From Thermoleophilia bacterium (lineage in GTDB: Bacteria > Actinomycetota > Thermoleophilia > UBA2241), in assembly GCA_016933475.1 (NCBI GenBank), contig JAFGAW010000027.1:403-64402 (forward strand): DNA of 64,000 nucleotides. The letters run 5' to 3'. The position numbers and the translations under genes are program-made. The notes beneath the pieces were generated by a model that searched no databases, was not told the DNA's origin, and was given only the letters and a program-made list of their open reading frames with translations. Numbering within the stretch: position 1 is the stretch's first letter; each line of letters begins with the position of its first letter. Below are positions 1 to 64,000 of the stretch, one piece after another.

Positions 1-1580
1 CCGACATCCCCAAGGTCCTTCACGAGGTCTGCGGACGGCCGATGCTGGCCTATGTGATCGACGCCGCGCTGAGCGTGTCGCCGGCGCGCATCGTGGTCGT
101 GACCGGGCCGGAGCAGGACGCCATCGCCGACGCCCTGCCGGTAGGGTGCGAGCGCGCCCTGCAGGCGGAGCGACGCGGCACCGGCGACGCCGTGCGCGCC
201 GGCCTCGAGCCGCTCGAGGGCTTCGACGGCGACGTGGTCGTGCTGGTCGGCGACGCGCCGCTCGTCGACGGGCAGTTCCTCGAGGGCCTCGTCGAAGCGC
301 ACCGGGCGACCGGCGCCCGGGCGACGGTCGCCACCGCGGTGCTCGGCGAGCCGGCGCACTACGGGCGCGTCGTGCGCGACGCCTCGGGTGCCGTGGCGCG
401 CATCGTCGAGGCGCGCGACGCCGACGCCGACGAAGCCCGCCTCAACGAGGTGAACACCGGCTTCTACGTCTTCGACGCCGCCCTGCTGCGGGCGGTGCTG
501 CCGCGCCTGCAGCCGGCCAACGCGCAGGGCGAGCTCTACCTCACCGACGCCGTGCACCTCGCCCTCGACGACGGGGCCCGGGTCGATGCGTACGTCGCCG
601 AGGAGCCGGAGGTGATGCTCGCCATCAACTCGCGAGTCGAGCTCGCCGAGGTCAACGCCCTCATGCGTCGCCGCCTGCTCGAGCGTCTCATGCTCGCCGG
701 GGTGACGGTCGAAGACCCGGCGACGACGTACGTCGACTGGGGCGTCGAGGTCGGGCGCGACACCGTCCTGCGGGCGAACACGCACCTGCTCGGGCGCACG
801 ACCGTCGGCGCCGCATCCGAGATCGGGCCGGGCGCCTACCTGCGCGACGCCTTCGTCGGCGACCGCGCCCGCGTCGTCGCCTCGCAGTTGCACGACTGCG
901 TCGTGGGCTCGCGCTGCTCCGTGGGGCCCTACGCGTACATCCGCCCCAACACCGTCCTCGCGGAGGGGGCCCGGGCCGGCACCTTCGTCGAGATCAAGAA
1001 CAGCCGCGTCGGCGAGGGCAGCAAGGTGCCGCACCTGAGCTACGTCGGCGACGCGACCATCGGCCGCGGCAGCAACATCGCTGCCGGCAACATCACCGCC
1101 AACTACGACGGCGAGCACAAGCACCCGACGCACATCGGCGACGACGTGCACACGGGCAGCGACACGACGTTCGTGGCCCCGGTCACCGTCGGCGACGGCG
1201 CCTACACGGCGGCCGGCTCGGTGATCACGCAGGACGTGCCGCCGGGCTCGCTCGCCGTCGCCCGCGCCCGGCAGCAGACGATCCCCGGGTACACGGGGCG
1301 TCGCGCCGCCCGCCGTCTCGCCGAGCAGGTGGCGGCCGAGCAGGCGGCGGCCGAGCAGGCGGCGGTCGAGCGTGACGCCGTCGGCGGCGCGTCCGCCGAC
1401 GCAACGCTCACCGACGACGCGCCGCCGCCCGCCGACGCGCCCGCCGACGCGCCGCCGCGGGGCGACTCACCCGGCGCGAACGCGCCGATCCCGGGCGACC
1501 AGGACGCGCCGATCCGGGGCGACGAGGGTTCGCCGTCCGCCGGCGGCAGCCCCGCCGGCGCCCCGCCGGCGCGGCCCTGA
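1..1580 (+). CDS. glmU: Bifunctional GlcNAc-1-P uridyltransferase / GlcN-1-P acetyltransferase GlmU. 5' end lies outside the window; carries an unusual ~110 aa Ala/Pro/Asp-rich C-terminal tail.
   Basis: Translation from nt 1 in the ORF frame reads DIPKVLHEVCGRPMLAYVIDAAL, matching the GlmU N-terminal region. Left-handed beta-helix hexapeptide repeats are present (VGDATIGRGSNIAAGNITANYDG). The conserved glmU-prs neighbourhood supports the call. Confidence 0.85.
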   Translation, partial: DIPKVLHEVCGRPMLAYVIDAALSVSPARIVVVTGPEQDAIADALPVGCERALQAERRGTGDAVRAGLEPLEGFDGDVVVLVGDAPLVDGQFLEGLVEAHRATGARATVATAVLGEPAHYGRVVRDASGAVARIVEARDADADEARLNEVNTGFYVFDAALLRAVLPRLQPANAQGELYLTDAVHLALDDGARVDAYVAEEPEVMLAINSRVELAEVNALMRRRLLERLMLAGVTVEDPATTYVDWGVEVGRDTVLRANTHLLGRTTVGAASEIGPGAYLRDAFVGDRARVVASQLHDCVVGSRCSVGPYAYIRPNTVLAEGARAGTFVEIKNSRVGEGSKVPHLSYVGDATIGRGSNIAAGNITANYDGEHKHPTHIGDDVHTGSDTTFVAPVTVGDGAYTAAGSVITQDVPPGSLAVARARQQTIPGYTGRRAARRLAEQVAAEQAAAEQAAVERDAVGGASADATLTDDAPPPADAPADAPPRGDSPGANAPIPGDQDAPIRGDEGSPSAGGSPAGAPPARP

Positions 1581-1637
1581 CGGCGTCCCTCTGGTAGAAT
1601 CTGCGTTCGGTCGGCGGCGAGCGAAAGAAGGGTAGGC

Positions 1638-2639
1638 GTGGCGAACAGCACCTCCTGCATCTACACGACGCAGAAGCGCCTCATGGTGTTCGCCGGGCGC
1701 AGCAACCCCGCTCTCGGCCGGCGCATCGCCGAGAAGCTCGGTATCGAGCTCGGCGGCGTCCTGCTCAAGACCTTCGCCAACGGCGAGCTCTACGCGCGCT
1801 TCGACGAGAGCATCCGCGGCGCCGACGTGTTCATCGTCCAGTCCCCGTCGGGCGTCGGCCGCCTCAACGACGAGGTCATGGAGCTGCTCATCATGATCCA
1901 GGCGGCCAAGCTCGCGTCGGCGCGCCGGGTCACGGCGGTCACCCCCTACTACCCGTACGCCCGTCAGGACAAGAAGAGCGCCGCCCGCGAGCCGATCACC
2001 GCGCGGCTCATGGCGACGCTGCTCGAGGCCGCCGGGGCCGACCGCGTCCTCTCGATGGACCTCCATCAGGGCCAGATCCAAGGCTTCTTCCAGATCCCCG
2101 TCGACCACATGACGGCGGTGCCGATGCTCGCCGACTACTTCAAGTACAAGCACTTCGGCGGGCGCCCGATCGTCGGCGTCTCAGCCGACGCCGGCGGCGT
2201 CAAGCTGGTCAAACGCTTCAACCACCACCTTCCCGAGGCCGGCCTCGCGGTGCTCACCAAAGCGCGGCCCGAGCACAACAAGGCAGAGACCCTGCATTTC
2301 ATCGGCGACGTCGACGGCAAGATCGCCGTGGTCGTCGACGACATGATCGACACGGCCGGCTCCATCATCAGCGCCGTCGAGACGCTGTACGCGAAGGGGG
2401 CCTACGAGGTCTACGTGACCGCCACCCACGCCATCTTCAGCGGCCCCGCGCGCGAGCGCATCCGCGAGTCGCGGGTCAAGGAGGTCGTGGTGACCGACAC
2501 GCTCGAGGTCCAGCTCGAGCCCGACGACAAGAAGATCACCGTGCTGAGCGTGGCCGACACCCTCGCCAACACGATCAAGAACGTATTCGAGGACGAGTCG
2601 GTGAGCGAGCTGTTCGCCGGCGAGAACCAGCTCTTCTAG
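1638..2639 (+). CDS. prs: Ribose-phosphate pyrophosphokinase (PRPP synthetase)
   Basis: GTG start; KLFAGRSNP-like N-terminus and the PRPP-binding motif VVDDMIDTAGS; 333 aa is typical size; directly follows glmU as in many bacteria. Confidence 0.9.
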   Translation: MANSTSCIYTTQKRLMVFAGRSNPALGRRIAEKLGIELGGVLLKTFANGELYARFDESIRGADVFIVQSPSGVGRLNDEVMELLIMIQAAKLASARRVTAVTPYYPYARQDKKSAAREPITARLMATLLEAAGADRVLSMDLHQGQIQGFFQIPVDHMTAVPMLADYFKYKHFGGRPIVGVSADAGGVKLVKRFNHHLPEAGLAVLTKARPEHNKAETLHFIGDVDGKIAVVVDDMIDTAGSIISAVETLYAKGAYEVYVTATHAIFSGPARERIRESRVKEVVVTDTLEVQLEPDDKKITVLSVADTLANTIKNVFEDESVSELFAGENQLF

Positions 2640-2650
2640 CAGGAGACTCT

Positions 2651-3325
2651 ATGGACAACGTCAAACTGCCCGCGCACCCGCGTCAAGAGACCGGCTCGCG
2701 GGCCGCCAACCGCCTCCGCAAGCAGGGGCTGATCCCCGGCGTGCTCTACGGTCACGGCAAGGCGGCCGTCATGTTCGCCGTCGAGCCGGCTCACTTGCGC
2801 GCGGCGATGTCGACCGAGGCCGGGCGCCACGCCGTCCTCGAGGTGGCTCTCGAGGGCCAGAAGCGCACGCACCGCGCCATCATCAAGGACCTCGAGCTCG
2901 ACCCGGTGCGCCACATCGTCACCCACGTCGACCTCCAGGAGATCCGTCTCGACGAGGTCATCGAGGCCAAGGTGGCGGTGCGCTACGAGGGTCCGTCCGC
3001 GGGCGAGAAGGCGGGCGGCATGCTCGACGAGGCGACGCGCGAGGTCACGGTCAAGGGCAAGGTCACCGACATCCCCGAGCACCTGATGGTCGACATCACG
3101 GCGCTCGAGATCGGCGACGCGCTCTACCTCAGGGACTTGGCGATACCCGAGGGCTTCGAGCTCCTCGACGACCCGGAGCAGGTGCTCTGCAGCGTGCTCA
3201 TGCCGCGCAAGGTCGCCGAGCCGGTCGAGGGGGAGGAAGAGGAGGCCGCGGCGGTGCTCGAGGCCGAAGCGGCCGCCGAGCCCGAGGTCATCGGCAAGGG
3301 CTCGAAGGAAGAGTCCGAGGAGTAG
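2651..3325 (+). CDS. rplY: 50S ribosomal protein L25 / general stress protein Ctc, with an acidic C-terminal tail
   Basis: N-terminus RQETGSRAANRLRKQGLIPGVLYGHGK is characteristic of L25/Ctc; sits in the conserved prs-rplY-pth order. Confidence 0.85.
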   Translation: MDNVKLPAHPRQETGSRAANRLRKQGLIPGVLYGHGKAAVMFAVEPAHLRAAMSTEAGRHAVLEVALEGQKRTHRAIIKDLELDPVRHIVTHVDLQEIRLDEVIEAKVAVRYEGPSAGEKAGGMLDEATREVTVKGKVTDIPEHLMVDITALEIGDALYLRDLAIPEGFELLDDPEQVLCSVLMPRKVAEPVEGEEEEAAAVLEAEAAAEPEVIGKGSKEESEE

Positions 3326-3343
3326 GCGGCGGCCTGACGGGCG

Positions 3344-3946
3344 GTGGGCCTTCGCTCACAGCCGGTGGCGGTGGAGGCGCTCGTCGTCGGCCTCGGCAAC
3401 CCCGGCCGGCCCTACGAGGGCACTCCGCACAACGTCGGCTACGCCGTGGTCGAGCGGCTGGCGCGGCGGCACGGCTACCCACGCGCGAAGCGCGCGTACG
3501 ACGGCCGTGCCGCCGAGGGCCGCATCGCCGGCGTCGCCGTGCTTCTGCTCGAGCCGACGACGTTCATGAACCTGTCGGGCCGCAGCGTGGCGGCGGCGCT
3601 GCGCGCGACGAAGGTCGCCGCCGACCGTCTGCTCGTCGTCCACGACCACATCGACCTGCCGTTCGGCCGCCTGCGGCTCGCCGCCGGCGGCGGCAGCGGC
3701 GGGCACAACGGCCTCAAGAGCATCAGCGGGCTGATCGGCCCCGAGTACCACCGGCTGCGCGTCGGCGTCGACCGCCCGCCGAGCACCGACCCCGACGTCG
3801 TCGCCGACTACGTCCTGAGCCCGTTCGCCGAGCCGCGCGCCGAGGTCGAGGCGCTCGTCGAGCGCGCCGCCGATGCCGTGGAGCTGTGGGTCGAGCTCGG
3901 GCTCGAGGAGGCGGCGAACCGGCTCAACGAGCCGCCGGCCGGCTGA
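3344..3946 (+). CDS. pth: Peptidyl-tRNA hydrolase
   Basis: LVVGLGNPGRPYEGTPHNVGY motif and HNGLKS active-site region; true start may be the GTG a few codons into the ORF. Confidence 0.85.
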   Translation: MGLRSQPVAVEALVVGLGNPGRPYEGTPHNVGYAVVERLARRHGYPRAKRAYDGRAAEGRIAGVAVLLLEPTTFMNLSGRSVAAALRATKVAADRLLVVHDHIDLPFGRLRLAAGGGSGGHNGLKSISGLIGPEYHRLRVGVDRPPSTDPDVVADYVLSPFAEPRAEVEALVERAADAVELWVELGLEEAANRLNEPPAG

Positions 3947-4010
3947 GACCGGCGCGGCCGATCAAGACCGGCGTGTCCGGCTGAGACCGGCGCGGCAGAC
4001 CTCCGCCCGC

Positions 4011-5333
4011 TCAGAGATCGGCTCTGGCGAGCGCGACGGCGATCTGGTCCTGGGCCCGGCGGGCGCGGTAGACGTCGACCGGGTCGCCGTTCATCAGCAT
4101 CGCGACGAACACCTGGTGGCCGTCGGCGCTCTGCACGCAGCCCGAGAGACAGCACGAGATGCGCAGCGTCCCCGTCTTGCCGCGGAAGTCGCCCGCCGCC
4201 GCCGTCCCGCGCAGGCGCGTGGCCAGCGTCCCGTCGACGCCGGCGATCGCCAGTGAGGCCCTGAAGGTCGCCCAGTCCTCCCGCAGGCGCATCGCCCGCA
4301 GCAGGCGCACGACCCCCTTCGCGCTCAGCCGGTCGAGGTAGCAGAGCCCCGAGCCGTCGTAGAGGCGGTAGGCATCGTCCGGCACGCCGAGGGCGGCGAG
4401 GGTCTCGCGCGCCACCCGCAGGCCGGCCGCCGTGGAGCCCACGCCGTAGACATCGCGCCCGAGACCCTTGAGCAGCATCTCGGCGAAGAAGTTGTCGCTG
4501 TCCTTGTTCAGGACCTTCAGCAGCGTGGCGAGAGGCGCCGAGTACACGGTGTGCATGCGGCGCGCCCCCTCCGGGACCTTGCCGGCCCGCGCCGCGCCGA
4601 CGACGTCGATCCCGGCGCGCTCGAGCAGCGTCCTGAAACGCCGGGCGACGTACAGCGGCGGGTCGTCGACGCGCTCGCCGGCATACCAGTTCTCGTTCAG
4701 CGACAGGGCCGACAGGGGCCCGCACTCGATCCGGAGGTGCGGGCTCCAGCTCGAGACCACGCGCCGCGCGTCGAACCAGGTGGCGTCGCCGAAGACGCGC
4801 CCCTGGATCTTCCTGACGCCGAGGCTCTTGAGGTAGGCGACGAACTCCTGGATCGCACCGGTCTTGATGCCGTACGCCTCGCGCTGGTACGTCAGGGTGG
4901 AAAAGGCCGGGTCCCCATAGCCTTTGAGGTAGACGTCGCCATAGATCGTGCGCTGGCCCGGCTTCAGGGGCAGGGTGAAGAAGAGCGAGGTGGGGAAGCG
5001 GTGGTCGGCCGGCCAGGTGACGAGCGCGGCCGAGCTCGTCACGAGCTTCATGTTGGACGCCGGTGCGAGGAGCGCGCCGCTGTTCCAGCCGTAGAGGGGC
5101 GCGCCGGTCGTCCGGTCGTAGACTGAGACCCCGGTGCGCGAGGTCGCGACGCCGTTGTCGCGCAGGATCGCGCTGATGCGCCGGCTGATGGTGCTCGCAC
5201 CCGCGCTCGCCGGCAGGGCCGCCGCGAGCAGGGTGACCAGCAGGAAGAGGGCGAGGACGGCGGCCGCGAAGCGGCGCGGCCCCGCCGGCCGCGGGCAGTG
5301 AGGGTCGAGCCGCTGTCGTCTGCTCATGATCAT
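4011..5333 (-). CDS. D-alanyl-D-alanine carboxypeptidase/endopeptidase, PBP4 (S13) family, secreted
   Basis: N-terminal signal/TM segment; SNMKL (SxxK) and KTGTL motifs typical of DacB/PBP4; start taken at the internal ATG (MIMSRRQRL) rather than the longest ORF. Confidence 0.75.
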   Translation of the reverse strand: MIMSRRQRLDPHCPRPAGPRRFAAAVLALFLLVTLLAAALPASAGASTISRRISAILRDNGVATSRTGVSVYDRTTGAPLYGWNSGALLAPASNMKLVTSSAALVTWPADHRFPTSLFFTLPLKPGQRTIYGDVYLKGYGDPAFSTLTYQREAYGIKTGAIQEFVAYLKSLGVRKIQGRVFGDATWFDARRVVSSWSPHLRIECGPLSALSLNENWYAGERVDDPPLYVARRFRTLLERAGIDVVGAARAGKVPEGARRMHTVYSAPLATLLKVLNKDSDNFFAEMLLKGLGRDVYGVGSTAAGLRVARETLAALGVPDDAYRLYDGSGLCYLDRLSAKGVVRLLRAMRLREDWATFRASLAIAGVDGTLATRLRGTAAAGDFRGKTGTLRISCCLSGCVQSADGHQVFVAMLMNGDPVDVYRARRAQDQIAVALARADL

Positions 5334-5464
5334 GGCCTCTCGCGAGGTATCGGCCGGGGCGGTGACTGTCGTGAGTCTTCGCGGCCGCACCGCGGTCCGC
5401 CTGCCGGGTACAATGGGCGGGCGACCCCGTCGCCCTTCGGCGGCGGGGCTGTCCGCGTGCCACG

Positions 5465-8400
5465 ATGCTGCTTCAGGACCTTCTGCAGAGCGAGAGCCTC
5501 ACGACGGCCGCGCCGCGGCTGCGCCGCGGCGCGGCCGTCTACGCGCCGACCTTCTTCGCGCCCTACGTGCTCGCCGGCCTCATCGCCGCCGAGGGCGGCG
5601 GGCGGCTCGTGGTCGCGCCCGACGCCGAGGCCGCGGCGGCGCTGGCCGCCGAGCTCGGCGTCTACCTCGAACGCGAGGTCCCGGTGCTGCCGGCGCGCGG
5701 CGTGCTCTACGGCGCCGACGTGGCGCCGGCGCCGCACGTCGTCGGCCAGCGCCAGCAGGCGCTGGCCGCGCTCGGCGCCGGCGGGGTCGTCGTCGCCGAC
5801 TGCGTCGCCGCGCTGGAGCGCTTCCTGCCCCTCGACCTGCAACCCGAGCCCTTGTCTCTTGTCGTCGGCGAGGAGACGCCGTTCGATCTGACGGTCGAGC
5901 GTCTCGTCGCGCTCGGCTACGGGCGCGTCGAGCAGGTCCGCGGCCGCGGCGAGTTCGCCGTCCGCGGCGGTCTCGTCGACGTCTACCCCTCCATCGGCGA
6001 GCCCCTGCGCGTCGAGTTCTGGGGCGACGAGGTCGAGCGCCTGCGCACCTTCTCGGTGTACTCCCAGCGCACGGCGGCGGAGGTCGCCGAGGCGACCGTG
6101 TACGCGGCCTTCGAGGCCGACACCGCCGGCGACGACTTCCAAGGCGCGGTGCGGCAGGTCGAGGCGGCGTGGGAGGACGAGGGCCGCGACGAGGCGCCCG
6201 ACGACGTCGTCCGCCGCGCCGAGGTGCGCGCCCTCGCCGGCCTGGCCGGGCGCTTCACGACTCTCGCCGAGTGCGCCGCCGGGGCGGGGCTGTCGCTCAT
6301 CGTCCTGCGGCCCGACGAGACCTGGCGCGCGCTCGCCGACTTCGCCGCCGAGGTCGACCTCGTCTTCGGTGCGCCGACGCGTGAGCGCGGCGGGGCGGCC
6401 GGCGCCGCGACGGGCGCTCCACCCGCCGCCCGCGACCGTCTTTACGTGCCGCTCCCCGAGACGCGTGCCCTGCTCGCCCGTGGCCTGCAGCTCGAGGTCG
6501 TGCGCCGCGAGCAGGCGATCGAGCTCGCCGCCAGCCGGCCGCAGTTCGCCGCCCGCGACCTGGGCGGCGCCGAGCGCGACCTCGCCCGGCTCGTCAACGA
6601 CGGCTACCGCGTCTACGTCGTCTTCCGCCACGACGGCGAGGCGCAGCGCGCCGCCTACCGGCTGCGCCACCTGACCGCCGAGGTCCTCGAAGCCGGGGAG
6701 GCCGGGCGGGCGGAGCCGGCTGCGCCCGGCCTCTACTTCCTCGCCGCGCCGCTGCGCGAGGGCTTCGTCTCCGCGGATCTGAAGCTCGCCGTGATCCCGG
6801 AGCGCTCGCTCCTCCGGGGGCCCTCCCGTGAGCGGCGCTTCGTCGGCGGCACGCGCCTCGCCAGCTTCTTCGACGTGCGCCCCGGCGACTACGTGGTCCA
6901 CGAGGACCACGGCATCGCCCGCTTCGCCGGGGTCGAGACGCGCACCGTGGCCGGCATCACCCGCGACTACCTCCTGCTGCAGTTCAGGGGCGACGACCGC
7001 GTCTTCGTCCCCCACGAGCAGATCGGCAAGGTCAGCCGCTACATCGGCGCCGGGGCCGGCGCCCCGCCGCTCAACAAGCTCGGCGGCACCGCCTGGCTGG
7101 CGGTCAAGACGCGGGCCCGCAAGGCGGTCGTCGAGATGGCCGGCGAGCTGCTCCAGCTCTACGCCTCGCGTCAGGCGGTGCCCGGCTTCGCCTACCCGGC
7201 CGACGGCGACCTCACGCGGCGCCTCGAGGAGTCGTTCCCCTTCGAGGAGACCGAGGACCAGGCCGAGGCCATCGACGAGGTCAAGAACGACATGGAGGCG
7301 CCGCACCCCATGGACCGCCTCGTCTGCGGCGACGTCGGCTACGGTAAGACCGAGGTCGCCCTGCGCGCCGCCTTCAAGGCGGCCGAGGGCGGCAAGCAGA
7401 CGCTGGTGCTCGTCCCCACCACCATCCTCGCGCAGCAGCACGCCGTGACCTTCGCCGAGCGCTACGAGGACCTGCCGGTCGAGATCGGGATGGTCTCGCG
7501 GTTCCGCACCAAGGCCGAGCAGCGCGACGTCCTCACGCGCTTCGAGAAGGGCGACGTCGACGTGCTCATCGGCACCCACCGGCTGCTCTCGACCGACGTG
7601 CGCCCCAAGGACCTGGGGCTCGTGGTCGTCGACGAGGAGCAGCGCTTCGGCGTGCGCCAGAAGGAGCTGCTCCGTCACCTCAAGCTGCAGACCGACGTGC
7701 TCAGCATGAGCGCGACGCCGATCCCGCGCACCCTGCAGATGTCGCTCTCCGGCATCCGTGACATCTCCGTCATCGAGACGCCGCCCCGTGGCCGCCATGA
7801 GGTGCGCACCTACATCGGCGAGTACAGGGACGACCTCGTGCGCGCCGCGATCGAGAAGGAGCTCGCCCGCGGCGGCCAGGTCTTCTACCTGCACAACCGC
7901 GTCGAGACCATCGAGGAGGCGGCCGAGCACGTGCAGGAGCTGGCGCCGAAGGCGCGCCTGCTCGTGGCCCACGGCCAGCTGCACGAGCGCGCCCTCGAGA
8001 AGGTCATGCTCGCCTTCCTCGCCGGCGAGGCCGACGTGCTGGTCACGACCTCGATCATCGAGAGCGGCATCGACATCCCCAGCGCCAACACGCTGATCGT
8101 CGAGCGCGCCGACATGCTCGGCTTGGCGCAGCTCTACCAGATCCGCGGGCGCATCGGGCGCAGCGACGCCTACGCCTACGCCTACCTGCTCTACCCGAGC
8201 GAGGAGATGTTGACCACCGAGGCGGCGGCCCGCCTGACGACCCTGAGCGACCACACCGAGCTCGGCGCCGGCTTCCGCATCGCCATGGCCGACCTCGAGA
8301 TCCGCGGGGCCGGCAACCTGCTCGGCGACGAGCAGTCGGGGCACGTGGCCGCGGTCGGCTTCGAGATGTACGCGCAGATGCTCGAGGAGGCGGTCGCCGA

Positions 8401-8928
8401 GCTGCGCGGCGAGCACCTCGCCGGGCTCGCCCCGGTCCGCCTCGATGTGCCGGTCACGGCGTACGTGCCGCCGGGGTACATCGCCTACGAGGCGACCAAG
8501 GTCGACGCCCACCGGCGCATCGCCCGCGCGGCGACGCTGGGCGAGCTCGGCGACGTGCGCGCCGAGCTCGCCGACCGATTCGGCCCGCCGCCCGGCCCGG
8601 TCGAGAACCTGCTCGCCCTGCAGGCCGTGCGCATCAAGGCCGGCGACCTCGGCCTGCGGGCGGTGACGTTGCGCGGCGCGCGCCTCCAGCTCGACGGCCT
8701 CGAACTCGACAGCGACGGAGCCGCGCGTCTGCGCGCGGCACTCCCCCGCGCCGTCTACCTGGCCCAGCGCGCCGCCCTCACCGTGCACGGCGACGGCGCC
8801 GCGCCGGCCGCCGATGACGAGCTTAACGAGCGTTCACAGGCCCTAATGTGGGTCGAGCAGGTCCTCGATGCTATACTGGACGCTCGCACGACCGCCGACC
8901 TGTCGTCTGACTCCGGGAGCCACAACTC

Positions 8929-8932
<4 letters not shown>
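5465..8932 (+). CDS. mfd: Transcription-repair coupling factor
   Basis: 1155 aa; superfamily-2 helicase motifs ([24 protein letters not shown]); UvrB-homology N-region and TRCF C-terminal region; typical size. Confidence 0.9.
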
Positions 8933-9978
<1,046 letters not shown>

Positions 9979-10018
9979 GGGCGGGCGACCGCCGCTCGGG
10001 CACGCCGCGGCGCGCGCC

Positions 10019-11293
10019 GTGGGCCTGACCTTCGTGTACATCGGCGCCGCCGCCGGCGCCGTGCCCGCAGCCTCGCTCCGGGCCCTTGCCGGCGGCGGCG
10101 CCGTCTTCGTCCCGGCCGGCCTCGACGACGAGCTCCGCGCCGCGATCGGCGAGGCCGCGGGCCCGGCGGAGGGCCGGCTGTTCGACGTCGATGCCGCTGA
10201 CGCCGCGGCGCTCGACGAGATCGCGGCCGCCGCGGCCGCCGGGCCCGTCTCCGTGGTCCTCGCCGGGCCGCAGGCGCCGCGGCTCGCCCGCGCCCTGCGG
10301 GCGCGCGCGGCCGCGGCGGCGCCGGCCCTCGAGACGGCAACCGTCCCCGCCGGCCCCGCCTTCGACGACCTGCTCCTGGGTCAGGAGCTGGTCTCCCTCA
10401 AGCGCATCGTCGACGTGCTCCGCGTCGAGTGCCCCTGGGACCGCGAGCAGACGGCGGGCGACATCGTCTCGTACACGCTCGAGGAGACCTACGAGCTCGT
10501 CGACGCCGTTGCCCGCGACGATCTCGCCGACGTGCACGGCGAGCTCGGCGACCTGCTGCTGCAGGTCGTGATCCTCGCCATGATGCAGGCCGAGCGCGAG
10601 GCCGGCGACCTGGGCAGCGTCACCCACGACATCGTCGCCAAACTGATCCGTCGCCACCCGCACATCTTCGCCGACGCCCGGGCCGACACGGCCGCCGAGG
10701 TCAAGGGCCGCTGGGAGCAGATCAAGCGCGAGCAGGAGGGCCGCGAGGGCGTCTTCCACGACGTCCCCGCCGCTCTGCCCGCCCTCCTCCGCGCGCAGAA
10801 GCTCCAGCAGCGTGCGGCGGCCGTCGGCTTCGACTGGCCGTCGGCAGCGGCCGCCTTCCCCAAGGTCGCCGAGGAGCACGAGGAGCTCGCGGAGCTCTTC
10901 GCCGAGGCGGCCGGTGCGGGCGGCCCGACCGCCGCCTCATCCGATGCCGCGGCCAGTGCGGGCGGCACGACGGCCGCCTCACCTGACGGCGCGGCCTCCG
11001 CAGCTGCTGCCGTGGACCCCGGCGCTCCCGACCCGAGCCGCCACGACCCCCGCGTGCGTCACGAGGTCGGCGACCTGCTCTTCGCCGTCGTCAATGTGGC
11101 CCGCCTCCTGCACGTCGACCCCGAGCTGGCGCTCCGTGAGGCGGCCGACCGCTTCGAACGCCGGGTCACCGCCGCGGCTGCTCTCGCCGCTGCGGAGGGC
11201 GTCGAGTGGGCCGCTGCGGAGCTCGAGATCCAGGAGTCGTACTACCAGCGCGCCAAGGCGGCACAGGAGAGCGGCGGTACCCCCGCCGGTTGA
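10019..11293 (+). CDS. mazG: Nucleoside triphosphate pyrophosphohydrolase MazG, with a ~120 aa Ala-rich N-terminal extension
   Basis: First MazG core CPWDREQT...ETYEL...ELGDLLLQV; second MazG repeat EVGDLLFAVVNVARLLHVDPELAL...FERR; a low-complexity linker separates the two. Confidence 0.75.
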   Translation: MGLTFVYIGAAAGAVPAASLRALAGGGAVFVPAGLDDELRAAIGEAAGPAEGRLFDVDAADAAALDEIAAAAAAGPVSVVLAGPQAPRLARALRARAAAAAPALETATVPAGPAFDDLLLGQELVSLKRIVDVLRVECPWDREQTAGDIVSYTLEETYELVDAVARDDLADVHGELGDLLLQVVILAMMQAEREAGDLGSVTHDIVAKLIRRHPHIFADARADTAAEVKGRWEQIKREQEGREGVFHDVPAALPALLRAQKLQQRAAAVGFDWPSAAAAFPKVAEEHEELAELFAEAAGAGGPTAASSDAAASAGGTTAASPDGAASAAAAVDPGAPDPSRHDPRVRHEVGDLLFAVVNVARLLHVDPELALREAADRFERRVTAAAALAAAEGVEWAAAELEIQESYYQRAKAAQESGGTPAG

Positions 11294-11404
11294 GGCAGGT
11301 CCAGCGCACTCCTGTGCGGCTGCGACCCTCGGCCGGGGCAGCGGCGCAGGCGACGCGGCCCTCCTGCGCCGACCCGGCCCGCGGCCGTCCGGTCCATCAG
11401 CGGC

Positions 11405-12142
11405 TCAGCCGGGCCAGGTGCCCGCGAAGTTCTTCACGCTGCGCAGGGGAGCCTCCTGCTCGTCGCCCTTCGGCTCGGCGGCGAAGCGGTGGTTCCTCTT
11501 GCGCAGGTACTCGGCGAGGCCGTCACGCTCGGCCTCGAGCGTCGCGAGGTGCTTCCCGACCAAGGCATCGACGACGACGTCGTCCACGTCTCGTGTCAAG
11601 GCGATGACCAGGTGAGGTCGGCAGAGCAGACCGGGGGACGCCGCATACTCGGCGCGGAACGCGTCGTCGGCGAGCGCCTCGAGCAAGGTGCGGAGCTTGC
11701 GCTCGGTGGCTTCGTCGGCCGCCTCGCAGAGCCGGCAACGGGTGCGCGCACGTAGCGCGGCGACGACCTTCTGTGCGCGCCGGCCGCGCTTCCCCCCGGG
11801 CGCGGCCGACGTCAGCGCCTCGATGTCGTCGCGCACGAGGTCGCTCATGACGTCGGCGACCCCCGCCAGGTTGTAGATCTGGCCGCTGGCGGCGTCGAAG
11901 AGCATGCGGAAGTGACGCCGGCAGAACCCCTTCGAGGCGCGCAGCTTCTTGCGCAGGCCCACATCGGTCAACCCCTCGTAGGCGAGCCAGTGCAGCCGCG
12001 CACGCTCCTGTTCGTCGAGGACGGTGCACAGAGGGCACTCAGAGCGCTGCGCCGTGCGCACGGCGTCGCGCAGCTTCGTGCCGTGCGGGTCGCCCGAGGT
12101 GCGCCGCTCGCTCGCGTACTTCTCGAAGTCCAGCAGTCCCAT
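11405..12142 (-). CDS. Hypothetical helical protein with two CPxC...CxxH modules (paralogue B), downstream of the dynamin-like GTPase
   Basis: 245 aa; modules ECPLC-x39-CRRH and CRLC-x37-CRPH; no recognisable catalytic motifs; lies 47 nt after paralogue A on the same strand. Confidence 0.5.
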   Translation of the reverse strand: MGLLDFEKYASERRTSGDPHGTKLRDAVRTAQRSECPLCTVLDEQERARLHWLAYEGLTDVGLRKKLRASKGFCRRHFRMLFDAASGQIYNLAGVADVMSDLVRDDIEALTSAAPGGKRGRRAQKVVAALRARTRCRLCEAADEATERKLRTLLEALADDAFRAEYAASPGLLCRPHLVIALTRDVDDVVVDALVGKHLATLEAERDGLAEYLRKRNHRFAAEPKGDEQEAPLRSVKNFAGTWPG

Positions 12143-12189
12143 GCGATCTCCTGCTCCTCGGTCTCCCGTTCCCGCGGCGTCCGGCCGGG

Positions 12190-12867
12190 TCAGGTCGTGT
12201 GGTCTTCTCCGGAGAGCGCGGCGACGGCGGCCCGCCAGCTCTCGCGCTCCTCCGGGGACGGTTCGTCGGTCACGTGCATGTGGTGTGTCCTCAGGTAGCC
12301 GTCGAGATGCTCGACAAGACGCCTCATCTGCCCGCGCTGTACCTCGCGCAGCGACGCTCTCACCGCGTCGGTCATCTCCTCACTCCAGACGAGGCGGAAG
12401 TGCGGCAGGCAGAGGCCCTGCTCGCGCGCCGCGAAGCGGTGCGCGAGCTCCTCCTCGGCCAGGCCGCCGGCGAGCTGCAGCGCGCGGCTCGTCTGCAGGG
12501 AGGCGAGCGTCGTGCAGATGGGGCACGACGCGCCGCCCGTCGCGGGCTCGGGGCGAGAGGCGGTGCGCCGCTTCGTGGACGGGGTCTCCAGGGAGTCGAG
12601 CGCCTCCTGGAGCAGGGGGCGTGCGAGGCTCGCATTGATGAGGCCGTCTCGCCAGGTCTCCTCCTCGAGGTGCTGAAGCGCCCAGGCGTGGCTCCGGCAG
12701 AAGCCTCCGGCGCGCGCGAGCCGGCCCAGCAGTCTGGCGTTCGAGGAGCCCTCGCGGAGCAACGTGCGAAGGGCGCGGTCCTCGTCCTCGTGGGCGAGCC
12801 GGCAGAGGGGACAGCCCGGCAAGGCAAGGACGCGCAGCACCTCGACCTTCTGCAGGCGGTCCAGCAT
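12190..12867 (-). CDS. Hypothetical helical protein with two CPxC...CxxH modules (paralogue A)
   Basis: Start placed at the internal ATG (MLDRLQKVEV) to avoid overlap with the upstream GTPase; modules GCPLC-x38-CRSH and CPIC-x38-CLPH; clear pairwise similarity to 11405-12142. Confidence 0.5.
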   Translation of the reverse strand: MLDRLQKVEVLRVLALPGCPLCRLAHEDEDRALRTLLREGSSNARLLGRLARAGGFCRSHAWALQHLEEETWRDGLINASLARPLLQEALDSLETPSTKRRTASRPEPATGGASCPICTTLASLQTSRALQLAGGLAEEELAHRFAAREQGLCLPHFRLVWSEEMTDAVRASLREVQRGQMRRLVEHLDGYLRTHHMHVTDEPSPEERESWRAAVAALSGEDHTT

Positions 12868-12910
12868 CAGTCGCCGAAGCCGTGGCGTCGTGCGGCGGCG
12901 CGCGGCATCG

Positions 12911-14686
12911 TCAGCCGCCGCCGACGAGGATCGCCCGTGCAGCCCGGATGCTCTCCAGTTCCGCGGAGGCCTGGCGGCGTGCGCTCTCGGCCTCGCCGGC
13001 GGCCAGCCTTCGCTGCTCCAGCCCTCGCGCGACGGCGCCGTCGATGGAGCGCGCAATCCCGTCGAGCTGCTCGTGACCCTCGCGACGGACCCGGAGAGCG
13101 GCTTCGCGGAGACCGGCGGCGAGCTCGCTGCGCAGGCGCCCCGCGTGACGGTTGGCGAGCTCGCCGGCCCGTTCGCGGGAGCGTCGTGCGAGCAGCCGCC
13201 GCCGCAGCGGGCCCGGCACGGGTGCCTGCAGCGCCCCCGTCAGCATCTCGAGGCCGACCGGGTCGTCGCGCAGCTTGACGTCGACCGTCGGGGTGAGCTC
13301 TCCGGGTGACAAGCGCTGCGGGCGGGCGATCGTCACGCCGAGGACGCGCTCGGTGTCCCGGGTCAGCTCGACGGCGAGGCGGTCGAGAGCCTCGAGCAGG
13401 CGGGCCGCCGCGTCTCCCACACCCTCCTGCACGACGGCGGCCTCGAAGGTCGTCCGCGAGGCGAGCGCGGCGGCGATCGTCGCCGCCATGAGCTCGTCGA
13501 CGCGCTTCTCGTCGACCCGCTCGTCGCCCCGCAGGACGGGCTCGAGCGCCTCGAGCAGGTCACTCTCGAGCGCCCGGCGGAAGGCCGCGGCCCGGTCGCT
13601 CAGGGCACGCTCCACCTCCTTCACGCGGTGATCGAAGACGGCGTCCTGCTCTTCGGCAAGGCGGGTGATCGTGCCCCGGCTGGCGGTCAGCTCCTCCAAG
13701 GCGACGCCGAGTTCCTGCTCGCTGCGGCCGGCCACCTCGGCGAGCACCAGGTGCTCGGTCTCGAGCTCGTCGAGCAGGGCGAGGACGCGGCGCTCGGCGC
13801 GTGCGGCGTGCAGCGCCTCGTACCGCTCCTCGAGAAGCGCGGTCAATCGCGAGTGCAGCTCGGGTACGCCGCTCGCCGGGTCGCCGTCGAGGGCGGCCTT
13901 GGCCGACACGGCGAAGACCGGTGCGTCGCTGAGCCCGACGCCGGCCAGACGGCCGGCGACGAACGCGAGAGCCTCGGCTGCCTCGCTGCCCGAGAGGTAG
14001 TCGGTCTTGTTGAGCGCGAACAGCAGCTCGGCGCCGCGCTCGCGGAGATCGACGGCCAGCCGCTCCTCGGCCTCGGTGAGAGGCTGGTCGACCGAGAGCA
14101 CGATGAGTGCCACGTCGACCTGGGGAAGGAAGGCGAGCGTGTGGTGGCTGCCGGTCTCGAGCACCGAGCCGAGACCGGGCGTGTCGACGAGCACCGTGTG
14201 CGACGGGAGGTCGAGCTCCGGCAGCGTGATCTCGACGCGCGACAGGCCACGCCGGTTCCCCGGGTTGCCGGCCTCGGTGACGTAGTCGGCCAGGCGCTCG
14301 ACGTCGAGCGTGGTCTGCGAGCCGTCCTCGGCACAGGCCATCGAGCGCCGGGGACCCCGGCGCAACACGGTGACCACCGACGTGAGGGGGACGACGCCGA
14401 CGGGGAGGAGGCGCCGTCCGGCGAGGGCGTTGAGGAGCGTGCTCTTGCCGCGTTTGAACTCGCCGAGGGCGACGACGTACAGTCCCGCCTCGTCGACGCG
14501 CCGCCGCACGGCGTCGATCCGCTCGCGTTCGCTCTGGTCGAAGCTCCGGAGGCGCAGACGACGGAGGGCTTCGGCCGCCCGACCCGGGGCCTCGGCGGGC
14601 GGCGCCTCGGGGCTCGCGACGGTGGGCGTGTCGGGGGCGACCGGGGCCTCCTCGCCTCGTGTCGCGTGTGCCTCGGCTGGCGTCAC
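12911..14686 (-). CDS. Bacterial dynamin-like protein (large GTPase)
   Basis: G1 GEFKRGKST, G3 DTPGLGS and G4 NKTD motifs with dynamin-like spacing; ~590 aa with a long helical stalk region; GTG start. Confidence 0.75.
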   Translation of the reverse strand: MTPAEAHATRGEEAPVAPDTPTVASPEAPPAEAPGRAAEALRRLRLRSFDQSERERIDAVRRRVDEAGLYVVALGEFKRGKSTLLNALAGRRLLPVGVVPLTSVVTVLRRGPRRSMACAEDGSQTTLDVERLADYVTEAGNPGNRRGLSRVEITLPELDLPSHTVLVDTPGLGSVLETGSHHTLAFLPQVDVALIVLSVDQPLTEAEERLAVDLRERGAELLFALNKTDYLSGSEAAEALAFVAGRLAGVGLSDAPVFAVSAKAALDGDPASGVPELHSRLTALLEERYEALHAARAERRVLALLDELETEHLVLAEVAGRSEQELGVALEELTASRGTITRLAEEQDAVFDHRVKEVERALSDRAAAFRRALESDLLEALEPVLRGDERVDEKRVDELMAATIAAALASRTTFEAAVVQEGVGDAAARLLEALDRLAVELTRDTERVLGVTIARPQRLSPGELTPTVDVKLRDDPVGLEMLTGALQAPVPGPLRRRLLARRSRERAGELANRHAGRLRSELAAGLREAALRVRREGHEQLDGIARSIDGAVARGLEQRRLAAGEAESARRQASAELESIRAARAILVGGG

Positions 14687-14825
14687 ATCCCTCTCCTCAC
14701 GAAAAAAGCTCCTGCCCGGTCGGTTCGGACAGAAGCCATCAGCGCCTCAGCGCGGTTCGCGAGCTTCATCGCGTGGAAAGCACTTTACCACGGGCTCGCC
14801 GAGAGCGTCGAGCGGACTGCTGTAG

Positions 14826-16211
<1,386 letters not shown>

Positions 16212-16480
16212 GGCGGACCGGGGAGCGAGGGGTCTGTCCGGCACGCGTCGGAGTGGCGCCGGCTCTGCCCGGGCGCCCGTCGTGGTCCGTCGGGGTGGCA
16301 CGGGGACGCCCGATAGCGGCTCAGTGCCGGGCCCGCCCGGTGTCGGCTCGCGGCCGTGCCCGACCTGACGCCGCACGGGTGGACAACTCGGCGCGGCCGA
16401 CCCACACTGTGACGACGAGGCGCGGCGCGGCCGGGTGAGGCGGCGCCACGCCGGACCGGCAGACGAAAGGAACGGGGCGC

Positions 16481-17329
16481 ATGTACTGTCCTGAGTGTGG
16501 CACCGAGGCGGGCGAGGCGAAGTTCTGCCCCGAATGCGGCGCCGATCTCGGAGCGGTGCGGGGCGCCCTCAAGGGCAAGGTGGCCGCCAAAGGGCCGGGC
16601 GGCAAGGCCGGCCCGGGCGGCAGGGCCGGCGGTGGGCGCCAGGGCGGCGCGGCCGGCGGCGGCAAGGGCCACGCGGGCTCCGGCGGGCCTGCCGCTCAAG
16701 AGGCCGCTCCGGCTCCGTCCGGCGGCCTCTCCCCCCGCGTCCTCTGGGTGATCGTCGCCGTCGTCGCCGTCGCGGTCGTCGTCGCGGTCGCACTACTCTC
16801 GGGCGGCAGCGAGCAGCCGGCGGCCGACGCCGGCTCCGGGGGCATGACGTCCGGGGGTGTCACGCCCGTGGCCGTCGACCTCTCCGGCAGCTACCGCGAG
16901 CTCGTGCAGCGGGCCCATGACCTCTACGACCAGGGTGATGCGCTCATCCAGGCCGGGGACTTCGAGCAGGGCGTCGAGTACTTCGCCGCCGCCGCCCAGG
17001 TCTACGAGGCGGCTTGGGCCAAAGAGCCCGGCGACCCCAATGTGGGCACCGACTGGGCGACCTCGCTCTTCTACAGCGGCGACTTCGACGCGGCGGTCGC
17101 CCAGGTCGAGGTCGTCCTCGAGGAGAGCCCCGACTTCCAGCCCGCCTGGTTCAACCTCGGCAACTACCTGCAGCACCAGGCGCGCATGGCCGAGAGTTCG
17201 GGCGACACGGCCGAGGCGGAGCGGCTCAACGAGGCGACGCGAGAAGCCTACGAGACGGCTGCCGAGATCGACCCGGCCTCGGACACGGGCATCGAGGCGG
17301 CGGCACGCGCCGCCGAACTCGCCGAATAG
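16481..17329 (+). CDS. Hypothetical membrane protein: N-terminal zinc ribbon, Gly-rich linker, one TM helix, TPR-like C-domain
   Basis: YCPECGTEAGEAKFCPECG double CxxC; hydrophobic VLWVIVAVVAVAVVVAVALL; helical repeats with conserved Y/F/A/G spacing. Confidence 0.5.
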   Translation: MYCPECGTEAGEAKFCPECGADLGAVRGALKGKVAAKGPGGKAGPGGRAGGGRQGGAAGGGKGHAGSGGPAAQEAAPAPSGGLSPRVLWVIVAVVAVAVVVAVALLSGGSEQPAADAGSGGMTSGGVTPVAVDLSGSYRELVQRAHDLYDQGDALIQAGDFEQGVEYFAAAAQVYEAAWAKEPGDPNVGTDWATSLFYSGDFDAAVAQVEVVLEESPDFQPAWFNLGNYLQHQARMAESSGDTAEAERLNEATREAYETAAEIDPASDTGIEAAARAAELAE

Positions 17330-17346
17330 TCCGTGCCGGGCACGCC

Positions 17347-18783
17347 GTGACCGAGCGCACCGACCCGCTCGCGCAGTGGCGACGGACGAAGATCGTCGCC
17401 ACGCTCGGCCCCGCCACGGCCGACGAGGCCACCGTGGAGGCCCTCGTGCGCGCCGGCATGAACGTCGCCCGCATCAACCTGTCTCACGGCACCCCGGAGG
17501 AGCACGCCGCGCTGCTCACCACGGTGCGCCGCGTCGCCGCGCGGCTGGACGCCGCGGTCGGAGTCATGGCCGACCTGCCGGGGCCCAAACTGAGGGTCGG
17601 CGACCTCGCCGAGCCCGTCGCGATCGCCGTCGGCGACCGCGTGACGCTCGGCGCCCACGCCGACCTCCCGGCCAACTTCCCCGGACTGTTGCGGCACTTC
17701 GCCGCCGGGCAGCGCGTGCTCATCGACGACGGCGCCGTCGCGCTGCGCGTGGCCGCCGTCGAGCACTCCGGCGGCTCCCACGCCAAGGTCGTCCTCGAGG
17801 CCCAGAACGCGGGCGTGATCGAGACGCGCAAGGGCGTGAACCTCCCCGACACGCCCCTGCCCATCCCGGCCTTCACGGCGGAGGACGAGGGACATCTGCG
17901 GCACGTCCTCGAGCTCGGCGTCGACTTCGTCGCCGAGTCCTTCGTGCGCTCTGCCGCCGATGTCGAGTTGTTGAAGCGACGGATCGCCGAGCTCGGCGGC
18001 GACCAGCTCGTCGTCGCCAAGATCGAGAAGCGCGAAGCACTTCTGGCTCTCGACGACATCGTCGCCGTCGCCGACGCGCTGATGATCGCCCGCGGCGACC
18101 TCGGGGTGGAGATCCCGCCCGCCGAGGTGCCGGTCTGGCAGAGGCGCATCATCAATGCCGCGCGCGTCGCGGCGCGGCCGGTGATCACGGCCACGCAGAT
18201 GCTGCAGTCGATGGTCTCGAACCCGCGCCCCACGCGGGCCGAGGCGAGCGACGTCGCCAATGCGATCTACGATTCGACCTGCGCGGTGATGCTCTCGGGC
18301 GAGACCTCGATCGGCGCCTACCCGGTCGAAGCCGTCGGCACGATGGCCGAGATCGCGCGCGTCGTCGAGGCCGACATCGCCCGCGACGGCTGGCCGCTGC
18401 AGGAGTGGGCCCAGCGCCGGGCACGGACCTCCGACGCGATCAGCTACGCCGCCTGCGACCTGGCCCGCAAGATCGGCGCCGTCGCCATCGTGACGCCGAC
18501 GGCGACGGGGGCGACCGCGCGCGCCGTCGCGCGCTACCGCCCGTCGCCGCGTATCGTCGCCGTCAGTCCCCGCCCCCGGACGGTCACACAGCTCGCGCTC
18601 GCCTGGGGCGTCACGCCTCTGCTCCGTGAAGAGGTCCCTCACGCGGACGCCGTGATCCCGAGCAGCAACGACGCCGTGCTCGCGGCCGGGCTCGCCGGTG
18701 CGGGCGACCTGGTGGTCATGACCGCCGGCCTGTACGCGACCGCCGGCTCCACCAACCTCATCAAGGCGCACGTACTTCAGTAG
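17347..18783 (+). CDS. pyk: Pyruvate kinase
   Basis: RRTKIVATLGP, MNVARINLSHG and MIARGDLGVEIP motifs; GTG start chosen at 17347 inside the longer ORF. Confidence 0.85.
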   Translation: MTERTDPLAQWRRTKIVATLGPATADEATVEALVRAGMNVARINLSHGTPEEHAALLTTVRRVAARLDAAVGVMADLPGPKLRVGDLAEPVAIAVGDRVTLGAHADLPANFPGLLRHFAAGQRVLIDDGAVALRVAAVEHSGGSHAKVVLEAQNAGVIETRKGVNLPDTPLPIPAFTAEDEGHLRHVLELGVDFVAESFVRSAADVELLKRRIAELGGDQLVVAKIEKREALLALDDIVAVADALMIARGDLGVEIPPAEVPVWQRRIINAARVAARPVITATQMLQSMVSNPRPTRAEASDVANAIYDSTCAVMLSGETSIGAYPVEAVGTMAEIARVVEADIARDGWPLQEWAQRRARTSDAISYAACDLARKIGAVAIVTPTATGATARAVARYRPSPRIVAVSPRPRTVTQLALAWGVTPLLREEVPHADAVIPSSNDAVLAAGLAGAGDLVVMTAGLYATAGSTNLIKAHVLQ

Positions 18784-18981
18784 CCGGCTCCGCGCGGCGC
18801 AGGCAGTGCAGCCTCCGGAGGTGTGGCGCTCGGGCAAGGATGCGCCTGAGCCCGTGGCGTGTGGGCAGGGATGCTCGTGCCGCGGCGCGAATCAGTCGGG
18901 ACAGGGCATCGCGGCCGGCGCGGCATGCTTCCCGCCGTCTGTGAGACCCAAGGCCTTGAGGACCCGAAGGGGCGAACGAGC

Positions 18982-19395
18982 ATGGCAGCCACACGACGCA
19001 GGGCGCGCACGGCGGCCGCACGGCCGCGCGTACGCTGGGGCCGGTTCATGGCTCTCGCGCTCGTGCTGATCGCGGCCGCCCTCTACGCCGAGCCCCTGCG
19101 CGACTACTTCGTCCAGCAGGACCGCTACCAGAAGGCGGCCGGAGCCCTCGAGACGGCGCAGGCCGAGAACGCGGCCCTCCGCGCCGAGATCGAGCGCCTC
19201 GGGACCGATGCCTACATCGCCGAGAAGGCGCGCTCCGACCTGCAGATGGTGCCGCAGGGGATGCAGGCCTTTGTGGTCAAGGGCCTGCCCGGCGAGGAGG
19301 CCGCGGCGGGCGGCGCCGACGAGCAGGCGGTCGTGTCCGAGCGGCTGTCGCCGTTCGAGCGTCTCAGTGACCTCTGGCGGACGCTCTCCGAGTAG
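18982..19395 (+). CDS. Septum-formation-initiator (FtsB/DivIC)-like coiled-coil membrane protein
   Basis: Single TM (FMALALVLIAAALY) followed by a coiled-coil (ALETAQAENAALRAEIERL); the position after eno matches the M. tuberculosis eno-Rv1024 arrangement. ATG start taken at 18982 (MAATRRR), inside the longer track ORF (18859..19395). Confidence 0.5.
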   Translation: MAATRRRARTAAARPRVRWGRFMALALVLIAAALYAEPLRDYFVQQDRYQKAAGALETAQAENAALRAEIERLGTDAYIAEKARSDLQMVPQGMQAFVVKGLPGEEAAAGGADEQAVVSERLSPFERLSDLWRTLSE

Positions 19396-19484
19396 CGCCG
19401 GCTCCGCCGTCACACGAGCGAGTGTGACGTGCCCGATGCGAGTCGCGCGGGTCGTGGCGGGAGTGTGACGTCTCCCGCCGCGGC

Positions 19485-20093
19485 GTGTACGCTGCCGGCA
19501 TGGTCGCCGACCCCACGCGTCAAGCAGAGTCGTCCTTCCCCGGCGCCGTCACGGCCGACGACCTGCGCGTCGTGGCTGGCCAGCTCGGGCGTCGGCCGCG
19601 CCGGATGAGCGCCGTCGCGGTCCGCTGCCCGCACGGGTTCCCGGCGGTCGTCGAGGTCCTGCCGGTCGACGAGCGCGGCCGCCCCTTCCCGACCCTGTAC
19701 TACCTCACCTGCCCTACCGCGGTCGCGGCGATCGGGGCGCTGGAGAGCGCCGGCGGCGTCGAGCGCTTCCAGCGCGCGGTCGACGGCGATGACGGCCTGC
19801 GGGCGGCGCTCGCCGGAGCCGTGGTCGAGACGCGCACGCGGCGCCAGGAGCTCGTGCGCGAGCTCGCGCACGAGGATGCCGCCTTCCGGCTGTCGGCCGC
19901 GGGTACCGCGAGTCTCGCCACCGGCGTCGGCGGCGTCGCCGACCCGTCGTGCCTCAAGTGCCTGCACGCCCACGCGGCGCACGCCCTCGCGCGGACGGCG
20001 TATCGCCTGGGCGCGGAGATCATCGCCGCGGTCGGCGAACTCTGGTGCGAGGACCGCCGCTGCGCGGCGTTCGTGCCGGAGGAGGCGCAGTGA
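19485..20093 (+). CDS. DUF501-family protein (Rv1025-like)
   Basis: Conserved PTLYYLTCP and CLKCLHAH-type motifs; located between the FtsB-like gene and ppx as in mycobacteria. Confidence 0.5.
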   Translation: MYAAGMVADPTRQAESSFPGAVTADDLRVVAGQLGRRPRRMSAVAVRCPHGFPAVVEVLPVDERGRPFPTLYYLTCPTAVAAIGALESAGGVERFQRAVDGDDGLRAALAGAVVETRTRRQELVRELAHEDAAFRLSAAGTASLATGVGGVADPSCLKCLHAHAAHALARTAYRLGAEIIAAVGELWCEDRRCAAFVPEEAQ

Positions 20094-20133
20094 GGGCGCC
20101 GCAGCGCGCCGTGTGGGTCAAGAAGGACGCGCC

Positions 20134-21081
20134 GTGAAGGTCGCCGTCGTCGACCTCGGGACCAACACGTGTCGTCTGCTGCTCGCCGACGTCGTCGACG
20201 GGCGTCTGACGAGTGTGACGGCGCGCGAGACCCAAGTCGTCCGGCTCGGGCAGGGGGTCGACGGCCGCGGGCGTCTCGCGCCCGCGGCCGTCGACCGCAC
20301 CCTCGCCTGCCTCGCTCGCTACACGGCCGCCACCGCGGCCTATCGTCCCCAGCGCTCGCTGCTCTTCGCCACGAGCGCCCTGCGCGACGCCTCCGACGGC
20401 GAGGAGTTCCTGCGCCGCGTGGAGGCCCGGTACGGCTGGCCCTGGGAGATCATCGAAGGCGATCTCGAGGGGCGGCTCGCCTTCCGCGGTGCAGTCGCCG
20501 GGCTCGCTCGTCCCGTGCAGGAGCGGCTCTTGGTCGTCGACATCGGCGGCGGCAGCACCGAGCTGATCGTCGGTAGCGGGGTCACGGGGCAGGTCGCCGC
20601 CGTCCGCAGTGTCGACATCGGGGCGGTGCGCCTGACCGAGCGCTGCTTCGCCGACGATCCGCCGACCGACGTGCAGTGGGCGGCGGCGAGCACACTCGTC
20701 GCGAACGCGCTCGCCGCCGCCTCCGCCGAGGTCGCCGCCGCCGCGGGACGTCCCGGGGTCGGTCTCGGCGTCGCCGGCACCTTCACCACGCTCGTCGCCT
20801 ACGTCTTGGAGTTGCGCGAGTGGCGCCGCGAGCTCGTGGACGGCTACGAGTTGAGCCGCGAGACGATCCTCGGCGCGGTCGCCCGCTTCCGGTGCCTCAC
20901 GAGCGCCCAGCGGGCCGAGCTGCCGGGCATCCGCCGCGGCCGCGAGGATGTGATCCTCGCGGGCGCGCTCATCGCTGCCGAGTCGTGCGGCGCCTTCGGG
21001 CTCGATGCCCTGCGTGTCTCCACGTCGGGCATCCTCGAGGGCGCCGGCCTGTGGGTCGCCGGGCGGCCCGACCTCGGTTGA
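20134..21081 (+). CDS. ppx: Exopolyphosphatase / guanosine pentaphosphate phosphohydrolase (Ppx/GppA family)
   Basis: VAVVDLGTNTCRLLLA N-terminal ASKHA phosphate-1 motif; DIGGGSTEL phosphate-2 motif; GTG start. Confidence 0.8.
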   Translation: MKVAVVDLGTNTCRLLLADVVDGRLTSVTARETQVVRLGQGVDGRGRLAPAAVDRTLACLARYTAATAAYRPQRSLLFATSALRDASDGEEFLRRVEARYGWPWEIIEGDLEGRLAFRGAVAGLARPVQERLLVVDIGGGSTELIVGSGVTGQVAAVRSVDIGAVRLTERCFADDPPTDVQWAAASTLVANALAAASAEVAAAAGRPGVGLGVAGTFTTLVAYVLELREWRRELVDGYELSRETILGAVARFRCLTSAQRAELPGIRRGREDVILAGALIAAESCGAFGLDALRVSTSGILEGAGLWVAGRPDLG

Positions 21082-21205
21082 GCCGACCGGTGTCGGTGCC
21101 CGCGCGCGCGGCGTGGCACTCGGGGAGCGGCAGAGAAGGCGGGCGGTCGAGCGGACCGGCGCTCGACGGGCCATCGGCGTCCGCCCGCGTATACTCTGCG
21201 CTGAT

Positions 21206-21291
21206 GCCGGAGTGGCGGAACTGGTAGACGCAGGGGACTTAAAATCCTCAGTCCCGCGAGGGACGTCCGGGTTCGACTCCCGGCTCCGGCA
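21206..21291 (+). tRNA. tRNA-Leu (anticodon TAA), long variable arm; CCA encoded immediately 3'
   Basis: Acceptor stem GCCGGAG/CTCCGGC; D-arm GTGGCGGAACTGGTAGACGC; anticodon loop CTTAAAA; long extra arm; T-arm GGGTTCGACTCCCG; discriminator A followed by CCA. Confidence 0.85.
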
Positions 21292-21353
21292 CCACAGTGC
21301 AAGAGTACACGCCGGGGACGTGAACGAACGCCTCCGGTCGTGGGAGAGACGCG

Positions 21354-22445
21354 CTACCAGCGCCTCGGCATCTTCGGCACCGGGGTCTCGTCGCCCCGAG
21401 GGCGGGCCCGAGACCGCTGCCGGTCCTCCACGACTGCCGTGGAGCGTGCCGCACGGGCCGCTTCCTGCTCAGCCGACAAGTCGAAGTCGCGAGGGAGATG
21501 ACAGGCGATCCGCCGGCCGTCGCGGTCCTCGAGTGGCGGGATTTCTTGGTCGCAGACGTCCATGCGGAACTTGCAGCGCGGATGGAAGCGGCAGCCGCTC
21601 GGCGGGTCGATGGCGCTGGGCACATCGCCGGAGAGGGCCGCACCCGCACTGCGCCGGTCGGGATCCGGCGACGGCACGCTGGCCAGCAGCGCCAGTGTGT
21701 AAGGATGACGGGGATCTTCGAAGATCGTGGCCGTCGGGCCGCTTTCGACGATCTTGCCCAGGTACATCACGGCCACTGCGCTGGCGACCGACTCGACGAC
21801 CGCCAGATCGTGGGCGATGAACAGGTAGGAGAGAGTGAGTTCGATCTGCAGCCGGTGCAGCAGGGTGAGGATCCGGGCCTGCACCGAGACATCGAGGGCA
21901 GAGGTCGGTTCGTCCAGCACCATGAGGTCGGGCGACAGCGCCAGCGCCCTCGCGATGGCGATGCGCTGGCACTGACCGCCGCTGAACTCGTGCGGCCGCC
22001 GCCAGAGGTGCTGCGTGCCGAGGCCGACCATCTCGAGCAACTCGACCACGCGCTCGCGGAGAGCGTCGCCGCTGATCTCGCTGCCTACCCGCAACGGTTC
22101 GGCGACCAGGTCGTGGACCGTCATGCGCGGATTCAGCGAGGAGTAGGGATCCTGGAAGACGACCTGCATCCCTCGGCGCGCGGTCCGTTGTGTACCCCTC
22201 GAAAGAGCCAGCAGGTCGCGCCCGGCGAAGACGATGCTGCCCTTCTGCGGCTTGTTGAGCCCCAGGATGGCGTGCGCAACGGTTGTCTTGCCGGAGCCGG
22301 ACTCGCCGACCAGAGCAAGGGTCGTGCCTCTCTCGAGCGAGAAGCTCACTTCGTCGGCGGCGTGCACTGTGTCGATCGACTTACGCGTCAGACCGCGGCG
22401 TATCTTGAAGTGGACGGTCAGGTCCTCGACCTCCAGAAGGGACAC
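21354..22445 (-). CDS. Oligopeptide/dipeptide ABC transporter ATP-binding protein (OppF/DppF-like)
   Basis: Walker A GESGSGKTT, signature FSGGQCQRIAIARAL, Walker B LMVLDEPTSALD; C-terminal oligopeptide-ABC extension with a Cys cluster; GTG start just after the upstream stop. Confidence 0.8.
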   Translation of the reverse strand: MSLLEVEDLTVHFKIRRGLTRKSIDTVHAADEVSFSLERGTTLALVGESGSGKTTVAHAILGLNKPQKGSIVFAGRDLLALSRGTQRTARRGMQVVFQDPYSSLNPRMTVHDLVAEPLRVGSEISGDALRERVVELLEMVGLGTQHLWRRPHEFSGGQCQRIAIARALALSPDLMVLDEPTSALDVSVQARILTLLHRLQIELTLSYLFIAHDLAVVESVASAVAVMYLGKIVESGPTATIFEDPRHPYTLALLASVPSPDPDRRSAGAALSGDVPSAIDPPSGCRFHPRCKFRMDVCDQEIPPLEDRDGRRIACHLPRDFDLSAEQEAARAARSTAVVEDRQRSRARPRGDETPVPKMPRRW

Positions 22446-22446
22446 G

Positions 22447-23679
22447 TCACTCCCTCCTGATGTCGTCGCCGGATTCTCCTGTCGCCGGTCCCCCGCCGGC
22501 GGTGTGCTCGATGCCCGGATCGCGATTGAAGGGAACACCGGCGGCCCCGACGCCTGGCTCGTGACCGGTCGTGACGCCGACACCACGGCCGCTCTTCTCT
22601 TGCACCCAGTGACATGCGGTCCAGTGGTCACGCGCCACTTCGAACGGGGTCGGCATGGTGTCGCGACAGATGTCGCGCACATGTGCGCAACGTTCATGGA
22701 ACCGGCAACCGGCCGGCGGGTCGATCAAGTCCGGCACCGCACCGGGGATCGTCTTGAGCTGTTCAGCACTCTTCCCTTGCGGCAGACACTCGATGAGTGC
22801 CAGCGTGTAGGGGTGTCGCGGGCGCTTCAGGACGTCCGCCGTCGGGCCCTCTTCGACCACGTTCCCGGCGTACATGACGGCGATCCGATCGCAGGTCTGG
22901 GCAGCGACGCCGACGTTGTGGGTGATGAGGATCTGCGACACCCCCAGTTCGTCGCGCAGGCGAAGCAGCAGTTTGAGTATCTGCATCTGTATGGTCACGT
23001 CGAGCGCGGTGGTCGGCTCATCGGCGACCAGCAAGCCTGCCCCGCAGGAGATCGCCATCGCCATGCAGACGCGCTGACGCATGCCGCCGCTGAGTTGGTG
23101 CGGGTACGACTTGAGCAACGCGTCCGTGGGCGGCAGACCTGTCGCCTGCAGTGCCGTGCGAACAGCCTCCAGGGCTGCCTTCTTCTCGAGGTCATGATGG
23201 ACCCGTACGACGCGGCTGATCTGCTCGCCGACAGTGAAGACCGGATTGAGGGAGGCCAGCGGGTCCTGGAAGACCATGGAGATGACCTTGCCCTTCAAGG
23301 CGCGCATCTCCTGCTGCGGCTTGGCCAGCAGGTCATCTCCCTTGAACAAGATGCGACCCGACGTGACTTGTGCCTGCGGTTTGGGGAGCAGTCCGAGCAC
23401 CGAGTAGCCGGTCACCGTCTTGCCGCACCCCGACTCGCCGACCAGGCCGACTATCTCACGCTCGTGCACCGTCAGATAGACGCCGTTGAGCGCCTTGACA
23501 ACGCCTCGAAGACTGCGGAACTCCACTCGTAAGTCTTCTATCTCGAGGACGGGTCCGCCGACCGGGCCTCGCTCGGCGACTGCCGCCCCGTCTTCCCTGT
23601 CGGCACCTGCGGGGGGCTGCTTCGCGGTGACCGGTGCTGGTCCTTCCGCCGCGGTTCTTCTCCGAAACACCCTGTTCAC
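22447..23679 (-). CDS. Oligopeptide/dipeptide ABC transporter ATP-binding protein (OppD/DppD-like)
   Basis: GESGCGKTVTG, LSGGMRQRVCMAMAI, LLVADEPTTALD. Confidence 0.8.
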   Translation of the reverse strand: MNRVFRRRTAAEGPAPVTAKQPPAGADREDGAAVAERGPVGGPVLEIEDLRVEFRSLRGVVKALNGVYLTVHEREIVGLVGESGCGKTVTGYSVLGLLPKPQAQVTSGRILFKGDDLLAKPQQEMRALKGKVISMVFQDPLASLNPVFTVGEQISRVVRVHHDLEKKAALEAVRTALQATGLPPTDALLKSYPHQLSGGMRQRVCMAMAISCGAGLLVADEPTTALDVTIQMQILKLLLRLRDELGVSQILITHNVGVAAQTCDRIAVMYAGNVVEEGPTADVLKRPRHPYTLALIECLPQGKSAEQLKTIPGAVPDLIDPPAGCRFHERCAHVRDICRDTMPTPFEVARDHWTACHWVQEKSGRGVGVTTGHEPGVGAAGVPFNRDPGIEHTAGGGPATGESGDDIRRE

Positions 23680-24593
23680 CTCTTGAGCCGCGGATCGAGT
23701 ATGTCGCGCAGGGCGTCACCGACGAGGTTATAGGCCAGGACCAGACCGAAGACGGCGATACCGGCGAATGTCGACAACCACCACGCGGAGAGGATGTACT
23801 GACGCCCCTCACTGATCATCAGGCCCCACTCCGGCGTCGGCGGCTTGGCGCCCAAGCCGATGAAGCTCAGCGCCGCGACCTCGAGGATGACCGCACCCAC
23901 GTCGACCGTCATCTGGACGATGACCGGACCGAACGCGTTGGGGAGGATGTGGCGGCGAATGATGGTGAAGTGGGAGACACCCATCGTTTTGGCAGCCAGC
24001 ACGTAGGGCCGTTCGCGCAGCGAGATCGCCATGCCGCGCACCAGGCGCGCATACCAGGGCCACCAGGTGATCACGAGGGCCAGCGCCACGTTACGAAGAC
24101 TGGCCCCCAAGAAGGCGACCAGCGCCATGGCGAACACCAGCGCCGGGAAGGCGAGGAAGATGTCCGTGATGCGCATCACCGCTTCGTCGATCCATCCGCC
24201 GAAGTACCCGGCGATACCGCCCAGCGGCACGCCGACGAGGAGCACGCCGGCGGTGACCACGACGCTGATGACGAGTGGGATACGAGCTCCGAACATGACG
24301 CGGCTCAGTACGTCGCGGCCTTGCTGATCAGTGCCCATGATGTTCTCGGCACTCGGCGGCTGCAGTCGGTTGGCCATGTCGGAATCGCCACGTCCCTGCT
24401 CCGGATAAGGCGCCAGGTACGCGGCGAAGACCGCGACGACCACAGTGGCCACGATGACGATCAGTCCTGCAACGGCGAGCTTGTCGCGCAGGAACACGTG
24501 GAGATTGTGCCTGGCTTCCTCGATGCCCGACTGGTGACGGGCGCGCCAGTCGGCGAATCGGCTCGTTCTCACCGCCACCGTAGTGTCCATCAT
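23676..24593 (-). CDS. ABC transporter permease (OppC/DppC-like)
   Basis: Six predicted TM helices and the BPD_transp_1 region with the EAA-like loop; ATGA overlap with the downstream gene. Confidence 0.8.
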   Translation of the reverse strand: MMDTTVAVRTSRFADWRARHQSGIEEARHNLHVFLRDKLAVAGLIVIVATVVVAVFAAYLAPYPEQGRGDSDMANRLQPPSAENIMGTDQQGRDVLSRVMFGARIPLVISVVVTAGVLLVGVPLGGIAGYFGGWIDEAVMRITDIFLAFPALVFAMALVAFLGASLRNVALALVITWWPWYARLVRGMAISLRERPYVLAAKTMGVSHFTIIRRHILPNAFGPVIVQMTVDVGAVILEVAALSFIGLGAKPPTPEWGLMISEGRQYILSAWWLSTFAGIAVFGLVLAYNLVGDALRDILDPRLKR

Positions 24594-24600
24594 CGGCTTC

Positions 24601-25626
24601 TCACGAGAGCATCACCCGCGGGTCGAGCTTGGCGATGATCAGGTCGACTATCAGGTTCACGGTCACGTAGGCGAGAGCGACGATGATCGTGACGCCCATG
24701 ATGGCCGGGTAGTCGAGATTCAGGATCGAGATCGTTGCGTAGGTCCCGAGACCGGGCCAGGCGAAGATCTGCTCGATGAAGAAGGTGCCCACGAGCGCGT
24801 ACGCGAACAGCAGGCCGATCACGGTGAGCACCGGCGCCATCGCGTTCTTGAGCGCGTAGCGGCCGACGATCACTCGGTCAGGTACGCCCATCGCGTAGGC
24901 CATGCGCGCATAGTCCGATTCGAGAGCGTCGAGCATTGCCGATCGTGTCATTCGCATCGTGGTGCCGGCGCAGTAGGCGGCCAGCGCCAGGGTGGGCAGG
25001 ATGAGGTGTCTGAGCGCATCCCAGAACGCCACCCAGTTGCCGGTGATGAGCGAATCCACGACGACCATCCCGGTGATGTCCGTGACAGGGTACTCCCGGG
25101 CGACCGAGATCGAGAGCTGTCCGGCGACCGGCAAGAGGCCCAGCACGCGGAAGAAGACGATCTGCAGGACAAGAGCCAGGAAGAACGACGGTAGCGAGAC
25201 ACCGGCGATGGCGGCCACCCGCCCCGTATGGTCCGCGAGGCGACCTTTGCGATATGCAGCGAACGCTCCCATGGAGATACCCGTCACCACAGCCAAGGCC
25301 ATCGCGCTCAGGATGAGTTCCAGCGAGGCCGGTAGAAAGCCCATGATGTCGCCCAGCACGGGGCGGTGGGTGCGCAGCGAGTTTCCCCAGTCACCTCTGA
25401 CGAAGTCCTTGACGTAGAGACCGAACTGCACGACGAGCGGCTTGTCGAGCCCGAGGGCTTCTCGCGCCGCTGCCTTCTGCTCCGGTGTGTGGCGCCCGCC
25501 CCCAAGGTACAGGGCCGTGGGGTCGGTGGGAATCACACGGCTGACGACGAACGTGACCGCCATGACGCCGAGGATGACGAAGACCAACAGCGCGAGACGG
25601 CGGATGATGTAGGCACGGAATGTCAT
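24601..25626 (-). CDS. ABC transporter permease (OppB/DppB-like)
   Basis: MTFRAYIIRRLALLVFVILGV N-terminus typical of DppB/OppB; multiple TM segments. Confidence 0.8.
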   Translation of the reverse strand: MTFRAYIIRRLALLVFVILGVMAVTFVVSRVIPTDPTALYLGGGRHTPEQKAAAREALGLDKPLVVQFGLYVKDFVRGDWGNSLRTHRPVLGDIMGFLPASLELILSAMALAVVTGISMGAFAAYRKGRLADHTGRVAAIAGVSLPSFFLALVLQIVFFRVLGLLPVAGQLSISVAREYPVTDITGMVVVDSLITGNWVAFWDALRHLILPTLALAAYCAGTTMRMTRSAMLDALESDYARMAYAMGVPDRVIVGRYALKNAMAPVLTVIGLLFAYALVGTFFIEQIFAWPGLGTYATISILNLDYPAIMGVTIIVALAYVTVNLIVDLIIAKLDPRVMLS

Positions 25627-25966
25627 TGGAGTCGCTCCGCTGTTCGCGTGCCGGTCGCCATGACGTCACCGGGCTCTGTCAGACCCAGAGACAGGGATGA
25701 CACCACTCGGGTCACGGCCGTCGCGTCGCCTTGGTCACATCACCCTCTGTTCTCCAGGAGTCGCCTCGCGGTCGGGCACATCGACTGATCGTTGGTCTTG
25801 CCGGCCCGAGGGGCGCCTCATCGGTGAGATCGCCTGGACAGAAACGCTTCCAGTGAGACGAGATGGGGCGGCGCGGAACGAACCCGCGCGCCGCCCCACC
25901 TACAGCAGCAAGAACCCGGTGGACGCCGCGTCATGCGCCGACTTCCGCCGAAGTCCGCAACACAGA

Positions 25967-27598
25967 CTACAGAGTGATCCCCGTCCAGAAGGGCCCCCGG
26001 TAGATACCGTTGAGTGCGTCCGGCACGATGGTGACGGTCGCACTCGCCGCCCATACGTCGGCCGGGTCGAACAGCGGGATGATAGGACACTCCTCCAGCA
26101 CGATCCGCTGGATCTCGTTGTACATCTCCTGCGCTCTGGCAGAATCCGTGGCCTCGACCTGCCACGCTTCATCGAGCAGCCGGTCGGTCGCGGGCGAACT
26201 CCAGTAGCTGGCGTTGTATTCCACTTCATCGAAGCTGTGGAACTGGTAGTTGAGCATGTCGTAGGCGTGCGCGTAGGACGGATAGGCACGCTCGGACAGG
26301 ATGTCGTGACGCTGATCCATGGGTCCCTGGACGAGGGGTTCCCACGCACTGGCGAGGATCGGTTTCATCTCGATCTCGAGCCCGAGCTCTTCGTACGCCT
26401 CTTTGACGAGCGGCGTGTACTTGTCGTGGAGCGCTACATCGGTGAGGTAGTAGAGCGTCAGCTTGCGAGCGCCCTCGCCATCGGGATAGCCGGCCTGGGC
26501 GAGCAAGTCCGCGGCCTTCGCGGGGTCGTAGCTGTACTGCGGCAGATCGGCCGATGCTCCGTACATGGCTTGCGGCACGTAGCCGATGGCCCGCGGCGCC
26601 AGCGCGTCGCCGCCGCACGCTGCCTGGATGTCATCGTACGGTGTCCCCCAGGCGAGCGCCTGACGGAACGTCTTGTCGTCGAGCGGCGGCGCCAGCGTGT
26701 TGAGTACGAGCTGGTACTGATACGTCGAAGCGACGGAGAAGACCTGCAGGTCTGGGTTTCCCTGCATGGCGGCCGCCGCGTCGCGGTCGACCTGGTAGAT
26801 GAAGTCGACTTCCCCGGCCTCCAGCATCTGTCGCTGTGTACTCAACTCGCCGACGATCTTCAGCACAACGGTCTCCGGGTTACCGTCCTGCCACTCGCCC
26901 CACCAGTTCGGATTGCGGACGAACACATACTCGTCACCGAGCTTGTGCGACTCGATCATGTAGGGGCCGGTGCCGAATGACTTGCCGGTCCAGTCCTCCG
27001 TCTCGAGACCCGCGCTGGCCGGGCTGAAGATATACGTCGCATCGCAGGCCGACAGGACTTTGTCCAGCGGGAACGGATACGCGATCTTGAACGCCACCGT
27101 GTACTCGTCGACCACATCGATGGACTCGATGTCGCCGAGGATGTACGAGGCGCCTCCACCGCGCTCCATCGTCGATTCGAAGGAGAACTTGACGGCGTCG
27201 GCGTTGAACGCCTCGCCGTCGCTGAACTTCACGCCCTGGCGTAGATTGAACGTCCAGGTCATGCCGTCCTCGGAGACCTCCCACGACTCGGCGAGCTGCG
27301 GGATGAACTCTTCTGCGCTGCCCGGAGGGGCAGCGATGAGCAGGCCGTCGTACATATTGCGGAGGTATGCGCTCTCTGCGAAGCCGCTGACGCGGACGTC
27401 CCAGCTGGTGGCGAACTCGTAGGCGGAGGCGAGCCGAAGGGTCTTGGGTGTCTGCGCTTCGTCTCCGCTGCCTTCGTCGTCTCCGCCGCAGGCCAAGACC
27501 AGACCAGAGGCGGCGGCGAGGAGCAGGAGGGCTGCCAGCCCGAGCAAGATGGCCCCTCCACCCTTTCGTCTTCGGACTGCTGAAACGTGGAATCTCAT
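25967..27598 (-). CDS. ABC transporter substrate-binding lipoprotein, family 5 (peptide/nickel/opine type)
   Basis: Lipobox LVLACGG after a signal peptide; ~540 aa; family-5 SBP regions conserved; first gene of a five-gene operon. Confidence 0.8.
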   Translation of the reverse strand: MRFHVSAVRRRKGGGAILLGLAALLLLAAASGLVLACGGDDEGSGDEAQTPKTLRLASAYEFATSWDVRVSGFAESAYLRNMYDGLLIAAPPGSAEEFIPQLAESWEVSEDGMTWTFNLRQGVKFSDGEAFNADAVKFSFESTMERGGGASYILGDIESIDVVDEYTVAFKIAYPFPLDKVLSACDATYIFSPASAGLETEDWTGKSFGTGPYMIESHKLGDEYVFVRNPNWWGEWQDGNPETVVLKIVGELSTQRQMLEAGEVDFIYQVDRDAAAAMQGNPDLQVFSVASTYQYQLVLNTLAPPLDDKTFRQALAWGTPYDDIQAACGGDALAPRAIGYVPQAMYGASADLPQYSYDPAKAADLLAQAGYPDGEGARKLTLYYLTDVALHDKYTPLVKEAYEELGLEIEMKPILASAWEPLVQGPMDQRHDILSERAYPSYAHAYDMLNYQFHSFDEVEYNASYWSSPATDRLLDEAWQVEATDSARAQEMYNEIQRIVLEECPIIPLFDPADVWAASATVTIVPDALNGIYRGPFWTGITL

Positions 27599-28161
27599 GT
27601 CGCCCCCTTCGGTGGACTGGGCATGCGACTCGGCCGACGACGGAGACTGCGCGACGACGGCCGCTTGTCTACACAAGCAAGATGCCAGAATCGCATCTAG
27701 TATCGGCGATGGCTCGCGGGGGTGTCAAATCATTGGCGGGCGCTTGCAGTATGAATAGTGCGCACGGTCCCCACAGTCCCCGTCTGTCTCGTGATTCACT
27801 ACCGATCTCGCCGCGATGACGGGAGACCTTGACATGATCGGGCGGCCGTGAAAGGGTGCAGCCTGGTATTGTCTGTATGAACAAGCTATACCGGCCGCTT
27901 GGAGCGTTGCGGGAGCATCTGCCAGAGACCATGCGGGCAGGCAGCACCGGTCTCGTCGGCCAGAGGGCCTGCCATCGCACCCATCAGGCCGGAGATACGC
28001 GAGACGAAGCACGCGGTGGCTTCGGGTACTCGTTGAGTCGTTGCCTCGGCGTCACCGTCGTCGGCGTGGGGGCCGAGCACGCTGAGGCTCGCTGAGGTTG
28101 AGACCTCGCCCTGTCGCGGGGCGCGGTCTTTCTCTGACCAGCACGTTCGGAAGGAGGCCTC

Positions 28162-29595
28162 ATGAGGACACGCATCGAGTGGGCGACGGCAGACGAGCGG
28201 AGGCTTGTCGTCGACGCGGCCCTGGGCCTGCTGGAGCGGAACGGCATGCGATTCGGGCGAGGCGATGCCCTGGATGCGCTGGGTGAAGCCGGGGCACGCG
28301 TCGATCGCGCGGCCGGTGTAGCGCGCATTCCCGCGACGCTCGTGGAGGATGCGCTGGCCCGCTGTCCGCGCGAGTTCGTGCTGGGCGGGGCGGCGCCCGA
28401 GCACGACTGTCTGATCAAAGACGGCGTGCCGCACCATCTGTGCTCCGGGTCGCCGCCGATCATCCTGGATCATCGTACCGGTGAACGTCGCAGCGCCACC
28501 GTGCGCGACCTGAGCGAAGCGACCTCGATACTGGATGCGACGTGCACCGCGAGCATGGTGTGGGCGCTCGTCTCGGTCACCGACTGTCCCGCGGAGCGCT
28601 GGGAGCTCACCAGTCTGTCGATCATGCTCGCGCATACCCGGAAGCACGTGGGGTCTGACGTCGATGGCCGCTGGCAGGTGCCGTCGATCGTCCGCATGGC
28701 AGAAGCGGCCGGCGGCGACCTGCGCACCCGCCCGCGCATCAGCGTCGTGTGCTGCACGGCCTCTCCGTTGCAGGTGCACCCGGAACTGCTCGACGCTTCG
28801 GCCGATCTGGCGGCTGCCGGCATCCCCATCGTGGTGATGTCGATGCCGATCGCGGGCGGCACGGCGCCGATCACGGTCGCCGGGTCCGTCACCCTCGGCG
28901 TCGCAGAGATCCTGGGGGCCGTCACGGCCATACAACTGCGGGCCCCGGGGGCCAAGCTGTTCTTCAGCATGGTCCCCGGCCTTCTCGACATGCGTCAGAC
29001 CACCTTTGTCTACGGCGCTCTGGAGGCTCATCTTCAGGCAGCGCTGGCCGTCGAGATAGGCCACGACCTGGGTCTGCCGGTGCTGGCTCCCGGGCTGTCG
29101 ACCGATGCCAAGCGACCCGGTATCCAGGCCGCCTTCGAGAAGGCCCTGAAGGGTCTCGTCGTCACATCGACCGGAGCCGACCTGATGACCGGCATCGGCA
29201 TGCTCGAATCGGCTGGTCTGGCCTCGCTGCCGCAGATCGTCATCGACGACGAGGTCGCTCAGATGATCAAGGGCCTTCTCGGCGGCATGGAGATCACACC
29301 CGAGACGATCATGGCGGCCGATATCGAGCGCTTGGGCTTCTCCGCCGCGTATCTCAAGGAGAGGGAGACGCGCCGCCGGTTCCGCGCCGGTGAGCAGTTC
29401 ATGCCGATCATCGCCGACCGCAGCTCGTACGATCACTGGCAAGCGGCCGGTAAGGACGAGCTGGCCGTGGCCTGCGAGCGCGTCGAGGAGCTACTGGCGG
29501 CGGCGGAGGGCCGGGGCCCACTGCTCGGCGGAGACCAGCAGGCCGTGATGCAGGCGGCTATCGATGAGGCCGCGGCCGCGGCGCCGGTGTCGTGA
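28162..29595 (+). CDS. MttB-superfamily (trimethylamine methyltransferase-like, non-pyrrolysine) corrinoid-dependent methyltransferase
   Basis: 477 aa uninterrupted ORF; C-terminal pattern ...ERLGFSAAYL...RRFRAGEQFMPIIADRSSYDHW resembles the MttB/MtgB family C-terminus; TIM-barrel-sized core. Assignment from recalled family motifs, not a search. Confidence 0.55.
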   Translation: MRTRIEWATADERRLVVDAALGLLERNGMRFGRGDALDALGEAGARVDRAAGVARIPATLVEDALARCPREFVLGGAAPEHDCLIKDGVPHHLCSGSPPIILDHRTGERRSATVRDLSEATSILDATCTASMVWALVSVTDCPAERWELTSLSIMLAHTRKHVGSDVDGRWQVPSIVRMAEAAGGDLRTRPRISVVCCTASPLQVHPELLDASADLAAAGIPIVVMSMPIAGGTAPITVAGSVTLGVAEILGAVTAIQLRAPGAKLFFSMVPGLLDMRQTTFVYGALEAHLQAALAVEIGHDLGLPVLAPGLSTDAKRPGIQAAFEKALKGLVVTSTGADLMTGIGMLESAGLASLPQIVIDDEVAQMIKGLLGGMEITPETIMAADIERLGFSAAYLKERETRRRFRAGEQFMPIIADRSSYDHWQAAGKDELAVACERVEELLAAAEGRGPLLGGDQQAVMQAAIDEAAAAAPVS

Positions 29596-29871
29596 CCGAG
29601 AACGGACCGCAGCAGGGCCGGCGTCGCCGGCGTCTCGTACTTCGTGTCGGGATATGACGGGCGGCGGGGGAGTCGAGAACGAAGGTGCTGATCGTGGGCG
29701 CTGGGGAGCCAGGCCACATTCACACGTGGGTGCTTGCGAGACAGCGCGATGACAGCGACATCGTTGTGGCTGACCAGGAAGAGGACAAGGCTGCGGAGGT
29801 CGTCGCCCGTCAAGGTCAGGGCAAGGCGCAGGCCGTCAACCTGAACGGGTCGGTGAGAGGAACAGCAGCCG

Positions 29872-30900
29872 ATGGGTGATCACCCACCCATCGAGCCGCT
29901 TCTGACGTCGGTTCGCCTGCGGTTCCACACCTGGGAGGAGCTTGAAGAGTCTCGCGCCGCGACCCAGCGTCCGGCGTGCGTCTCAGGCAAGGGGTCAGGT
30001 ACGTCTGCAACGACGGTTGCGGAGACCTGCTTCTCGACGCCGTCAGCGGTCAGACACGGTATCCGTCAAGAAAGACCTGGCCGTAGCCGCTCGAGTCTGC
30101 GACCAGCTCTCAGCCGTGGCCTCTCTGTGGCCCGTTGTGGCGGCGCAGGACTGCGGTCGCACCGCGTCGCTTCACGAACTCGCGGCGATGTGGAGCAGAA
30201 GCGTGAAGCACGTCCAGGGGTCCGTGCACGGCGCGGCCGCCGTGCGCCTGGCCGTGGACATGGCGACGATCGTGGCAGGGAGCGAGTCGGCGATGCGGAC
30301 ACGGCGGCAGCTCTCGGCCATGCTGCACGGTAGCTCCCCTCACGCACGACGGGGAGGCGATCGAGGCGGCGCCGGAGTTCACCGCCTCGGGGATCCCGGT
30401 CGGCTTCACCGCCATGCCGACTCCCGGCACCACCGCGCCCGCCACGACCGCAGGCGCGCTCGCCATGGCCGATGCCGAGGTGATCAGCGCCACCGTCGCG
30501 GTACAGCTTGCCGCCCCCGGGGTGGCCGGCTCCCACGCGATCCTGCCGTCGGTCTGCGACCGTCGCACGGGAGCCTCAGTCAACAAACCTCTCAACCGCT
30601 CCGGCCGTCACGCGGTGGTGGAGATCGCCAACCACGAGGGCATGCCCTCGCAGGCGGAAGCCTTCGGCACGAGCTCAGCCGTTCCCGGCACTTGGCAGTC
30701 CGGCTCGGAGGTGGCTCTGGATCCGCACCCGCTGGCTCTGGCCGGGGCTGATATCGTCGCAGGGATAGGACTCACCGAGGACTTTGCGTCCTCTGCGCTC
30801 GAGAGCTTGCTGCTCGACGCAGATGTCTACCACCGGGCGCGTCATGCGCTCATGAACGTCGAAGTCGACGCGCGCAGACTCTGGCGCGCGACGCGATCGG
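29872..30900 (+). pseudogene. Decayed paralogue of the adjacent MttB-family gene, split over three reading frames
   Basis: Frame 1 RFHTWEELEESRAA resembles RIEWATADERRLVV. Frame 2 CDQLSAVASLWPVVAAQDCGRTASLHELAAMWSRSVKHV matches LDATCTASMVWALVSVTDCPAERWELTSLSIMLAHTRKHV. Frame 0 SRPCCTVAP...EFTASGIPVGFTAMPTPGTTAPATTAGALAMADAEVISATVAVQLAAPG matches VVCCTASP...AAGIPIVVMSMPIAGGTAPITVAGSVTLGVAEILGAVTAIQLRAPG. A frameshift lies near 30300. Confidence 0.5.
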
Positions 30901-31132
30901 AGCGGTCGGACCGGGTGGTCACCTCCTCGGGGCGAAGCACACCCGACAGCACATCCGCGAAGCTGCACGGCTCGGTCTGCAACACGAGCGTGGCGAGGAC
31001 GGTCTGCTGCGCGATTCCCTCGTCGTCGCGCGTGAGCGTGTCGAGTGGAGCCGTGATCACCATGAGCCAGAGTCGCTGCCCGCTGAATCGAGGGAGGAAC
31101 TCGCCGCCAAGCCGGCGGAGGCGCACCGCCTG

Positions 31133-31791
31133 CTACGCTGACGGGGATCCTCTCCCGCCCTCCGAGTCCGCAGACTCCGGACACCGCCGAGCCAGGTAGT
31201 CGCACACCATGGTCTCCCAGAGCCGAAGAGCCGCCCCGACGTCCACGTGCGGGCCCGCTTGATAGCGCAGCGCCACACCCTCCGCTATCGCGGAAGTCAG
31301 CGTCGCAAGGGCATCGAGATCGGCATCCGAGCCGTCATCCGCGATGGGTGCCAGCACCCATCTGTTCAGGTCCGCATACCAATCTGAGAACGCTCTGAAC
31401 AGGGGTCGGAGCTCCGGATCAAGAAGAATCGTCGCCACCACACCAAGGAAGGCGCGATACTCCTCGACTTCGCGGGCGATGCTCTCGCATTCACGGAGGA
31501 GTGCGTGATAGCGCGGGACGCCCGGTGGTTCCTCCGACACGGTACTGAGTATGGCTCTGGCCTCGAGATGCAGCTCCCGCACGATGAGCGTGCGGAGAAG
31601 CCCAGCCTTGTCCCCAAAATGGTAACGAATGAGTGACTGAGTCTCTCCCGACTCCTTGGCGACGGCCTCATAGGTCACGCACGAGAGCCCGTCGCGGACC
31701 AAGATCGTGCGCGCAGCCTCGAGGAGGCGGCCTGCCGTCGGCGACAGATTCGGCGTCGGGTCTTGGAGAGGTATCGATGCGTTCTTCATCG
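31133..31791 (-). CDS. TetR-family transcriptional regulator
   Basis: N-terminal HTH (LLEAARTILVRDGLSCVTYEAVAKESGETQSLIRYHFGDKAGLL) plus a helical ligand-binding domain; start taken at the internal ATG (MKNASIPL), not the Arg-rich upstream extension. Confidence 0.75.
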
Positions 31792-32203
31792 TATGGGCGA
31801 ATGTGGAATCAATCGCAGAAGCCTTACCGAGAAGCCACGCATGTGACTCGGATGCACAGCCTGTCGACGGGTACGTATAGCACCTCCTGAGTCTCCAGCG
31901 CAACGCAGGGATGCGGGCGACCGCGAATCTCCCCCTCGGGAACCACCACCGGACGGTTTCCGCATGGCTGTGGAGTGCACTGCGGAGTGCAGCTCGTGCC
32001 GTCGCGCACGGGTGCCTGCAGCACCCCGCTGGACAGCGTGTGAAGGTTCCGCGCGGGCGACCCGCACACCGCCGCGGAGGTGTTGAGGCCCGGGGCGGGT
32101 GCGCCGTCCGCCCAGGGTCCCCGTGTGTCGCGGTCGCGGCTTCAGGCTCTGGCGTCTCCGCGTGCCGCGCGCGGCGTCGGAAGCGCGGCATCGCGGAGCG
32201 ACC

Positions 32204-32932
32204 TCACGGGATGTAGATCAGCGTGGCCTTGCCGTCGCTCTGGAAGACGTGGCCGTCGCCCTCGGGCAGGGTCCCATCCGGAAGCGGCAGCGGGTCGTAG
32301 ATGAGATTGCCGCAGGGGAAGACGTCGGGCGTGACGGTGTACCCCAACCCGGCGAACGATCCGGAGAGCTGGACCTCGGCCGACTCGTTCAGGCCGGCCC
32401 ACTTCGCCGCTCCCGGCACCTGCCCGAACTCGTTGTAGTCGAAGTGCGTCGTGCAGAGGACGTACCGGCCCCAGGTGGCGTTGCGACTCGCGTAGCCGTA
32501 GCGCGCGTAGAGCCTGATGTGGAGGCACTGCACCCGCGGCACCAACTGGCCGCCCTGGACCGTCAGCGCCGTCTGCTTGCAGCCCAGGTCCACGTCCCAC
32601 TGCCAGCGGTAGGGGCTGTCCTTGAGTCGAGCGTAGATGGGCATGCCGACGGACGGCAGGAAGGACCGGACCAGGGCCTTCACCTTCGGGACGGTCGCGT
32701 TGCCGGTGAAGATGACGGTGACCGGCCAGTCGACCTGGGCCGTCGTCGGGTCGCTCGGCGGCAGGTAGTTCGGTGAGTAGAAGTCGTAGTTGTAGAACTT
32801 GTCGCCGTCGACGGTGACAACGGCGGGGTCCGGCCTCTCGTAGGCGGTGACCGCGAGGGCGGCCGGCGCGGCCATCGCAGCGAGAGCCAAGACGATGACA
32901 GGGATCACGAAGCGCAGGTGACGGAGTCGCAT
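32204..32932 (-). CDS. Secreted hypothetical protein (signal peptide, Tyr/Trp-rich, 4 Cys)
   Basis: Cleavable signal peptide (VIVLALAAMAAPAALA); no recognisable catalytic motif. Confidence 0.45.
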   Translation of the reverse strand: MRLRHLRFVIPVIVLALAAMAAPAALAVTAYERPDPAVVTVDGDKFYNYDFYSPNYLPPSDPTTAQVDWPVTVIFTGNATVPKVKALVRSFLPSVGMPIYARLKDSPYRWQWDVDLGCKQTALTVQGGQLVPRVQCLHIRLYARYGYASRNATWGRYVLCTTHFDYNEFGQVPGAAKWAGLNESAEVQLSGSFAGLGYTVTPDVFPCGNLIYDPLPLPDGTLPEGDGHVFQSDGKATLIYIP

Positions 32933-33119
32933 GGTGCCCCTCCTTCAGTCGACGACCCCGGGCAGAAGTCGCTCGACGCCGCACGGGCGGCTCCTGAGGT
33001 GGCCCACCCAAGAGTGTCTCCGGAGGACGGGTCCTTGACCCCGTTGCCGACGTGCCGACGCCGTCCCGCCCGGCGCCCCGTCGACGCCTGGGCCGGCGCG
33101 CCGCCGGCCGCCGCTCGAC

Positions 33120-33620
33120 TCACCACCCGCGCGTCCCGGGTCCTCCCTTGAACGGCCCCTCGACGTCGCTCGTGATCCAGCCGCCGTAGAAGTCGCCGGG
33201 CTGGGCGGCGACGCGCTCGTCGTCGACGTAGCAGGCGTCCATCTTGCCGGGGTAGAAGGCGAGGTGGTCGCGCAGGCTCTCGTAGCCGGGACGCGGCTCC
33301 GCGTAGCTCCAGGCCGCGTCCCGGATCACGCGCCCGCCGATCACGAGGTCGTGGTACGACGCGACGCCCTTGAACTCGCAGAGGGTGCGCCGCGACGATG
33401 GACGCAGCAGCTCGCGGCGCACGTCCTCCGGCGGTATGTAGTAGACCGGCGGGTGGCTCGTCTCGAGCACGCGCAGGGCGCGGCGCGTGTCGGCGACGAC
33501 TTCGCCCCCCGCTACGACGCGCACCCGGCGGTCCGTGGGCTCTACGCGTGGCGGGCGCGGGTAGTCCCAGACGGACTCGCGCGGCCGCGACGGCCGCTCA
33601 CTCTCTCGCCGGGATCCCAT
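33120..33620 (-). CDS. DUF427-domain protein
   Basis: SVWDYPRPP...VYYIPPEDV...TLCEFKGVASY resembles the DUF427 signature; 166 aa. Confidence 0.5.
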   Translation of the reverse strand: MGSRRESERPSRPRESVWDYPRPPRVEPTDRRVRVVAGGEVVADTRRALRVLETSHPPVYYIPPEDVRRELLRPSSRRTLCEFKGVASYHDLVIGGRVIRDAAWSYAEPRPGYESLRDHLAFYPGKMDACYVDDERVAAQPGDFYGGWITSDVEGPFKGGPGTRGW

Positions 33621-33737
33621 GGCGACAGCATTCCCCGTCGCCGCGAAGTCGTGTCGCCGACCTTGCGGGGCGGCCTTGGCCGACGGCGTCCGCGGGACTG
33701 CCCCTGCTGGAGCGCCCCGTCGTACGGGCCCCGTGCG

Positions 33738-34076
33738 TCAGTGATCGCAGGCGTTCGCGCCGGTCACGAGCGTGCCGGCGAGATAGGCATCGGCCAGGGC
33801 TTCGGGGGCACCCGGCTCGGCGCCCACGATCACCTGGATCCCGTGCTCGCAGAAGAGGTCCTGTGCCCGGCGGCCCATGCCGCCGGCGATGATCGCATCG
33901 ACGTCCCGCTGCGCGAGCCAGGCGGGCAGCAGGCCGGGCTCGTGCGGCGGCGAGTCGACGTCCTGGCGACCGAGGACGCTCTTCGTCTCCTCATCCACAT
34001 CGATGAGGGCGAAGCACTGACAGTGCCCGAAGTGTGCCGACAGGGTGCCATTGACGATGGGTATGGCGATCCTCAT
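33738..34076 (-). CDS. NifX/NafY/MTH1175-like dinitrogenase FeMo-cofactor-binding-fold protein
   Basis: MRIAIPIVNGTLSAHFGHCQCFALIDVDEE opening and the AIIAGGMG motif, typical of the Nitro_FeMo-Co (NifB-C/NifX) fold; 112 aa; start overlaps the upstream gene stop (ATGA). Confidence 0.65.
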   Translation of the reverse strand: MRIAIPIVNGTLSAHFGHCQCFALIDVDEETKSVLGRQDVDSPPHEPGLLPAWLAQRDVDAIIAGGMGRRAQDLFCEHGIQVIVGAEPGAPEALADAYLAGTLVTGANACDH

Positions 34077-34543
34077 TCCGTGTCCTCCTGTTTCCGGTCT
34101 CCGTCATGGGCAGGCGCGCCGACCTCGCTGTGGACCTGCAGGGACTCCCGGCAGGCGGCGTGGAGGGTGTTGGCGGCGAGCAGGGCGCAGTGCTCCGTCT
34201 CGGCGGGCATACCGCCGAGCGCCTCGAGGATGTCCGCCTGGCAGAGGCCGAGGACGTCGTCGACGGCCCGGTCCTCGGACAGCTCCGCCGCCATGTCCCC
34301 GCACGCCCGGGCGCTCCCGCAGCCGTCGGTGACGAACGAGGTGTGCCGCACGCGACCCGAGTCGATATCGACCCAGAACTCCATCGTGTCCCCGCACGGC
34401 CCCTTGATGCGGGCGTGGCCGCTCCAGGCGTCGAGGCGCCCGTAGTGATCGGGGTGCAGCGCGTGCTCGCTCGCTACGGTCGAGAGCTGCAGCTCGTCCA
34501 TCTCGTGCTCGTGCGTCATCGATCGTCTCCTCGTCAGTGCCAC
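34073..34543 (-). CDS. IscU/NifU-N-like Fe-S cluster scaffold protein
   Basis: Three scaffold Cys in the canonical contexts GPCGDTMEF, DGCGSARACGD and EHCALLAANTLHAAC; true start may be one of two internal ATGs. Confidence 0.7.
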   Translation of the reverse strand: MALTRRRSMTHEHEMDELQLSTVASEHALHPDHYGRLDAWSGHARIKGPCGDTMEFWVDIDSGRVRHTSFVTDGCGSARACGDMAAELSEDRAVDDVLGLCQADILEALGGMPAETEHCALLAANTLHAACRESLQVHSEVGAPAHDGDRKQEDTE

Positions 34544-34599
34544 CGCGTGCCGTGCGCCTCACGTGGCGCGGTCAGTCGACGCACACGGAGATTGGGCAT

Positions 34600-35595
34600 A
34601 TGCTCATAATACCAGCTTGCGGTCGGGTCTTCGGCGAGATCGCGGCCGCCACGGAGCGGACACGACGAGGGGAAAGGCACCGGACCGCTGTGCACACCGC
34701 GCTCGACTGCATTCCGTGCTTCACCCGTCAGGCCCTCGGGGCGCTGCGCTGCGCGGCCACCGCCGAGGCGGCGCAGCGTGAGGTGATGCGCCACGTACTG
34801 AGGGCGCTCGCGGCAGAGGTCGACCTCGGATCGTCACCGCCGGAGATCGCGCAGCGCGTCCATCGCCTCGTGCGTCGTCTCATCGGCGACGGGGACCCGT
34901 ACGCCTCCCTTAAGGCACGCGCGAACGCGATCGCCCTCGCCGCGGAGCCGCATCTGCAGGCGTCGGTCGAATCCGCTCCCGACCGGTTCGCGGCCGCCAC
35001 ACGTCTGGCGATCGCCGCCAACGCGCTCGACGCCGGCATCAGCACGGCGGCGGCCGTCGGCGGCGAGCATCGACGCGGCGAGAGTCAAGGCGCCGCGGAC
35101 CGGCTCGTGCGCGACCTGCGCCGGGGCCTGGAGGAGCCGCTCCACGGCGACCTGGAAGAGTTCCGCGGCGCCATCGCGCGCGCCGAGCGCATCGTGTATC
35201 TCACCGACAACAGCGGCGAGATCGTCGCCGACGGGCTGCTCGTGGGGCAACTCCCGAAGGGTCGCGTCATCGTTGCCGTACGCGGCGCCCCCGTGCTGAA
35301 CGACGCGACGCTCGCGGATGCTCGTGCGGCCGGGCTCGACGCGCTGGCCTCGGTCGTCGAGAACGGGTCGGACGCGCCGGGTACCGTGCTCTCAGACTGC
35401 TCGCCCGAGTTCCGGCGCGTGTTCGCCGAGGCGGACGTGATCGTCTCCAAAGGGCAAGGCAACTACGAGTCGTTGAGCGACGTCGACGCCCCCGTCTTCT
35501 TCCTCTTCAAGGTGAAGTGCCCGCTTGCGGCGCGGCACGCGGGACTGCCGCTCGGCGCCCACGCCCTGCTGCGCTCAGCGGGCGCGGGGGCCTGA
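34600..35595 (+). CDS. DUF89 / ARMT1-like damage-control phosphatase family protein, CxxC-containing subfamily
   Basis: N-terminal LDCIPCF motif of the DUF89 subfamily; conserved D-N-S-G-E and KGQGNYE-like C-terminal motifs (LTDNSGEIV, SKGQGNYESL); start at internal ATG MLIIPACG. Confidence 0.55.
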   Translation: MLIIPACGRVFGEIAAATERTRRGERHRTAVHTALDCIPCFTRQALGALRCAATAEAAQREVMRHVLRALAAEVDLGSSPPEIAQRVHRLVRRLIGDGDPYASLKARANAIALAAEPHLQASVESAPDRFAAATRLAIAANALDAGISTAAAVGGEHRRGESQGAADRLVRDLRRGLEEPLHGDLEEFRGAIARAERIVYLTDNSGEIVADGLLVGQLPKGRVIVAVRGAPVLNDATLADARAAGLDALASVVENGSDAPGTVLSDCSPEFRRVFAEADVIVSKGQGNYESLSDVDAPVFFLFKVKCPLAARHAGLPLGAHALLRSAGAGA

Positions 35596-35808
35596 GGTCG
35601 GGCCGCGGGCCGGCGCACGGTCCCGCCGACCCGCGCGGGCCGCCGCGGTCGTCCCCGGCCGGCGCGCGGCGTACGGCGCCGCTTGCTTGGCCGCGCCTTC
35701 CGCTCTCTCCCGCCACGCACTATCATGGTGGGCGACGGCAGTCTGGAGGGGTCTGGCCGGTGAGAGCGCCGGGCGGCGGCTGCCCATGTCACCGAGAAAG
35801 GGGTCACC

Positions 35809-36726
35809 GTGGGCTACATCATCACAGCTGCCGTGGTCGTCTTCGTCGTCCTCGTCCTGGCGCTGCTCCTGGCGGGCATCCGCATCGTGCGCCCGACGAG
35901 CCGCGGCCTCGTCGAGCGGCTGGGCAAGTACAACCGCTTCGCCGGACCGGGCTTCCACGTCATCATCCCGCTGATCGAGCACATGTATAAGGTCGACATC
36001 CGCGAGGCGCTGGTCGACGCGCAGCCGCAGACCATCATCACCAACGACAACCTCAACGCGCGCGTCGACGCGCAGGTCTACCTCAAGGTCAGAGCCGACG
36101 AGGAGAACGTCAAGGCCTCGCAGTACAACGTGGCCCAGTACGAGCGCCAGATCGTGAACCTCGCGCGCACCACCCTGCGTAACATCATCGGCACCATGAG
36201 CCTCAAGTCGGCGAACAGCGAGCGCGGGCGCATCAACGAGGAGCTTCGCTCGACGCTCAAGATCGAGACCGCGAGCTGGGGCATCGAGATCCTCCGCACC
36301 GAGCTCAAAGAGATCGACCCGCCGGCCGACGTGCAGGAGACGATGAACAAGGTCGTGAAGGCCGAGAACGAGAAGATCGCCGCCATCGACTACGCGACGG
36401 CGCGCGAGACCCAGGCCGACGGCGAGCGGCGCGCCTCGATCCAGCAGGCGGAGGGCATCAAGCGGGCGCGCGTCCTGGCCGCCGAGGGCGAGGCCGAGGC
36501 CATCAAGCTCGTGAACGAGGCGGCCGACCGCTACTTCGTCGGCAACGCGCAGATGCTGCGCCGCATCGAGGCCGTCGAGCGCGCGCTCTGGCAGAACGCC
36601 AAGGTCGTGCTGCCGAGCGACGCCGAGCTTGTCAACGTGATCGGTGATCTCGGCGGGCTGACGCCGCTGCCGAAGGGCGACGGCGCGAAGGTGCCGGACG
36701 CTCCGGTGGCGCCGAAGAAGAGGTAG
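35809..36726 (+). CDS. SPFH/band-7 (stomatin-like) membrane protein
   Basis: N-terminal TM helix followed by the SPFH domain (IRIVRPTSRGLVERLGKY...PGFHVIIPLIE...DNLNARVDAQVYLKV) and a C-terminal coiled-coil. Confidence 0.8.
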   Translation: MGYIITAAVVVFVVLVLALLLAGIRIVRPTSRGLVERLGKYNRFAGPGFHVIIPLIEHMYKVDIREALVDAQPQTIITNDNLNARVDAQVYLKVRADEENVKASQYNVAQYERQIVNLARTTLRNIIGTMSLKSANSERGRINEELRSTLKIETASWGIEILRTELKEIDPPADVQETMNKVVKAENEKIAAIDYATARETQADGERRASIQQAEGIKRARVLAAEGEAEAIKLVNEAADRYFVGNAQMLRRIEAVERALWQNAKVVLPSDAELVNVIGDLGGLTPLPKGDGAKVPDAPVAPKKR

Positions 36727-36820
36727 GCGACCCGCGCCGGCCGCGCGTGCCCCCGGCAGGCGCGGCGCCCGGAACCCGTGGGCGGCACCGCGACGGGCCG
36801 CAGGCGGCGCCGTGGCCGGG

Positions 36821-37672
36821 TCAGCCGGGGCGTGCGTCGCCCAGCCGGCGCCAGACCAGGCCGCGGTGCGGGGCGAGGAAGAACGCGGCGACGAAGAAGG
36901 CCGTTGCGGTCAGCACGATCGCCGCCCCGGAGGCGACGTCGAGGTAGTAGCTCAGGTACAGCCCGACGACGCTCGAGACCACGCCCACGACGGCCGCGAC
37001 CGCCATCATCGTCGGCAACCGCTGCGTGAGCAGCGACGCCGTCGCACCCGGCGTCACGAGCAGCGCCGTCACCAGCCCGACGCCGACGGTCTGCAGGGAC
37101 ACCACGACGGTCAGGGCCAGCAGCACGAGGAGCGCGAGCAGCACGAGCCCCGGCCGGCGGCCGAGCGTGTGCGCGAGCAGCGGGTCGAACGAGGCGAGCA
37201 GCAGCTCACGATAGAGGAGGGCCACGGCGAGCAGCACCGCTGCGGCGAGCCCGCCGGTGAGCCAGAGGTCGGTCGTCGAGACGCCGAGCACGTCGCCGAA
37301 GAGGATGTGCGTGAGATCGGTGGCGTACGAACCCGTCGAGCTGATGAGGAGCACACCGAGGGAGAGCGCCGCGGCAAACAGGATGCCGATCGCGGTGTCC
37401 TCGCGGACGGTCCCGTGCCGGGTGAGGAAGCCGATGCCGAGCGCGACCAGCAGCGCCGCGACCAATGCTCCGGCGAGGAGGTCGACCCCGGCGAGGTAGG
37501 CGAGGGCGATGCCGGGCAGGACGGCATGGGCCAGGGCGTCGCCGAGAAACGCCATCGAGCGCAGGACGACGTAGCAGCCCAGCACCGAGCAGACGAGGCC
37601 GACGACGACGGCCGCCACGAGGGCGCGTTGCATGAAGGCGAGGGCGAAGGGCTCGGTCAGCCAGTCGATCAC
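36821..37672 (-). CDS. znuB: Metal (Zn/Mn) ABC transporter permease
   Basis: LTEPFALAFMQRALV...VVLRSMAFLGDALAHAVLPGIA typical of ZnuB/MntB; GTG start chosen at 37672; the longer ORF to 37753 runs through a tandem repeat. Confidence 0.7.
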   Translation of the reverse strand: MIDWLTEPFALAFMQRALVAAVVVGLVCSVLGCYVVLRSMAFLGDALAHAVLPGIALAYLAGVDLLAGALVAALLVALGIGFLTRHGTVREDTAIGILFAAALSLGVLLISSTGSYATDLTHILFGDVLGVSTTDLWLTGGLAAAVLLAVALLYRELLLASFDPLLAHTLGRRPGLVLLALLVLLALTVVVSLQTVGVGLVTALLVTPGATASLLTQRLPTMMAVAAVVGVVSSVVGLYLSYYLDVASGAAIVLTATAFFVAAFFLAPHRGLVWRRLGDARPG

Positions 37673-37711
37673 GCGGTCCTCGCCTCGACCGCTGCAGGAC
37701 CGCACGGGACC

Positions 37712-37766
37712 GCCGTCACGCGTCTGCACCCGGCCGCCGTCACGCGTCTGCACCCGGCCGTCGTCA
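37712..37766. repeat. Perfect 24-bp tandem direct repeat (GCCGTCACGCGTCTGCACCCGGCC x2, plus a partial third copy) between znuC and znuB
   Basis: Direct reading of 37712-37735 and 37736-37759, which are identical; a partial copy follows. Confidence 0.85.
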
Positions 37767-38579
37767 CGGAGCCTTCTCCTCGCCGGTGTGGCTGTGGCGG
37801 TGGGCGATGCCGTCGCCGACGTGGCCCGGGCAGCACTGGTCGACGACGACCATGTCGCCGACGAAGAGCGCCTGCCCGCCGTACGCCTCGCCGATGTGGG
37901 CGGGGGTGAAGACCTCGGCCGGCGGGCCGTAGGCGATGAGCCGCTGGTTCAGAAGGGCGGCGAGCTCGAAGCGCGTCGCCGCCGTGTTCATGTCGTGGGT
38001 CGAGACGAGCACGGTGATGTCTTCGCCGCGCAGGACCTCGAGCAGCCCGAGCAACGCCTCCTTGGCCGAGGCGTCGACGCCGGTGAACGGCTCGTCGAGC
38101 AGCAGGACGTGCGGCTCCTGGGCGAGCGCGCGGGCGAGGAAGACGCGCTGCTGCTGCCCGCCCGAGAGCTCCCCGATGGGGCGCCGTGCGAGGTGGGCGA
38201 TCGACAGCTCGTCGAGGGCGCGGGCGACGGCCTCGCGGTCGGCCGCCTGGGGGCGTCGTACCGCCCCCAGGCGGCCGTACCGCCCCATCATCACCACGTC
38301 GGCGACCGTGACCGGGAACCGCCAGTCGATCTCCTCGCGCTGCGGTACATAGGCGACGGGGTCGGTCTGGTCGCCGGGCGGGCGCCCGTGGACGAGCACG
38401 TGTCCGTGCTGCGGGCGCAGCAGGCCTACCATCGCCTTGAACAGGGTCGACTTGCCGGCCCCGTTGGGTCCGACGATCGCCACCTGCGCACCGTGCGGTA
38501 CGTGCAGCGTGACCCGCTCGAGCGCGGGCTGGCCGTTGTAGCGGACGGTGAGCTCCTCGAGGGCGAGCATGGCTGTCAT
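37764..38579 (-). CDS. znuC: Metal ABC transporter ATP-binding protein
   Basis: Walker A GPNGAGKST, signature LSGGQQQRVFLARAL, Walker B LLLDEPFTGVD. Confidence 0.8.
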   Translation of the reverse strand: MTAMLALEELTVRYNGQPALERVTLHVPHGAQVAIVGPNGAGKSTLFKAMVGLLRPQHGHVLVHGRPPGDQTDPVAYVPQREEIDWRFPVTVADVVMMGRYGRLGAVRRPQAADREAVARALDELSIAHLARRPIGELSGGQQQRVFLARALAQEPHVLLLDEPFTGVDASAKEALLGLLEVLRGEDITVLVSTHDMNTAATRFELAALLNQRLIAYGPPAEVFTPAHIGEAYGGQALFVGDMVVVDQCCPGHVGDGIAHRHSHTGEEKAP

Positions 38580-38615
38580 CGCAGGGCCTCGAGTCTCATT
38601 GCGGGGTCTGAGGCT

Positions 38616-39605
38616 TCATCGCAGGGCCTCGACGATGCGCTGCGTGTCGTGGCGCAGCATCTCGATGTAGGTGGCCGCCCCGCCGCCGGGCTCGCTCAGC
38701 GAGTGCACGCGGAGGTCGTCGACGACCTCGATGCCGGTCTCCCCGGCGATCTGGCGGCCGAGACCGGGATCCTCGCCGATGTCCACGAAGATCGCCTTCA
38801 CGCCGGTCGCGCGCACGGTGGCGACGAGCTCCGCGAGGTCGCGGGCGCTCGGCGTCTCGCCGCTGCTCACGCCGGGGATCACGGCACCGACGATGCGCAG
38901 GCCGTAACGGTCGGCGTAGTAGCCGTGGCTGACGTGGTTCATGACCAGCTGGCGGTCGTCCGGGGCGATCGTCGCGATCTGTGCGGCGATCCAGCGGTCG
39001 AGCTCATGGAGCTCGCCGACGTAGGCCTCGGCATTCCTGCGGTACTCGTCGGCGCCGGCGGGGTCGATCTCGATCAGCGCGTCGCGCATGGTCGTCACGT
39101 AGCTCACGGCGAGCGTGGGGTCGAGCCAGAAGTGCGGGTCGACCTCGCCGTCCTCGGCGTGGTCATCGCCGCCGCTCTCGCCCTCGTGAGCGGGCTCTCC
39201 GGGTCGCGGCGTGCGCGGCTCGAGACCGGCGGCCGCCTCGATCACGGGCGCGTCGCCGCGGGCCTCACGCAGCATGTCGGCGAGCTGACTCTCGAGCCCG
39301 GCGCCGTTGAGGACGACGAGGTCGGCGCGGGCCGTTTCACGGAGGTGCGAGGGTGTCGGCTGAAAGACGTGGGGGTCGGTCCCGGAGGGGATCAGCGACG
39401 TCACGGCGGCGCGCTCGCCGGCCACGTTGCGCGCCATGTCGGCGAGGAACGCGGTGCTGGCCACGACCTGTAAGCGGCCGTCGTCGGCCGCCTCGCCGCC
39501 GCAGGCGATGACCCCGGCAGCCGCGACCGCCAGCACAAGCGGCAACATGAGCGCCAGCCCGACTGTCGGCGCGACGAAGGCTCGTCCTGTACGCGGCCGG
39601 CTCAC
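38616..39605 (-). CDS. znuA: Zinc ABC transporter substrate-binding lipoprotein (cluster A-I, ZnuA-like) with a His/Asp/Glu-rich loop
   Basis: Lipobox IACGG; conserved metal-site His residues; flexible acidic/His-rich loop HEGESGGDDHAEDGEVDPH characteristic of Zn-specific ZnuA. Confidence 0.8.
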   Translation of the reverse strand: MSRPRTGRAFVAPTVGLALMLPLVLAVAAAGVIACGGEAADDGRLQVVASTAFLADMARNVAGERAAVTSLIPSGTDPHVFQPTPSHLRETARADLVVLNGAGLESQLADMLREARGDAPVIEAAAGLEPRTPRPGEPAHEGESGGDDHAEDGEVDPHFWLDPTLAVSYVTTMRDALIEIDPAGADEYRRNAEAYVGELHELDRWIAAQIATIAPDDRQLVMNHVSHGYYADRYGLRIVGAVIPGVSSGETPSARDLAELVATVRATGVKAIFVDIGEDPGLGRQIAGETGIEVVDDLRVHSLSEPGGGAATYIEMLRHDTQRIVEALR

Positions 39606-40240
39606 GCCGCCTCCAGCGGGTCGTCGGCGCGGCCGGGGTCGACATCGGTGCAGCCACGATAGGTGCCGCCGACATCGCCGTGGCCGGCGCCGCCGACATC
39701 GCCGTGGCCGGCGCCGCCGACATCGCCGTGGCCGGCGCCGCCGACATCGCCGTGGCCGTAGCCGCCGAAATCATCACGGTCGGAGCCTGCGGCACCGGCG
39801 GTGCGACGCACCCCGCGGGCCTGGCACTCGGCACACACGCCACTCAGCTGCAGGAAGTGCTCCTCGATCGCGAAGCCCGTCTCCTTCGCCGCGCGGCGGA
39901 TCAGGGAGGAAACGTCGCAGTCGGTGAACTCGCCGACCTTGCCGCAGCCCAGGCAGACCACACTGTGCCCGTGGTCGCTCTCGGCCGGGACGAACGCCTC
40001 GCAGTGCCCGTCGGCGTGGACGCGGCGGATCGCCCCGGCCTCGCTCAGGAGCTCGAGGGTGCGGTACACGGTCGTCAGGCCGAGGTCGGGGCAGTCCCGC
40101 CGGCCGGCGTCGAACAGCTGGAGGGCGCTCAGGGCGGCGTCGGTGCGCGCCAATGCCTCGACCACGGCACGCCGCTGGCGCGTGAGACGTAACCCGCGGG
40201 CGCCCAGCCGCCCTGCCATATCGGTCGCGTCCAGCCTCAT
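39602..40240 (-). CDS. zur: Fur-family zinc uptake regulator with a C-terminal (GHGDVGGA)x4 repeat tail
   Basis: Fur-family DNA-binding helix region (LTRQRRAVVEAL...TVYRTLELL) and structural-Zn Cys pairs (CLGCG, CAEC); a Zur box sits 23 nt upstream; first gene of the znu operon. Confidence 0.75.
   Translation of the reverse strand: MRLDATDMAGRLGARGLRLTRQRRAVVEALARTDAALSALQLFDAGRRDCPDLGLTTVYRTLELLSEAGAIRRVHADGHCEAFVPAESDHGHSVVCLGCGKVGEFTDCDVSSLIRRAAKETGFAIEEHFLQLSGVCAECQARGVRRTAGAAGSDRDDFGGYGHGDVGGAGHGDVGGAGHGDVGGAGHGDVGGTYRGCTDVDPGRADDPLEAA
39665..39760. repeat. 24-bp tandem repeat x4 (GCCGCCGACATCGCCGTGGCCGGC) at the 3' end of zur, encoding (GHGDVGGA)4
   Basis: Four consecutive copies read directly from the sequence; the last copy differs at 2 nt. 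Confidence 0.85.
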
Positions 40241-40262
40241 GAGCGTGGGGTGCCGTTGAAAC

Positions 40263-40277
40263 TGAAAATCGTTTTCA
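40263..40277 (-). promoter_or_regulatory. Zur box (TGAAAATCGTTTTCA) in the zur-znuACB promoter region
   Basis: Near-perfect 7-1-7 inverted repeat, one mismatch from the actinobacterial Zur consensus TGAAAATCATTTTCA; AT-rich island in GC-rich DNA, 23 nt upstream of the zur start codon. Confidence 0.6.
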
Positions 40278-40334
40278 TTGTGGCGGCAGCGTACACCTCA
40301 CTGTAGCCCGGAGCAAGGGCGCGTGCGGCGCGGG

Positions 40335-41078
40335 TCAGGCCTGCGACAGGGGGCAGGCGGCGATGCAGATGCCGCAGACCGTCTCGGGACTCTCGCCGTA
40401 GGTGACCGCCATGTGGTGACGGCAGGCGGCGGCGTCGAAGAGCCTGGAGAGCGGCATGCCGGCGCGCCAGCGCACGTCACGGCCACAGCCCGCGGGGCAG
40501 GCGTCGATGCAGGCGCGGCAGTCGCCGCAGCGCCCCTCGAGGATCGGCGTGCCCACCGGTAACGACAGGTCGGTGAACACCGTGGCCAGGCGCACAGCGG
40601 GACCGAAGTCGTTGGAGACGAAGAGGGCCGTCTTGCCGATCCAACCCAGTCCCGCCTGGGTGGCGGCGGTCTTGTGGGGGAAAGGGGCGTCGTGGCCGTG
40701 ACCGCGGTCGTCGTGGCCGGGGCCATCGCCGTTGCCACCGGGCCCGTGGCCGCCGGCCCCGGGCGTCGTCGTGACGGTGGCCGGGATCGCCTCGGCACGG
40801 TGACCGTGTTCGCGCAGCGCGGCGGTGAGGGTCGCGGCCGCGGCATCGAGCGCGGCGTTCACGCGCCGGTGCTCCTCGCGGTAGTCGTCGGTGGGTCCGT
40901 GGTGCAGGGCGCGCAGCACCGCCGGGTCGAGGCGCATGAGCATCGTCACCGCGGTCGGGAGGTCCGGTGCCAGCGGATCGAGCCTGGGATCGTTGGCGGC
41001 GACACCCCACGCGGCGATGTCCCTGCTCCTCAGGAGTCGGCCGATGGTGTGCCGGTCGAGCACGTTCAGCATGGACAA
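40335..41078 (-). CDS. QueG-related (epoxyqueuosine reductase-like) 4Fe-4S protein with shortened N-domain and a His/Gly-rich insertion
   Basis: AGLGWIGKTALFVSNDFGPAVRLATVFTDLSLP...CGDCRACIDACP...CGICIAACP closely follows the QueG C-terminal half; insertion GAGGHGPGGNGDGPGHDDRGHGHD. Confidence 0.55.
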   Translation of the reverse strand: MSMLNVLDRHTIGRLLRSRDIAAWGVAANDPRLDPLAPDLPTAVTMLMRLDPAVLRALHHGPTDDYREEHRRVNAALDAAAATLTAALREHGHRAEAIPATVTTTPGAGGHGPGGNGDGPGHDDRGHGHDAPFPHKTAATQAGLGWIGKTALFVSNDFGPAVRLATVFTDLSLPVGTPILEGRCGDCRACIDACPAGCGRDVRWRAGMPLSRLFDAAACRHHMAVTYGESPETVCGICIAACPLSQA

Positions 41079-41592
41079 GCCCCTCTGGTCGGCACGGCGA
41101 TCGCCGCCGCGACGAGTCGCTCAGATGGTGGCACCCGGGTCAGTCGCGCCGCAATGGACGGAGGCACGGACTTCGCTCTTCCACTTGGCCCTTCTGGACA
41201 GTCGCGCGGGCGGGTTCGACAGTCTGTCGCGACAGGCCGGATCCGTTTGTGACGAAACGGTGAAATGTGCCTCGCTGCACAAGCGACGGGTTTGCGCCCG
41301 GGTGTCCTCCGGACAAACTAGGAGTGCGACAATCCGATATTGCGGAGGAGGTGAGACCGATGCAGGGGTACGCCTATCTGTACTACAGGCTCGCCCGCGG
41401 GGAGCGGCGCGACAGGTCGCGCAGGTGACCATCGGCTGACGATGAGCACGCGACCAACAGACGTATCGTCCTGAAGGGGACGGTCTGCTGAGGCGGATCG
41501 TCCCCTTCTTCACGTCCGGGGCCCTGAAGTCGCTCGCGGCAGCAGTGCGCGGGAGTCGTTCGCGGCAGGCGTCCGCGGGGATCGTGCGACGG

Positions 41593-44091
<2,499 letters not shown>

Positions 44092-44356
44092 CCTGCCTTC
44101 TCGGAGTGCGCCTGAGCTTGATCGCGGCGTCTGCCCGGACGCCGCTCGGCGGTGTAGCCCTCCGAGCTTCGACTGCGTCCGGCCACCGCGCGGCACGGGC
44201 TCGCCAAGGGCCGGCCTCCGCACTCCTACGACCTATTCCCCGTGCGGTCCGCTTATACCCCCCTGGGGTACGCGTGCTCGCCCCGCCCCTGGGCGCCCGG
44301 TATGATTGCCGCCGGTGCGGCCCGCGACCATGTCCGGCCCTGTGAGGTGACGACGC

Positions 44357-45655
44357 ATGAGCATCTGGGACGCGTCCCATGAGACCATGGACCGCGAGCG
44401 GCTGCGGGCTCTGCAGCTCGAGCGCCTGCAGGCGACCGTGGCGCGGCTCTACGAGCGCGTACCGCACTACCGCGAGCGCCTCGCGGCGCTCGGCGCCGAG
44501 CCCGCAGACGTGCGCGCGCTCGACGACCTGCGCCGCCTGCCGTTCACGACCAAGGCCGACTTCCGCGACCGCTACCCGTATGGGCTCTTCGCCAGTCCGC
44601 TGGCCGACGTCGTCGAGGTGCACTCGTCTTCGGGCACCACAGGCAAGCCGGTCGTCGCCGGGTTCACCCGGCGCGACCTCGACACCTGGGCCGAGCTCGT
44701 CTGCCGTGTGGCCGTGATGGCCGGCGTGCAGGCTGACGACGTCGCCCAGGTCTCCTTCGGCTACGGCATGTTCACCGGCGGCTTCGGGCTCCACTACGGC
44801 CTGCAGCGCGCCGGCGCGACCGTGCTGCCGATGTCGGCCGGCAACACCGCACGGCAGCTGCAGTTCATGCAGGACTTCGGCACCACGGTGCTGGTCGCCA
44901 CGCCGTCGTACGCGCTTTATCTCGCCGAGTCGATCCAGGCGCTCGGTGCTCCCGACGCCTTCCGCCTGCGGCTCGGGCTCTTCGGCGCCGAGGCGTGCAG
45001 CGAGGAGATGCGGCGGCAGATCGAGAGCCGCATCCCGATCCTCGCCACCGACAACTACGGTCTCACGGAGGTGATGGGGCCGGGGGTCGCGGGCGAGTGC
45101 GAGTGCCGCGCCGGCATGCACGTCGCCGAGGATCACTTCGTCGTCGAGGTCGTCGACCCGACGACCGACCAGCCGGTCCCGGAGGGCGAGGTCGGTGAGC
45201 TTGTCTTCACCTCGATCACGCGTGAGTGTTCGCCGGTCCTGCGCTACCGCACTCGCGACCTCTGCAGCGTCACCACCGAGCGCTGCGCCTGCGGTCGCAC
45301 GCTGGCCCGCATGGGCCGCATCGTCGGCCGCACCGACGACATGTTCATCATCAGCGGTGTCAACATCTTCCCGTCGGCCGTCGAGCGCGTGCTCTTCGCC
45401 ATCGAGGGTATCGAGCCGCACTACCGGATCGTGCTCGGCCGCCGCGGCGCCCTCGACACCTTCGAGGTGCAGGTGGAGGTGAGCGAGGCGCTCTTCAACG
45501 GATGGATGGACGACCTGCGGGCCTTCGAGCGCCGCGTGACCGAGGAGTTGCGCTCGGCCCTCTTGGTGCGGCCCAAGGTGAAGCTCGTCGAGCCGGGGAC
45601 ACTGGAGCGCACCGAGGGCAAGGCACGGCGGGTGATCGACGAGCGGCCGCGGTAG
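44357..45655 (+). CDS. paaK: Phenylacetate-CoA ligase (PaaK / coenzyme F390 synthetase family)
   Basis: MSIWDASHETMDRERLRALQLERLQ N-terminus and SSGTTGKP AMP-binding motif typical of PaaK; 432 aa. Confidence 0.8.
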   Translation: MSIWDASHETMDRERLRALQLERLQATVARLYERVPHYRERLAALGAEPADVRALDDLRRLPFTTKADFRDRYPYGLFASPLADVVEVHSSSGTTGKPVVAGFTRRDLDTWAELVCRVAVMAGVQADDVAQVSFGYGMFTGGFGLHYGLQRAGATVLPMSAGNTARQLQFMQDFGTTVLVATPSYALYLAESIQALGAPDAFRLRLGLFGAEACSEEMRRQIESRIPILATDNYGLTEVMGPGVAGECECRAGMHVAEDHFVVEVVDPTTDQPVPEGEVGELVFTSITRECSPVLRYRTRDLCSVTTERCACGRTLARMGRIVGRTDDMFIISGVNIFPSAVERVLFAIEGIEPHYRIVLGRRGALDTFEVQVEVSEALFNGWMDDLRAFERRVTEELRSALLVRPKVKLVEPGTLERTEGKARRVIDERPR

Positions 45656-46008
45656 CCGCTCGGCCGCGTCTGGCGCTTTCTGCGTGCCTCGCGGGTCCTC
45701 CGCACCCGCTGCTCTCGCCCCGCGCCCGCTCTGCGCTTCTCGCGCCGAGACGCCGTGACCGCCCCGGCCGCAAAGCCGGGCGGTCACGGCGTCTGACGTT
45801 CGAAGGCCGACGGCGCGGGCCCCCGCTCCGCACCGCCGGCCAACCTTGTGGACCTTCCGCTCTCTCTCTGCCTCGTGTGGTCTCCCCGCTTGAAGGTATC
45901 GGGCCGGGTGTCCGCCGAGCAGATAGGACACGCGTCTAGACCATCGTCAGGCGAGCGCGACGGGGTCGTGTCGCCACAGCCTGCCGGGCACCGGCGCCCG
46001 CATCTCCA

Positions 46009-48051
<2,043 letters not shown>

Positions 48052-48571
48052 GGCTGCCCTCTCTCGTCGCCCGTCACATCATAGAAGATGCCGGGCGCCG
48101 TCGCGGCCTGCGCGTCGCTTCGCGGGTCGACGATGTCCCCGGCGTGACGCGCGGCGTCTTGGGCGACGACACACTTGACGAGCACCCGGCGACGAGACGG
48201 CTCGAGACGGCTCGCGGCCTACGGCGACGGGCCGCGGCGCAGCTGCGACGATGTGGGGAGCGCGACGCGCGCCGGTGAGAAGGGAGTGTGCCGGGCCGGC
48301 GGGGGCCTTCACTCGGATGCGGGCTGTCCGGTGTCTGTCGAAGGAGACCGGCCCGGCAGAGAGAGAGGATACGGAATGCCGGGCGGGTGCCCGGTGAGTT
48401 GTCCCCTGGTCTCAGGGTTGGTATCGGCAGGGGAGGGGGCCCCATGAGGGTGCGCGGCGTCAACGCGTAGCCCCCGCGAGCAACGCACTCCGGCTTCGAC
48501 GGGCGGTCGGCTCGCAGTCCTGCGGCGGGAGCCGCGGGAAGCCGCCCGCGGCCGGGCTGGGGTGCCTCCCG

Positions 48572-49972
48572 GTGCTCCCGGCCGCGGCCGCTGCTGCTAT
48601 ACTGCGCGCCACCCGTCCGCGAGGTCGCACCACGTTCGACAAGGTCCTCATCGCCAACCGCGGCGAGATCGCCATCCGCGTGATCCGCGCCTGTCGCGAG
48701 CTCGGCGTCGGCACGGTCGCCGTGTACTCCGAGGCCGACGCCGACTGCCTGCACGTGCGCTACGCCGACGAGGCGGTCTGCATCGGGCCGCCGCCGGCCA
48801 CGCAGTCCTACCTGGTGAAGCCGGCCCTCATCCAGGCCGCCCTCCAGAGCGGTGCCCAGGCGATCCACCCGGGGTACGGTTTCCTCGCCGAGAACGCCGA
48901 GTTCAGCGGCCTCTGCGCGCAGCAGGGCCTGAAGTTCATCGGCCCCGGCCCCGAGTCGATCGCCCTGATGGGCGACAAGGCGTCGGCGCGCACGACGATG
49001 ACCGCGGCCGGCGTCCCCGTCACGCCCGGGTCCAAGGGCGTGATCGCCGACGCGACCGAGGCCGAGCTCGTGGCGAAGCAGATCGGCCTGCCCGTCATGG
49101 TCAAGGCGTCGGCCGGCGGCGGCGGCAAGGGCATCCGCATCGTCAGGGACGCCTCCGAGGTGGCGGGCGCCGTGCGTCAGGCGCAGGCCGAGGCCGAGGC
49201 TGCGTTCGGCGACGGTTCGGTCTACGTCGAGAAGTACCTCGAGGCGCCGCGCCATATCGAGATCCAGGTGCTCGCCGACGGGCAGGGCCACGGCGTGCAC
49301 CTCGGCGAGCGCGACTGCTCGATCCAGCGGCGCCACCAGAAGCTGATCGAAGAGGCGCCATCCCCGGCCGTCGACCCGCTGCTGCGCTCCGAGATGGGGC
49401 ACGCCGCGGTGGCTGCTGCTGTGGCCGCGGGCTATGAGGGGGCCGGTACCGTCGAGTTCCTCCTCGACCACTCAGGCGACTTCTACTTCATGGAGATGAA
49501 CACCCGCGTGCAGGTCGAGCACTGCGTGACCGAGATGGTGAGCGGCGTGGATATCGTCAAGACCGGCATCCGCATCGCTGCCGGCGAGGGCCTGCCTCTC
49601 CGCCAGGAGGAGGTCGAGCTCGAGGGTCATGCCATCGAGTTCCGCATCAACGCCGAAGACCCCGGGGCCGACTTCATGCCGTCACCGGGCACGGTGACGA
49701 AGTGGGTCGCACCCGGCGGGCCCTGGGTGCGCCTCGACTCGCACGTGTACCAGGGCTACATGGTGCCGCCGTTCTACGACAGCCTGCTCGGCAAGCTCGT
49801 CGTCTGGGGACGCGACCGCGAGGAGTGCCTCGCCCGCTCGCGCTGGGCGCTCGACCAGTTCCTCGTGGAGGGTCTCGCCACGACGATCCCCTTCCATCGC
49901 CGCGTCCTCGATCACCCGTTGTTCGTCGCCGGCGAGGTCTCGACCCACTTCATCGAAGACCACCTGGGCTGA
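48572..49972 (+). CDS. accC: Biotin carboxylase (acetyl/acyl-CoA carboxylase subunit)
   Basis: KVLIANRGEIAIRVIRA, ATP-grasp motifs and EMNTRVQVEH; ~450 aa core plus a ~20 aa N-terminal extension. Confidence 0.9.
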   Translation: MLPAAAAAAILRATRPRGRTTFDKVLIANRGEIAIRVIRACRELGVGTVAVYSEADADCLHVRYADEAVCIGPPPATQSYLVKPALIQAALQSGAQAIHPGYGFLAENAEFSGLCAQQGLKFIGPGPESIALMGDKASARTTMTAAGVPVTPGSKGVIADATEAELVAKQIGLPVMVKASAGGGGKGIRIVRDASEVAGAVRQAQAEAEAAFGDGSVYVEKYLEAPRHIEIQVLADGQGHGVHLGERDCSIQRRHQKLIEEAPSPAVDPLLRSEMGHAAVAAAVAAGYEGAGTVEFLLDHSGDFYFMEMNTRVQVEHCVTEMVSGVDIVKTGIRIAAGEGLPLRQEEVELEGHAIEFRINAEDPGADFMPSPGTVTKWVAPGGPWVRLDSHVYQGYMVPPFYDSLLGKLVVWGRDREECLARSRWALDQFLVEGLATTIPFHRRVLDHPLFVAGEVSTHFIEDHLG

Positions 49973-50120
49973 CGCGCCGCCGGCGCATTCCGCGCGTGGC
50001 CCCGGCTCGTCGGCCGGGCGCTCTTCGTTCCCGTAAACGGGTAAGAAGCGCAGAAGACGCCGGGGCGGCTCCTGCCGAGCCCCCCGCCCCGGCCGCCCGC
50101 GGTCGTCAGGAGGAGAGCGC

Positions 50121-50822
50121 ATGGCCATCATCACCGCCGAGGACGCAGCCACGCTGCGCACGCTCCTCGAGGAGCAGCTCAAGAGCGACGTCACGCTGGT
50201 CCACTACACGCAGCATGAGAGCAAGATCTACGTGCCCGGCGTCGTCCCCTGTGCCGCCTGTCGCGACACCAGGGAACTCCTCGGGGAACTCGTCGAGCTC
50301 AGCGACCGGCTCCACCTCGAGACGCTCGACTTCGTCGCGGACGCCGACGTGGCTGCGGCCGCCGGCGTCGACAAGATCCCCGCGACGGTGGTGCGCGGTC
50401 GCGACGGCGGCGAGCGGGCGCGCTTCTACGGCGCTCCGGCGGGCTACGAGTTCACCAGTCTGCTCGAGGACATCCTCGACGTCGGCGACGGCGGCCCGTC
50501 GCTGCCCGAGCCCGTGGTCACGGCCCTCGGCAAGGTCGACCAGCCGGTCCACATCCAGGTGTTCGTCACCCCCACCTGCCCGTACTGCCCGGTCTCGGTG
50601 CGGGCCGCGCACGTGCTCGCCCTGGCCAGCCCGCACGTGACCGCCGACATGGTGACGGGGCCGGAGTTCCCCCACCTCACCCAGCGCTACCAGGTCATGG
50701 CGGTGCCGAAGACGGTGATCAACGACACCCACCACTTCGAGGGTGCGCTGCCGGTCGAGGACGTCATGGGCGCCGTGCTGCACGCCATCGGCAAGGAGGC
50801 CGAGCAGCTGCCGGAGGAGTGA
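50121..50822 (+). CDS. Protein-disulfide-oxidoreductase-like (glutaredoxin-like, two thioredoxin-fold units) protein
   Basis: Two CxxC motifs in two tandem Trx-like halves (PCAAC and TCPYCP), resembling PDO proteins of thermophiles. Confidence 0.6.
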   Translation: MAIITAEDAATLRTLLEEQLKSDVTLVHYTQHESKIYVPGVVPCAACRDTRELLGELVELSDRLHLETLDFVADADVAAAAGVDKIPATVVRGRDGGERARFYGAPAGYEFTSLLEDILDVGDGGPSLPEPVVTALGKVDQPVHIQVFVTPTCPYCPVSVRAAHVLALASPHVTADMVTGPEFPHLTQRYQVMAVPKTVINDTHHFEGALPVEDVMGAVLHAIGKEAEQLPEE

Positions 50823-50913
50823 GGCGCCGGCCGACTCGGCAGGCCCCCGGTCGGCCGGCGGTCGCCGCAGCCCGCCGGTCGTACCGCGGCCCGGCGGTCC
50901 GCCGCGAAAGGGC

Positions 50914-51792
50914 TCAGTCGCCGGCGCCCGTCGCCGCCGTCTCGGCGGCGATGCCGAAGCCGGCGGCCGTGACTCCGTCGGCGACCTCGGCCGCCGCCGC
51001 GTCGAGGAGGGCGCCGACCGTCTCCGCGTCGGGCCCGCGTGCCGACAGGGTGATGCGGATCGCCGGCGTCGAGCCGATGACCTTGGCCCGCGACTTCACG
51101 TAGACCGCGGGGTGCGCCGCCGCGGCGGCGCGCAGCACGTCGGCGATCGCCGACTCGTCCTGGAGCTCGACGACCAGGGTGCGCTCCTCGTAGTGAGCGC
51201 CGCCGAAGACGCGCCCGAAGAGCTCGTCGAGCGAGTCGTGAACGATGGCCCGCAGCTCGCCGGGCACCCCGGGGAGCGAGACGACGGCGGTGCCGCCGAT
51301 CTCGAGGACGACGCCGGGGGCGCCGCCTATCGGGTTGTCGGCGGGCTCGGCGCCCTCGGGGAGGCGGGCCATCTTGCGGCGCGCTTCGTTCAGTTCGGCG
51401 AACGGCACGTCGCCCCGGGCGTGGAACTCGGCGTACCGCTCCGCCACCATGCGCTCGGCGTCGGCGTGCAGGGCGAGCGCGCGGCCGGTGCCCAGGGCGA
51501 CGCCCTCGAGGGTGCGGTCGTCGTCGGTGGGGCCGAGTCCGCCCACAGTGAAGACCAGCGCGGGGCGGCGGGCGAGCGCTGCACGGATCTCGTGCGCGAT
51601 CGTCTCGACGTCGTCGCGCACCGTCGTGGTACGGCTCACGCGCCCCCCGAGTCCGGTGACCAGCACGCAGAGCTCGTGCGTGTTCGTGTCCAGGACGTCG
51701 CCGTTGAGCACTTCGTCGCCGGCGGCGAGGATCTCGACGGCCGGCGCTGCGGAGTCTGCGGCGGCGTTTGGGAGGATGGGCCGCTCGGGCAT
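50914..51792 (-). CDS. CinA-N / MoCF-biosynthesis (MoaB/MogA-like) domain protein
   Basis: AVEILAAGDEVLNGDVLDTNTHEL...VFTVGGLGPTDDDRT typical of the CinA N-terminal molybdopterin-binding fold; start at internal ATG (MPERPIL). Confidence 0.65.
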   Translation of the reverse strand: MPERPILPNAAADSAAPAVEILAAGDEVLNGDVLDTNTHELCVLVTGLGGRVSRTTTVRDDVETIAHEIRAALARRPALVFTVGGLGPTDDDRTLEGVALGTGRALALHADAERMVAERYAEFHARGDVPFAELNEARRKMARLPEGAEPADNPIGGAPGVVLEIGGTAVVSLPGVPGELRAIVHDSLDELFGRVFGGAHYEERTLVVELQDESAIADVLRAAAAAHPAVYVKSRAKVIGSTPAIRITLSARGPDAETVGALLDAAAAEVADGVTAAGFGIAAETAATGAGD

Positions 51793-51883
51793 GGGGAGAG
51801 TATACTCACCGCGCCGCGCGGGGGGATTCGCGCGGCGCCGCGAAGCCGGCGGCGGACCGGGGGTATCGAGGCCATGCGACCGA

Positions 51884-52584
51884 TCGCGATCCTTCAGCAC
51901 GAGGACGACGACCCTCCGGGCAGCATCGCCGTCGCGCTGTCTGACCTCGGCGTACCGTTCGAGGTGCGTCTGCTGCACGCCGGCGACCCGCTTCCGATGT
52001 GGCCCGAGGAGACCAGTGGCGTCATCTCCATGGGCGGGGCGATGCACGTGACGCAGGAGCGCACGTTCCCCTTTCTCGCCGCCGAGAAGCGGCTCCTGCG
52101 GCGCATCCACCACGAGGGCGGGCCGGTCTGGGGCGTCTGCCTCGGCGCCCAGATCCTGACCGAGGCCGTCGGGGGCTCGGTGTACCGCCGCCGCCGGCCC
52201 GAAGTCGGCTGGGTCGAGATCGAGAAGCTCATCGACGACCCGCTGCTCCACGGCATCACCTCGCCGTTCGTCGCCTTCAACTGGCACGAGTACTCGTTCA
52301 CGCTCCCATCGACAGCGCATGCGGTCGCGGAGCGCCGGGACGGGCTGCAGGTCTACCGTGCCGGCGGGCGCTCGTGGGCGACCCAGTTCCACCCCGAGGT
52401 CGACGCTGCGATGGCGCCCCACTGGGTCGAGGACGCGGTGAAGGAGCAGAAGCACCTGGGGCCGGAGTTCGCGGCGCAGCTGCAGGCCGACACCGAGCGG
52501 TACCTGCCCGGCTACCCGGCGTTCTGTACGAAGCTGACCGAGAACTTCGTCCGCGCCGCGGGCCTACTGACCTCGGCCGGGTGA
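51884..52584 (+). CDS. Class-I glutamine amidotransferase (GATase1) domain protein
   Basis: Catalytic Cys in GVCLGAQ and the downstream HPE motif; start at internal ATG (MRPIAIL); the upstream part of the long ORF is antisense to cinA. Confidence 0.7.
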
Positions 52585-52931
52585 GGCTTCGTCGTCTGAC
52601 CGTCCTTGAGGCTCGACCGTGAGCTTCGCTCGACCCTCCCTCCGGCCGCGCGTCTCTCGCGTCGTTTCGCTCATCCCTCGGCCTGCGGATGCCGAGAAGG
52701 TGGAGCGAGCATGGAGACGTCGACCCTCGACTCGAAAAACGGCAGCCCGACGGGGAGTCGGGCCTGTGAAAGGAGCCATGGGGTGGTACCTGGGGGTACC
52801 AGCACGGGGAGGGGTGTGTGGAGGGGGACTCCCGCGTGCAGGCGGTATATTACCACCGTTGCAACCGTTGAAACAAGAGGTGGTCGCAATTCTTCTGTCG
52901 GCTGTCTGACACCGCGCCTGGGGCGCCGCCC

Positions 52932-54659
52932 GTGAGCGCTACGGTCGGTGCTCGGGAGGCCGGCGGGGCCGGCGGGACGACCGGGGCGGGTGGAGGCGGC
53001 GGCCGCGGGGTCACGACGCGCCCCACGGTCTTCGCCGTCCAGCGCGAGCAGCGCTGGCGCATCTGGCTCCTCTTCGCCTTGCTCGTCCTCATGGCCCTGG
53101 TGTCGGTCTGGGTCGTCGCCTTCCTCGCCACGGCGGCGGTGGCGCTCACCTTCGGGGACCCCGACGCCTGGAGCGTGTTCTTCAGCGTCCGCGCCGTGGG
53201 GATCCTTCTGTTCGTGGCGCTGGCGGCCTCCGCCGTGTACTGGTTCGCCGCCCAGGTGGGCGCCAAGGGCCGGTTGCTCGAGGCCATGCACTGCCGCCCC
53301 CTCGAGCGCACCGACCGGTATCATCGGCGGCTTGCCGACGTTGTGGAAGAGATGCGTCTGGCGACCGGGGCGCCGCGCATCGAGTGCGTCACCGTGGCCA
53401 CCCTGGGGATGAACGCCTTCGCCTTCAGCGACCTGCGCGGCGGGGGCGTCATCGGCGTCACCGAGGGCGCTCTCGCCCGCCTGTCGCGCCAGCAGCTCCA
53501 GGCGGTCGTCGCGCATGAGTTCGCGCACGTCCTCTCCGGCAGCTACGTCACCGCCACGGTCAGCTGCCTGCTGTTCGGTATCTACTCGTCACTCGCCGAT
53601 GCCCTCGACGCTCTGATCGCGGGCGGCGTTGACGATCGGAGCACGCACGGATCGGGGAGCGGCGTCGGCGGCCTGGTCATCGTCGGCGCGTTCTTCCTGC
53701 GCGTCTGGGTCTGGGTCCTCGGCCTCGCCTCCCAAGTCGCGAACGCGGCGCTCGCGCGCGAGCGCGAGCGCCAAGCGGACGTCGCTGCGGCGCGCTTCAC
53801 GGGTGACCCCTTGAGCCTGGCCGAGGCGCTGCGCATGATCGCGCGGCACCCGGGCGGCGCCGGGTTCGTGCCGCCCGGCCTGGCACCGCTCTGCATCCGC
53901 GCCGGCGAGACGGCCGGCGGCGGCCTGCTGGGCCGCTGGGGCGATACCCACCCGCCGATCGGCGAGCGCATCAACGCCCTTCTCCTGCTCGCCAACGTCG
54001 CCCCGAGCGACTTCGAGCGCCAGGCGGCGGCCGCTGCCGAGCGGCTCACGGCCAAGGAGCACGTGCGGCGGCCGCCGGCGTCGCCGGCGGCTACGGACGG
54101 GGTGGCCCCGCTCGCCGGCATCGAGGCTCTGGCGCCGGTCCTCGACCAGATCGGTGTGGCCCCGCTCGCCGCTCTCGACACCCCGGAGGGGCGGGCCAGG
54201 CGGGGCGTCGCGACGCCGCGCCTCGGGCCGCCGCCTCTCGCCGGGTGGACGCCGCTCTGTCCGGCGTGTGGGAGCGCGCTGCGCGAGGCCGACTACGAGG
54301 GTGTGCGACTGCACGCCTGTCGCGCCTGCGGCGGACGCCTCGTCGGAGGCCAGGGCGTGCGCCGCGTCTGCGCCCGGCGCGAGGTGGCCTTCAGCGACGA
54401 GCAGCGCCACCTGACGGAGCTGCTCGTCGCCCAGTCCGACCACCTGCGGCGCGGCGCGGTCCTCGGCCGCGGCCGCTACGCCGCCGAGCTCGTGGCCTGC
54501 CCCGAATGCGGGCGCACGATGATGCGGCGGCACTACAGCTACGAGCACGCGGTCGAGGTCGACGTCTGTACGGTCTGCGACCTCTACTGGTTCGAGAGGG
54601 ACGAGCTCGAGGTGCTTCAGCTCTTGCACGAACGCCAGGTCGACCGCCGGCCCGGCTGA
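52932..54659 (+). CDS. M48-family zinc metallopeptidase (HtpX-like) with TM segments and two C-terminal zinc-ribbon modules
   Basis: HEFAHV zinc-binding motif; N-terminal TM helices; C-terminal CPACG...CRACGG and CPECG...CTVCD zinc ribbons followed by WFERDELEVL. Confidence 0.7.
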   Translation: MSATVGAREAGGAGGTTGAGGGGGRGVTTRPTVFAVQREQRWRIWLLFALLVLMALVSVWVVAFLATAAVALTFGDPDAWSVFFSVRAVGILLFVALAASAVYWFAAQVGAKGRLLEAMHCRPLERTDRYHRRLADVVEEMRLATGAPRIECVTVATLGMNAFAFSDLRGGGVIGVTEGALARLSRQQLQAVVAHEFAHVLSGSYVTATVSCLLFGIYSSLADALDALIAGGVDDRSTHGSGSGVGGLVIVGAFFLRVWVWVLGLASQVANAALARERERQADVAAARFTGDPLSLAEALRMIARHPGGAGFVPPGLAPLCIRAGETAGGGLLGRWGDTHPPIGERINALLLLANVAPSDFERQAAAAAERLTAKEHVRRPPASPAATDGVAPLAGIEALAPVLDQIGVAPLAALDTPEGRARRGVATPRLGPPPLAGWTPLCPACGSALREADYEGVRLHACRACGGRLVGGQGVRRVCARREVAFSDEQRHLTELLVAQSDHLRRGAVLGRGRYAAELVACPECGRTMMRRHYSYEHAVEVDVCTVCDLYWFERDELEVLQLLHERQVDRRPG

Positions 54660-54942
54660 GCGCGGGCGGCCGGCCGCACCGTCGCGGCTGCTCGCCGGCC
54701 GGCCTCGCTCGCGGCGCGCGCCGGTGGTCCGGCTTCGCGGCGCGCGCCGGTGGTCCGCGTCCGCGGCGAGCGCAGGTGCTCCGAGCTCAGGGCGAGCGCC
54801 GGTGCTCCCCGCCCGGGGCGACGACCCCGCGCGCAGCGTTTACACTTCGTTCATCGACGATCCCCGGCGCGACGCGCACCCGCCGGTCGGGGGCGCCCGG
54901 TCGCCGGCCGGCCACCCGCCCGCGAGTCTCTCAGGACCGAGC

Positions 54943-56811
54943 ATGGACGAGCACGCAGACGGGCCTCCGGGCCCTGTCGACGACATCATCGGCGCAGCGC
55001 CCCTCGACGGCCGGTACCGCGCGACGCGCCGGATCGGCGGCGGGGGGATGGCCGACGTCTACCTCGCCGAGGACCTCGTCCTCGGTCGGTTCGTAGCCGT
55101 CAAGGTACTGCGCCGCGAGCTCGCGCTCGACGCCGAGTTCGTCGAGCGCTTCGACACCGAAGCGCGCGCTGCGGCTTCGTTGAGCCATCCCAACATCGTC
55201 GCCATCCACGACCGCGGGCGCTCCGGCGAGCCCTGGTACATCGTCATGGAGTACGTCCCCGGGGAGACGCTGAAGCAGCGGGTGCGCCGCGCGGGTGCAT
55301 TGCCGTGCCGGGAGGCGGCCGCGATCGCCGTCGACGTCCTCGGGGCGCTCCAGGCTGCCCACGATCGCGGCATCGTCCACCGTGACGTCACCGCGCAGAA
55401 CGTACTCCTCGGCGACGACGGCAGGGTCAGGGTCGCCGACTTCGGCATCGCCCGCATCGGGGCGTCCTCGCTCACCAAGACCGGGATGACCCTGGGGACC
55501 AGCCTGTACCTGTCGCCGGAACAGGCGCGGGGCCTCGTCGCGGACGCGCGCTCCGACGTGTACGGGGCCGGGGTCGTGCTGTACGAGATGCTGACCGGGC
55601 GCGTGCCGTTCGACGGCGACACCGAGGTGGCGATCGCCTGGCAGCACGTGCACGAGGCGCCGCCGCGCCCGCGCGAGCTGCAGGCGAGCGTGTCGGAGGC
55701 GCTCGAGGCGGTGGTGCTGCGAGCGCTCGCCAAGGACCCCGGCGAACGCTTCCAGACGGCGGCCGAGTTCGCTGCGGCGCTTGTCGCGGTGGTGGCGGCG
55801 GAGAGGCCGGCTGCAGGTGCTGACGAGGATCGCCCCGGGGCGCCGGCCGCCGTTTCGCAGGGAGCAGGCGCTCAGGCTCCGGCCGCCGGCACCGACGAAG
55901 CGGGCTCACGGCCGCCCGCCGCGCCGCCGTCCGCACCGCCGCCGGCAACGGCGGTCGCGGCCGCCTCGGCCACGGCCGCGGCGGCGACCGCCGTGGCTGC
56001 CGGCGTCGTCCCCGTCGGGGTGACCGCGCCCACCGCTCTCACCGCCGGCGCGGCGTCACCGCCGGGGGAGGCGATGCCGTCCGCGGGCGCTGAGCTCGCG
56101 AGGGGACCCGACCCCGCACGGCGACGCTCGCGCCGGTGGGTGGCCGTCATCGCCGCGGTCCTCGTCGTGGCGGCCGTCGCCGTCGGCGTGTGGCTCTACA
56201 GCCTCTCCGTCGGCACCGCCGTCCCCGACGTCGTCGGGCTGAGCGAGACCGCCGCGCGCGGTGCGGTACAGGACGAAGGCCTGCGTGTCGTGACTCACCG
56301 CGAGTACGTCGACGGTGTCCCCCTGGGGTACGTGAGCCGCCAGAAGCCGCGGGCCGGCCGCGAGGCCGCCGAGGGCGACCGCGTCGAGGTCTGGGTCAGC
56401 CGTGGCCCCCTCACGGTGCCGGCGCCGGACCTGCGCGGGTCGTCCGCGAGCGCTGCCGAGGATCGCCTCATCGACGCCGAGCTCGTGCCCGAGCGCCGCA
56501 GCGGTCGCTCGGACGACGCAGCCGCGGGCGACGTCTTCCGGCAGGAGCCGCAGGCCGGTGCACTCGTCACCCGTGGGGACACCGTCGTCTACTGGGTCAG
56601 CACCGGGCTGCCGCGGGTGCGCGTGCCCGACGTCGTCGGCCTGTCGTCGGGGCAGGCAGCGACGCTGCTCGAGGAGGCCGGGCTCACCGCGAGCGTCGAC
56701 CTCACGTTCGGCTGGGGCGAATACCCCGACACCGTCGTCGAGCAGGACCCGGTCGCCGGCGAGAAGGTCGATCGAGGCGTCGAGGTGGTCATCCGCGTCG
56801 CGGTCTTCTGA
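54943..56811 (+). CDS. Ser/Thr protein kinase with TM helix and three extracellular PASTA domains (PknB-like)
   Basis: Kinase subdomains (GGGGMADVYLA, VAVK, HRDVTAQNVLL, DFGIA); TM segment (WVAVIAAVLVVAAVAVGVWLY); three PASTA repeats; start at internal ATG (MDEHADG). Confidence 0.85.
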   Translation: MDEHADGPPGPVDDIIGAAPLDGRYRATRRIGGGGMADVYLAEDLVLGRFVAVKVLRRELALDAEFVERFDTEARAAASLSHPNIVAIHDRGRSGEPWYIVMEYVPGETLKQRVRRAGALPCREAAAIAVDVLGALQAAHDRGIVHRDVTAQNVLLGDDGRVRVADFGIARIGASSLTKTGMTLGTSLYLSPEQARGLVADARSDVYGAGVVLYEMLTGRVPFDGDTEVAIAWQHVHEAPPRPRELQASVSEALEAVVLRALAKDPGERFQTAAEFAAALVAVVAAERPAAGADEDRPGAPAAVSQGAGAQAPAAGTDEAGSRPPAAPPSAPPPATAVAAASATAAAATAVAAGVVPVGVTAPTALTAGAASPPGEAMPSAGAELARGPDPARRRSRRWVAVIAAVLVVAAVAVGVWLYSLSVGTAVPDVVGLSETAARGAVQDEGLRVVTHREYVDGVPLGYVSRQKPRAGREAAEGDRVEVWVSRGPLTVPAPDLRGSSASAAEDRLIDAELVPERRSGRSDDAAAGDVFRQEPQAGALVTRGDTVVYWVSTGLPRVRVPDVVGLSSGQAATLLEEAGLTASVDLTFGWGEYPDTVVEQDPVAGEKVDRGVEVVIRVAVF

Positions 56812-56875
56812 CGCGGCGCCGCTGCCGCACACCGCCCACGCCGGCAGCCGGCAGCCTCTATCGGCGGCCCCTCTT

Positions 56876-57739
56876 CTACATCACCACGGCCAGGATGCTC
56901 ACCCCGGCGATCGTCGCCAGCACGCCGGCCGTCTGCCACCACGCCGGGCGCTCGCGCAGCAGCAGGAACCCGAGGATGGCCGAGACGGTCGCCGTCTGGG
57001 CGAGCAGGACCGAGGCGACCGACACCGGGCCGAGGGCGAGGGCCGCGCTCGCCGCGAGGAAGGCGAGCATGTCGAGCACGCTGACCCCGATGATGCCCGC
57101 CGCGCGCCCGCGCGGCGGAAAGAGGACGCGGCCGGCGGCGGCGATAGGGACCATGACGGCGAGCCCCGCGACCGACGCCACCGTCACCGTCGTGAGCGGC
57201 GAGAAGGCGTCGATCGCGCCGTAGGCGACGAACACGACGGCCATCGCCACCGCCGTGACGAGGGCGAGGCCGGCGCCGGCGGCGAAGCGCCACCGGCGCC
57301 GCTCCGCGCCCGGGGTCGCCTCACGATCGCGCTCGACCGCGGCGAGCAGGCCGCCGCCCGCCGCCAGGACGAGGCCGGCGGCCGCGGCCGCGCTGAGTGT
57401 CTCGCCCGCGGCGATGGAGACCGTCGCCGCGAAGGCGCCGTCGAGGCACGCGAGCACGACGACGAGGGAGAGCTTGCCCACGCGCAGGGCGAGCAGGAAG
57501 GCGCCCGTCGCCGCCGTATAGAGCAGGCCGCCGACGGCGGCGAGCCCGAGGTCGCCGAGCTCGGCCCTGCCCGGCAGGCCGTCGACGACCAGCGCCGGCA
57601 CGCCCAGGAGCACGATGCCGGTGGCGAACATCGCGACGGTGATCGTCATCCACGAGACGCTGCGCAGCAGGCGCTGGCTGAAGAGGTTGTAGAGCGAGTA
57701 ACCACACGCTGCCGTCAGACCGAGGGCTATCGTCGTCAT
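56876..57739 (-). CDS. EamA/DMT-superfamily transporter
   Basis: 287 aa, about 10 hydrophobic helices in two EamA-like halves. Confidence 0.5.
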   Translation of the reverse strand: MTTIALGLTAACGYSLYNLFSQRLLRSVSWMTITVAMFATGIVLLGVPALVVDGLPGRAELGDLGLAAVGGLLYTAATGAFLLALRVGKLSLVVVLACLDGAFAATVSIAAGETLSAAAAAGLVLAAGGGLLAAVERDREATPGAERRRWRFAAGAGLALVTAVAMAVVFVAYGAIDAFSPLTTVTVASVAGLAVMVPIAAAGRVLFPPRGRAAGIIGVSVLDMLAFLAASAALALGPVSVASVLLAQTATVSAILGFLLLRERPAWWQTAGVLATIAGVSILAVVM

Positions 57740-57911
57740 CGCTCCCGAGTCTACGTGGCGTGCTGCCGCCGCGGAAGGCGCAGGGACGGGGCAGAGGCGC
57801 GGAAGGCGCAGGGACGGGGCAGAGGCGCGGGAGGGCGCGCCGGCCGTGCCGCACGGTCGGTGGCGGCGCGCCCGGCCCGGCGTGCCCTCCCCGCCCCCCT
57901 TGTGGCCGCAG

Positions 57912-58621
57912 CGCGTGCAGAAGAGCGTCGAGGGCCTGACGCAGAGGAACGGCTACCGCGAGCGCCTCGGGCAGACCCGCGCCGGCGAGAGCGCGCTCGC
58001 GGTCCCGCGGCTGCGAAGCGGCACGTACTTCCCCAGCTTCCTCGAGCCGCGCTCCCGGAGCGAGAAGGCGCTTGTCGCCGTCGTCCAGGAGGCCTGCGTG
58101 GGAGGCGTCTCGACGCGCAAGGTCGAGCGCTTCGTCACGCATCTCGGGCTCGCCGGCAGGAGCCGGTCGGCGGTCAGCCGCCTCTGCACGAGATTCGACG
58201 AGCAGGTGCGCTTCTTTCGCGAGCGGCCCTTGGAAGGGAGGTACCCCCACCTGTGACTCGACGCCAAGGTGGAGCGCGTGAGAGCGCCGGGGGGGTGCGT
58301 CACAAAGCGCTGGCCAGCGCTTACTGCATGCACGAGACGGCAAAGCGGGAGGCGATCGGCATCGACGTCGGCGAGACCGAGGCCTTCCGGCGTGAGTCCC
58401 TCGGGGGCCTGAGGAGTCGCAGCCTGACCGGCGTTGCCGCCGCCCTCGAGGGTACGGCGGCCAAGGTCGCCCGGCTGCTCGCCGCTGCTCGTGGGCACGT
58501 GGGCCGACGCCGCCTGGGCGGTCGGCCGCGACGAGCGGCATGGTCCCGGCTCGTGGCGTCGGTGAAGAGGGACCGCCCGCTGCGGCGCCATTTGACCCAA
58601 GAGACCACCCTGTCCGGGTGA
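57912..58621 (+). mobile_element. IS256-family transposase remnant (5'- and 3'-truncated, nonsense mutation plus frameshift); no terminal inverted repeats identified
   Basis: NGYRER...PRLRSGTYFPSFLEPRSRSEKAL...GVSTRKVERFV...RFDEQVRFFRERPLEGRYPHL matches the IS256 transposase N-terminal half. The conserved YPYLW motif is interrupted (YPHL-TGA; TGG to TGA). Homology then continues in another frame (LDAKVERV...AIGIDVGETEAFRRESLGGLRSRSLTGV). Confidence 0.65.
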
Positions 58622-58659
58622 TGTGCGGCTTCGTCCTTCGGCCTACGCTCGTCTCGTGA

Positions 58660-59106
58660 GTGCAAGGAGAACGGAGGAGCGGAGGAATCATGAGCGTCAC
58701 CGTCGCACACAGCCCCCACATCCATCTGCCCTACAAGTCGATCGCGTTCTTCCTCGCCGCGGCCGCGGTCGCCGCGGCGGTGCTGGTTCTCGTCAGCCAG
58801 TCCCGGGAGTCGCAGCACGCGAGCCAGACAACGAGCATCGCGACGGGCAAGGCTGAAGCCGTCGCCATGCCGAAGCCGGAATCGTGGTCCCTGCTGCGGG
58901 CCCACCCCGAGCTGGCTGTGGCCGCGGGGGAGACTACGACCGGCGCCACGACGACGACGGACGTCGAGCCGCGGCACAACCTGGCGATCAGCACCACGCT
59001 GGATGGCGAGGCCGCCTACATCTCCCAGCCGCCGACGCCATGGTACGCGCCGGGAGAGGTCGAGAACGCGCACCCGATGAACTTCATCGCCGGTTCGACG
59101 CGATGA
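58660..59106 (+). CDS. Hypothetical small membrane-anchored protein
   Basis: Single hydrophobic helix (IAFFLAAAAVAAAVLVLV); no similarity recognised; weak call. Confidence 0.3.
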   Translation: MQGERRSGGIMSVTVAHSPHIHLPYKSIAFFLAAAAVAAAVLVLVSQSRESQHASQTTSIATGKAEAVAMPKPESWSLLRAHPELAVAAGETTTGATTTTDVEPRHNLAISTTLDGEAAYISQPPTPWYAPGEVENAHPMNFIAGSTR

Positions 59107-59287
59107 AGCGCCACAGGATCCGCGGGTCGCTCCGCGGGCCCGGCGGTCCGGCCGCTCCGTAAGGGGGCCGCCGGGGCGACGCCCCGGCGGCCCCCTCGTC
59201 ACTGCCGGCTGAGCCCTACCGTTGACTGCGCGCCCCTTGTCCATACACTAGCTTCGCAGGAGGGTCACACCGGCGAAGGCAGGGACC

Positions 59288-61606
59288 GTGGGCTGCACAG
59301 GGCGTCGGGCGCAGCCAGGCGACTCGTCCACGAGCGACGGGCTGCAAGGCGCCGCCTGCGACGCCTCCGCCGCTGGGGCGTCGCGCGCAATCGACGTCGA
59401 TCTGCTTCGCACCCGGCCCCTGAGTCCGAAGCTGAAGCCGCCGCGGCCGGATCTGCCGCTGGTCACGCGGCGCGCCCTGCTCGCGACGCTCGCCGAGTGC
59501 TCGGCTCCTCTGGTCGTCGTGTCCGCCCCGGCGGGCGCCGGAAAGACGATCTGTCTGCTCGAGTGGGTCGACGCAGATCCGCGGCCGGTGGCGTGGGTCA
59601 CCCTCGACAGGGCCGACGACGACCGGGTGGTGTTCCTCTACTCGCTCGTCCGAGCGCTCGACCCGGTCACAGCGCTCGAGCCCGATCTGCTCGATCTGCT
59701 GCAGCTTCATTCGCCGCCCGTTGAGGAGCAGATCCTGCCGCGGCTCGCCGCCGCCCTCGGCCGCGCCGCACCCTTCGTACTGGTCCTCGACGACGCCCAT
59801 CGCCTGCGGAGCGCGCCCTGCTGGAGCGTCGTCCGCGCAGTGCTCGACGCCTTGCCGCCGGGGGCTCAGCTGGCTCTGGGCACGCGCCGCGACCCGCCGC
59901 TGCGGCTGGCGGCGCTGCGGGCGCGAGGCGCAGTGCTCGAGATCCGCGCCGGCGATCTCGCGTTCGACCGAGAGGAGGCGTCGAGGCTGCTCGGCGAGCA
60001 CGACGAGCCGCCCGATGGACCGACGCTCGACGCGGTGATGCACGCCACAGAGGGATGGGCCGCCGGCCTGTACCTTGCGACGCTGGCCGGGCGCACGCGC
60101 GGGCGGGAGCGCGACGCCGGCGGCCGGCTCCGGGAGCTGGGCGGCGACCAGCGCGAGATCGCCGAGTACCTCGCCACCGAGGTCCTCGAGGGCCAGGCCC
60201 CCGACGTGCAGGAGTTCCTGCTGCGCACGAGCGTCCTGGAGCACGCGGGCACGGCGGAGTGCCGTGCCCTGACCGGCAGAGAGGACGCGCACGAGATGCT
60301 CGCCCGCCTTGCCGGCGAGAACCTCTTCGTCGTCCCGCTCGGCGCCGGCGCGTACCGCTACCACCACCTTTTCGCCGAGTTCCTGCGCGCCGAGCTGAGG
60401 CGCCGCGCGCCGGACGAGGCGCGGCGCCTCCATCAGACGGCGGCGGACTGGTTCTGCGAGGAGGGCGACGTGGACCAGGCCGTCCATCACTGGCTGGCCG
60501 CCGGCGACGTCGACCAGGCCGCCGCCACGGTCACCTCCGCGTGGCCGCGGATGTGGAACCGCGGCCAGATCGAGACCGTGCGGCGCTGGCTGCAGGGCTT
60601 CACCGACGAGCAGATCCTCGAGCGTCCTGCCCTGACGCTGTGCGCCGGCTGGGTGCTGACGGCGCTGAGCGACACCCGCTTGGGGCGGCGCTGGGGGCAG
60701 GCCGCCTGCAGCGCCCACGTCGGCGACGAGCCGTCGCCCGACGGCGCCGTCTCGCTGCGCTCGTCGCAGGCGCTGCTGCGCGCGAATCTGGGGCTCGACG
60801 GGGTCAAGCGCATGCGCGCGGACGCCGAGCTCGCGGCCGAACTGGAGAGCCGCCCCGGAACCAGCTGGTACGCAGACGCCCAAGGCGCGCTCGGCGTCGC
60901 GCGCTGGCTTTCGGGCGCCGAGCGGCACGCCGAGGCCGCACTCCAGAGGACGGTGCGCGAGGGTGAGGTGTCGAACCCGTCGGCCGAGCTGGCGGCGCTC
61001 GGCACGCTCGCGCTGATCGCCGCCGACCGCGGCGACTGGGACGCGGCCCGCGAGTTCGCCGACCGCGCCGCGGCGCTTCTCGAGGCGTGCGGCTTCGGCA
61101 CGGGTCGGCGCAGCCTGCCGATGCTTCTCGCACGGGCGGACCTGCTGGCACGCGAGGGGGACCCGGAGGTTGTCGCCGTGGAGGGCCGCGCAGCGCGCGT
61201 CCTCGAGACGATGGTGCCGCACCCGTGGCTGACGCTGCTGGCGAGCGTCGTTCTCGGCGAGACGATGCTCGAGCACGGGGACGTTCGGGCGGCGCAGGGC
61301 TGGAGCAGGCGAGCGGCCGAGCTCCTGCGCCACTACTCCGACTCCGGGATCCTCGGTCCGCGCGCCGAGCGCCTGCGCAGGTCGGTCGAGGCCGCCTCGT
61401 GCACCGATGCGCTGACCGCGGCCGAGCACCGCGTGCTCGAGTTCCTCCCGACGCACATGAGCGACGCGCAGATCGGTGAGCACCTGTTCATCACGCGCAA
61501 CACGGTCAAGTCGCACCTGCGCGCCGTGTATCGCAAGCTCGGGGTCGCGTCGCGCGACGAAGCGGTCGCGCGGGCGCGCGGGCTCGGGCTGCTCAGGAAG
61601 CCCTGA
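59288..61606 (+). CDS. LAL-family (large ATP-binding LuxR) transcriptional regulator
   Basis: Walker A (VVSAPAGAGKT); large helical/TPR-like middle region; C-terminal LuxR HTH (AEHRVLEFLPTHMSDAQIGEHLFITRNTVKSHLRAVYRKLGV). Confidence 0.8.
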   Translation: MGCTGRRAQPGDSSTSDGLQGAACDASAAGASRAIDVDLLRTRPLSPKLKPPRPDLPLVTRRALLATLAECSAPLVVVSAPAGAGKTICLLEWVDADPRPVAWVTLDRADDDRVVFLYSLVRALDPVTALEPDLLDLLQLHSPPVEEQILPRLAAALGRAAPFVLVLDDAHRLRSAPCWSVVRAVLDALPPGAQLALGTRRDPPLRLAALRARGAVLEIRAGDLAFDREEASRLLGEHDEPPDGPTLDAVMHATEGWAAGLYLATLAGRTRGRERDAGGRLRELGGDQREIAEYLATEVLEGQAPDVQEFLLRTSVLEHAGTAECRALTGREDAHEMLARLAGENLFVVPLGAGAYRYHHLFAEFLRAELRRRAPDEARRLHQTAADWFCEEGDVDQAVHHWLAAGDVDQAAATVTSAWPRMWNRGQIETVRRWLQGFTDEQILERPALTLCAGWVLTALSDTRLGRRWGQAACSAHVGDEPSPDGAVSLRSSQALLRANLGLDGVKRMRADAELAAELESRPGTSWYADAQGALGVARWLSGAERHAEAALQRTVREGEVSNPSAELAALGTLALIAADRGDWDAAREFADRAAALLEACGFGTGRRSLPMLLARADLLAREGDPEVVAVEGRAARVLETMVPHPWLTLLASVVLGETMLEHGDVRAAQGWSRRAAELLRHYSDSGILGPRAERLRRSVEAASCTDALTAAEHRVLEFLPTHMSDAQIGEHLFITRNTVKSHLRAVYRKLGVASRDEAVARARGLGLLRKP

Positions 61607-61861
61607 GCAGGGCCTCGGTCTCTTCGAGCGCCGGCCTCGCCTTGAGGCGCGCGAGATTGATGCGCCATGTGGTCGGCGAGCTCGTCCAGCCTTGCGCTCG
61701 CCGAGTCCTCGAACCACGCCACAACGCTCGCGTGCTTCCGCGCCTTCACAGCTCGCGTGAGCTCTGCGCAGGCGACGTCTCGCGCAAGGCGGCAAGATCC
61801 TCCGCCCGTTCGAGAAAGGCCTGGCGGTCGTGCCGCCGGGCTGCAGGCCGGCGCGCGCGAG

Positions 61862-62503
61862 GGCTCGCGTGGCGAGCCAGACCTGTACGGGCTCGCTCTT
61901 GCTCCTGGCGACGACCGGCGGAAGCCTCTCGTACTCGAACAGCCGGCTGGTCAGCTCGTGGGTGAGCGCGCCGACGGCGACGCCGCCGGGCGGGGCGGCC
62001 GCCTGCAGGCGCGCCGCCGTGTTGACGGCGTCGCCGTGCACGAAGCCGCGCCCACTGGCGGGATCCACGTCGAGGCGCGCCAGGACCTCGCCGGTGTTGA
62101 TGCCGATGGCGGACCTCAAGGGGTCCGCCATCGGGACGAGTCATGCCCTCGAGCGCTTCGAGCAGGCGCAGGCCGGCGCGCACGGCGCGCTCGGCATCGT
62201 CCTCGTGCGCGGTCGGTACGCCGAGCACCCCGGCCACGGCGTCGCCGACAAACGTCTTCACAGTGCCGCCGCGGCTCTCGATCACCCGCCGCCCGGTCTC
62301 CTGATAGCGGCCAAGCAGGGCGTCGAGGTCCTCGGGGTCGGCACTCTCGCCCATGGCGGTGAAGCCGACGAGATCGGCAAACGACATCGTGGCGAGCTCT
62401 TGCTCCTCGTCGAGGCAGGGCGGGGCCGTGAGCCGTGCCCGCATCGCCCACAGAACGTAAAGCCGTCGGGGTTCTCGGCGCCGCAGGAGGGGCACATCAG
62501 CAC
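61862..62503 (-). pseudogene. Class-III adenylate/guanylate cyclase with N-terminal zinc ribbon, disrupted by two frameshifts
   Basis: Frame A: zinc ribbon MLMCPSCGAENPDGFTFCGRCG. Frame B: EEQELATMSFADLVGFTAMGES...TFVGDAVAGV...PLEVR. Back to frame A: IGINTGEVLARLD...GDAVNTAARLQ... These are canonical CHD cyclase motifs split across frames. Confidence 0.55.
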
Positions 62504-62674
62504 GCCGCGGCCCCTCTGCCGACAAGCGCCGTGCGCGAACGGTGTCGCCCGAGCGTCGCGGTCCTCGTCACCCGCAGCCCCCGCACGTTAAGCCCAGTCG
62601 GCTCCGTTGCCCCACGGTAGACCGCGCACGGGGAACGGACAATGGAGCCGGCGCGCAGCGCCCCGTGCGCTGTC

Positions 62675-64000
62675 TCAGCCCGTGCGCCCGGGCCGCGTCT
62701 GCGGCTGCACGCCGGGCAGCTCCCAGGCGTCGGCGCGGCGTGGGCCGGCGCCCGCCGGCAGCTCCTGCGCCGGCACGGGCGCGTTGCCGACCGGGCGCCC
62801 GGGGCGGCTACCGGGGGCGCGGCCGACCACGCGCAGCAGGTCGTCGACGCGCTGCGCGACCACGGCGAGGCCGTGCTCCTCGCTGTTCTGCAGCTCGCCC
62901 TCGACGTAGAGGTAGAGGCTGTCCTTGAGGACGCGCCCGCAGCGCAGGTAGACGTCGTTGAAGACCACGACCTGGGCGAGCTCGGTCTCGTCCTCGAGGG
63001 TGAGGAAGAGGGTGCGGTGCCCCGAGCGGACCCAGGGCATCTGGGCGCGCTCGAGCACCCCGGCGAGGCGCACGCGGCGGCCGTTGGGGACGGCGGCGAG
63101 CTCGGCGAACGGGGTCACCCGCAGCGCCTTCAACTCGTCACGCACGAGGCGCAGCGGGTGGGCGCTCACGTTGAGGCCGAGCACCTCGAGCTCGGCGCGC
63201 ACGCGCTGCTCGAGCGACCACGAGGGGATGAAGTCGAGCGGCGCGAGCTGGTCGTCGAGGGCGAGGCGCGGCTGGTCGAGGCCGGCCGCCGCCGGTGCGC
63301 CGGCCTCGTCGCCTGCGCCTTGCCGCCCACGCCCGTCATCCACTCCGCGCCCGCCACCGGTCATGCCACCGGTCATGCCACCGGTCGCGCCACCGGTCAC
63401 GACGCCCCGGCGGCTGCCCGCGCGCTCGCCGCCCTGCCGCCGCCCGCCTGGGCGGCTGCCGGCGTAGAGCAGCGGCAACTGGGCGATGAGCTCTTCGCGG
63501 CGCACGCCGAGGGCGTCGAAGGCGCCGGCGCGCGCGAGGTTCTCGGCGATCTCACGGCTGATACGGGTACGGGCGACGAAGTCGGGGAGCGACGTGTACG
63601 GCCGGGGCAGCCCCGGCGGCGGACCCGGGGCAGGCGGCGCGCCCGCAGCGCCGACCGCGCCGAGCTCGTCGCTCGCTTCGCGTGGCGCCACCCTGTCGCG
63701 CCCCTCGACGATCGCCCGCCGCGCCGCCGCGCTCATCTCTTTGACGTAGGCCAGCCCGACGCGCAGGGCGCGGCCGTCGGCCTCGACCTCGAACCACTCG
63801 CCGCTGAGATTGACGTCGAGCGGGCGCACCTCGAGCCCCCAGCGGCGCGCGTCGTTGAGCACCACGCGCGGCGAGTAGAAGCCCATCGGCTGATTGTTGA
63901 GCAGGCCGCAGTAGAACTCGGCGGGGTAGTGCGCCTTGAGCCAGGCGCTGGCGTTGCAGACCACGGCGAAGCAGGCGGCGTGCGCCTTGTTGAAACCGTA
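62675..64000 (-). CDS. dnaE: DNA polymerase III alpha-subunit family (DnaE/DnaE2-like) 3' portion; 5' end beyond the window; contains a (TGGM)n insertion
   Basis: Window edge translates to YGFNKAHAACFAVVCNASAWLKAHYPAEFYCGLLNNQPMGFY, matching the conserved DnaE region; OB-fold-like C-terminal region. Confidence 0.8.
   Translation of the reverse strand, partial: YGFNKAHAACFAVVCNASAWLKAHYPAEFYCGLLNNQPMGFYSPRVVLNDARRWGLEVRPLDVNLSGEWFEVEADGRALRVGLAYVKEMSAAARRAIVEGRDRVAPREASDELGAVGAAGAPPAPGPPPGLPRPYTSLPDFVARTRISREIAENLARAGAFDALGVRREELIAQLPLLYAGSRPGGRRQGGERAGSRRGVVTGGATGGMTGGMTGGGRGVDDGRGRQGAGDEAGAPAAAGLDQPRLALDDQLAPLDFIPSWSLEQRVRAELEVLGLNVSAHPLRLVRDELKALRVTPFAELAAVPNGRRVRLAGVLERAQMPWVRSGHRTLFLTLEDETELAQVVVFNDVYLRCGRVLKDSLYLYVEGELQNSEEHGLAVVAQRVDDLLRVVGRAPGSRPGRPVGNAPVPAQELPAGAGPRRADAWELPGVQPQTRPGRTG
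63364..63411. repeat. 12-bp tandem repeat x4 (CCACCGGTCATG and variants) inside dnaE, encoding (TGGM)n
   Basis: Direct reading; the first two copies are identical; the next two differ at 1-2 nt. Confidence 0.8.

What the first reader, a model, noticed from the sequence alone, without database searches (positions are those of the whole stretch)
11405..14686. Operon of a dynamin-like GTPase with two paralogous twin-CPxC...CxxH proteins of unknown family
Three co-directional minus-strand genes separated by 43 and 47 nt. They encode a ~590 aa bacterial dynamin-like protein (G1 GEFKRGKST, G3 DTPG, G4 NKTD). Two mutually similar helical proteins of 226 and 245 aa follow. Each small protein carries two copies of a CxxC-x37-41-CxxH module: GCPLC...CRSH and CPIC...CLPH in one; ECPLC...CRRH and CRLC...CRPH in the other. 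That is four putative Cys3His metal sites per pair and an internal duplication as well as a gene duplication. I cannot assign the small proteins to any family I know (they do not look like ZAS anti-sigma, HypA, rubredoxin or zinc-ribbon proteins). Characterised bacterial dynamins come as tandem dynamin pairs or dynamin fusions, not paired with Cys-rich partners. These may be metal-dependent adaptors or regulators of a membrane-remodelling GTPase. The locus is divergent from eno.
Basis: partly seen in the sequence, partly recalled or inferred. Interest (0 to 1): 0.75.

Follow-up and report, generated by a model that had tools for sequence, protein, structure and literature searches.

The report
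Fluoride-switched dynamin operon with zinc partners
A bacterial dynamin-like GTPase and two cysteine-rich helper proteins of an uncharacterised family (DUF6062) sit behind a fluoride-sensing RNA switch, and the same combination recurs in many uncultured bacteria, which points to an undescribed branch of the bacterial fluoride stress response.

Summary
The three minus-strand genes are real: a 591-aa dynamin-like protein (DLP) and two paralogous helical proteins of 225 and 245 aa. Each small protein has two CxxC-x34-CxxH modules.

The small proteins are not family-less. Both pass Pfam's cut-off for DUF6062 (PF19538), a large, uncharacterised family in which all eight Cys/His ligands are conserved.

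The link to dynamin holds. DLP followed by DUF6062 recurs in Actinomycetota and Bacillota. In 13 related loci the DUF6062 domain is fused to the C-terminus of a second DLP.

An overlapping intrinsic terminator follows it, which is the usual ON-switch layout.

This is general. Of 70 distinct related DLP loci with upstream sequence, 55 carry a fluoride aptamer upstream on the same strand. So do 10 of 14 loci found through DUF6062 alone.

Best reading: a fluoride-induced DLP module with metal-binding DUF6062 partner subunits. Its biochemical role in fluoride stress is inferred, not shown. No paper in the searchable library links fluoride riboswitches to dynamins or mentions DUF6062.

The parts
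14723..14782 (-). Fluoride riboswitch aptamer (Rfam RF01734, crcB motif) in the 5' leader of the DLP operon. Its 3' end lies 36 nt before the GTG start codon.
   Evidence: Rfam cmscan gives 32.0 bits (gathering score 34) over the full model 1-64, with E 5e-6 in 6 kb and 2.9e-7 in 351 nt. It is the only hit in the 64-kb window to my own model, which was built from relatives that pass Rfam's gathering score. The pseudoknot is GAAG/CUUC against the consensus GGAG/CUCC, a double compensatory change. The orthologous position in L001 scores 32.3 bits with Rfam.
14701..14737 (-). Expression platform: an intrinsic terminator hairpin (12-bp stem, 7-nt loop) plus a U-tract. Its 5' arm overlaps the aptamer's 3' pseudoknot strand.
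   Evidence: The terminator scan finds one site at 14737..14707 followed by TTTTTCGTGA, against 0.2 expected. The fold energy is -22.7 kcal/mol, z -2.2. The same aptamer-stem-U-run-SD layout is conserved, with changes on both stem arms, in L001, L011 and L026. An overlapping terminator is the usual ON-switch arrangement for this motif (PMC2864571).
12911..14686 (-). Dynamin-like GTPase (591 aa), the first gene of the operon.
   Evidence: Pfam Dynamin_N gives 4.3e-20. The closest PDB sequences are C. jejuni DLP 5owv_C (9.6e-15), Nostoc BDLP 2j68 (3.3e-13) and IniA 6j72 (6.5e-12 over residues 55-444). It aligns end to end with DLPs that precede DUF6062 in L001, L011 and L014 (66, 55 and 28% identity) and shares the signature TE[AR]GNPGN. 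No transmembrane segment was found.
12190..12867 (-). DUF6062 protein A (225 aa), the 'DLP-coupled' subtype, with two CxxC-x34-CxxH modules (C19, C22, C57, H60 and C115, C118, C153, H156).
   Evidence: Pfam PF19538 gives 34.7 bits (cut-off 27). Orthologues of this subtype lie directly after the DLP in L001, L011, L013, L022 and L023, often with a 4-nt overlap. The one exception is L010.
11405..12142 (-). DUF6062 protein B (245 aa), a second subtype, with two CxxC-x34-CxxH modules (C36, C39, C74, H77 and C136, C139, C174, H177).
   Evidence: Pfam PF19538 gives 56.0 bits. The AF2 model has pLDDT 84 and is all-helical, and each ligand pair sits at a helix N-terminus. Elsewhere this subtype stands alone directly behind a fluoride aptamer (L004, L008) or at the end of an aptamer-NhaP-Usp operon (L005).
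14928..16211 (+). Enolase (eno), transcribed divergently. It is a conserved neighbour of this DLP subfamily, but no aptamer was found on its own strand here.
   Evidence: Enolase clusters with the DLP in 26 of 100 sources (99 loci plus the window). Enolase is a classical fluoride target and a frequent riboswitch-controlled gene (PMC11139923). No RF01734 hit lies on the + strand upstream of eno in the window.

Best explanation
The locus is a fluoride-inducible operon: fluoride riboswitch with terminator, then a dynamin-like GTPase, then DUF6062-A, then DUF6062-B.

Shown by computation:
- The leader carries a fluoride aptamer whose 3' strand competes with an intrinsic terminator. Fluoride binding should therefore allow read-through (an ON switch).
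- This DLP subfamily and the DUF6062 family are each recurrently placed behind fluoride aptamers in many unrelated contigs.
- DUF6062 domains are repeatedly adjacent to, or fused to, DLPs.
- Each DUF6062 domain is a duplicated helical module with two invariant Cys3His sites.

Inferred:
- Each DUF6062 protein binds two metal ions. Zn2+ is most likely, and it would hold helix N-termini together.
- The DUF6062 proteins act as partner or adaptor subunits of the DLP. This is the same role the fused C-terminal domain plays in the second DLP of tandem pairs elsewhere.
- Frequent tandem-fused double DUF6062 proteins suggest that A and B act as a pair.
- By analogy with stress-induced bacterial dynamins (IniA/IniC, DynA), the complex probably protects or remodels the cytoplasmic membrane during fluoride stress. 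It would act alongside the Na+/H+ antiporters, exporters and extra enolase of the same regulon.
For: Riboswitch in the window:
- The Rfam hit is.
- The pseudoknot shows a double compensatory change.
- A terminator overlaps the aptamer.
- The leader architecture is conserved in orthologues.
- It is the only hit in 64 kb, and it lies in the right place and orientation.

Generality on the DLP side:
- 80 DLP loci were retrieved by protein motifs only.
- Of 76 distinct loci, 44 have a fluoride aptamer within 450 nt upstream and 11 more have one within 3.5 kb on the same strand. Six lack upstream sequence.
- In a sample of 17 of these loci, drawn from those where my own model R1 had already found an upstream aptamer, 14 have RF01734 above Rfam's gathering score directly upstream of the DLP.
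- Across 100 aptamers, the pseudoknot, which my model did not include, is 99% paired, and 4 of its 5 pairs covary.

Generality on the DUF6062 side:
- 10 of 14 distinct loci found through DUF6062 proteins have an aptamer upstream.
- This includes loci with no DLP: L004, L005, L008, L016 and L018.

Partnership between DLP and DUF6062:
- DLP followed by DUF6062 occurs in Thermoleophilia (the window, L001), other Actinomycetota-like contigs (L011-13, L022-24, L026), a Thermoanaerobacterales MAG (L014) and L101.
- 13 loci carry DLP-DUF6062 fusions. Nine database proteins carry both PF00350 and PF19538.
- 21 of 80 DLP loci hold DUF6062 within 5 kb, although the family makes up only about 4,700 of 1.8 billion cluster representatives.

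Metal sites: the eight ligands are invariant in all full domains and sit at helix N-termini in a pLDDT-84 model.

Pairing: 59 tandem double-DUF6062 proteins occur among the representatives fetched.

Regulon context: the neighbours include eno, NhaP-type antiporters with Usp, CrcB, DUF190/CBS and MutS_V pairs. These are known fluoride-riboswitch companions (PMC11139923; PMC2864571).
Against: - The window's aptamer scores 32.0 bits, just under Rfam's gathering score of 34. A whole-window scan at that threshold missed it.
- Nothing here is experimental. Induction by fluoride, metal content, complex formation and membrane activity are all inferred.
- The DLP has no hydrophobic segment or obvious paddle, so the membrane role rests on family analogy only.
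- The partnership is facultative. 9 of 14 DUF6062-seeded loci lack a DLP, and about three quarters of related DLP loci lack DUF6062 within 5 kb. Many of those carry HEAT_2 or NUDIX genes instead.
- I could not read model coordinates, so the geometry of the Cys3His sites was not checked.
- The AF2 model of a natural fusion was too poor (pLDDT 62, pTM 0.44) to show any domain contact.
- The 64-kb window holds no fluoride exporter or antiporter.
Confidence: 0.65

Rival explanations
1. The genes are co-regulated but not partners. DUF6062 proteins are autonomous fluoride-response factors, for example in metal or redox homeostasis or as nucleic-acid-binding regulators. They merely share riboswitch-controlled operons with the DLP.
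For: Free-standing DUF6062 genes sit directly behind fluoride aptamers without any DLP nearby in L004, L008, L016, L018 and L102. Only 5 of 14 DUF6062-seeded loci have a DLP. Fluoride 'islands' pack many unrelated genes together.
Against: Thirteen independent loci encode DLP-DUF6062 as one polypeptide. The A subtype is almost always immediately downstream of the DLP, often with overlapping stop and start codons. Fusion is stronger evidence than co-regulation for working in one complex.
Confidence: 0.2
2. DUF6062 is an iron-sulfur or redox-switch domain rather than a structural zinc domain. It gates the GTPase in response to oxidative damage caused by fluoride.
For: Cys3His ligation is also used by Fe-S clusters (general knowledge, for example [2Fe-2S] in CDGSH proteins). 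All Cys in A and B are in the motifs. Redox-regulated cysteines are described in other dynamin-superfamily proteins (titles and abstracts listed: mitofusin C-terminus PMC5800796).
Against: The CPxC knuckle plus CxxH at helix N-termini, repeated twice per domain, is typical of structural zinc sites. No Fe-S or redox family was matched in Pfam or NCBIfam. No Fe-S assembly genes are consistent neighbours.
Confidence: 0.12
3. The aptamer-like sequence in the window is a chance or decayed match. The operon would then be a housekeeping or cell-envelope DLP system unrelated to fluoride.
For: The Rfam score is below the gathering threshold. The operon lies in a housekeeping neighbourhood of mfd, a SurA-like gene, mazG, eno and pyk.
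Against: E is 5e-6 with the full-length model. The pseudoknot is preserved by a double compensatory change. A terminator overlaps exactly where it is expected. The same element occurs at the same place in orthologues and in 55 of 70 related DLP loci, many above the gathering score.
Confidence: 0.04
4. It is an anti-phage defence dynamin system of the LeoA/LeoBC type, with accessory proteins.
For: There are weak PADLOC matches to LeoA (1.2e-6, 25.9 bits) and LeoBC (0.0067). One DUF6062 locus (L005) lies next to AbiE and restriction-modification genes.
Against: The matches are weak and explained by the shared G domain. A and B have no PADLOC hit. The conserved neighbours are fluoride-regulon genes, not defence genes, and the operon is under riboswitch control.
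Confidence: 0.03

Closest known systems
Fluoride riboswitch (crcB motif, RF01734) regulon: crcB/Fluc, CLC-F, Na+/H+ antiporters, enolase, pyrophosphatase, MutS-like genes, formate hydrogen lyase
   Same: The aptamer is the same, and so is the terminator-overlap ON-switch logic (PMC2864571). In related loci the same companions occur: eno, NhaP, Usp, CrcB, DUF190/CBS and MutS_V.
   Different: The controlled genes are a dynamin-like GTPase and DUF6062 proteins. Neither appears in the gene lists of the review or the discovery paper I could read. No paper in the library contains riboswitch, fluoride and dynamin together.
Mycobacterium tuberculosis IniBAC (IniA/IniC), stress-induced dynamin-like proteins
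   Same: It is a bacterial DLP of about 600 aa in an operon induced by a specific chemical stress. IniA (6j72) is among the closest solved sequences, at E 6.5e-12 over residues 55-444.
   Different: Induction here is through an RNA switch for fluoride, not through cell-wall inhibitors. The partners are DUF6062 metal-site proteins rather than IniB or IniC. Sequence similarity is low, so it is not an orthologue.
Tandem bacterial DLP pairs (Campylobacter jejuni DLP1/DLP2, 5owv; Streptomyces DynA/DynB; Bacillus DynA fusion)
   Same: Relatives of this locus have two adjacent DLP genes. 5owv_C is the best PDB sequence match, at 9.6e-15.
   Different: In the relatives the second DLP carries a C-terminal DUF6062 domain. 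In the window the second DLP is absent, and only free-standing DUF6062 proteins remain. No described pair has such a domain, from my own knowledge and the literature searches.
Pfam DUF6062 (PF19538)
   Same: Both small proteins pass the curated cut-off. NCBI already names relatives 'DUF6062 family protein'.

Membership tests
Fluoride riboswitch aptamer (Rfam RF01734) | Score at or above Rfam's curated gathering score (34 bits) | tested here: not met
   The window element scores 32.0 bits (E 5e-6 in 6 kb). Orthologous or related leaders score 32.3 (L001), 35.1 (L026), 45.4 (L014) and 50.3 (L038).
Fluoride riboswitch aptamer (Rfam RF01734) | Conserved core (GCGAUG...CGC, AACCG, GCUGAUG...CU) with P1, P3 and a pseudoknot between the P1 loop and the 3' tail | tested here: met
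   The element aligns to the full model 1-64. The P1 stem CGCG/CGCG is paired. The pseudoknot GAAGC/GCUUC is fully complementary. Across 100 related aptamers the pseudoknot is 99% paired with 4 of 5 pairs covarying, and P1 is 99.2% paired.
Fluoride riboswitch aptamer (Rfam RF01734) | Location in a 5' leader with an expression platform that competes with the aptamer | tested here: met
   The aptamer ends 36 nt before the start codon. The terminator at 14737-14707 plus its U-run shares the strand GGCUUCUGUC with the aptamer.
Fluoride riboswitch aptamer (Rfam RF01734) | Binds fluoride and switches gene expression | not testable with these tools
   This needs in-line probing, a transcription-termination assay or a reporter.
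Bacterial dynamin-like protein (Dynamin_N, PF00350) | Large GTPase domain with G1 GxxxxGKS/T, G3 DxxG and G4 N/TKxD, passing the Pfam cut-off | tested here: met
   GEFKRGKST, DTPG and NKTD are present in the sequence. Dynamin_N scores 72.8 bits against a cut-off of 27.
Bacterial dynamin-like protein (Dynamin_N, PF00350) | Helical neck and trunk following the G domain | tested here: inconclusive
   The alignment to IniA extends over residues 55-444. No structure was predicted for the window DLP itself.
Bacterial dynamin-like protein (Dynamin_N, PF00350) | Membrane binding through a paddle or transmembrane region, and GTP-dependent membrane remodelling | not testable with these tools
   No hydrophobic segment was found; the maximum 19-residue Kyte-Doolittle average is 1.39, inside the G domain. 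Activity needs liposome assays.
DUF6062 (PF19538) | Match above the Pfam gathering score over most of the 243-position model | tested here: met
   B scores 56.0 bits over model positions 11-239. A scores 34.7 bits over positions 19-239. The cut-off is 27.
DUF6062 (PF19538) | Two CxxC...CxxH modules per domain (my own definition, taken from the alignments) | tested here: met
   The ligands are invariant in A1 and in all 37 domains that cover both modules, whether free-standing or fused. The spacer is 34 residues in all four modules of A and B.
ZAS anti-sigma factors / other known zinc-binding families | Match to the corresponding Pfam or NCBIfam models (for example zf-HC2 with HxxxCxxC) | tested here: not met
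   No such family appears among hits up to E = 1. The only extras are chance-level zinc-ribbon fragments at E 0.19-0.28. A PDB profile search found nothing relevant.
LeoA/LeoBC defence dynamins (PADLOC) | Full-length match to the LeoA or LeoBC models, with a defence-island context | tested here: not met
   LeoA scores 25.9 bits and the match is partial. LeoBC has E 0.0067. A and B have no hit. The neighbours are housekeeping and fluoride-regulon genes.

The most novel reading that the evidence does not exclude
The DLP-DUF6062 module (often with a HEAT_2 protein) is a distinct, export-independent fluoride-resistance machine. Its GTPase cycle might itself be gated by fluoride. GDP-bound G domains of the dynamin superfamily are classically trapped in the assembled transition state by metal-fluoride complexes (AlF4-, MgF3-; my own knowledge). 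A riboswitch-induced DLP could therefore act as a protein-level fluoride sensor and effector, with the DUF6062 metal-site domain as its output module.
Probability: 0.1. Interest if true: 0.9.

Novelty: new variant of a known kind. Interest (0 to 1): 0.8.

Why it matters
Most bacterial dynamin-like proteins have no known physiological trigger. Here a whole DLP subfamily comes with a defined, cheap and titratable inducer, fluoride, which makes its function directly testable.

The finding also adds two unexplained protein families, and probably a third. These are this DLP subfamily, DUF6062 (about 4,700 cluster representatives at 50% identity) and small HEAT_2 proteins. They join a fluoride regulon so far explained by exporters, pH homeostasis and replacement of inhibited enzymes.

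If the DLP acts on the membrane, fluoride toxicity would include a membrane lesion that cells actively repair. That bears on how fluoride kills bacteria and on engineering fluoride-tolerant strains for organofluorine chemistry.

It also gives DUF6062 its first functional context and a predicted protein partner.

Tried and rejected
- **Genome-contig scan** with the B-type alignment. The first attempt failed because no stretch was conserved enough. The second found only two loci, L008 and L009, too few for statistics.
- **afdb50 fold search.** The library was unavailable.
- **A and B against the halves of tandem double DUF6062 proteins.** There is no consistent correspondence. The doubles support pairing only in a general way.
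- **Fused domains as the source of subtype A or B.** They form a third, divergent group.
- **PADLOC defence models.** Only weak G-domain matches, so this reading was rejected.
- **Whole-window Rfam scan at the gathering threshold.** It found only a tRNA. The aptamer appeared only in E-value mode, after the gene neighbourhoods suggested fluoride.
- **AF2 of a natural short DLP-DUF6062 fusion, P0205.** pLDDT 62 and pTM 0.44 are too weak to infer domain packing. Only the domain order was used: N-terminal helices, G domain, two long helices, a low-confidence linker, then DUF6062.
- **Literature.** Baker et al. 2012 (PMC4140402) and the 2021 Annual Review (PMC8217344) are not held. I therefore cannot exclude that a dynamin or GTPase entry sits in their supplementary gene lists.
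- **Other fluoride-regulon genes in the window** (CrcB, NhaP, Usp, MFS, HEAT_2, MutS_V and others). None was found.

Full report
**1.

The window comes from a Thermoleophilia MAG. Its three proteins and the neighbouring enolase are exact matches to MBN2203638-41.

On the minus strand lie three genes:
- a 591-aa gene at 12911-14686, with a GTG start;
- a 225-aa gene at 12190-12867;
- a 245-aa gene at 11405-12142.

The gaps between them are 43 and 47 nt.

The first gene is a dynamin-like protein (DLP). Pfam Dynamin_N gives 72.8 bits against a cut-off of 27, and the G1, G3 and G4 motifs are GEFKRGKST, DTPG and NKTD. Its closest solved sequences are the C. jejuni DLP (5owv_C, 9.6e-15), Nostoc BDLP (2j68) and M. 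tuberculosis IniA (6j72, residues 55-444).

The two small proteins are paralogues: 24% identity, E 8e-12. Each has exactly six cysteines, all in two CxxC-x34-CxxH modules. The two halves of the domain are homologous to each other (hhalign probability 97.6%, E 3e-12).

**2. The small proteins belong to a catalogued but uncharacterised family**

Both pass the curated cut-off of Pfam DUF6062 (PF19538): B scores 56.0 bits and A scores 34.7 bits, against a cut-off of 27. NCBIfam and PADLOC have nothing for them.

A profile search of 1.84 billion cluster representatives finds 4,725 members at E <= 1e-3. Many are proteins of 450-520 aa made of two tandem DUF6062 domains; 59 of the sequences fetched are of this kind.

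The eight ligand positions (C36, C39, C74, H77, C136, C139, C174 and H177 in B) are invariant among 17 homologues. They are also kept in every domain covering both modules that I found later, whether free-standing or fused.

An AlphaFold2 model of B is confident (pLDDT 84, pTM 0.76) and entirely helical. Each CxxC and each CxxH sits at the N-terminus of a helix. I could not read coordinates, so the site geometry is unchecked.

**3. The link to dynamins is real but facultative**

Sampling contigs that encode homologues of A or B gave 14 distinct loci. Five have a DLP next to the DUF6062 gene:
- L001, a syntenic orthologue;
- L011 and L013;
- L014, a Thermoanaerobacterales MAG and so a different phylum;
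- L101, arranged as DUF6062-DLP-DUF6062.

The DLPs in these loci align end to end with the window's DLP (66, 55 and 28% identity) and share the signature TE[AR]GNPGN.

I then scanned metagenome contigs with two DLP peptide motifs and kept the best 80 loci. I searched their ORFs with my own HMMs. Of these 80 loci, 21 hold a DUF6062 domain within 5 kb.

In 13 loci overall (12 of these 80, plus L011) the domain is part of a DLP polypeptide: L011, L038, L049, L059, L061, L064, L069, L072, L076, L078, L088, L095 and L099. Usually this is a second, longer DLP beside the ~590-aa one. Pfam independently sees Dynamin_N plus DUF6062 in several of these. Nine database proteins carry both domains in precomputed annotation.

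There are three subtypes of DUF6062:
- The A type sits directly after the DLP, often with overlapping stop and start codons. L010 is the one exception.
- The B type stands alone, or follows A as it does here.
- The fused domains form a third, divergent group.

**4. The decisive context is fluoride**

I clustered all ORFs of the 99 loci and the window. The recurring neighbours of these DLPs were:
- enolase (26 loci, including the window);
- MFS transporters (24 loci);
- Na+/H+ exchangers with Usp (16 loci each);
- CrcB (13 loci);
- small HEAT_2 proteins (13 loci);
- histidine phosphatases (10 loci);
- paired ~530-aa proteins, which Pfam identifies as MutS domain V.

Enolase, Na+/H+ antiporters, CrcB and MutS-like genes are the classical companions of the crcB-motif fluoride riboswitch (PMC11139923; PMC2864571).

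A whole-window Rfam scan at the gathering threshold had found only a tRNA. In E-value mode, a full-length match to RF01734 appears at 14782-14723 on the minus strand. It scores 32.0 bits (gathering score 34), with E 5e-6 in 6 kb and 2.9e-7 in the intergenic region. Its 3' end lies 36 nt upstream of the DLP start codon.

Three independent features support it:
- The pseudoknot, which the covariance model does not score, is kept by a double compensatory change: GAAG/CUUC against the consensus GGAG/CUCC.
- A 12-bp hairpin followed by a U-run at 14737-14701 uses the aptamer's 3' strand as its 5' arm. This is the terminator-overlap arrangement described for this motif, and it predicts higher expression when the ligand is bound (PMC2864571).
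- The same aptamer-terminator-SD layout occurs before the DLP in L001, L011 and L026, with changes on both arms of the stem.

**5. The fluoride link is general**

Rfam at its gathering score places fluoride aptamers directly before the following:
- the DLP in L014, L026 and L038;
- the fused DLP and a free-standing DUF6062 gene in L011;
- a free-standing DUF6062 gene in L018, which has no DLP;
- NhaP-Usp-DUF6062 in L005;
- NhaP-DLP-DUF6062-eno in L023.

I built a covariance model from 12 such hits. It finds 155 matches in 896 kb of loci plus window, and exactly one of them is in the 64-kb window.

Of 76 distinct DLP loci, 44 have an aptamer within 450 nt upstream. Eleven more have one further upstream on the same strand, in operons that begin with NhaP, Usp and similar genes. 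Six lack upstream sequence and 15 have none.

In 17 of these loci, chosen from those where that model had found an upstream aptamer, Rfam's own gathering score confirms an aptamer directly before the DLP in 14.

Across 100 aptamers the unmodelled pseudoknot is 99% paired, with double changes at 4 of its 5 pairs. These are therefore genuine aptamers.

Of the 14 DUF6062-seeded loci, 10 have an aptamer upstream, and L102 has a weak one. The loci range from 36% to 77% G+C, so the association is not confined to one lineage.

**6. What it most likely is and does**

The architecture is established by computation: fluoride aptamer with terminator, then DLP, then DUF6062-A, then DUF6062-B, as a fluoride-inducible operon. 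So is the repeated placement of both protein families under fluoride aptamers.

The following steps are inferred:
- The DUF6062 proteins each bind two metal ions through Cys3His sites. Zinc is most likely.
- They work physically with the DLP, as shown by the fusions and the tight gene coupling.
- A and B may act as a pair, as suggested by the tandem doubles.
- By analogy with stress-induced bacterial dynamins such as IniA/IniC and DynA (my own knowledge), the complex probably preserves or remodels the cytoplasmic membrane during fluoride stress.

There are reasons for caution:
- The DLP has no hydrophobic segment.
- Most related DLPs have no DUF6062 nearby, and most sampled DUF6062 genes have no DLP nearby.
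- The AF2 model of a natural fusion was too poor to show any contact.
- The window contains no exporter or antiporter.

**7. Comparison with what is known, and novelty**

The aptamer is an ordinary fluoride riboswitch. The DLP is a member of the bacterial dynamin superfamily but of no characterised subfamily. Its best NCBIfam hit is the DynA equivalog, at 50.9 bits against a cut-off of 1600. The partners are members of DUF6062.

What I could not find described is the combination. The library has no paper containing riboswitch, fluoride and dynamin together. Neither the review nor the discovery paper of the motif lists a dynamin or a GTPase among controlled genes.

I rate this as a new variant of known kinds, with high interest. 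It gives an orphan DLP subfamily and a large DUF a specific, testable physiological trigger.

Noticed in passing
L020-L099 (for example L048, L063 and L077, with 5 aptamers each; L011 also has 5): The metagenomic DLP loci are dense 'fluoride islands'. There are 129 aptamer hits in 641 kb, about 2 per 10 kb and up to 5 per locus. The aptamers precede NhaP-Usp, eno, MutS_V pairs, NUDIX, IclR-type regulators, MFS, CrcB, DUF190/CBS and histidine phosphatases.
   Followed up: partly
L014 6713-7102; L059 6640-7161; L061 6639-7019; L064 3202-3579; L041 2719-4239; L038 4413-5663: HEAT_2 repeat proteins of 129-507 aa are a third recurrent partner. They lie directly after DUF6062 or the DLP, or between the ~590-aa DLP and the fused DLP-DUF6062. 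They occur in 13 loci. The window has none.
   Followed up: partly
window 21206-32200: G+C drops to 0.63-0.68 (0.70-0.76 elsewhere) just after a tRNA at 21206-21291. The region encodes an Opp/Dpp-type ABC transporter (two ATPases, two permeases and an SBP_bac_5 protein), an MttB-family methyltransferase and a TetR/BetI-type regulator. It may be an acquired island for uptake and use of a quaternary amine.
   Followed up: partly
window 8929-18783; L001: The operon sits between mazG (10019-11293) and eno in a housekeeping block of an mfd-like gene, a SurA-like gene, mazG, eno and pyruvate kinase. The block is syntenic in L001. The DLP-eno adjacency persists in 26 sources even where the DLPs are only about 30% identical.
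   Followed up: partly
L018 4078-4215: A molybdenum-cofactor riboswitch (RF01055, 47.4 bits) precedes an FmdE/zf-dskA gene immediately upstream of the fluoride-controlled DUF6062 operon. Two different riboswitches lie within 2 kb.
   Followed up: no
L010 6816-6854: A truncated fluoride aptamer (model positions 10-49; Rfam 28.7 bits) lies downstream of an A-type DUF6062 gene and upstream of a MoxR-type AAA gene. This locus has no DLP and no aptamer upstream of DUF6062. It may be a decayed or unusual switch.
   Followed up: no
L016 6782-7183, L018 6781-7176; L059 9799-10248, L072 4686-5135; L101 6650-7120: Small conserved ORFs of 131-156 aa with no Pfam match follow DUF6062 or the fused DLP in several loci. 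They may be further module components.
   Followed up: no
window 16481-17329 (+): Downstream of eno is a 282-aa protein with an N-terminal double CxxC (MYCPECG...FCPECG), a Gly/Ala-rich linker, a hydrophobic stretch and a helical C-terminal part (translation). It is unrelated to DUF6062 (no HMM hit) and was not examined further.
   Followed up: no
L056 2761-2989: A c-di-AMP riboswitch (RF00379, 79.4 bits) lies 2 kb upstream of a fluoride-aptamer-controlled DLP.
   Followed up: no

What the first reader, a model, noticed from the sequence alone, without database searches (positions are those of the whole stretch)
11405..14686. Operon of a dynamin-like GTPase with two paralogous twin-CPxC...CxxH proteins of unknown family
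Three co-directional minus-strand genes separated by 43 and 47 nt. They encode a ~590 aa bacterial dynamin-like protein (G1 GEFKRGKST, G3 DTPG, G4 NKTD). Two mutually similar helical proteins of 226 and 245 aa follow. Each small protein carries two copies of a CxxC-x37-41-CxxH module: GCPLC...CRSH and CPIC...CLPH in one; ECPLC...CRRH and CRLC...CRPH in the other. That is four putative Cys3His metal sites per pair and an internal duplication as well as a gene duplication. I cannot assign the small proteins to any family I know (they do not look like ZAS anti-sigma, HypA, rubredoxin or zinc-ribbon proteins). Characterised bacterial dynamins come as tandem dynamin pairs or dynamin fusions, not paired with Cys-rich partners. 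These may be metal-dependent adaptors or regulators of a membrane-remodelling GTPase. The locus is divergent from eno.
Basis: partly seen in the sequence, partly recalled or inferred. Interest (0 to 1): 0.75.

Follow-up and report, generated by a model that had tools for sequence, protein, structure and literature searches.

The report
Bacterial dynamin paired with zinc-site partners
In this actinobacterial genome, a gene for a membrane-remodelling GTPase of the bacterial dynamin family is followed by two genes for small helical proteins of an unstudied family (DUF6062). Each of these proteins carries two conserved Cys3His metal-binding sites. In other bacteria the same family recurs beside, or is fused to, the same kind of dynamin. 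It is probably a new kind of non-GTPase partner for bacterial dynamins, whose known partners are otherwise second dynamins.

Summary
Three co-directional minus-strand genes: a 591-aa bacterial dynamin-like protein (BDLP) at 12911-14686, then 225-aa (12190-12867) and 245-aa (11405-12142) proteins, with gaps of 43 and 47 nt. The operon starts head-to-head with eno. This family has no literature but is large (about 5,900 representative clusters). Its two CxxC-x34-CxxH modules per domain are invariant across 224 diverse domains: eight ligands, two putative Cys3His sites per domain. The domain is helical and matches no solved fold.

The tie to dynamins is real but not obligatory:
- DUF6062 and this BDLP clade co-occur far more than chance (odds ratio 35, p=1e-9, 401 genomes of one phylum) and lie within 3.5 kb of each other in 8 of 11 genomes that have both.
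- 15 of 80 BDLP loci from across phyla carry DUF6062.
- A Gammaproteobacteria MAG encodes a BDLP GTPase fused directly to a DUF6062 domain, next to a standalone BDLP; the ESM Atlas also holds DUF6062-dynamin fusion clusters.
- Tandem double-DUF6062 proteins mirror the two paralogues seen here.

DUF6062 also occurs without a BDLP, beside transporters. Best reading: a Zn-bound helical partner or adaptor subunit of BDLP systems. New variant of a known kind.

The parts
12911..14686 (-). Bacterial dynamin-like protein (BDLP), 591 aa, GTG start: GTPase 69-260 plus a long helical stalk/paddle region (274-589); N-terminal ~50 aa Pro/Ala-rich, disordered
   Evidence: Pfam Dynamin_N E=4.3e-20; NCBIfam DynmDynABac; AF2 model pLDDT 81, Foldseek top hits Nostoc BDLP 2J69 E=8e-19, IniA, Cj-DLP1/2
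12868..12910 (-). 43-nt intergenic spacer (dynamin stop to DUF6062-A start)
   Evidence: ORF coordinates
12190..12867 (-). DUF6062 protein A, 225 aa (ATG at 12867): two CxxC...CxxH modules (GCPLC/CRSH, CPIC/CLPH)
   Evidence: Pfam DUF6062 E=1.6e-8; paralogous to the third gene
12143..12189 (-). 47-nt intergenic spacer
   Evidence: ORF coordinates
11405..12142 (-). DUF6062 protein B, 245 aa: C36/C39, C74/H77, C136/C139, C174/H177, each CxxC or CxxH at the first turn of a helix in the model
   Evidence: Pfam DUF6062 E=4.9e-15; AF2 pLDDT 84, all-helical; ligands invariant over 224 domains
14687..14927 (.). Divergent intergenic region between dynamin and eno; contains a terminator-like hairpin on the minus strand (14737-14707)
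   Evidence: eno Pfam

Best explanation
The two DUF6062 proteins are non-GTPase partner subunits of the co-encoded bacterial dynamin. Each DUF6062 domain is an all-helical unit built from two repeated modules. In each module, a CxxC at the start of one helix and a CxxH at the start of another probably close one Cys3His metal site, most likely a structural Zn(II), though an Fe-S cluster is not excluded.

The DUF6062 domain probably attaches to the BDLP and takes the place of what a second dynamin or the dynamin's own helical paddle supplies in known BDLP pairs: a membrane- or partner-contacting module during membrane remodelling or repair. In the operon here, one BDLP and two DUF6062 paralogues are co-transcribed and would form a heterocomplex. 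In some other bacteria the same unit occurs as a BDLP GTPase fused directly to a DUF6062 domain.

Shown: the genes, motifs and their invariance; co-occurrence and adjacency with this BDLP clade; the fusions; the BDLP fold.
Inferred: physical binding, metal identity and function.
For: 1. Pfam puts both small proteins in DUF6062, and they are paralogues.
2. The eight Cys/His ligands are invariant across 224 DUF6062 domains from 150 diverse representatives, C74/H77/C136/C139/C174/H177 all but absolute (A3). Such strict conservation means these residues carry the fold or function, most simply as metal ligands.
3. The AF2 model is confidently all-helical, with each CxxC/CxxH at a helix N-terminus and the same helix pattern in both halves.
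4. Co-occurrence with this BDLP clade in 401 genomes of one phylum gives an odds ratio of 34.6, Fisher p=1e-9. In 8 of 11 genomes with both genes they lie within 3.5 kb; in the other 3 they are on different contigs.
5. From the dynamin side, 15 of 80 BDLP loci of this clade carry DUF6062 within 6 kb. These span Actinomycetota, Myxococcota, Desulfobacterota and Gammaproteobacteria, with repeated gains and losses on the dynamin tree.
6. Fusions: a 540-aa BDLP GTPase with a C-terminal DUF6062 domain (both Cys3His modules intact) lies next to a standalone BDLP in a Gammaproteobacteria MAG. The ESM Atlas holds a 637-aa 'DUF6062/Dynamin' cluster (Acidobacteriota) and ~550-aa dynamin clusters resembling the fusion.
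7. Tandem double-DUF6062 proteins mirror the two paralogues here.
8. Known BDLPs act as heterotypic pairs encoded side by side in operons (PMC6104087). A partner gene placed right after the BDLP fits that pattern.
Against: 1. Physical binding is untested. The complex prediction gave no verdict, which is neither for nor against.
2. DUF6062 is far commoner than this BDLP clade (about 5,900 representative clusters). It occurs in genomes with no confident BDLP (G065, G136, G197), next to MFS, Na+/H+ exchanger, BacA and His_Phos_1 genes. So its function is not dynamin-specific.
3. 65 of 80 BDLPs of this clade have no DUF6062 nearby. Some of those loci are short, so a few DUF6062 genes may have been missed.
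4. No metal analysis was possible; no model coordinates were available to check that the ligands meet.
5. Expression is untested: RNA contigs barely touch the locus.
Confidence: 0.6

Rival explanations
1. DUF6062 is a metal or redox sensor, a regulator rather than a structural adaptor. Its Cys3His sites (Zn or Fe-S) change state under oxidative or membrane stress and gate BDLP assembly or membrane recruitment, as Zn-thiolate switches do in anti-sigma factors or Hsp33.
For: Two invariant Cys3His sites per domain. Helix-N-terminal cysteines are typically reactive. Known BDLPs respond to membrane stress, antibiotics and phage (PMC8844932, PMC12998192 found; knowledge).
Against: No redox-type motif or sensor neighbourhood (no sigma factor, no regulator genes) is adjacent. 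The fusion of DUF6062 straight onto the GTPase suggests a structural or domain role rather than a diffusible regulator.
Confidence: 0.2
2. DUF6062 has its own dynamin-independent job in membrane homeostasis, for example a metal-binding helper for membrane transporters. Its adjacency to BDLPs reflects shared islands of membrane-stress genes, not direct partnership.
For: DUF6062 occurs without a BDLP and beside MFS_1, Na+/H+ exchanger, BacA, phosphoesterase and His_Phos_1 genes. It is far more widespread than the BDLP clade.
Against: Fusions of DUF6062 to a BDLP GTPase. The strong, repeated adjacency to one BDLP clade across phyla goes beyond island hitchhiking.
Confidence: 0.15
3. The BDLP plus DUF6062 unit is an anti-phage or anti-toxin defence module, like Bacillus DynA in phage defence or Leo-type dynamins.
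For: The BDLP has a weak PADLOC match to LeoA (E=1.2e-6) and LeoBC. Some BDLPs function in phage defence (PMC8844932).
Against: The window neighbourhood is core housekeeping (glmU, prs, ctc, mfd, mazG, eno, pyk, divIC), not a defence island. PADLOC has no model for DUF6062.
Confidence: 0.05

Closest known systems
Campylobacter jejuni Cj-DLP1/Cj-DLP2 heterotypic BDLP pair (PDB 5OWV/5OXF; PMC6104087)
   Same: Two genes side by side in an operon encoding a BDLP and its obligate partner, forming a heterocomplex that tethers membranes. The window BDLP model matches Cj-DLP chains.
   Different: Here the partner is not a second dynamin. It is a small non-GTPase helical protein with two Cys3His sites, and there are two paralogous partners.
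Nostoc punctiforme BDLP (2J68/2J69) and Mycobacterium IniA/IniC
   Same: Same fold class: a GTPase with a long helical stalk and paddle (Foldseek top hits).
   Different: These have no Cys-rich partner. IniA/IniC is a dynamin pair, and Nostoc BDLP acts alone.
Bacillus subtilis DynA (two dynamins fused in one chain) and Streptomyces DynA/DynB
   Same: Partners of a BDLP can be fused into one chain or encoded in tandem. The GTPase-DUF6062 fusion in L042 parallels the DynA-type fusion.
   Different: In DynA both halves are GTPases. Here the fused partner domain is DUF6062, a helical Cys3His module.
Zn-binding (C+) paralogues of ribosomal protein bS18 (e.g. M. smegmatis 5V93 chain r)
   Same: Same ligand arrangement, CxxC-x33-CxxH, on a small helical unit. 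Both DUF6062 module HMMs match bS18 above all 500 shuffles.
   Different: The match is weak (E=5e-4 in a PDB scan). bS18 is a ribosomal protein of ~80 aa, whereas DUF6062 has two modules per domain and is tied to dynamins, so this may be convergent.

Membership tests
Bacterial dynamin-like proteins (BDLP) - for P0004 | GTPase domain with dynamin G1-G4 motifs | tested here: met
   G1 GEFKRGKST, G3 DTPG, G4 NKTD; Pfam Dynamin_N 71-226, E=4.3e-20
Bacterial dynamin-like proteins (BDLP) - for P0004 | Helical stalk and paddle after the GTPase; BDLP-like 3D fold | tested here: met
   AF2 model: helices 274-589; Foldseek top hits Nostoc BDLP 2J69 (E=8.4e-19), IniA, Cj-DLP1/2
Bacterial dynamin-like proteins (BDLP) - for P0004 | Membrane binding or tethering, GTP hydrolysis | not testable with these tools
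   No biochemical data
Heterotypic BDLP pair systems (Cj-DLP1/2, DynA/DynB, IniA/IniC) | Partner gene in the operon encodes a second dynamin-like GTPase | tested here: not met
   Partners are DUF6062, not GTPases. No second BDLP found in the operon; the other Dynamin_N hits in the genome are weak and elsewhere
DUF6062 (PF19538) | Match to the Pfam model above its gathering score | tested here: met
   34.7 bits (P0002) and 56 bits (P0003) against a 27-bit cut-off
ZAS anti-sigma factor zinc domain | HxxxCxxC motif and a cognate ECF sigma gene nearby | tested here: not met
   Motif is CxxC...CxxH with no HxxxCxxC; no sigma gene in the neighbourhood
Zinc ribbon / rubredoxin | beta-hairpin knuckles, CxxC...CxxC, ~50 aa | tested here: not met
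   Predicted all-helical; Pfam gives only sub-threshold noise hits
C+ (Zn) ribosomal protein bS18-like module | CxxC-x33-CxxH Zn site on a small helical unit with sequence similarity | tested here: inconclusive
   Weak profile hit E=5e-4; module HMMs score above 500 shuffles; no structural test possible
Anti-phage defence systems (PADLOC) | Matches to defence-system protein models | tested here: inconclusive
   Weak BDLP match to LeoA (E=1.2e-6) and LeoBC; no model for DUF6062

The most novel reading that the evidence does not exclude
DUF6062 is a widespread, previously unrecognised class of non-GTPase 'second subunit' for bacterial dynamins. It is a Zn-stabilised helical module that can replace the second dynamin of canonical BDLP pairs, either as separate proteins (one or two paralogues, as here) or fused directly to a BDLP GTPase domain in place of the stalk and paddle. 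It would supply membrane or partner contacts for membrane repair or remodelling.
Probability: 0.35. Interest if true: 0.75.

Novelty: new variant of a known kind. Interest (0 to 1): 0.6.

Why it matters
Bacterial dynamins are thought to work mostly as heterotypic pairs of two dynamins. What the second subunit contributes is an open question. A conserved, metal-binding, non-GTPase partner family that is sometimes fused to the GTPase would be an easily tested handle on that question: purify the pair, measure metal content, mutate the ligands and look for a membrane phenotype. It would also give function to an unstudied Pfam family of about 5,900 representative clusters. The finding also flags a recurrent genomic neighbourhood of this BDLP clade next to enolase across several phyla.

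Tried and rejected
- Complex prediction of BDLP residues 50-591 with P0003 and 4 Zn: no verdict, ipSAE 0.00 in both runs. Not evidence either way.
- The search for related loci in genome contigs with alignment A1 failed (no conserved stretch). With single protein P0003 no relative was confirmed.
- The search for homologous proteins with lengths 'longer' found no long fused forms (word-based search, weak evidence).
- Foldseek PDB and VIA-align wide (best Z 4.9) found no solved fold for DUF6062.
- Literature: no paper mentions DUF6062. Searches on dynamin-enolase neighbourhoods found nothing relevant.
- Expression: no RNA holder listed; laid metatranscriptome contigs cover only scraps of the operon. 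No statement on expression is possible.
- Pfam/NCBIfam found no family for the small conserved proteins between the dynamin and DUF6062 in some loci.
- The PADLOC defence reading rests on a weak LeoA match only and the neighbourhood is housekeeping; considered and ranked low.
Full report
Observation. The window's minus strand carries three co-directional genes.
- The first is a 591-aa protein with a GTG start at 14686 and its stop at 12911. It has dynamin G1 GEFKRGKST, G3 DTPG and G4 NKTD, and Pfam Dynamin_N at 71-226 (E=4.3e-20).
- After 43 nt comes a 225-aa protein, ATG at 12867.
- After 47 nt comes a 245-aa protein at 11405-12142.
The operon starts head-to-head with eno (14928-16211 +) and ends tail-to-tail with a MazG gene (10019-11293 +). 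The neighbourhood is core housekeeping: glmU, prs, ctc/L25, mfd, mazG, [operon], eno, a TPR/zinc-ribbon protein, pyruvate kinase, divIC, ppx. A 3,291-nt contig from the source metagenome run spans 11775-15065, so the arrangement is real. No intrinsic terminator lies between the genes.

The two small proteins are paralogues (24% identity, E=1e-9). No paper mentions DUF6062. A weak internal repeat aligns module 1 with module 2. The AF2 model of the 245-aa protein, built with an 18-sequence alignment, is all-helical with pLDDT 84 and pTM 0.77. Each CxxC and CxxH sits at the first turn of a helix, and the two halves share the same helix pattern, which supports an internal duplication. Foldseek and VIA-align against about 48,000 PDB representatives (best Z 4.9) find no known fold.

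Conservation. In 18 close homologues the eight Cys/His are invariant (A1). In 21 diverse family members they are invariant or nearly so (A3). A profile search of A3 against 1.84 billion representatives finds 5,901 proteins at E<1e-3; many are 450-520-aa tandem double-DUF6062 proteins. Across 224 DUF6062 domains from 150 of these representatives, the eight ligand positions are essentially absolute wherever aligned. For example, C174 and H177 are 223 of 223, and C74 and H77 are 211 of 212. Strict conservation of this kind says these residues are essential, most simply as ligands of two Cys3His metal sites per domain.

A weak profile hit links the motif to the Zn-binding paralogues of ribosomal protein bS18 (M. 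smegmatis 5V93; CxxC-x33-CxxH; E=5e-4). Both module HMMs score above 500 shuffles. This is a lead for a bS18-like Zn module, not proof. Metal identity (Zn versus Fe-S) is untested.

Link to dynamins.
- Phylum sample: in the same 401 genomes of the window's phylum, 16 carry DUF6062 and 34 carry a BDLP like P0004 (E<1e-20). 11 carry both, an odds ratio of 34.6 (Fisher p=1e-9). In 8 of these 11 the genes lie within about 3.5 kb; in the other 3 they are on different contigs.
- Dynamin side: 537 GTDB representatives encode this BDLP clade (G1 GEFKRGK[TS][TS]). Of 80 loci fetched with 6 kb flanks, 15 carry DUF6062. Their hosts are Actinomycetota, Myxococcota, Desulfobacterota and Gammaproteobacteria. 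On an 81-protein BDLP tree the DUF6062-linked dynamins are scattered (14 label changes, shuffles as low 18 of 500), which implies repeated gains or losses rather than a single clade.
- Fusion: in one Gammaproteobacteria MAG (locus L042, record JASHTA010000458), a 540-aa protein is a BDLP GTPase (Dynamin_N 52-210) followed directly by a DUF6062 domain (335-535) with both Cys3His modules intact (CSIC...CGRH, CRLC...CLPH). It lies head-to-head with a standalone BDLP. The ESM Atlas independently holds a 637-aa 'DUF6062/Dynamin' fusion cluster (Acidobacteriota) and ~550-aa dynamin clusters resembling the fusion.
- Tandem forms: double-DUF6062 proteins (L032, L037, L068) with four modules each parallel the two separate paralogues here.

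The window's BDLP is a canonical BDLP by fold. The AF2 model (pLDDT 81) matches Nostoc BDLP 2J69, IniA 6J72, Cj-DLP1/2 5OXF/5OWV and mitofusins.

Limits to the link.
- DUF6062 is far more widespread than this BDLP clade.
- It occurs in complete genomes with no confident BDLP (G065, G136, G197).
- Other recurrent DUF6062 neighbours are MFS_1 transporters, Na+/H+ exchangers, BacA, a phosphoesterase and His_Phos_1 phosphatases.
- Most BDLPs of the clade lack a nearby DUF6062 (65 of 80).
So DUF6062 is a general membrane-associated, metal-binding module that has been recruited repeatedly to BDLP systems, not a dedicated dynamin subunit.

Mechanism (inferred). Known BDLPs work as heterotypic pairs encoded side by side (PMC6104087; Cj-DLP1/2, DynA/DynB, IniA/IniC). 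Here the partner genes encode DUF6062 instead, and in some lineages DUF6062 is fused straight onto a BDLP GTPase in place of the stalk and paddle. The best-supported reading is that DUF6062 is a non-GTPase partner or adaptor of the BDLP. It would be held in shape by two Cys3His sites, most likely Zn, and would supply membrane or partner contacts during membrane repair or remodelling. The window operon would then make a 1 BDLP: 2 DUF6062-paralogue complex.

Rival readings, ranked low:
- DUF6062 as a redox or metal sensor that gates BDLP assembly.
- DUF6062 acting on its own, with the adjacency only hitchhiking in membrane-stress islands.
- A defence module: the BDLP has only a weak LeoA match and the neighbourhood is housekeeping.
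Binding was not supported or refuted: the complex prediction gave no verdict.

Novelty and score. The BDLP is ordinary. Its partnership with a large, unstudied Cys3His helical family, including direct GTPase-DUF6062 fusions, does not appear in the literature available here. The pairing rule for bacterial dynamins makes it a new variant of a known kind. Interest 0.6: a specialist would find a metal-binding non-GTPase partner class surprising, and it makes the question of what the second subunit of a BDLP pair does directly testable.

Noticed in passing
window 14928-16211 (eno) and L030, L078, L098, L076, L060, L055, L052, L045, L086, L091: This BDLP clade, with or without DUF6062, lies within ~6 kb of enolase in about 9 of 80 loci across Actinomycetota, Pseudomonadota, Desulfobacterota and Dormibacterota, against ~0.3% expected by chance. 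In the window the BDLP is head-to-head with eno; in G166 the DUF6062 operon is tail-to-tail with eno. This may be a conserved neighbourhood or an insertion hotspot.
   Followed up: partly
L024, L026, L031, L033, L030 (DUF6062 neighbourhoods): DUF6062 genes recur beside MFS_1 transporters, Na+/H+ exchangers (CPA1), BacA, a phosphoesterase and His_Phos_1 phosphatases, including in genomes without a BDLP.
   Followed up: partly
L042 (Gammaproteobacteria MAG JASHTA010000458), locus 3959-5581 minus strand: A natural fusion of a BDLP GTPase domain with a C-terminal DUF6062 domain, head-to-head with a standalone BDLP.
   Followed up: yes
L032, L037, L068: Tandem double-DUF6062 proteins of 471-526 aa with four CxxC...CxxH modules each. 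Such 450-520-aa tandem forms dominate the top representatives.
   Followed up: yes
DUF6062 modules (P0003 residues ~20-115 and ~118-220): Weak profile similarity to Zn-binding paralogues of ribosomal protein bS18 (5V93 chain r; CxxC-x33-CxxH), above 500 shuffles. Possibly a distant or convergent Zn-module relationship.
   Followed up: partly
G000 contig C136 (locus L122, ORF 1078-2361 +): A weak Dynamin_N hit and a 427-aa ORF with E=2e-12 similarity to BDLPs. This may be a second, divergent or broken dynamin-like gene elsewhere in the genome.
   Followed up: no
window 14737-14707 (minus strand): Terminator-like GC hairpin in the divergent eno-dynamin intergenic region, upstream of the dynamin start.
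   Followed up: no
window 12911-14686, P0004 residues 1-50: The BDLP has a ~50-aa Pro/Ala-rich N-terminal extension that is disordered in the model and absent from most homologues.
   Followed up: no
ESM Atlas cluster: One DUF6062 cluster is mostly archaeal (Thermoproteota), so the family is not confined to bacteria or to BDLP-bearing genomes.
   Followed up: no

What the first reader, a model, noticed from the sequence alone, without database searches (positions are those of the whole stretch)
11405..14686. Operon of a dynamin-like GTPase with two paralogous twin-CPxC...CxxH proteins of unknown family
Three co-directional minus-strand genes separated by 43 and 47 nt. They encode a ~590 aa bacterial dynamin-like protein (G1 GEFKRGKST, G3 DTPG, G4 NKTD). 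Two mutually similar helical proteins of 226 and 245 aa follow. Each small protein carries two copies of a CxxC-x37-41-CxxH module: GCPLC...CRSH and CPIC...CLPH in one; ECPLC...CRRH and CRLC...CRPH in the other. That is four putative Cys3His metal sites per pair and an internal duplication as well as a gene duplication. I cannot assign the small proteins to any family I know (they do not look like ZAS anti-sigma, HypA, rubredoxin or zinc-ribbon proteins). Characterised bacterial dynamins come as tandem dynamin pairs or dynamin fusions, not paired with Cys-rich partners. These may be metal-dependent adaptors or regulators of a membrane-remodelling GTPase. The locus is divergent from eno.
Basis: partly seen in the sequence, partly recalled or inferred. 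Interest (0 to 1): 0.75.

Follow-up and report, generated by a model that had tools for sequence, protein, structure and literature searches.

The report
Fluoride-switched dynamin and DUF6062 operon
A three-gene operon for a bacterial dynamin-like GTPase and two cysteine-rich DUF6062 proteins sits behind a fluoride-sensing RNA switch; in many phyla both protein families are found under such switches, sometimes fused, which points to a part of the microbial fluoride-stress response that I could not find described.

Summary
Three minus-strand genes encode a 591-aa dynamin-like GTPase and two paralogous helical proteins of 225 and 245 aa. Each small protein has two CxxC-x34-CxxH modules. The small proteins do belong to a family: both are Pfam DUF6062, a large uncharacterised family whose eight Cys/His are invariant.

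The 241-nt leader holds a fluoride riboswitch (Rfam RF01734) whose 3' strand overlaps a terminator, the usual fluoride ON-switch layout. It is the only such hit in this genome.

- About 55 of 80 loci of this dynamin subfamily, from more than 15 phyla, have the aptamer directly upstream.
- At least 24 of 80 independent DUF6062 loci do too.
- Among 29 riboswitches sampled in the phylum, this dynamin is the first gene as often as CrcB (8 versus 7).

The dynamin-DUF6062 link is real but facultative. It includes adjacency in several phyla and one clade of dynamin-DUF6062 fusion proteins. Most DUF6062 genes lack a dynamin, however, and the 245-aa paralogue belongs to a mostly stand-alone clade.

Best reading: a fluoride-induced membrane-stress module with metal-binding DUF6062 partners. 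Fluoride control is well supported; the biochemical roles are inferred.

The parts
14723..14782 (-). Fluoride riboswitch aptamer (crcB motif, RF01734) in the 5' leader of the operon
   Evidence: Rfam cmscan gives 32 bits (gathering score 34), E 2.4e-7 to 3.3e-6, covering model positions 1-64 of 64 with all conserved nucleotides. It is the only RF01734 hit in the 64-kb window and in the 2.5-Mb genome. The orthologous locus L009 has the same element at the same place. In 57 related aptamers the pseudoknot, which my search model did not include, is 99.7% paired with two-sided changes.
14702..14737 (-). Expression platform: a 12-bp terminator hairpin (14737-14707) and a U-tract (14707-14702). Its 5' arm (GGCUUCU...) is the 3' pseudoknot strand of the aptamer.
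   Evidence: Terminator-like site from the scan. The overlap with the aptamer is read directly from the sequence. The leader folds with z = -4.0 against shuffles. Weinberg 2010 (PMC2864571) describes this overlap as the usual ON-switch layout.
12911..14686 (-). Single bacterial dynamin-like GTPase (591 aa): G domain about 69-270, long helical neck and trunk, and a low-confidence tip loop about 460-483
   Evidence: Pfam Dynamin_N E 4.3e-20. PDB sequence hits are C. jejuni DLP 5owv, Nostoc BDLP 2j68 and IniA 6j72. The AF2 model has pLDDT 81.7. Foldseek top hits are BDLP 2j69 at E 2.2e-19 and IniA 6j72 at E 3.3e-16. It is the only true dynamin in the genome.
12190..12867 (-). DUF6062 protein A (225 aa), two CxxC-x34-CxxH modules; belongs to a clade that mostly lies directly after a dynamin gene
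   Evidence: PF19538 at 34.7 bits, above the cut-off. In the tree its clade has support 100/99, and 4 of its 5 members lie directly downstream of a dynamin.
11405..12142 (-). DUF6062 protein B (245 aa), two CxxC-x34-CxxH modules and the C-terminal RKxD(Y/H)RF..EP.G.E motif; belongs to a clade that mostly stands alone
   Evidence: PF19538 at 56 bits. The AF2 model has pLDDT 80.5, is all-helical, and puts each CxxC and CxxH at a helix N-terminus. Its clade has support 100/100; members L011, L012 and L007 have no dynamin but have their own fluoride riboswitch.

Best explanation
This is a fluoride-inducible operon.

**Shown**
- The leader RNA carries a crcB-type fluoride aptamer. Its 3' pseudoknot strand is also the 5' arm of an intrinsic terminator.
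- Both protein families recur under such switches.

**Inferred from the established mechanism of this riboswitch class**
- Bound fluoride locks the pseudoknot, the terminator cannot form, and RNA polymerase reads into the three genes.

**Gene products**
- Gene 1 is a single-chain dynamin-like GTPase of the BDLP/IniA/mitofusin type.
- Genes 2 and 3 are DUF6062 proteins: all-helical, internally duplicated, each with two invariant Cys3His sites that most likely bind a metal. Zinc is my guess.

**Proposed function (inferred)**
- On fluoride stress the GTPase acts on the cytoplasmic membrane, by repair or stabilisation. Membrane integrity and potential are what keep HF/F- out and drive its export.
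- The A-type DUF6062 works directly with the GTPase as a metal-dependent adaptor or regulator.
- The B-type DUF6062 is a more general fluoride-response protein that has been recruited into the same transcript.
- This genome's only dynamin sits behind an ON-switch. That suggests a dedicated stress effector, not a housekeeping enzyme being topped up.
For: **Riboswitch in the window**
- full-length match with all conserved nucleotides.
- and the sequence: the terminator overlaps the aptamer.
- it is the only hit in the genome.
- it is conserved in orthologue L009.

**Dynamin subfamily under the switch**
- 118 aptamer hits in the 80 dynamin loci.
- By my reading, 55 of 80 loci have one within about 400 nt upstream on the same strand; 35 of these score 25 bits or more.
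- Rfam's own model at its gathering score confirms 7 of 8 loci tested.
- The two same-class genomes that have the dynamin (G029, G039) also have the aptamer directly upstream.

**DUF6062 under the switch**
- 24 of 80 independent loci have the aptamer immediately upstream, and 10 more have it within 3 kb.
- Rfam at gathering score confirms 9 of 12 loci tested.
- This includes stand-alone B-type genes: L011, L007, and L012, where the gene follows a Na/H exchanger and Usp.

**Count from the riboswitch side**
- Of the 29 best riboswitch loci in 150 genomes of the phylum, the first gene is this dynamin in 8, CrcB in 7, DUF190 in 4, a Na/H exchanger in 3, DUF6062 in 1 and NADHdh in 1.

**Aptamer structure**
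- 98.2% of cells are paired. The unmodelled pseudoknot is 99.7% paired, with AU/GC and CG/UA swaps.

**Direct dynamin-DUF6062 coupling**
- Fusion proteins P0260 and P0262, and fusions in L032, L053, L058 and L113, form one clade (support 99/93). The titled ones are from Acidobacteriota, Verrucomicrobiota and Thermodesulfobacteriota.
- An ESM Atlas cluster of 149 such fusions exists.
- DUF6062 lies immediately downstream of the dynamin in L009, L032, L033, L061, L063, L077, L101 and L103.
- DUF6062 is the largest recurring family directly downstream of these dynamins.

**Metal site**
- Eight invariant Cys/His, each at a helix N-terminus in the model.

**Context**
- Other recurrent neighbours are enolase, Na/H exchanger, Usp, HAD or histidine phosphatase, pyrophosphatase, FHL-like complex and MutS_V ATPases.
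- Several of these match the published fluoride regulon (PMC2864571; PMC11139923).
Against: - The window's own aptamer scores 32 bits, 2 below Rfam's gathering score. Fluoride binding and induction are untested.
- The partnership is facultative. 70 of 80 dynamin loci have no DUF6062 within 8 kb. Only 1 of 80 mainstream DUF6062 loci has a dynamin. Adjacency is scattered over the dynamin tree, so some co-location may only reflect the clustering of fluoride-regulon genes.
- The B-type clade is mostly dynamin-free.
- The metal-site geometry was not inspected, because no coordinates are returned. The identity of the metal is a guess.
- The membrane role is inferred only from the dynamin family. The putative membrane loop has low confidence.
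- No CrcB exporter was found in this 80%-complete genome, so the rest of its fluoride defence is unknown.
- I could not read Baker et al. 2012, so I cannot exclude that these families appear in its gene lists.
Confidence: 0.6

Rival explanations
1. Co-regulon neighbours only. The dynamin and the DUF6062 proteins each answer to fluoride independently. They lie together because fluoride-response genes cluster in islands, and there is no physical or functional coupling. On this reading DUF6062 would be, for example, a redox (CxxC), Fe-S or metal-buffering protein that counters the metal and oxidative stress caused by fluoride.
For: - Most DUF6062 loci lack a dynamin (1 of 80), and most dynamin loci lack DUF6062 (70 of 80).
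- B-type DUF6062 stands alone behind its own riboswitch.
- Some loci hold 4 to 7 aptamers with mixed regulon genes: L046, L057, L015, L028.
- Adjacency is scattered on the dynamin tree.
- The review PMC11139923 links fluoride to disturbed divalent-metal balance and oxidative stress.
Against: - Covalent dynamin-DUF6062 fusions form one conserved clade across at least three phyla, and an Atlas cluster holds 149 of them.
- The A-type clade lies directly after a dynamin in 4 of 5 members, sometimes with overlapping stop and start codons.
- DUF6062 is the most recurrent gene family directly downstream of these dynamins.
Confidence: 0.25
2. One reading: the two small proteins are dedicated metal-dependent adaptors or regulators of a membrane-remodelling GTPase, and fluoride plays no role.
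For: Operon structure, conserved Cys/His, and recurrent adjacency and fusion with dynamins.
Against: - The family is overwhelmingly dynamin-independent.
- The B-type clade is stand-alone.
- Fluoride riboswitches precede both families with or without the other partner.
Confidence: 0.1
3. The riboswitch match in this window is a chance or decayed element, and the operon is not fluoride-controlled here.
For: The score is 32 bits against a gathering score of 34. There is no experimental test. No sigma-70-like promoter was found.
Against: - The match is full-length with every conserved nucleotide, and the pseudoknot keeps pairing through changed letters (and the sequence).
- The terminator overlaps in the canonical way.
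- The same element is present in orthologue L009.
- It is the only hit in 2.5 Mb, and it lies exactly in the leader of a gene family that carries the element in most other loci.
Confidence: 0.05
4. An anti-phage defence module of the dynamin (LeoA-like) type, with Cys-rich accessory proteins.
For: - Weak PADLOC hits of the GTPase to LeoA (E 1.2e-6) and LeoBC.
- Patchy, accessory distribution: not found in 12 same-genus genomes.
- One B-type homologue lies beside restriction-modification and AbiE genes.
Against: - The PADLOC hits are generic dynamin similarity, and DUF6062 has none.
- The genome holds only one dynamin, whereas LeoABC needs several.
- The regulator is a fluoride sensor, and the recurrent neighbours are ion-homeostasis and metabolic genes, not defence genes.
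Confidence: 0.03

Closest known systems
Fluoride (crcB-motif) riboswitch operons, Rfam RF01734: crcB/Fluc, CLC-F, Na+/H+ antiporters, enolase, pyrophosphatase, HAD phosphatases, formate hydrogen lyase, mutS-like genes
   Same: The aptamer has the same conserved nucleotides, P1 and P3 helices, pseudoknot and overlapping terminator, and so the same ON-switch logic (PMC2864571). Related loci hold the classical regulon members side by side with these genes.
   Different: The genes controlled here are a dynamin-like GTPase and DUF6062 proteins. I found neither named in the papers I could search or read. No exporter is in this operon, and no CrcB was found in the genome.
Characterised bacterial dynamin-like proteins: Nostoc BDLP (2j68/2j69), M. 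smegmatis IniA (6j72), C. jejuni DLP1/2 (5owv), B. subtilis DynA
   Same: A G domain with G1-G4 motifs and a helical neck and trunk. The best sequence and fold matches are to these proteins. From general knowledge, several of them are linked to membrane or envelope stress.
   Different: - It is a single gene, not a tandem pair or a two-headed fusion.
- It forms its own subfamily (GEFKRGKS P-loop, about 590 aa), far below the NCBIfam DynA cut-off (50.9 against 1600 bits).
- It is fluoride-riboswitch controlled.
- It is recurrently partnered with, or fused to, DUF6062.
Pfam PF19538 (DUF6062)
   Same: Both small proteins score above the curated cut-off and share all invariant residues.
   Different: I found no paper that names the family. 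This work adds the internal duplication, the common tandem pairs and fused doubles, fluoride-riboswitch control, and the dynamin link.
Dynamin-type anti-phage systems (LeoABC in PADLOC)
   Same: A dynamin-family GTPase with weak LeoA/LeoBC similarity and a patchy distribution.
   Different: There is one dynamin only, no Leo partners, a fluoride sensor as regulator, and non-defence neighbours.

Membership tests
Fluoride riboswitch (RF01734) | Score at or above Rfam's gathering score (34 bits) | tested here: not met
   The window element scores 32 bits and orthologue L009 scores 32.3. Many sister elements upstream of homologous genes score 35-59 bits.
Fluoride riboswitch (RF01734) | Conserved core nucleotides, with P1 and P3 helices covering the whole model | tested here: met
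   The match covers model positions 1-64 of 64, including GCGAUG..G.UCGC, AACCGC and GCUGAUG.CU.CU. P1 is 99.6% paired and P3 94.5% paired across 57 related aptamers, with two-sided changes.
Fluoride riboswitch (RF01734) | Pseudoknot between the P1 loop and the 3' tail | tested here: met
   In the window GAAGCU pairs with GGCUUC. In the 57-sequence alignment the six pairs are 99.7% paired with AU/GC and CG/UA swaps, although the search model held no pseudoknot.
Fluoride riboswitch (RF01734) | An expression platform that competes with the aptamer (a terminator overlapping the 3' strand), placed in the 5' UTR of the regulated gene | tested here: met
   A 12-bp hairpin and U-tract at 14737-14702 shares GGCUUCU with the pseudoknot, 15 nt before the Shine-Dalgarno and GTG start.
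Fluoride riboswitch (RF01734) | Selective binding of fluoride and fluoride-dependent gene induction | not testable with these tools
   Needs in-line probing, transcription assays or reporter assays.
Dynamin superfamily / bacterial dynamin-like protein | Large GTPase domain with G1-G4 motifs; Pfam Dynamin_N above its cut-off | tested here: met
   PF00350 at 72.8 bits against a cut-off of 27. The motifs are invariant in 20 homologues.
Dynamin superfamily / bacterial dynamin-like protein | Helical neck and trunk (stalk) following the G domain; BDLP or mitofusin-like fold | tested here: met
   The AF2 model has pLDDT 81.7 with long helices 274-588. Foldseek gives BDLP 2j69 at E 2.2e-19 and IniA 6j72 at E 3.3e-16 over about 600 columns. 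TM scores are low (0.33-0.38), which could reflect a different hinge conformation.
Dynamin superfamily / bacterial dynamin-like protein | Membrane binding and GTP-dependent self-assembly | not testable with these tools
   There is only a conserved, low-confidence tip loop at about 460-490.
Dynamin superfamily / bacterial dynamin-like protein | Tandem pair or two-headed fusion (common in BDLPs, not strictly defining) | tested here: not met
   The genome holds only one true dynamin.
Pfam DUF6062 (PF19538) | Profile score above the curated cut-off | tested here: met
   34.7 and 56 bits against a cut-off of 27.
Pfam DUF6062 (PF19538) | Two CxxC...CxxH modules (eight invariant Cys/His) | tested here: met
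   Invariant in alignments of 13, 60 and 14 sequences. Present in 49 of the 50 domains taken from loci.
Pfam DUF6062 (PF19538) | Metal binding by the Cys3His sites | not testable with these tools
   No coordinates are returned for the model. Needs metal analysis of purified protein.
LeoABC / dynamin-type defence system | LeoA together with LeoB/C dynamin-like partners in one locus | tested here: not met
   Only weak generic hits and a single dynamin in the genome.
   The ligand order here is CxxC first and CxxH 34 residues later. There is no Pfam anti-sigma hit at E up to 1.

The most novel reading that the evidence does not exclude
A widespread subfamily of single bacterial (and some archaeal) dynamin-like GTPases, together with the DUF6062 metalloprotein family, forms an unrecognised effector arm of the fluoride response. 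In some phyla it is as common behind fluoride riboswitches as the CrcB exporter. DUF6062 would be a dedicated fluoride-stress metalloprotein that can dock on, or be fused to, the dynamin. This would give a bacterial dynamin a defined natural inducer for the first time.
Probability: 0.5. Interest if true: 0.85.

Novelty: new variant of a known kind. Interest (0 to 1): 0.8.

Why it matters
**For bacterial dynamins.** As far as I know, most bacterial dynamin-like proteins have no known physiological trigger. A riboswitch names the signal, here fluoride. If this holds, a whole subfamily found in more than 15 phyla becomes testable: add NaF, then watch expression, localisation and membrane integrity.

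**For fluoride biology.** The response is mostly described in terms of exporters, pH and phosphate homeostasis, and over-production of inhibited enzymes. A membrane-remodelling GTPase and a new Cys3His protein family would add a structural or membrane arm to it. They would also explain two common but unannotated classes of riboswitch-controlled genes.

**For applications.** The review PMC11139923 identifies fluoride tolerance as a bottleneck for organofluorine degradation and biosynthesis.

**For annotation.** DUF6062 would gain its first functional context.

Tried and rejected
- **Complex prediction.** Dynamin with the A-type DUF6062 and two Zn returned no verdict. It is not used as evidence either way.
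- **Search for longer DUF6062 proteins** found nothing. This is a limit of the word index; the fusions turned up later through the dynamin query.
A narrower alignment worked.
- **Fold searches for DUF6062.** Foldseek against PDB gave nothing below E 0.1. VIA-align wide gave a best Z of 5.1 over 64 residues. The profile against PDB sequences gave nothing. The Atlas feature search with PF19538 left out gave nothing. None of this shows that the fold is new.
- **hhalign of DUF6062 against the dynamin family** gave probability 1.4%. I found no DUF6062-like region in the dynamin, including its C-terminal half.
- **PADLOC** gave only weak LeoA/LeoBC hits for the GTPase and none for DUF6062, so I set the defence reading aside.
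- **Promoter scan** found no sigma-70-like site. This is uninformative in a 72% G+C organism.
- **Zn-ribbon/HEAT partner** was not found in this genome with one query, which does not show absence.
- **Baker et al. 2012** (PMC4140402) is not held.
- **Literature searches.** DUF6062, PF19538 and 'fluoride riboswitch' with 'dynamin' returned no papers. 'Fluoride riboswitch' with 'GTPase' returned eight papers, and none looked relevant from the title and abstract.
- **Metatranscriptome contigs**: I draw no conclusion from the lack of RNA contigs over the coding regions.
- **Sequencing runs** with small shares of the stretch are not used to name a habitat.

Full report
**1. The observation**

Three minus-strand ORFs lie where stated: 12911-14686 (591 aa), 12190-12867 (225 aa) and 11405-12142 (245 aa). 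The spacers are 43 and 47 nt, and the genes are divergent from enolase at 14928.

The first protein has the motifs GEFKRGKST, DTPG and NKTD, and matches Pfam Dynamin_N at E 4.3e-20. Its closest solved relatives by sequence are C. jejuni DLP, Nostoc BDLP and mycobacterial IniA. An AlphaFold model (pLDDT 81.7) matches BDLP 2j69 at E 2.2e-19 and IniA at E 3.3e-16. It is the only true dynamin in this 2.5-Mb, 80%-complete genome.

The two small proteins are paralogues at 24% identity, E 1e-9. Each has two CxxC...CxxH modules.

**2. The small proteins**

Both score above the curated cut-off of Pfam PF19538, DUF6062. No paper in the library names this family.

The family is large. A profile search finds 4772 cluster representatives at E up to 1e-3. 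The eight Cys/His are invariant in 60 diverse members, along with one Gly. The two halves of the domain align with hhalign probability 98%, E 1.2e-13, so the internal duplication is real.

The model of the 245-aa protein (pLDDT 80.5) is all-helical, and every CxxC and CxxH sits at a helix N-terminus. No solved fold resembles it.

About 60 of the best 150 hits are proteins of 420-550 aa with two DUF6062 domains and four Cys pairs. About 25 of 80 independent loci carry two or more adjacent DUF6062 genes. Pairing of DUF6062 units is therefore a trait of the whole family.

**3. The link to dynamins**

*From the DUF6062 side.* In 396 good genomes of the phylum, 15 have the family. In 7 of the 17 loci a dynamin lies within 10 kb.

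*From the dynamin side.* The window's GTPase belongs to a subfamily of single dynamins of about 590 aa, with 585 relatives in species-representative genomes. In the best 80 loci, DUF6062 lies within 8 kb in 10:
- It follows the dynamin on the same strand in loci titled Dehalococcoidales, Bacteroidetes, Thermotogae, Kryptoniota and Binatia.
- It lies beside or near it on the opposite strand in two Solirubrobacterales loci.

DUF6062 is the largest recurring family directly downstream.

*Fusions.* P0260 and P0262 have a G domain followed by a complete DUF6062 domain. More fusions occur in L032, L053, L058 and L113. An ESM Atlas cluster holds 149 such proteins. The fused domains form one clade with support 99/93.

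*Limits of the link.*
- 70 of 80 dynamin loci lack DUF6062.
- An unbiased sample of 80 mainstream DUF6062 loci has a dynamin in only 1.
- Adjacency is scattered over the dynamin tree.
- The two window paralogues differ. Protein A falls in a clade where 4 of 5 members directly follow a dynamin. Protein B falls in a clade where 3 of 5 members have none.

**4.

A terminator-like hairpin with a U-tract lies in the leader, 15 nt before the Shine-Dalgarno. Rfam then finds a full-length fluoride riboswitch (RF01734) at 14723-14782 on the minus strand, at 32 bits and E about 1e-6 to 1e-7.

Every conserved nucleotide is present. The pseudoknot pairs GAAGCU with GGCUUC. The 3' pseudoknot strand is also the 5' arm of the terminator. 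Weinberg et al. 2010 describe this layout and read it as an ON switch (PMC2864571).

The score is 2 bits under Rfam's gathering score. Against a chance match:
- It is the only hit in the window and in the genome.
- The orthologous locus L009 has it in the same place.

**5. Fluoride control is the common theme of both families**

Rfam finds aptamers upstream of a stand-alone B-type DUF6062 (L011), upstream of a Na/H-exchanger-Usp-DUF6062 operon (L012), and three times in L033, where the dynamin, DUF6062 and enolase follow one another.

I built a covariance model from seven of these aptamers and scanned all loci.

| Sample | Result |
|---|---|
| 80 dynamin loci | 118 hits. By my reading 55 loci have one within about 400 nt upstream on the same strand (35 at 25 bits or more). 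One is a Methanolinea (archaeal) MAG. |
| 8 dynamin loci, Rfam at gathering score | 7 confirmed |
| 80 mainstream DUF6062 loci | 24 have the aptamer immediately upstream, 10 more within 3 kb. Many others have no upstream flank. |
| 12 DUF6062 loci, Rfam at gathering score | 9 confirmed |

In 57 of these aptamers, 98.2% of pair cells are paired. The pseudoknot, which my model did not contain, is 99.7% paired with AU/GC and CG/UA exchanges.

*From the riboswitch side.* Among the 29 best RF01734 loci in 150 genomes of the phylum, the first downstream gene is:

| First downstream gene | Loci |
|---|---|
| This dynamin | 8 |
| CrcB | 7 |
| DUF190 | 4 |
| Na/H exchanger | 3 |
| DUF6062 | 1 |
| NADH-dehydrogenase/FHL-like | 1 |
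| Unassigned | 5 |

. The known regulon members serve as a positive control.

**6. Wider neighbourhood**

Recurrent neighbours of DUF6062 and of these dynamins are:
- Zn-ribbon/HEAT proteins
- histidine phosphatases and a HAD hydrolase
- enolase
- Usp/CBS proteins
- Na/H and Mrp antiporters, and MFS transporters
- pyrophosphatase
- an FHL-like complex
- MoxR/DUF58/DUF4129
- MutS_V-only ATPases

. Several of these classes are the published fluoride regulon (PMC2864571; PMC11139923). That review contains none of the words GTPase, MutS, zinc or dynamin. No paper holds both 'fluoride riboswitch' and 'dynamin'. I could not read Baker et al. 2012, so prior listing in its supplement cannot be excluded.

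**7. Distribution**

Neither DUF6062 nor this dynamin was found in the 12 same-genus genomes searched. In the 24 same-family genomes the dynamin was not found, and DUF6062 was found in two. The operon therefore looks like an accessory insertion between mazG and eno.

**8. Mechanism**

*Shown.* The aptamer-terminator architecture, the family assignments, the invariant Cys/His, the recurrent riboswitch control, and the fusions.

*Inferred.*
- Fluoride binding prevents termination and switches on the operon.
- The dynamin acts on the membrane under fluoride or acid stress.
- DUF6062 binds metal.
- Protein A works with the dynamin, and protein B is a general fluoride-response protein.

The main rival is that the genes are only co-regulated neighbours. 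The fusions and the A-type clade argue against it but do not exclude it.

**9. Verdict**

The main result is new context: a fluoride-switched dynamin/DUF6062 module. I rate it a new variant of a known kind (a fluoride-riboswitch operon with new cargo), interest 0.8.

Noticed in passing
window 14685-14927: Contigs from two metatranscriptome libraries of the likely source study match the leader perfectly: X8 over 14685-14897 and X9 over 14726-14927. No listed RNA contig bridges into the coding regions. This fits an abundant short leader transcript, but the region could equally be an enolase 5' UTR or carried-over DNA, and contigs show no strand.
   Followed up: partly
L046, L057, L015, L028, L033 (related loci): These are fluoride-riboswitch 'islands', with 4 to 7 aptamers in 17-20 kb on both strands, each in front of a different gene.
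   Followed up: partly
L031, L032, L035, L046, L055, L057, L058, L061, L062, L066, L083, L087, L112: MutS_V-only ATPase genes, often in pairs, recur beside this dynamin subfamily. 'mutS' was an early known crcB-motif neighbour (PMC2864571), so dynamin, MutS-like ATPase, Zn-ribbon/HEAT and DUF6062 may form one larger module.
   Followed up: partly
L020, L022, L023, L027, L028 (between dynamin and DUF6062): Two small helical proteins without any Pfam family recur here, followed by a histidine phosphatase. One is about 130 aa. The other is about 165 aa and ends in ...VEFFRR. A Zn-ribbon/HEAT protein also lies next to DUF6062 in L023 and L024.
   Followed up: partly
L115-L194, e.g. L131:9444-10364: An unannotated protein of about 215 aa follows DUF6062 in 14 to 18 loci and has no Pfam match.
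   Followed up: no
L033:13486-13585: A pyrrolysine insertion element (PYLIS_2, 47 bits) lies inside dimethylamine methyltransferase genes, on the same contig as a dynamin-DUF6062-enolase operon. That organism probably reads UAG as pyrrolysine.
   Followed up: no
L023 (G272) 12510-14277: The dynamin next to DUF6062 is split into three ORF pieces. It is either a decaying gene or carries assembly errors.
   Followed up: no
L008:2231-2299: A strong aptamer hit (53 bits with my model) lies between an A-type DUF6062 gene and a MoxR AAA+ ATPase gene. MoxR, DUF58 and DUF4129 genes also recur near mainstream DUF6062.
   Followed up: no
L061:9821-10570: The Dehalococcoidales DUF6062 that follows a dynamin has lost the first CxxC. 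One of the two putative sites is therefore dispensable in that lineage.
   Followed up: no
window 16481-17329: A zinc-ribbon, transmembrane and TPR protein lies between enolase and pyruvate kinase. It is not the Zn-ribbon/HEAT type found beside DUF6062 elsewhere.
   Followed up: partly
whole genome G000: No CrcB (PF02537) was found in this 80%-complete genome, although it has a fluoride riboswitch. CLC-F was not searched.
   Followed up: partly
L084 (Methanolinea sp. MAG) 2099-2167: An archaeal genome carries the same dynamin subfamily with a fluoride aptamer directly upstream. An Atlas DUF6062 cluster is 53% archaeal.
   Followed up: no
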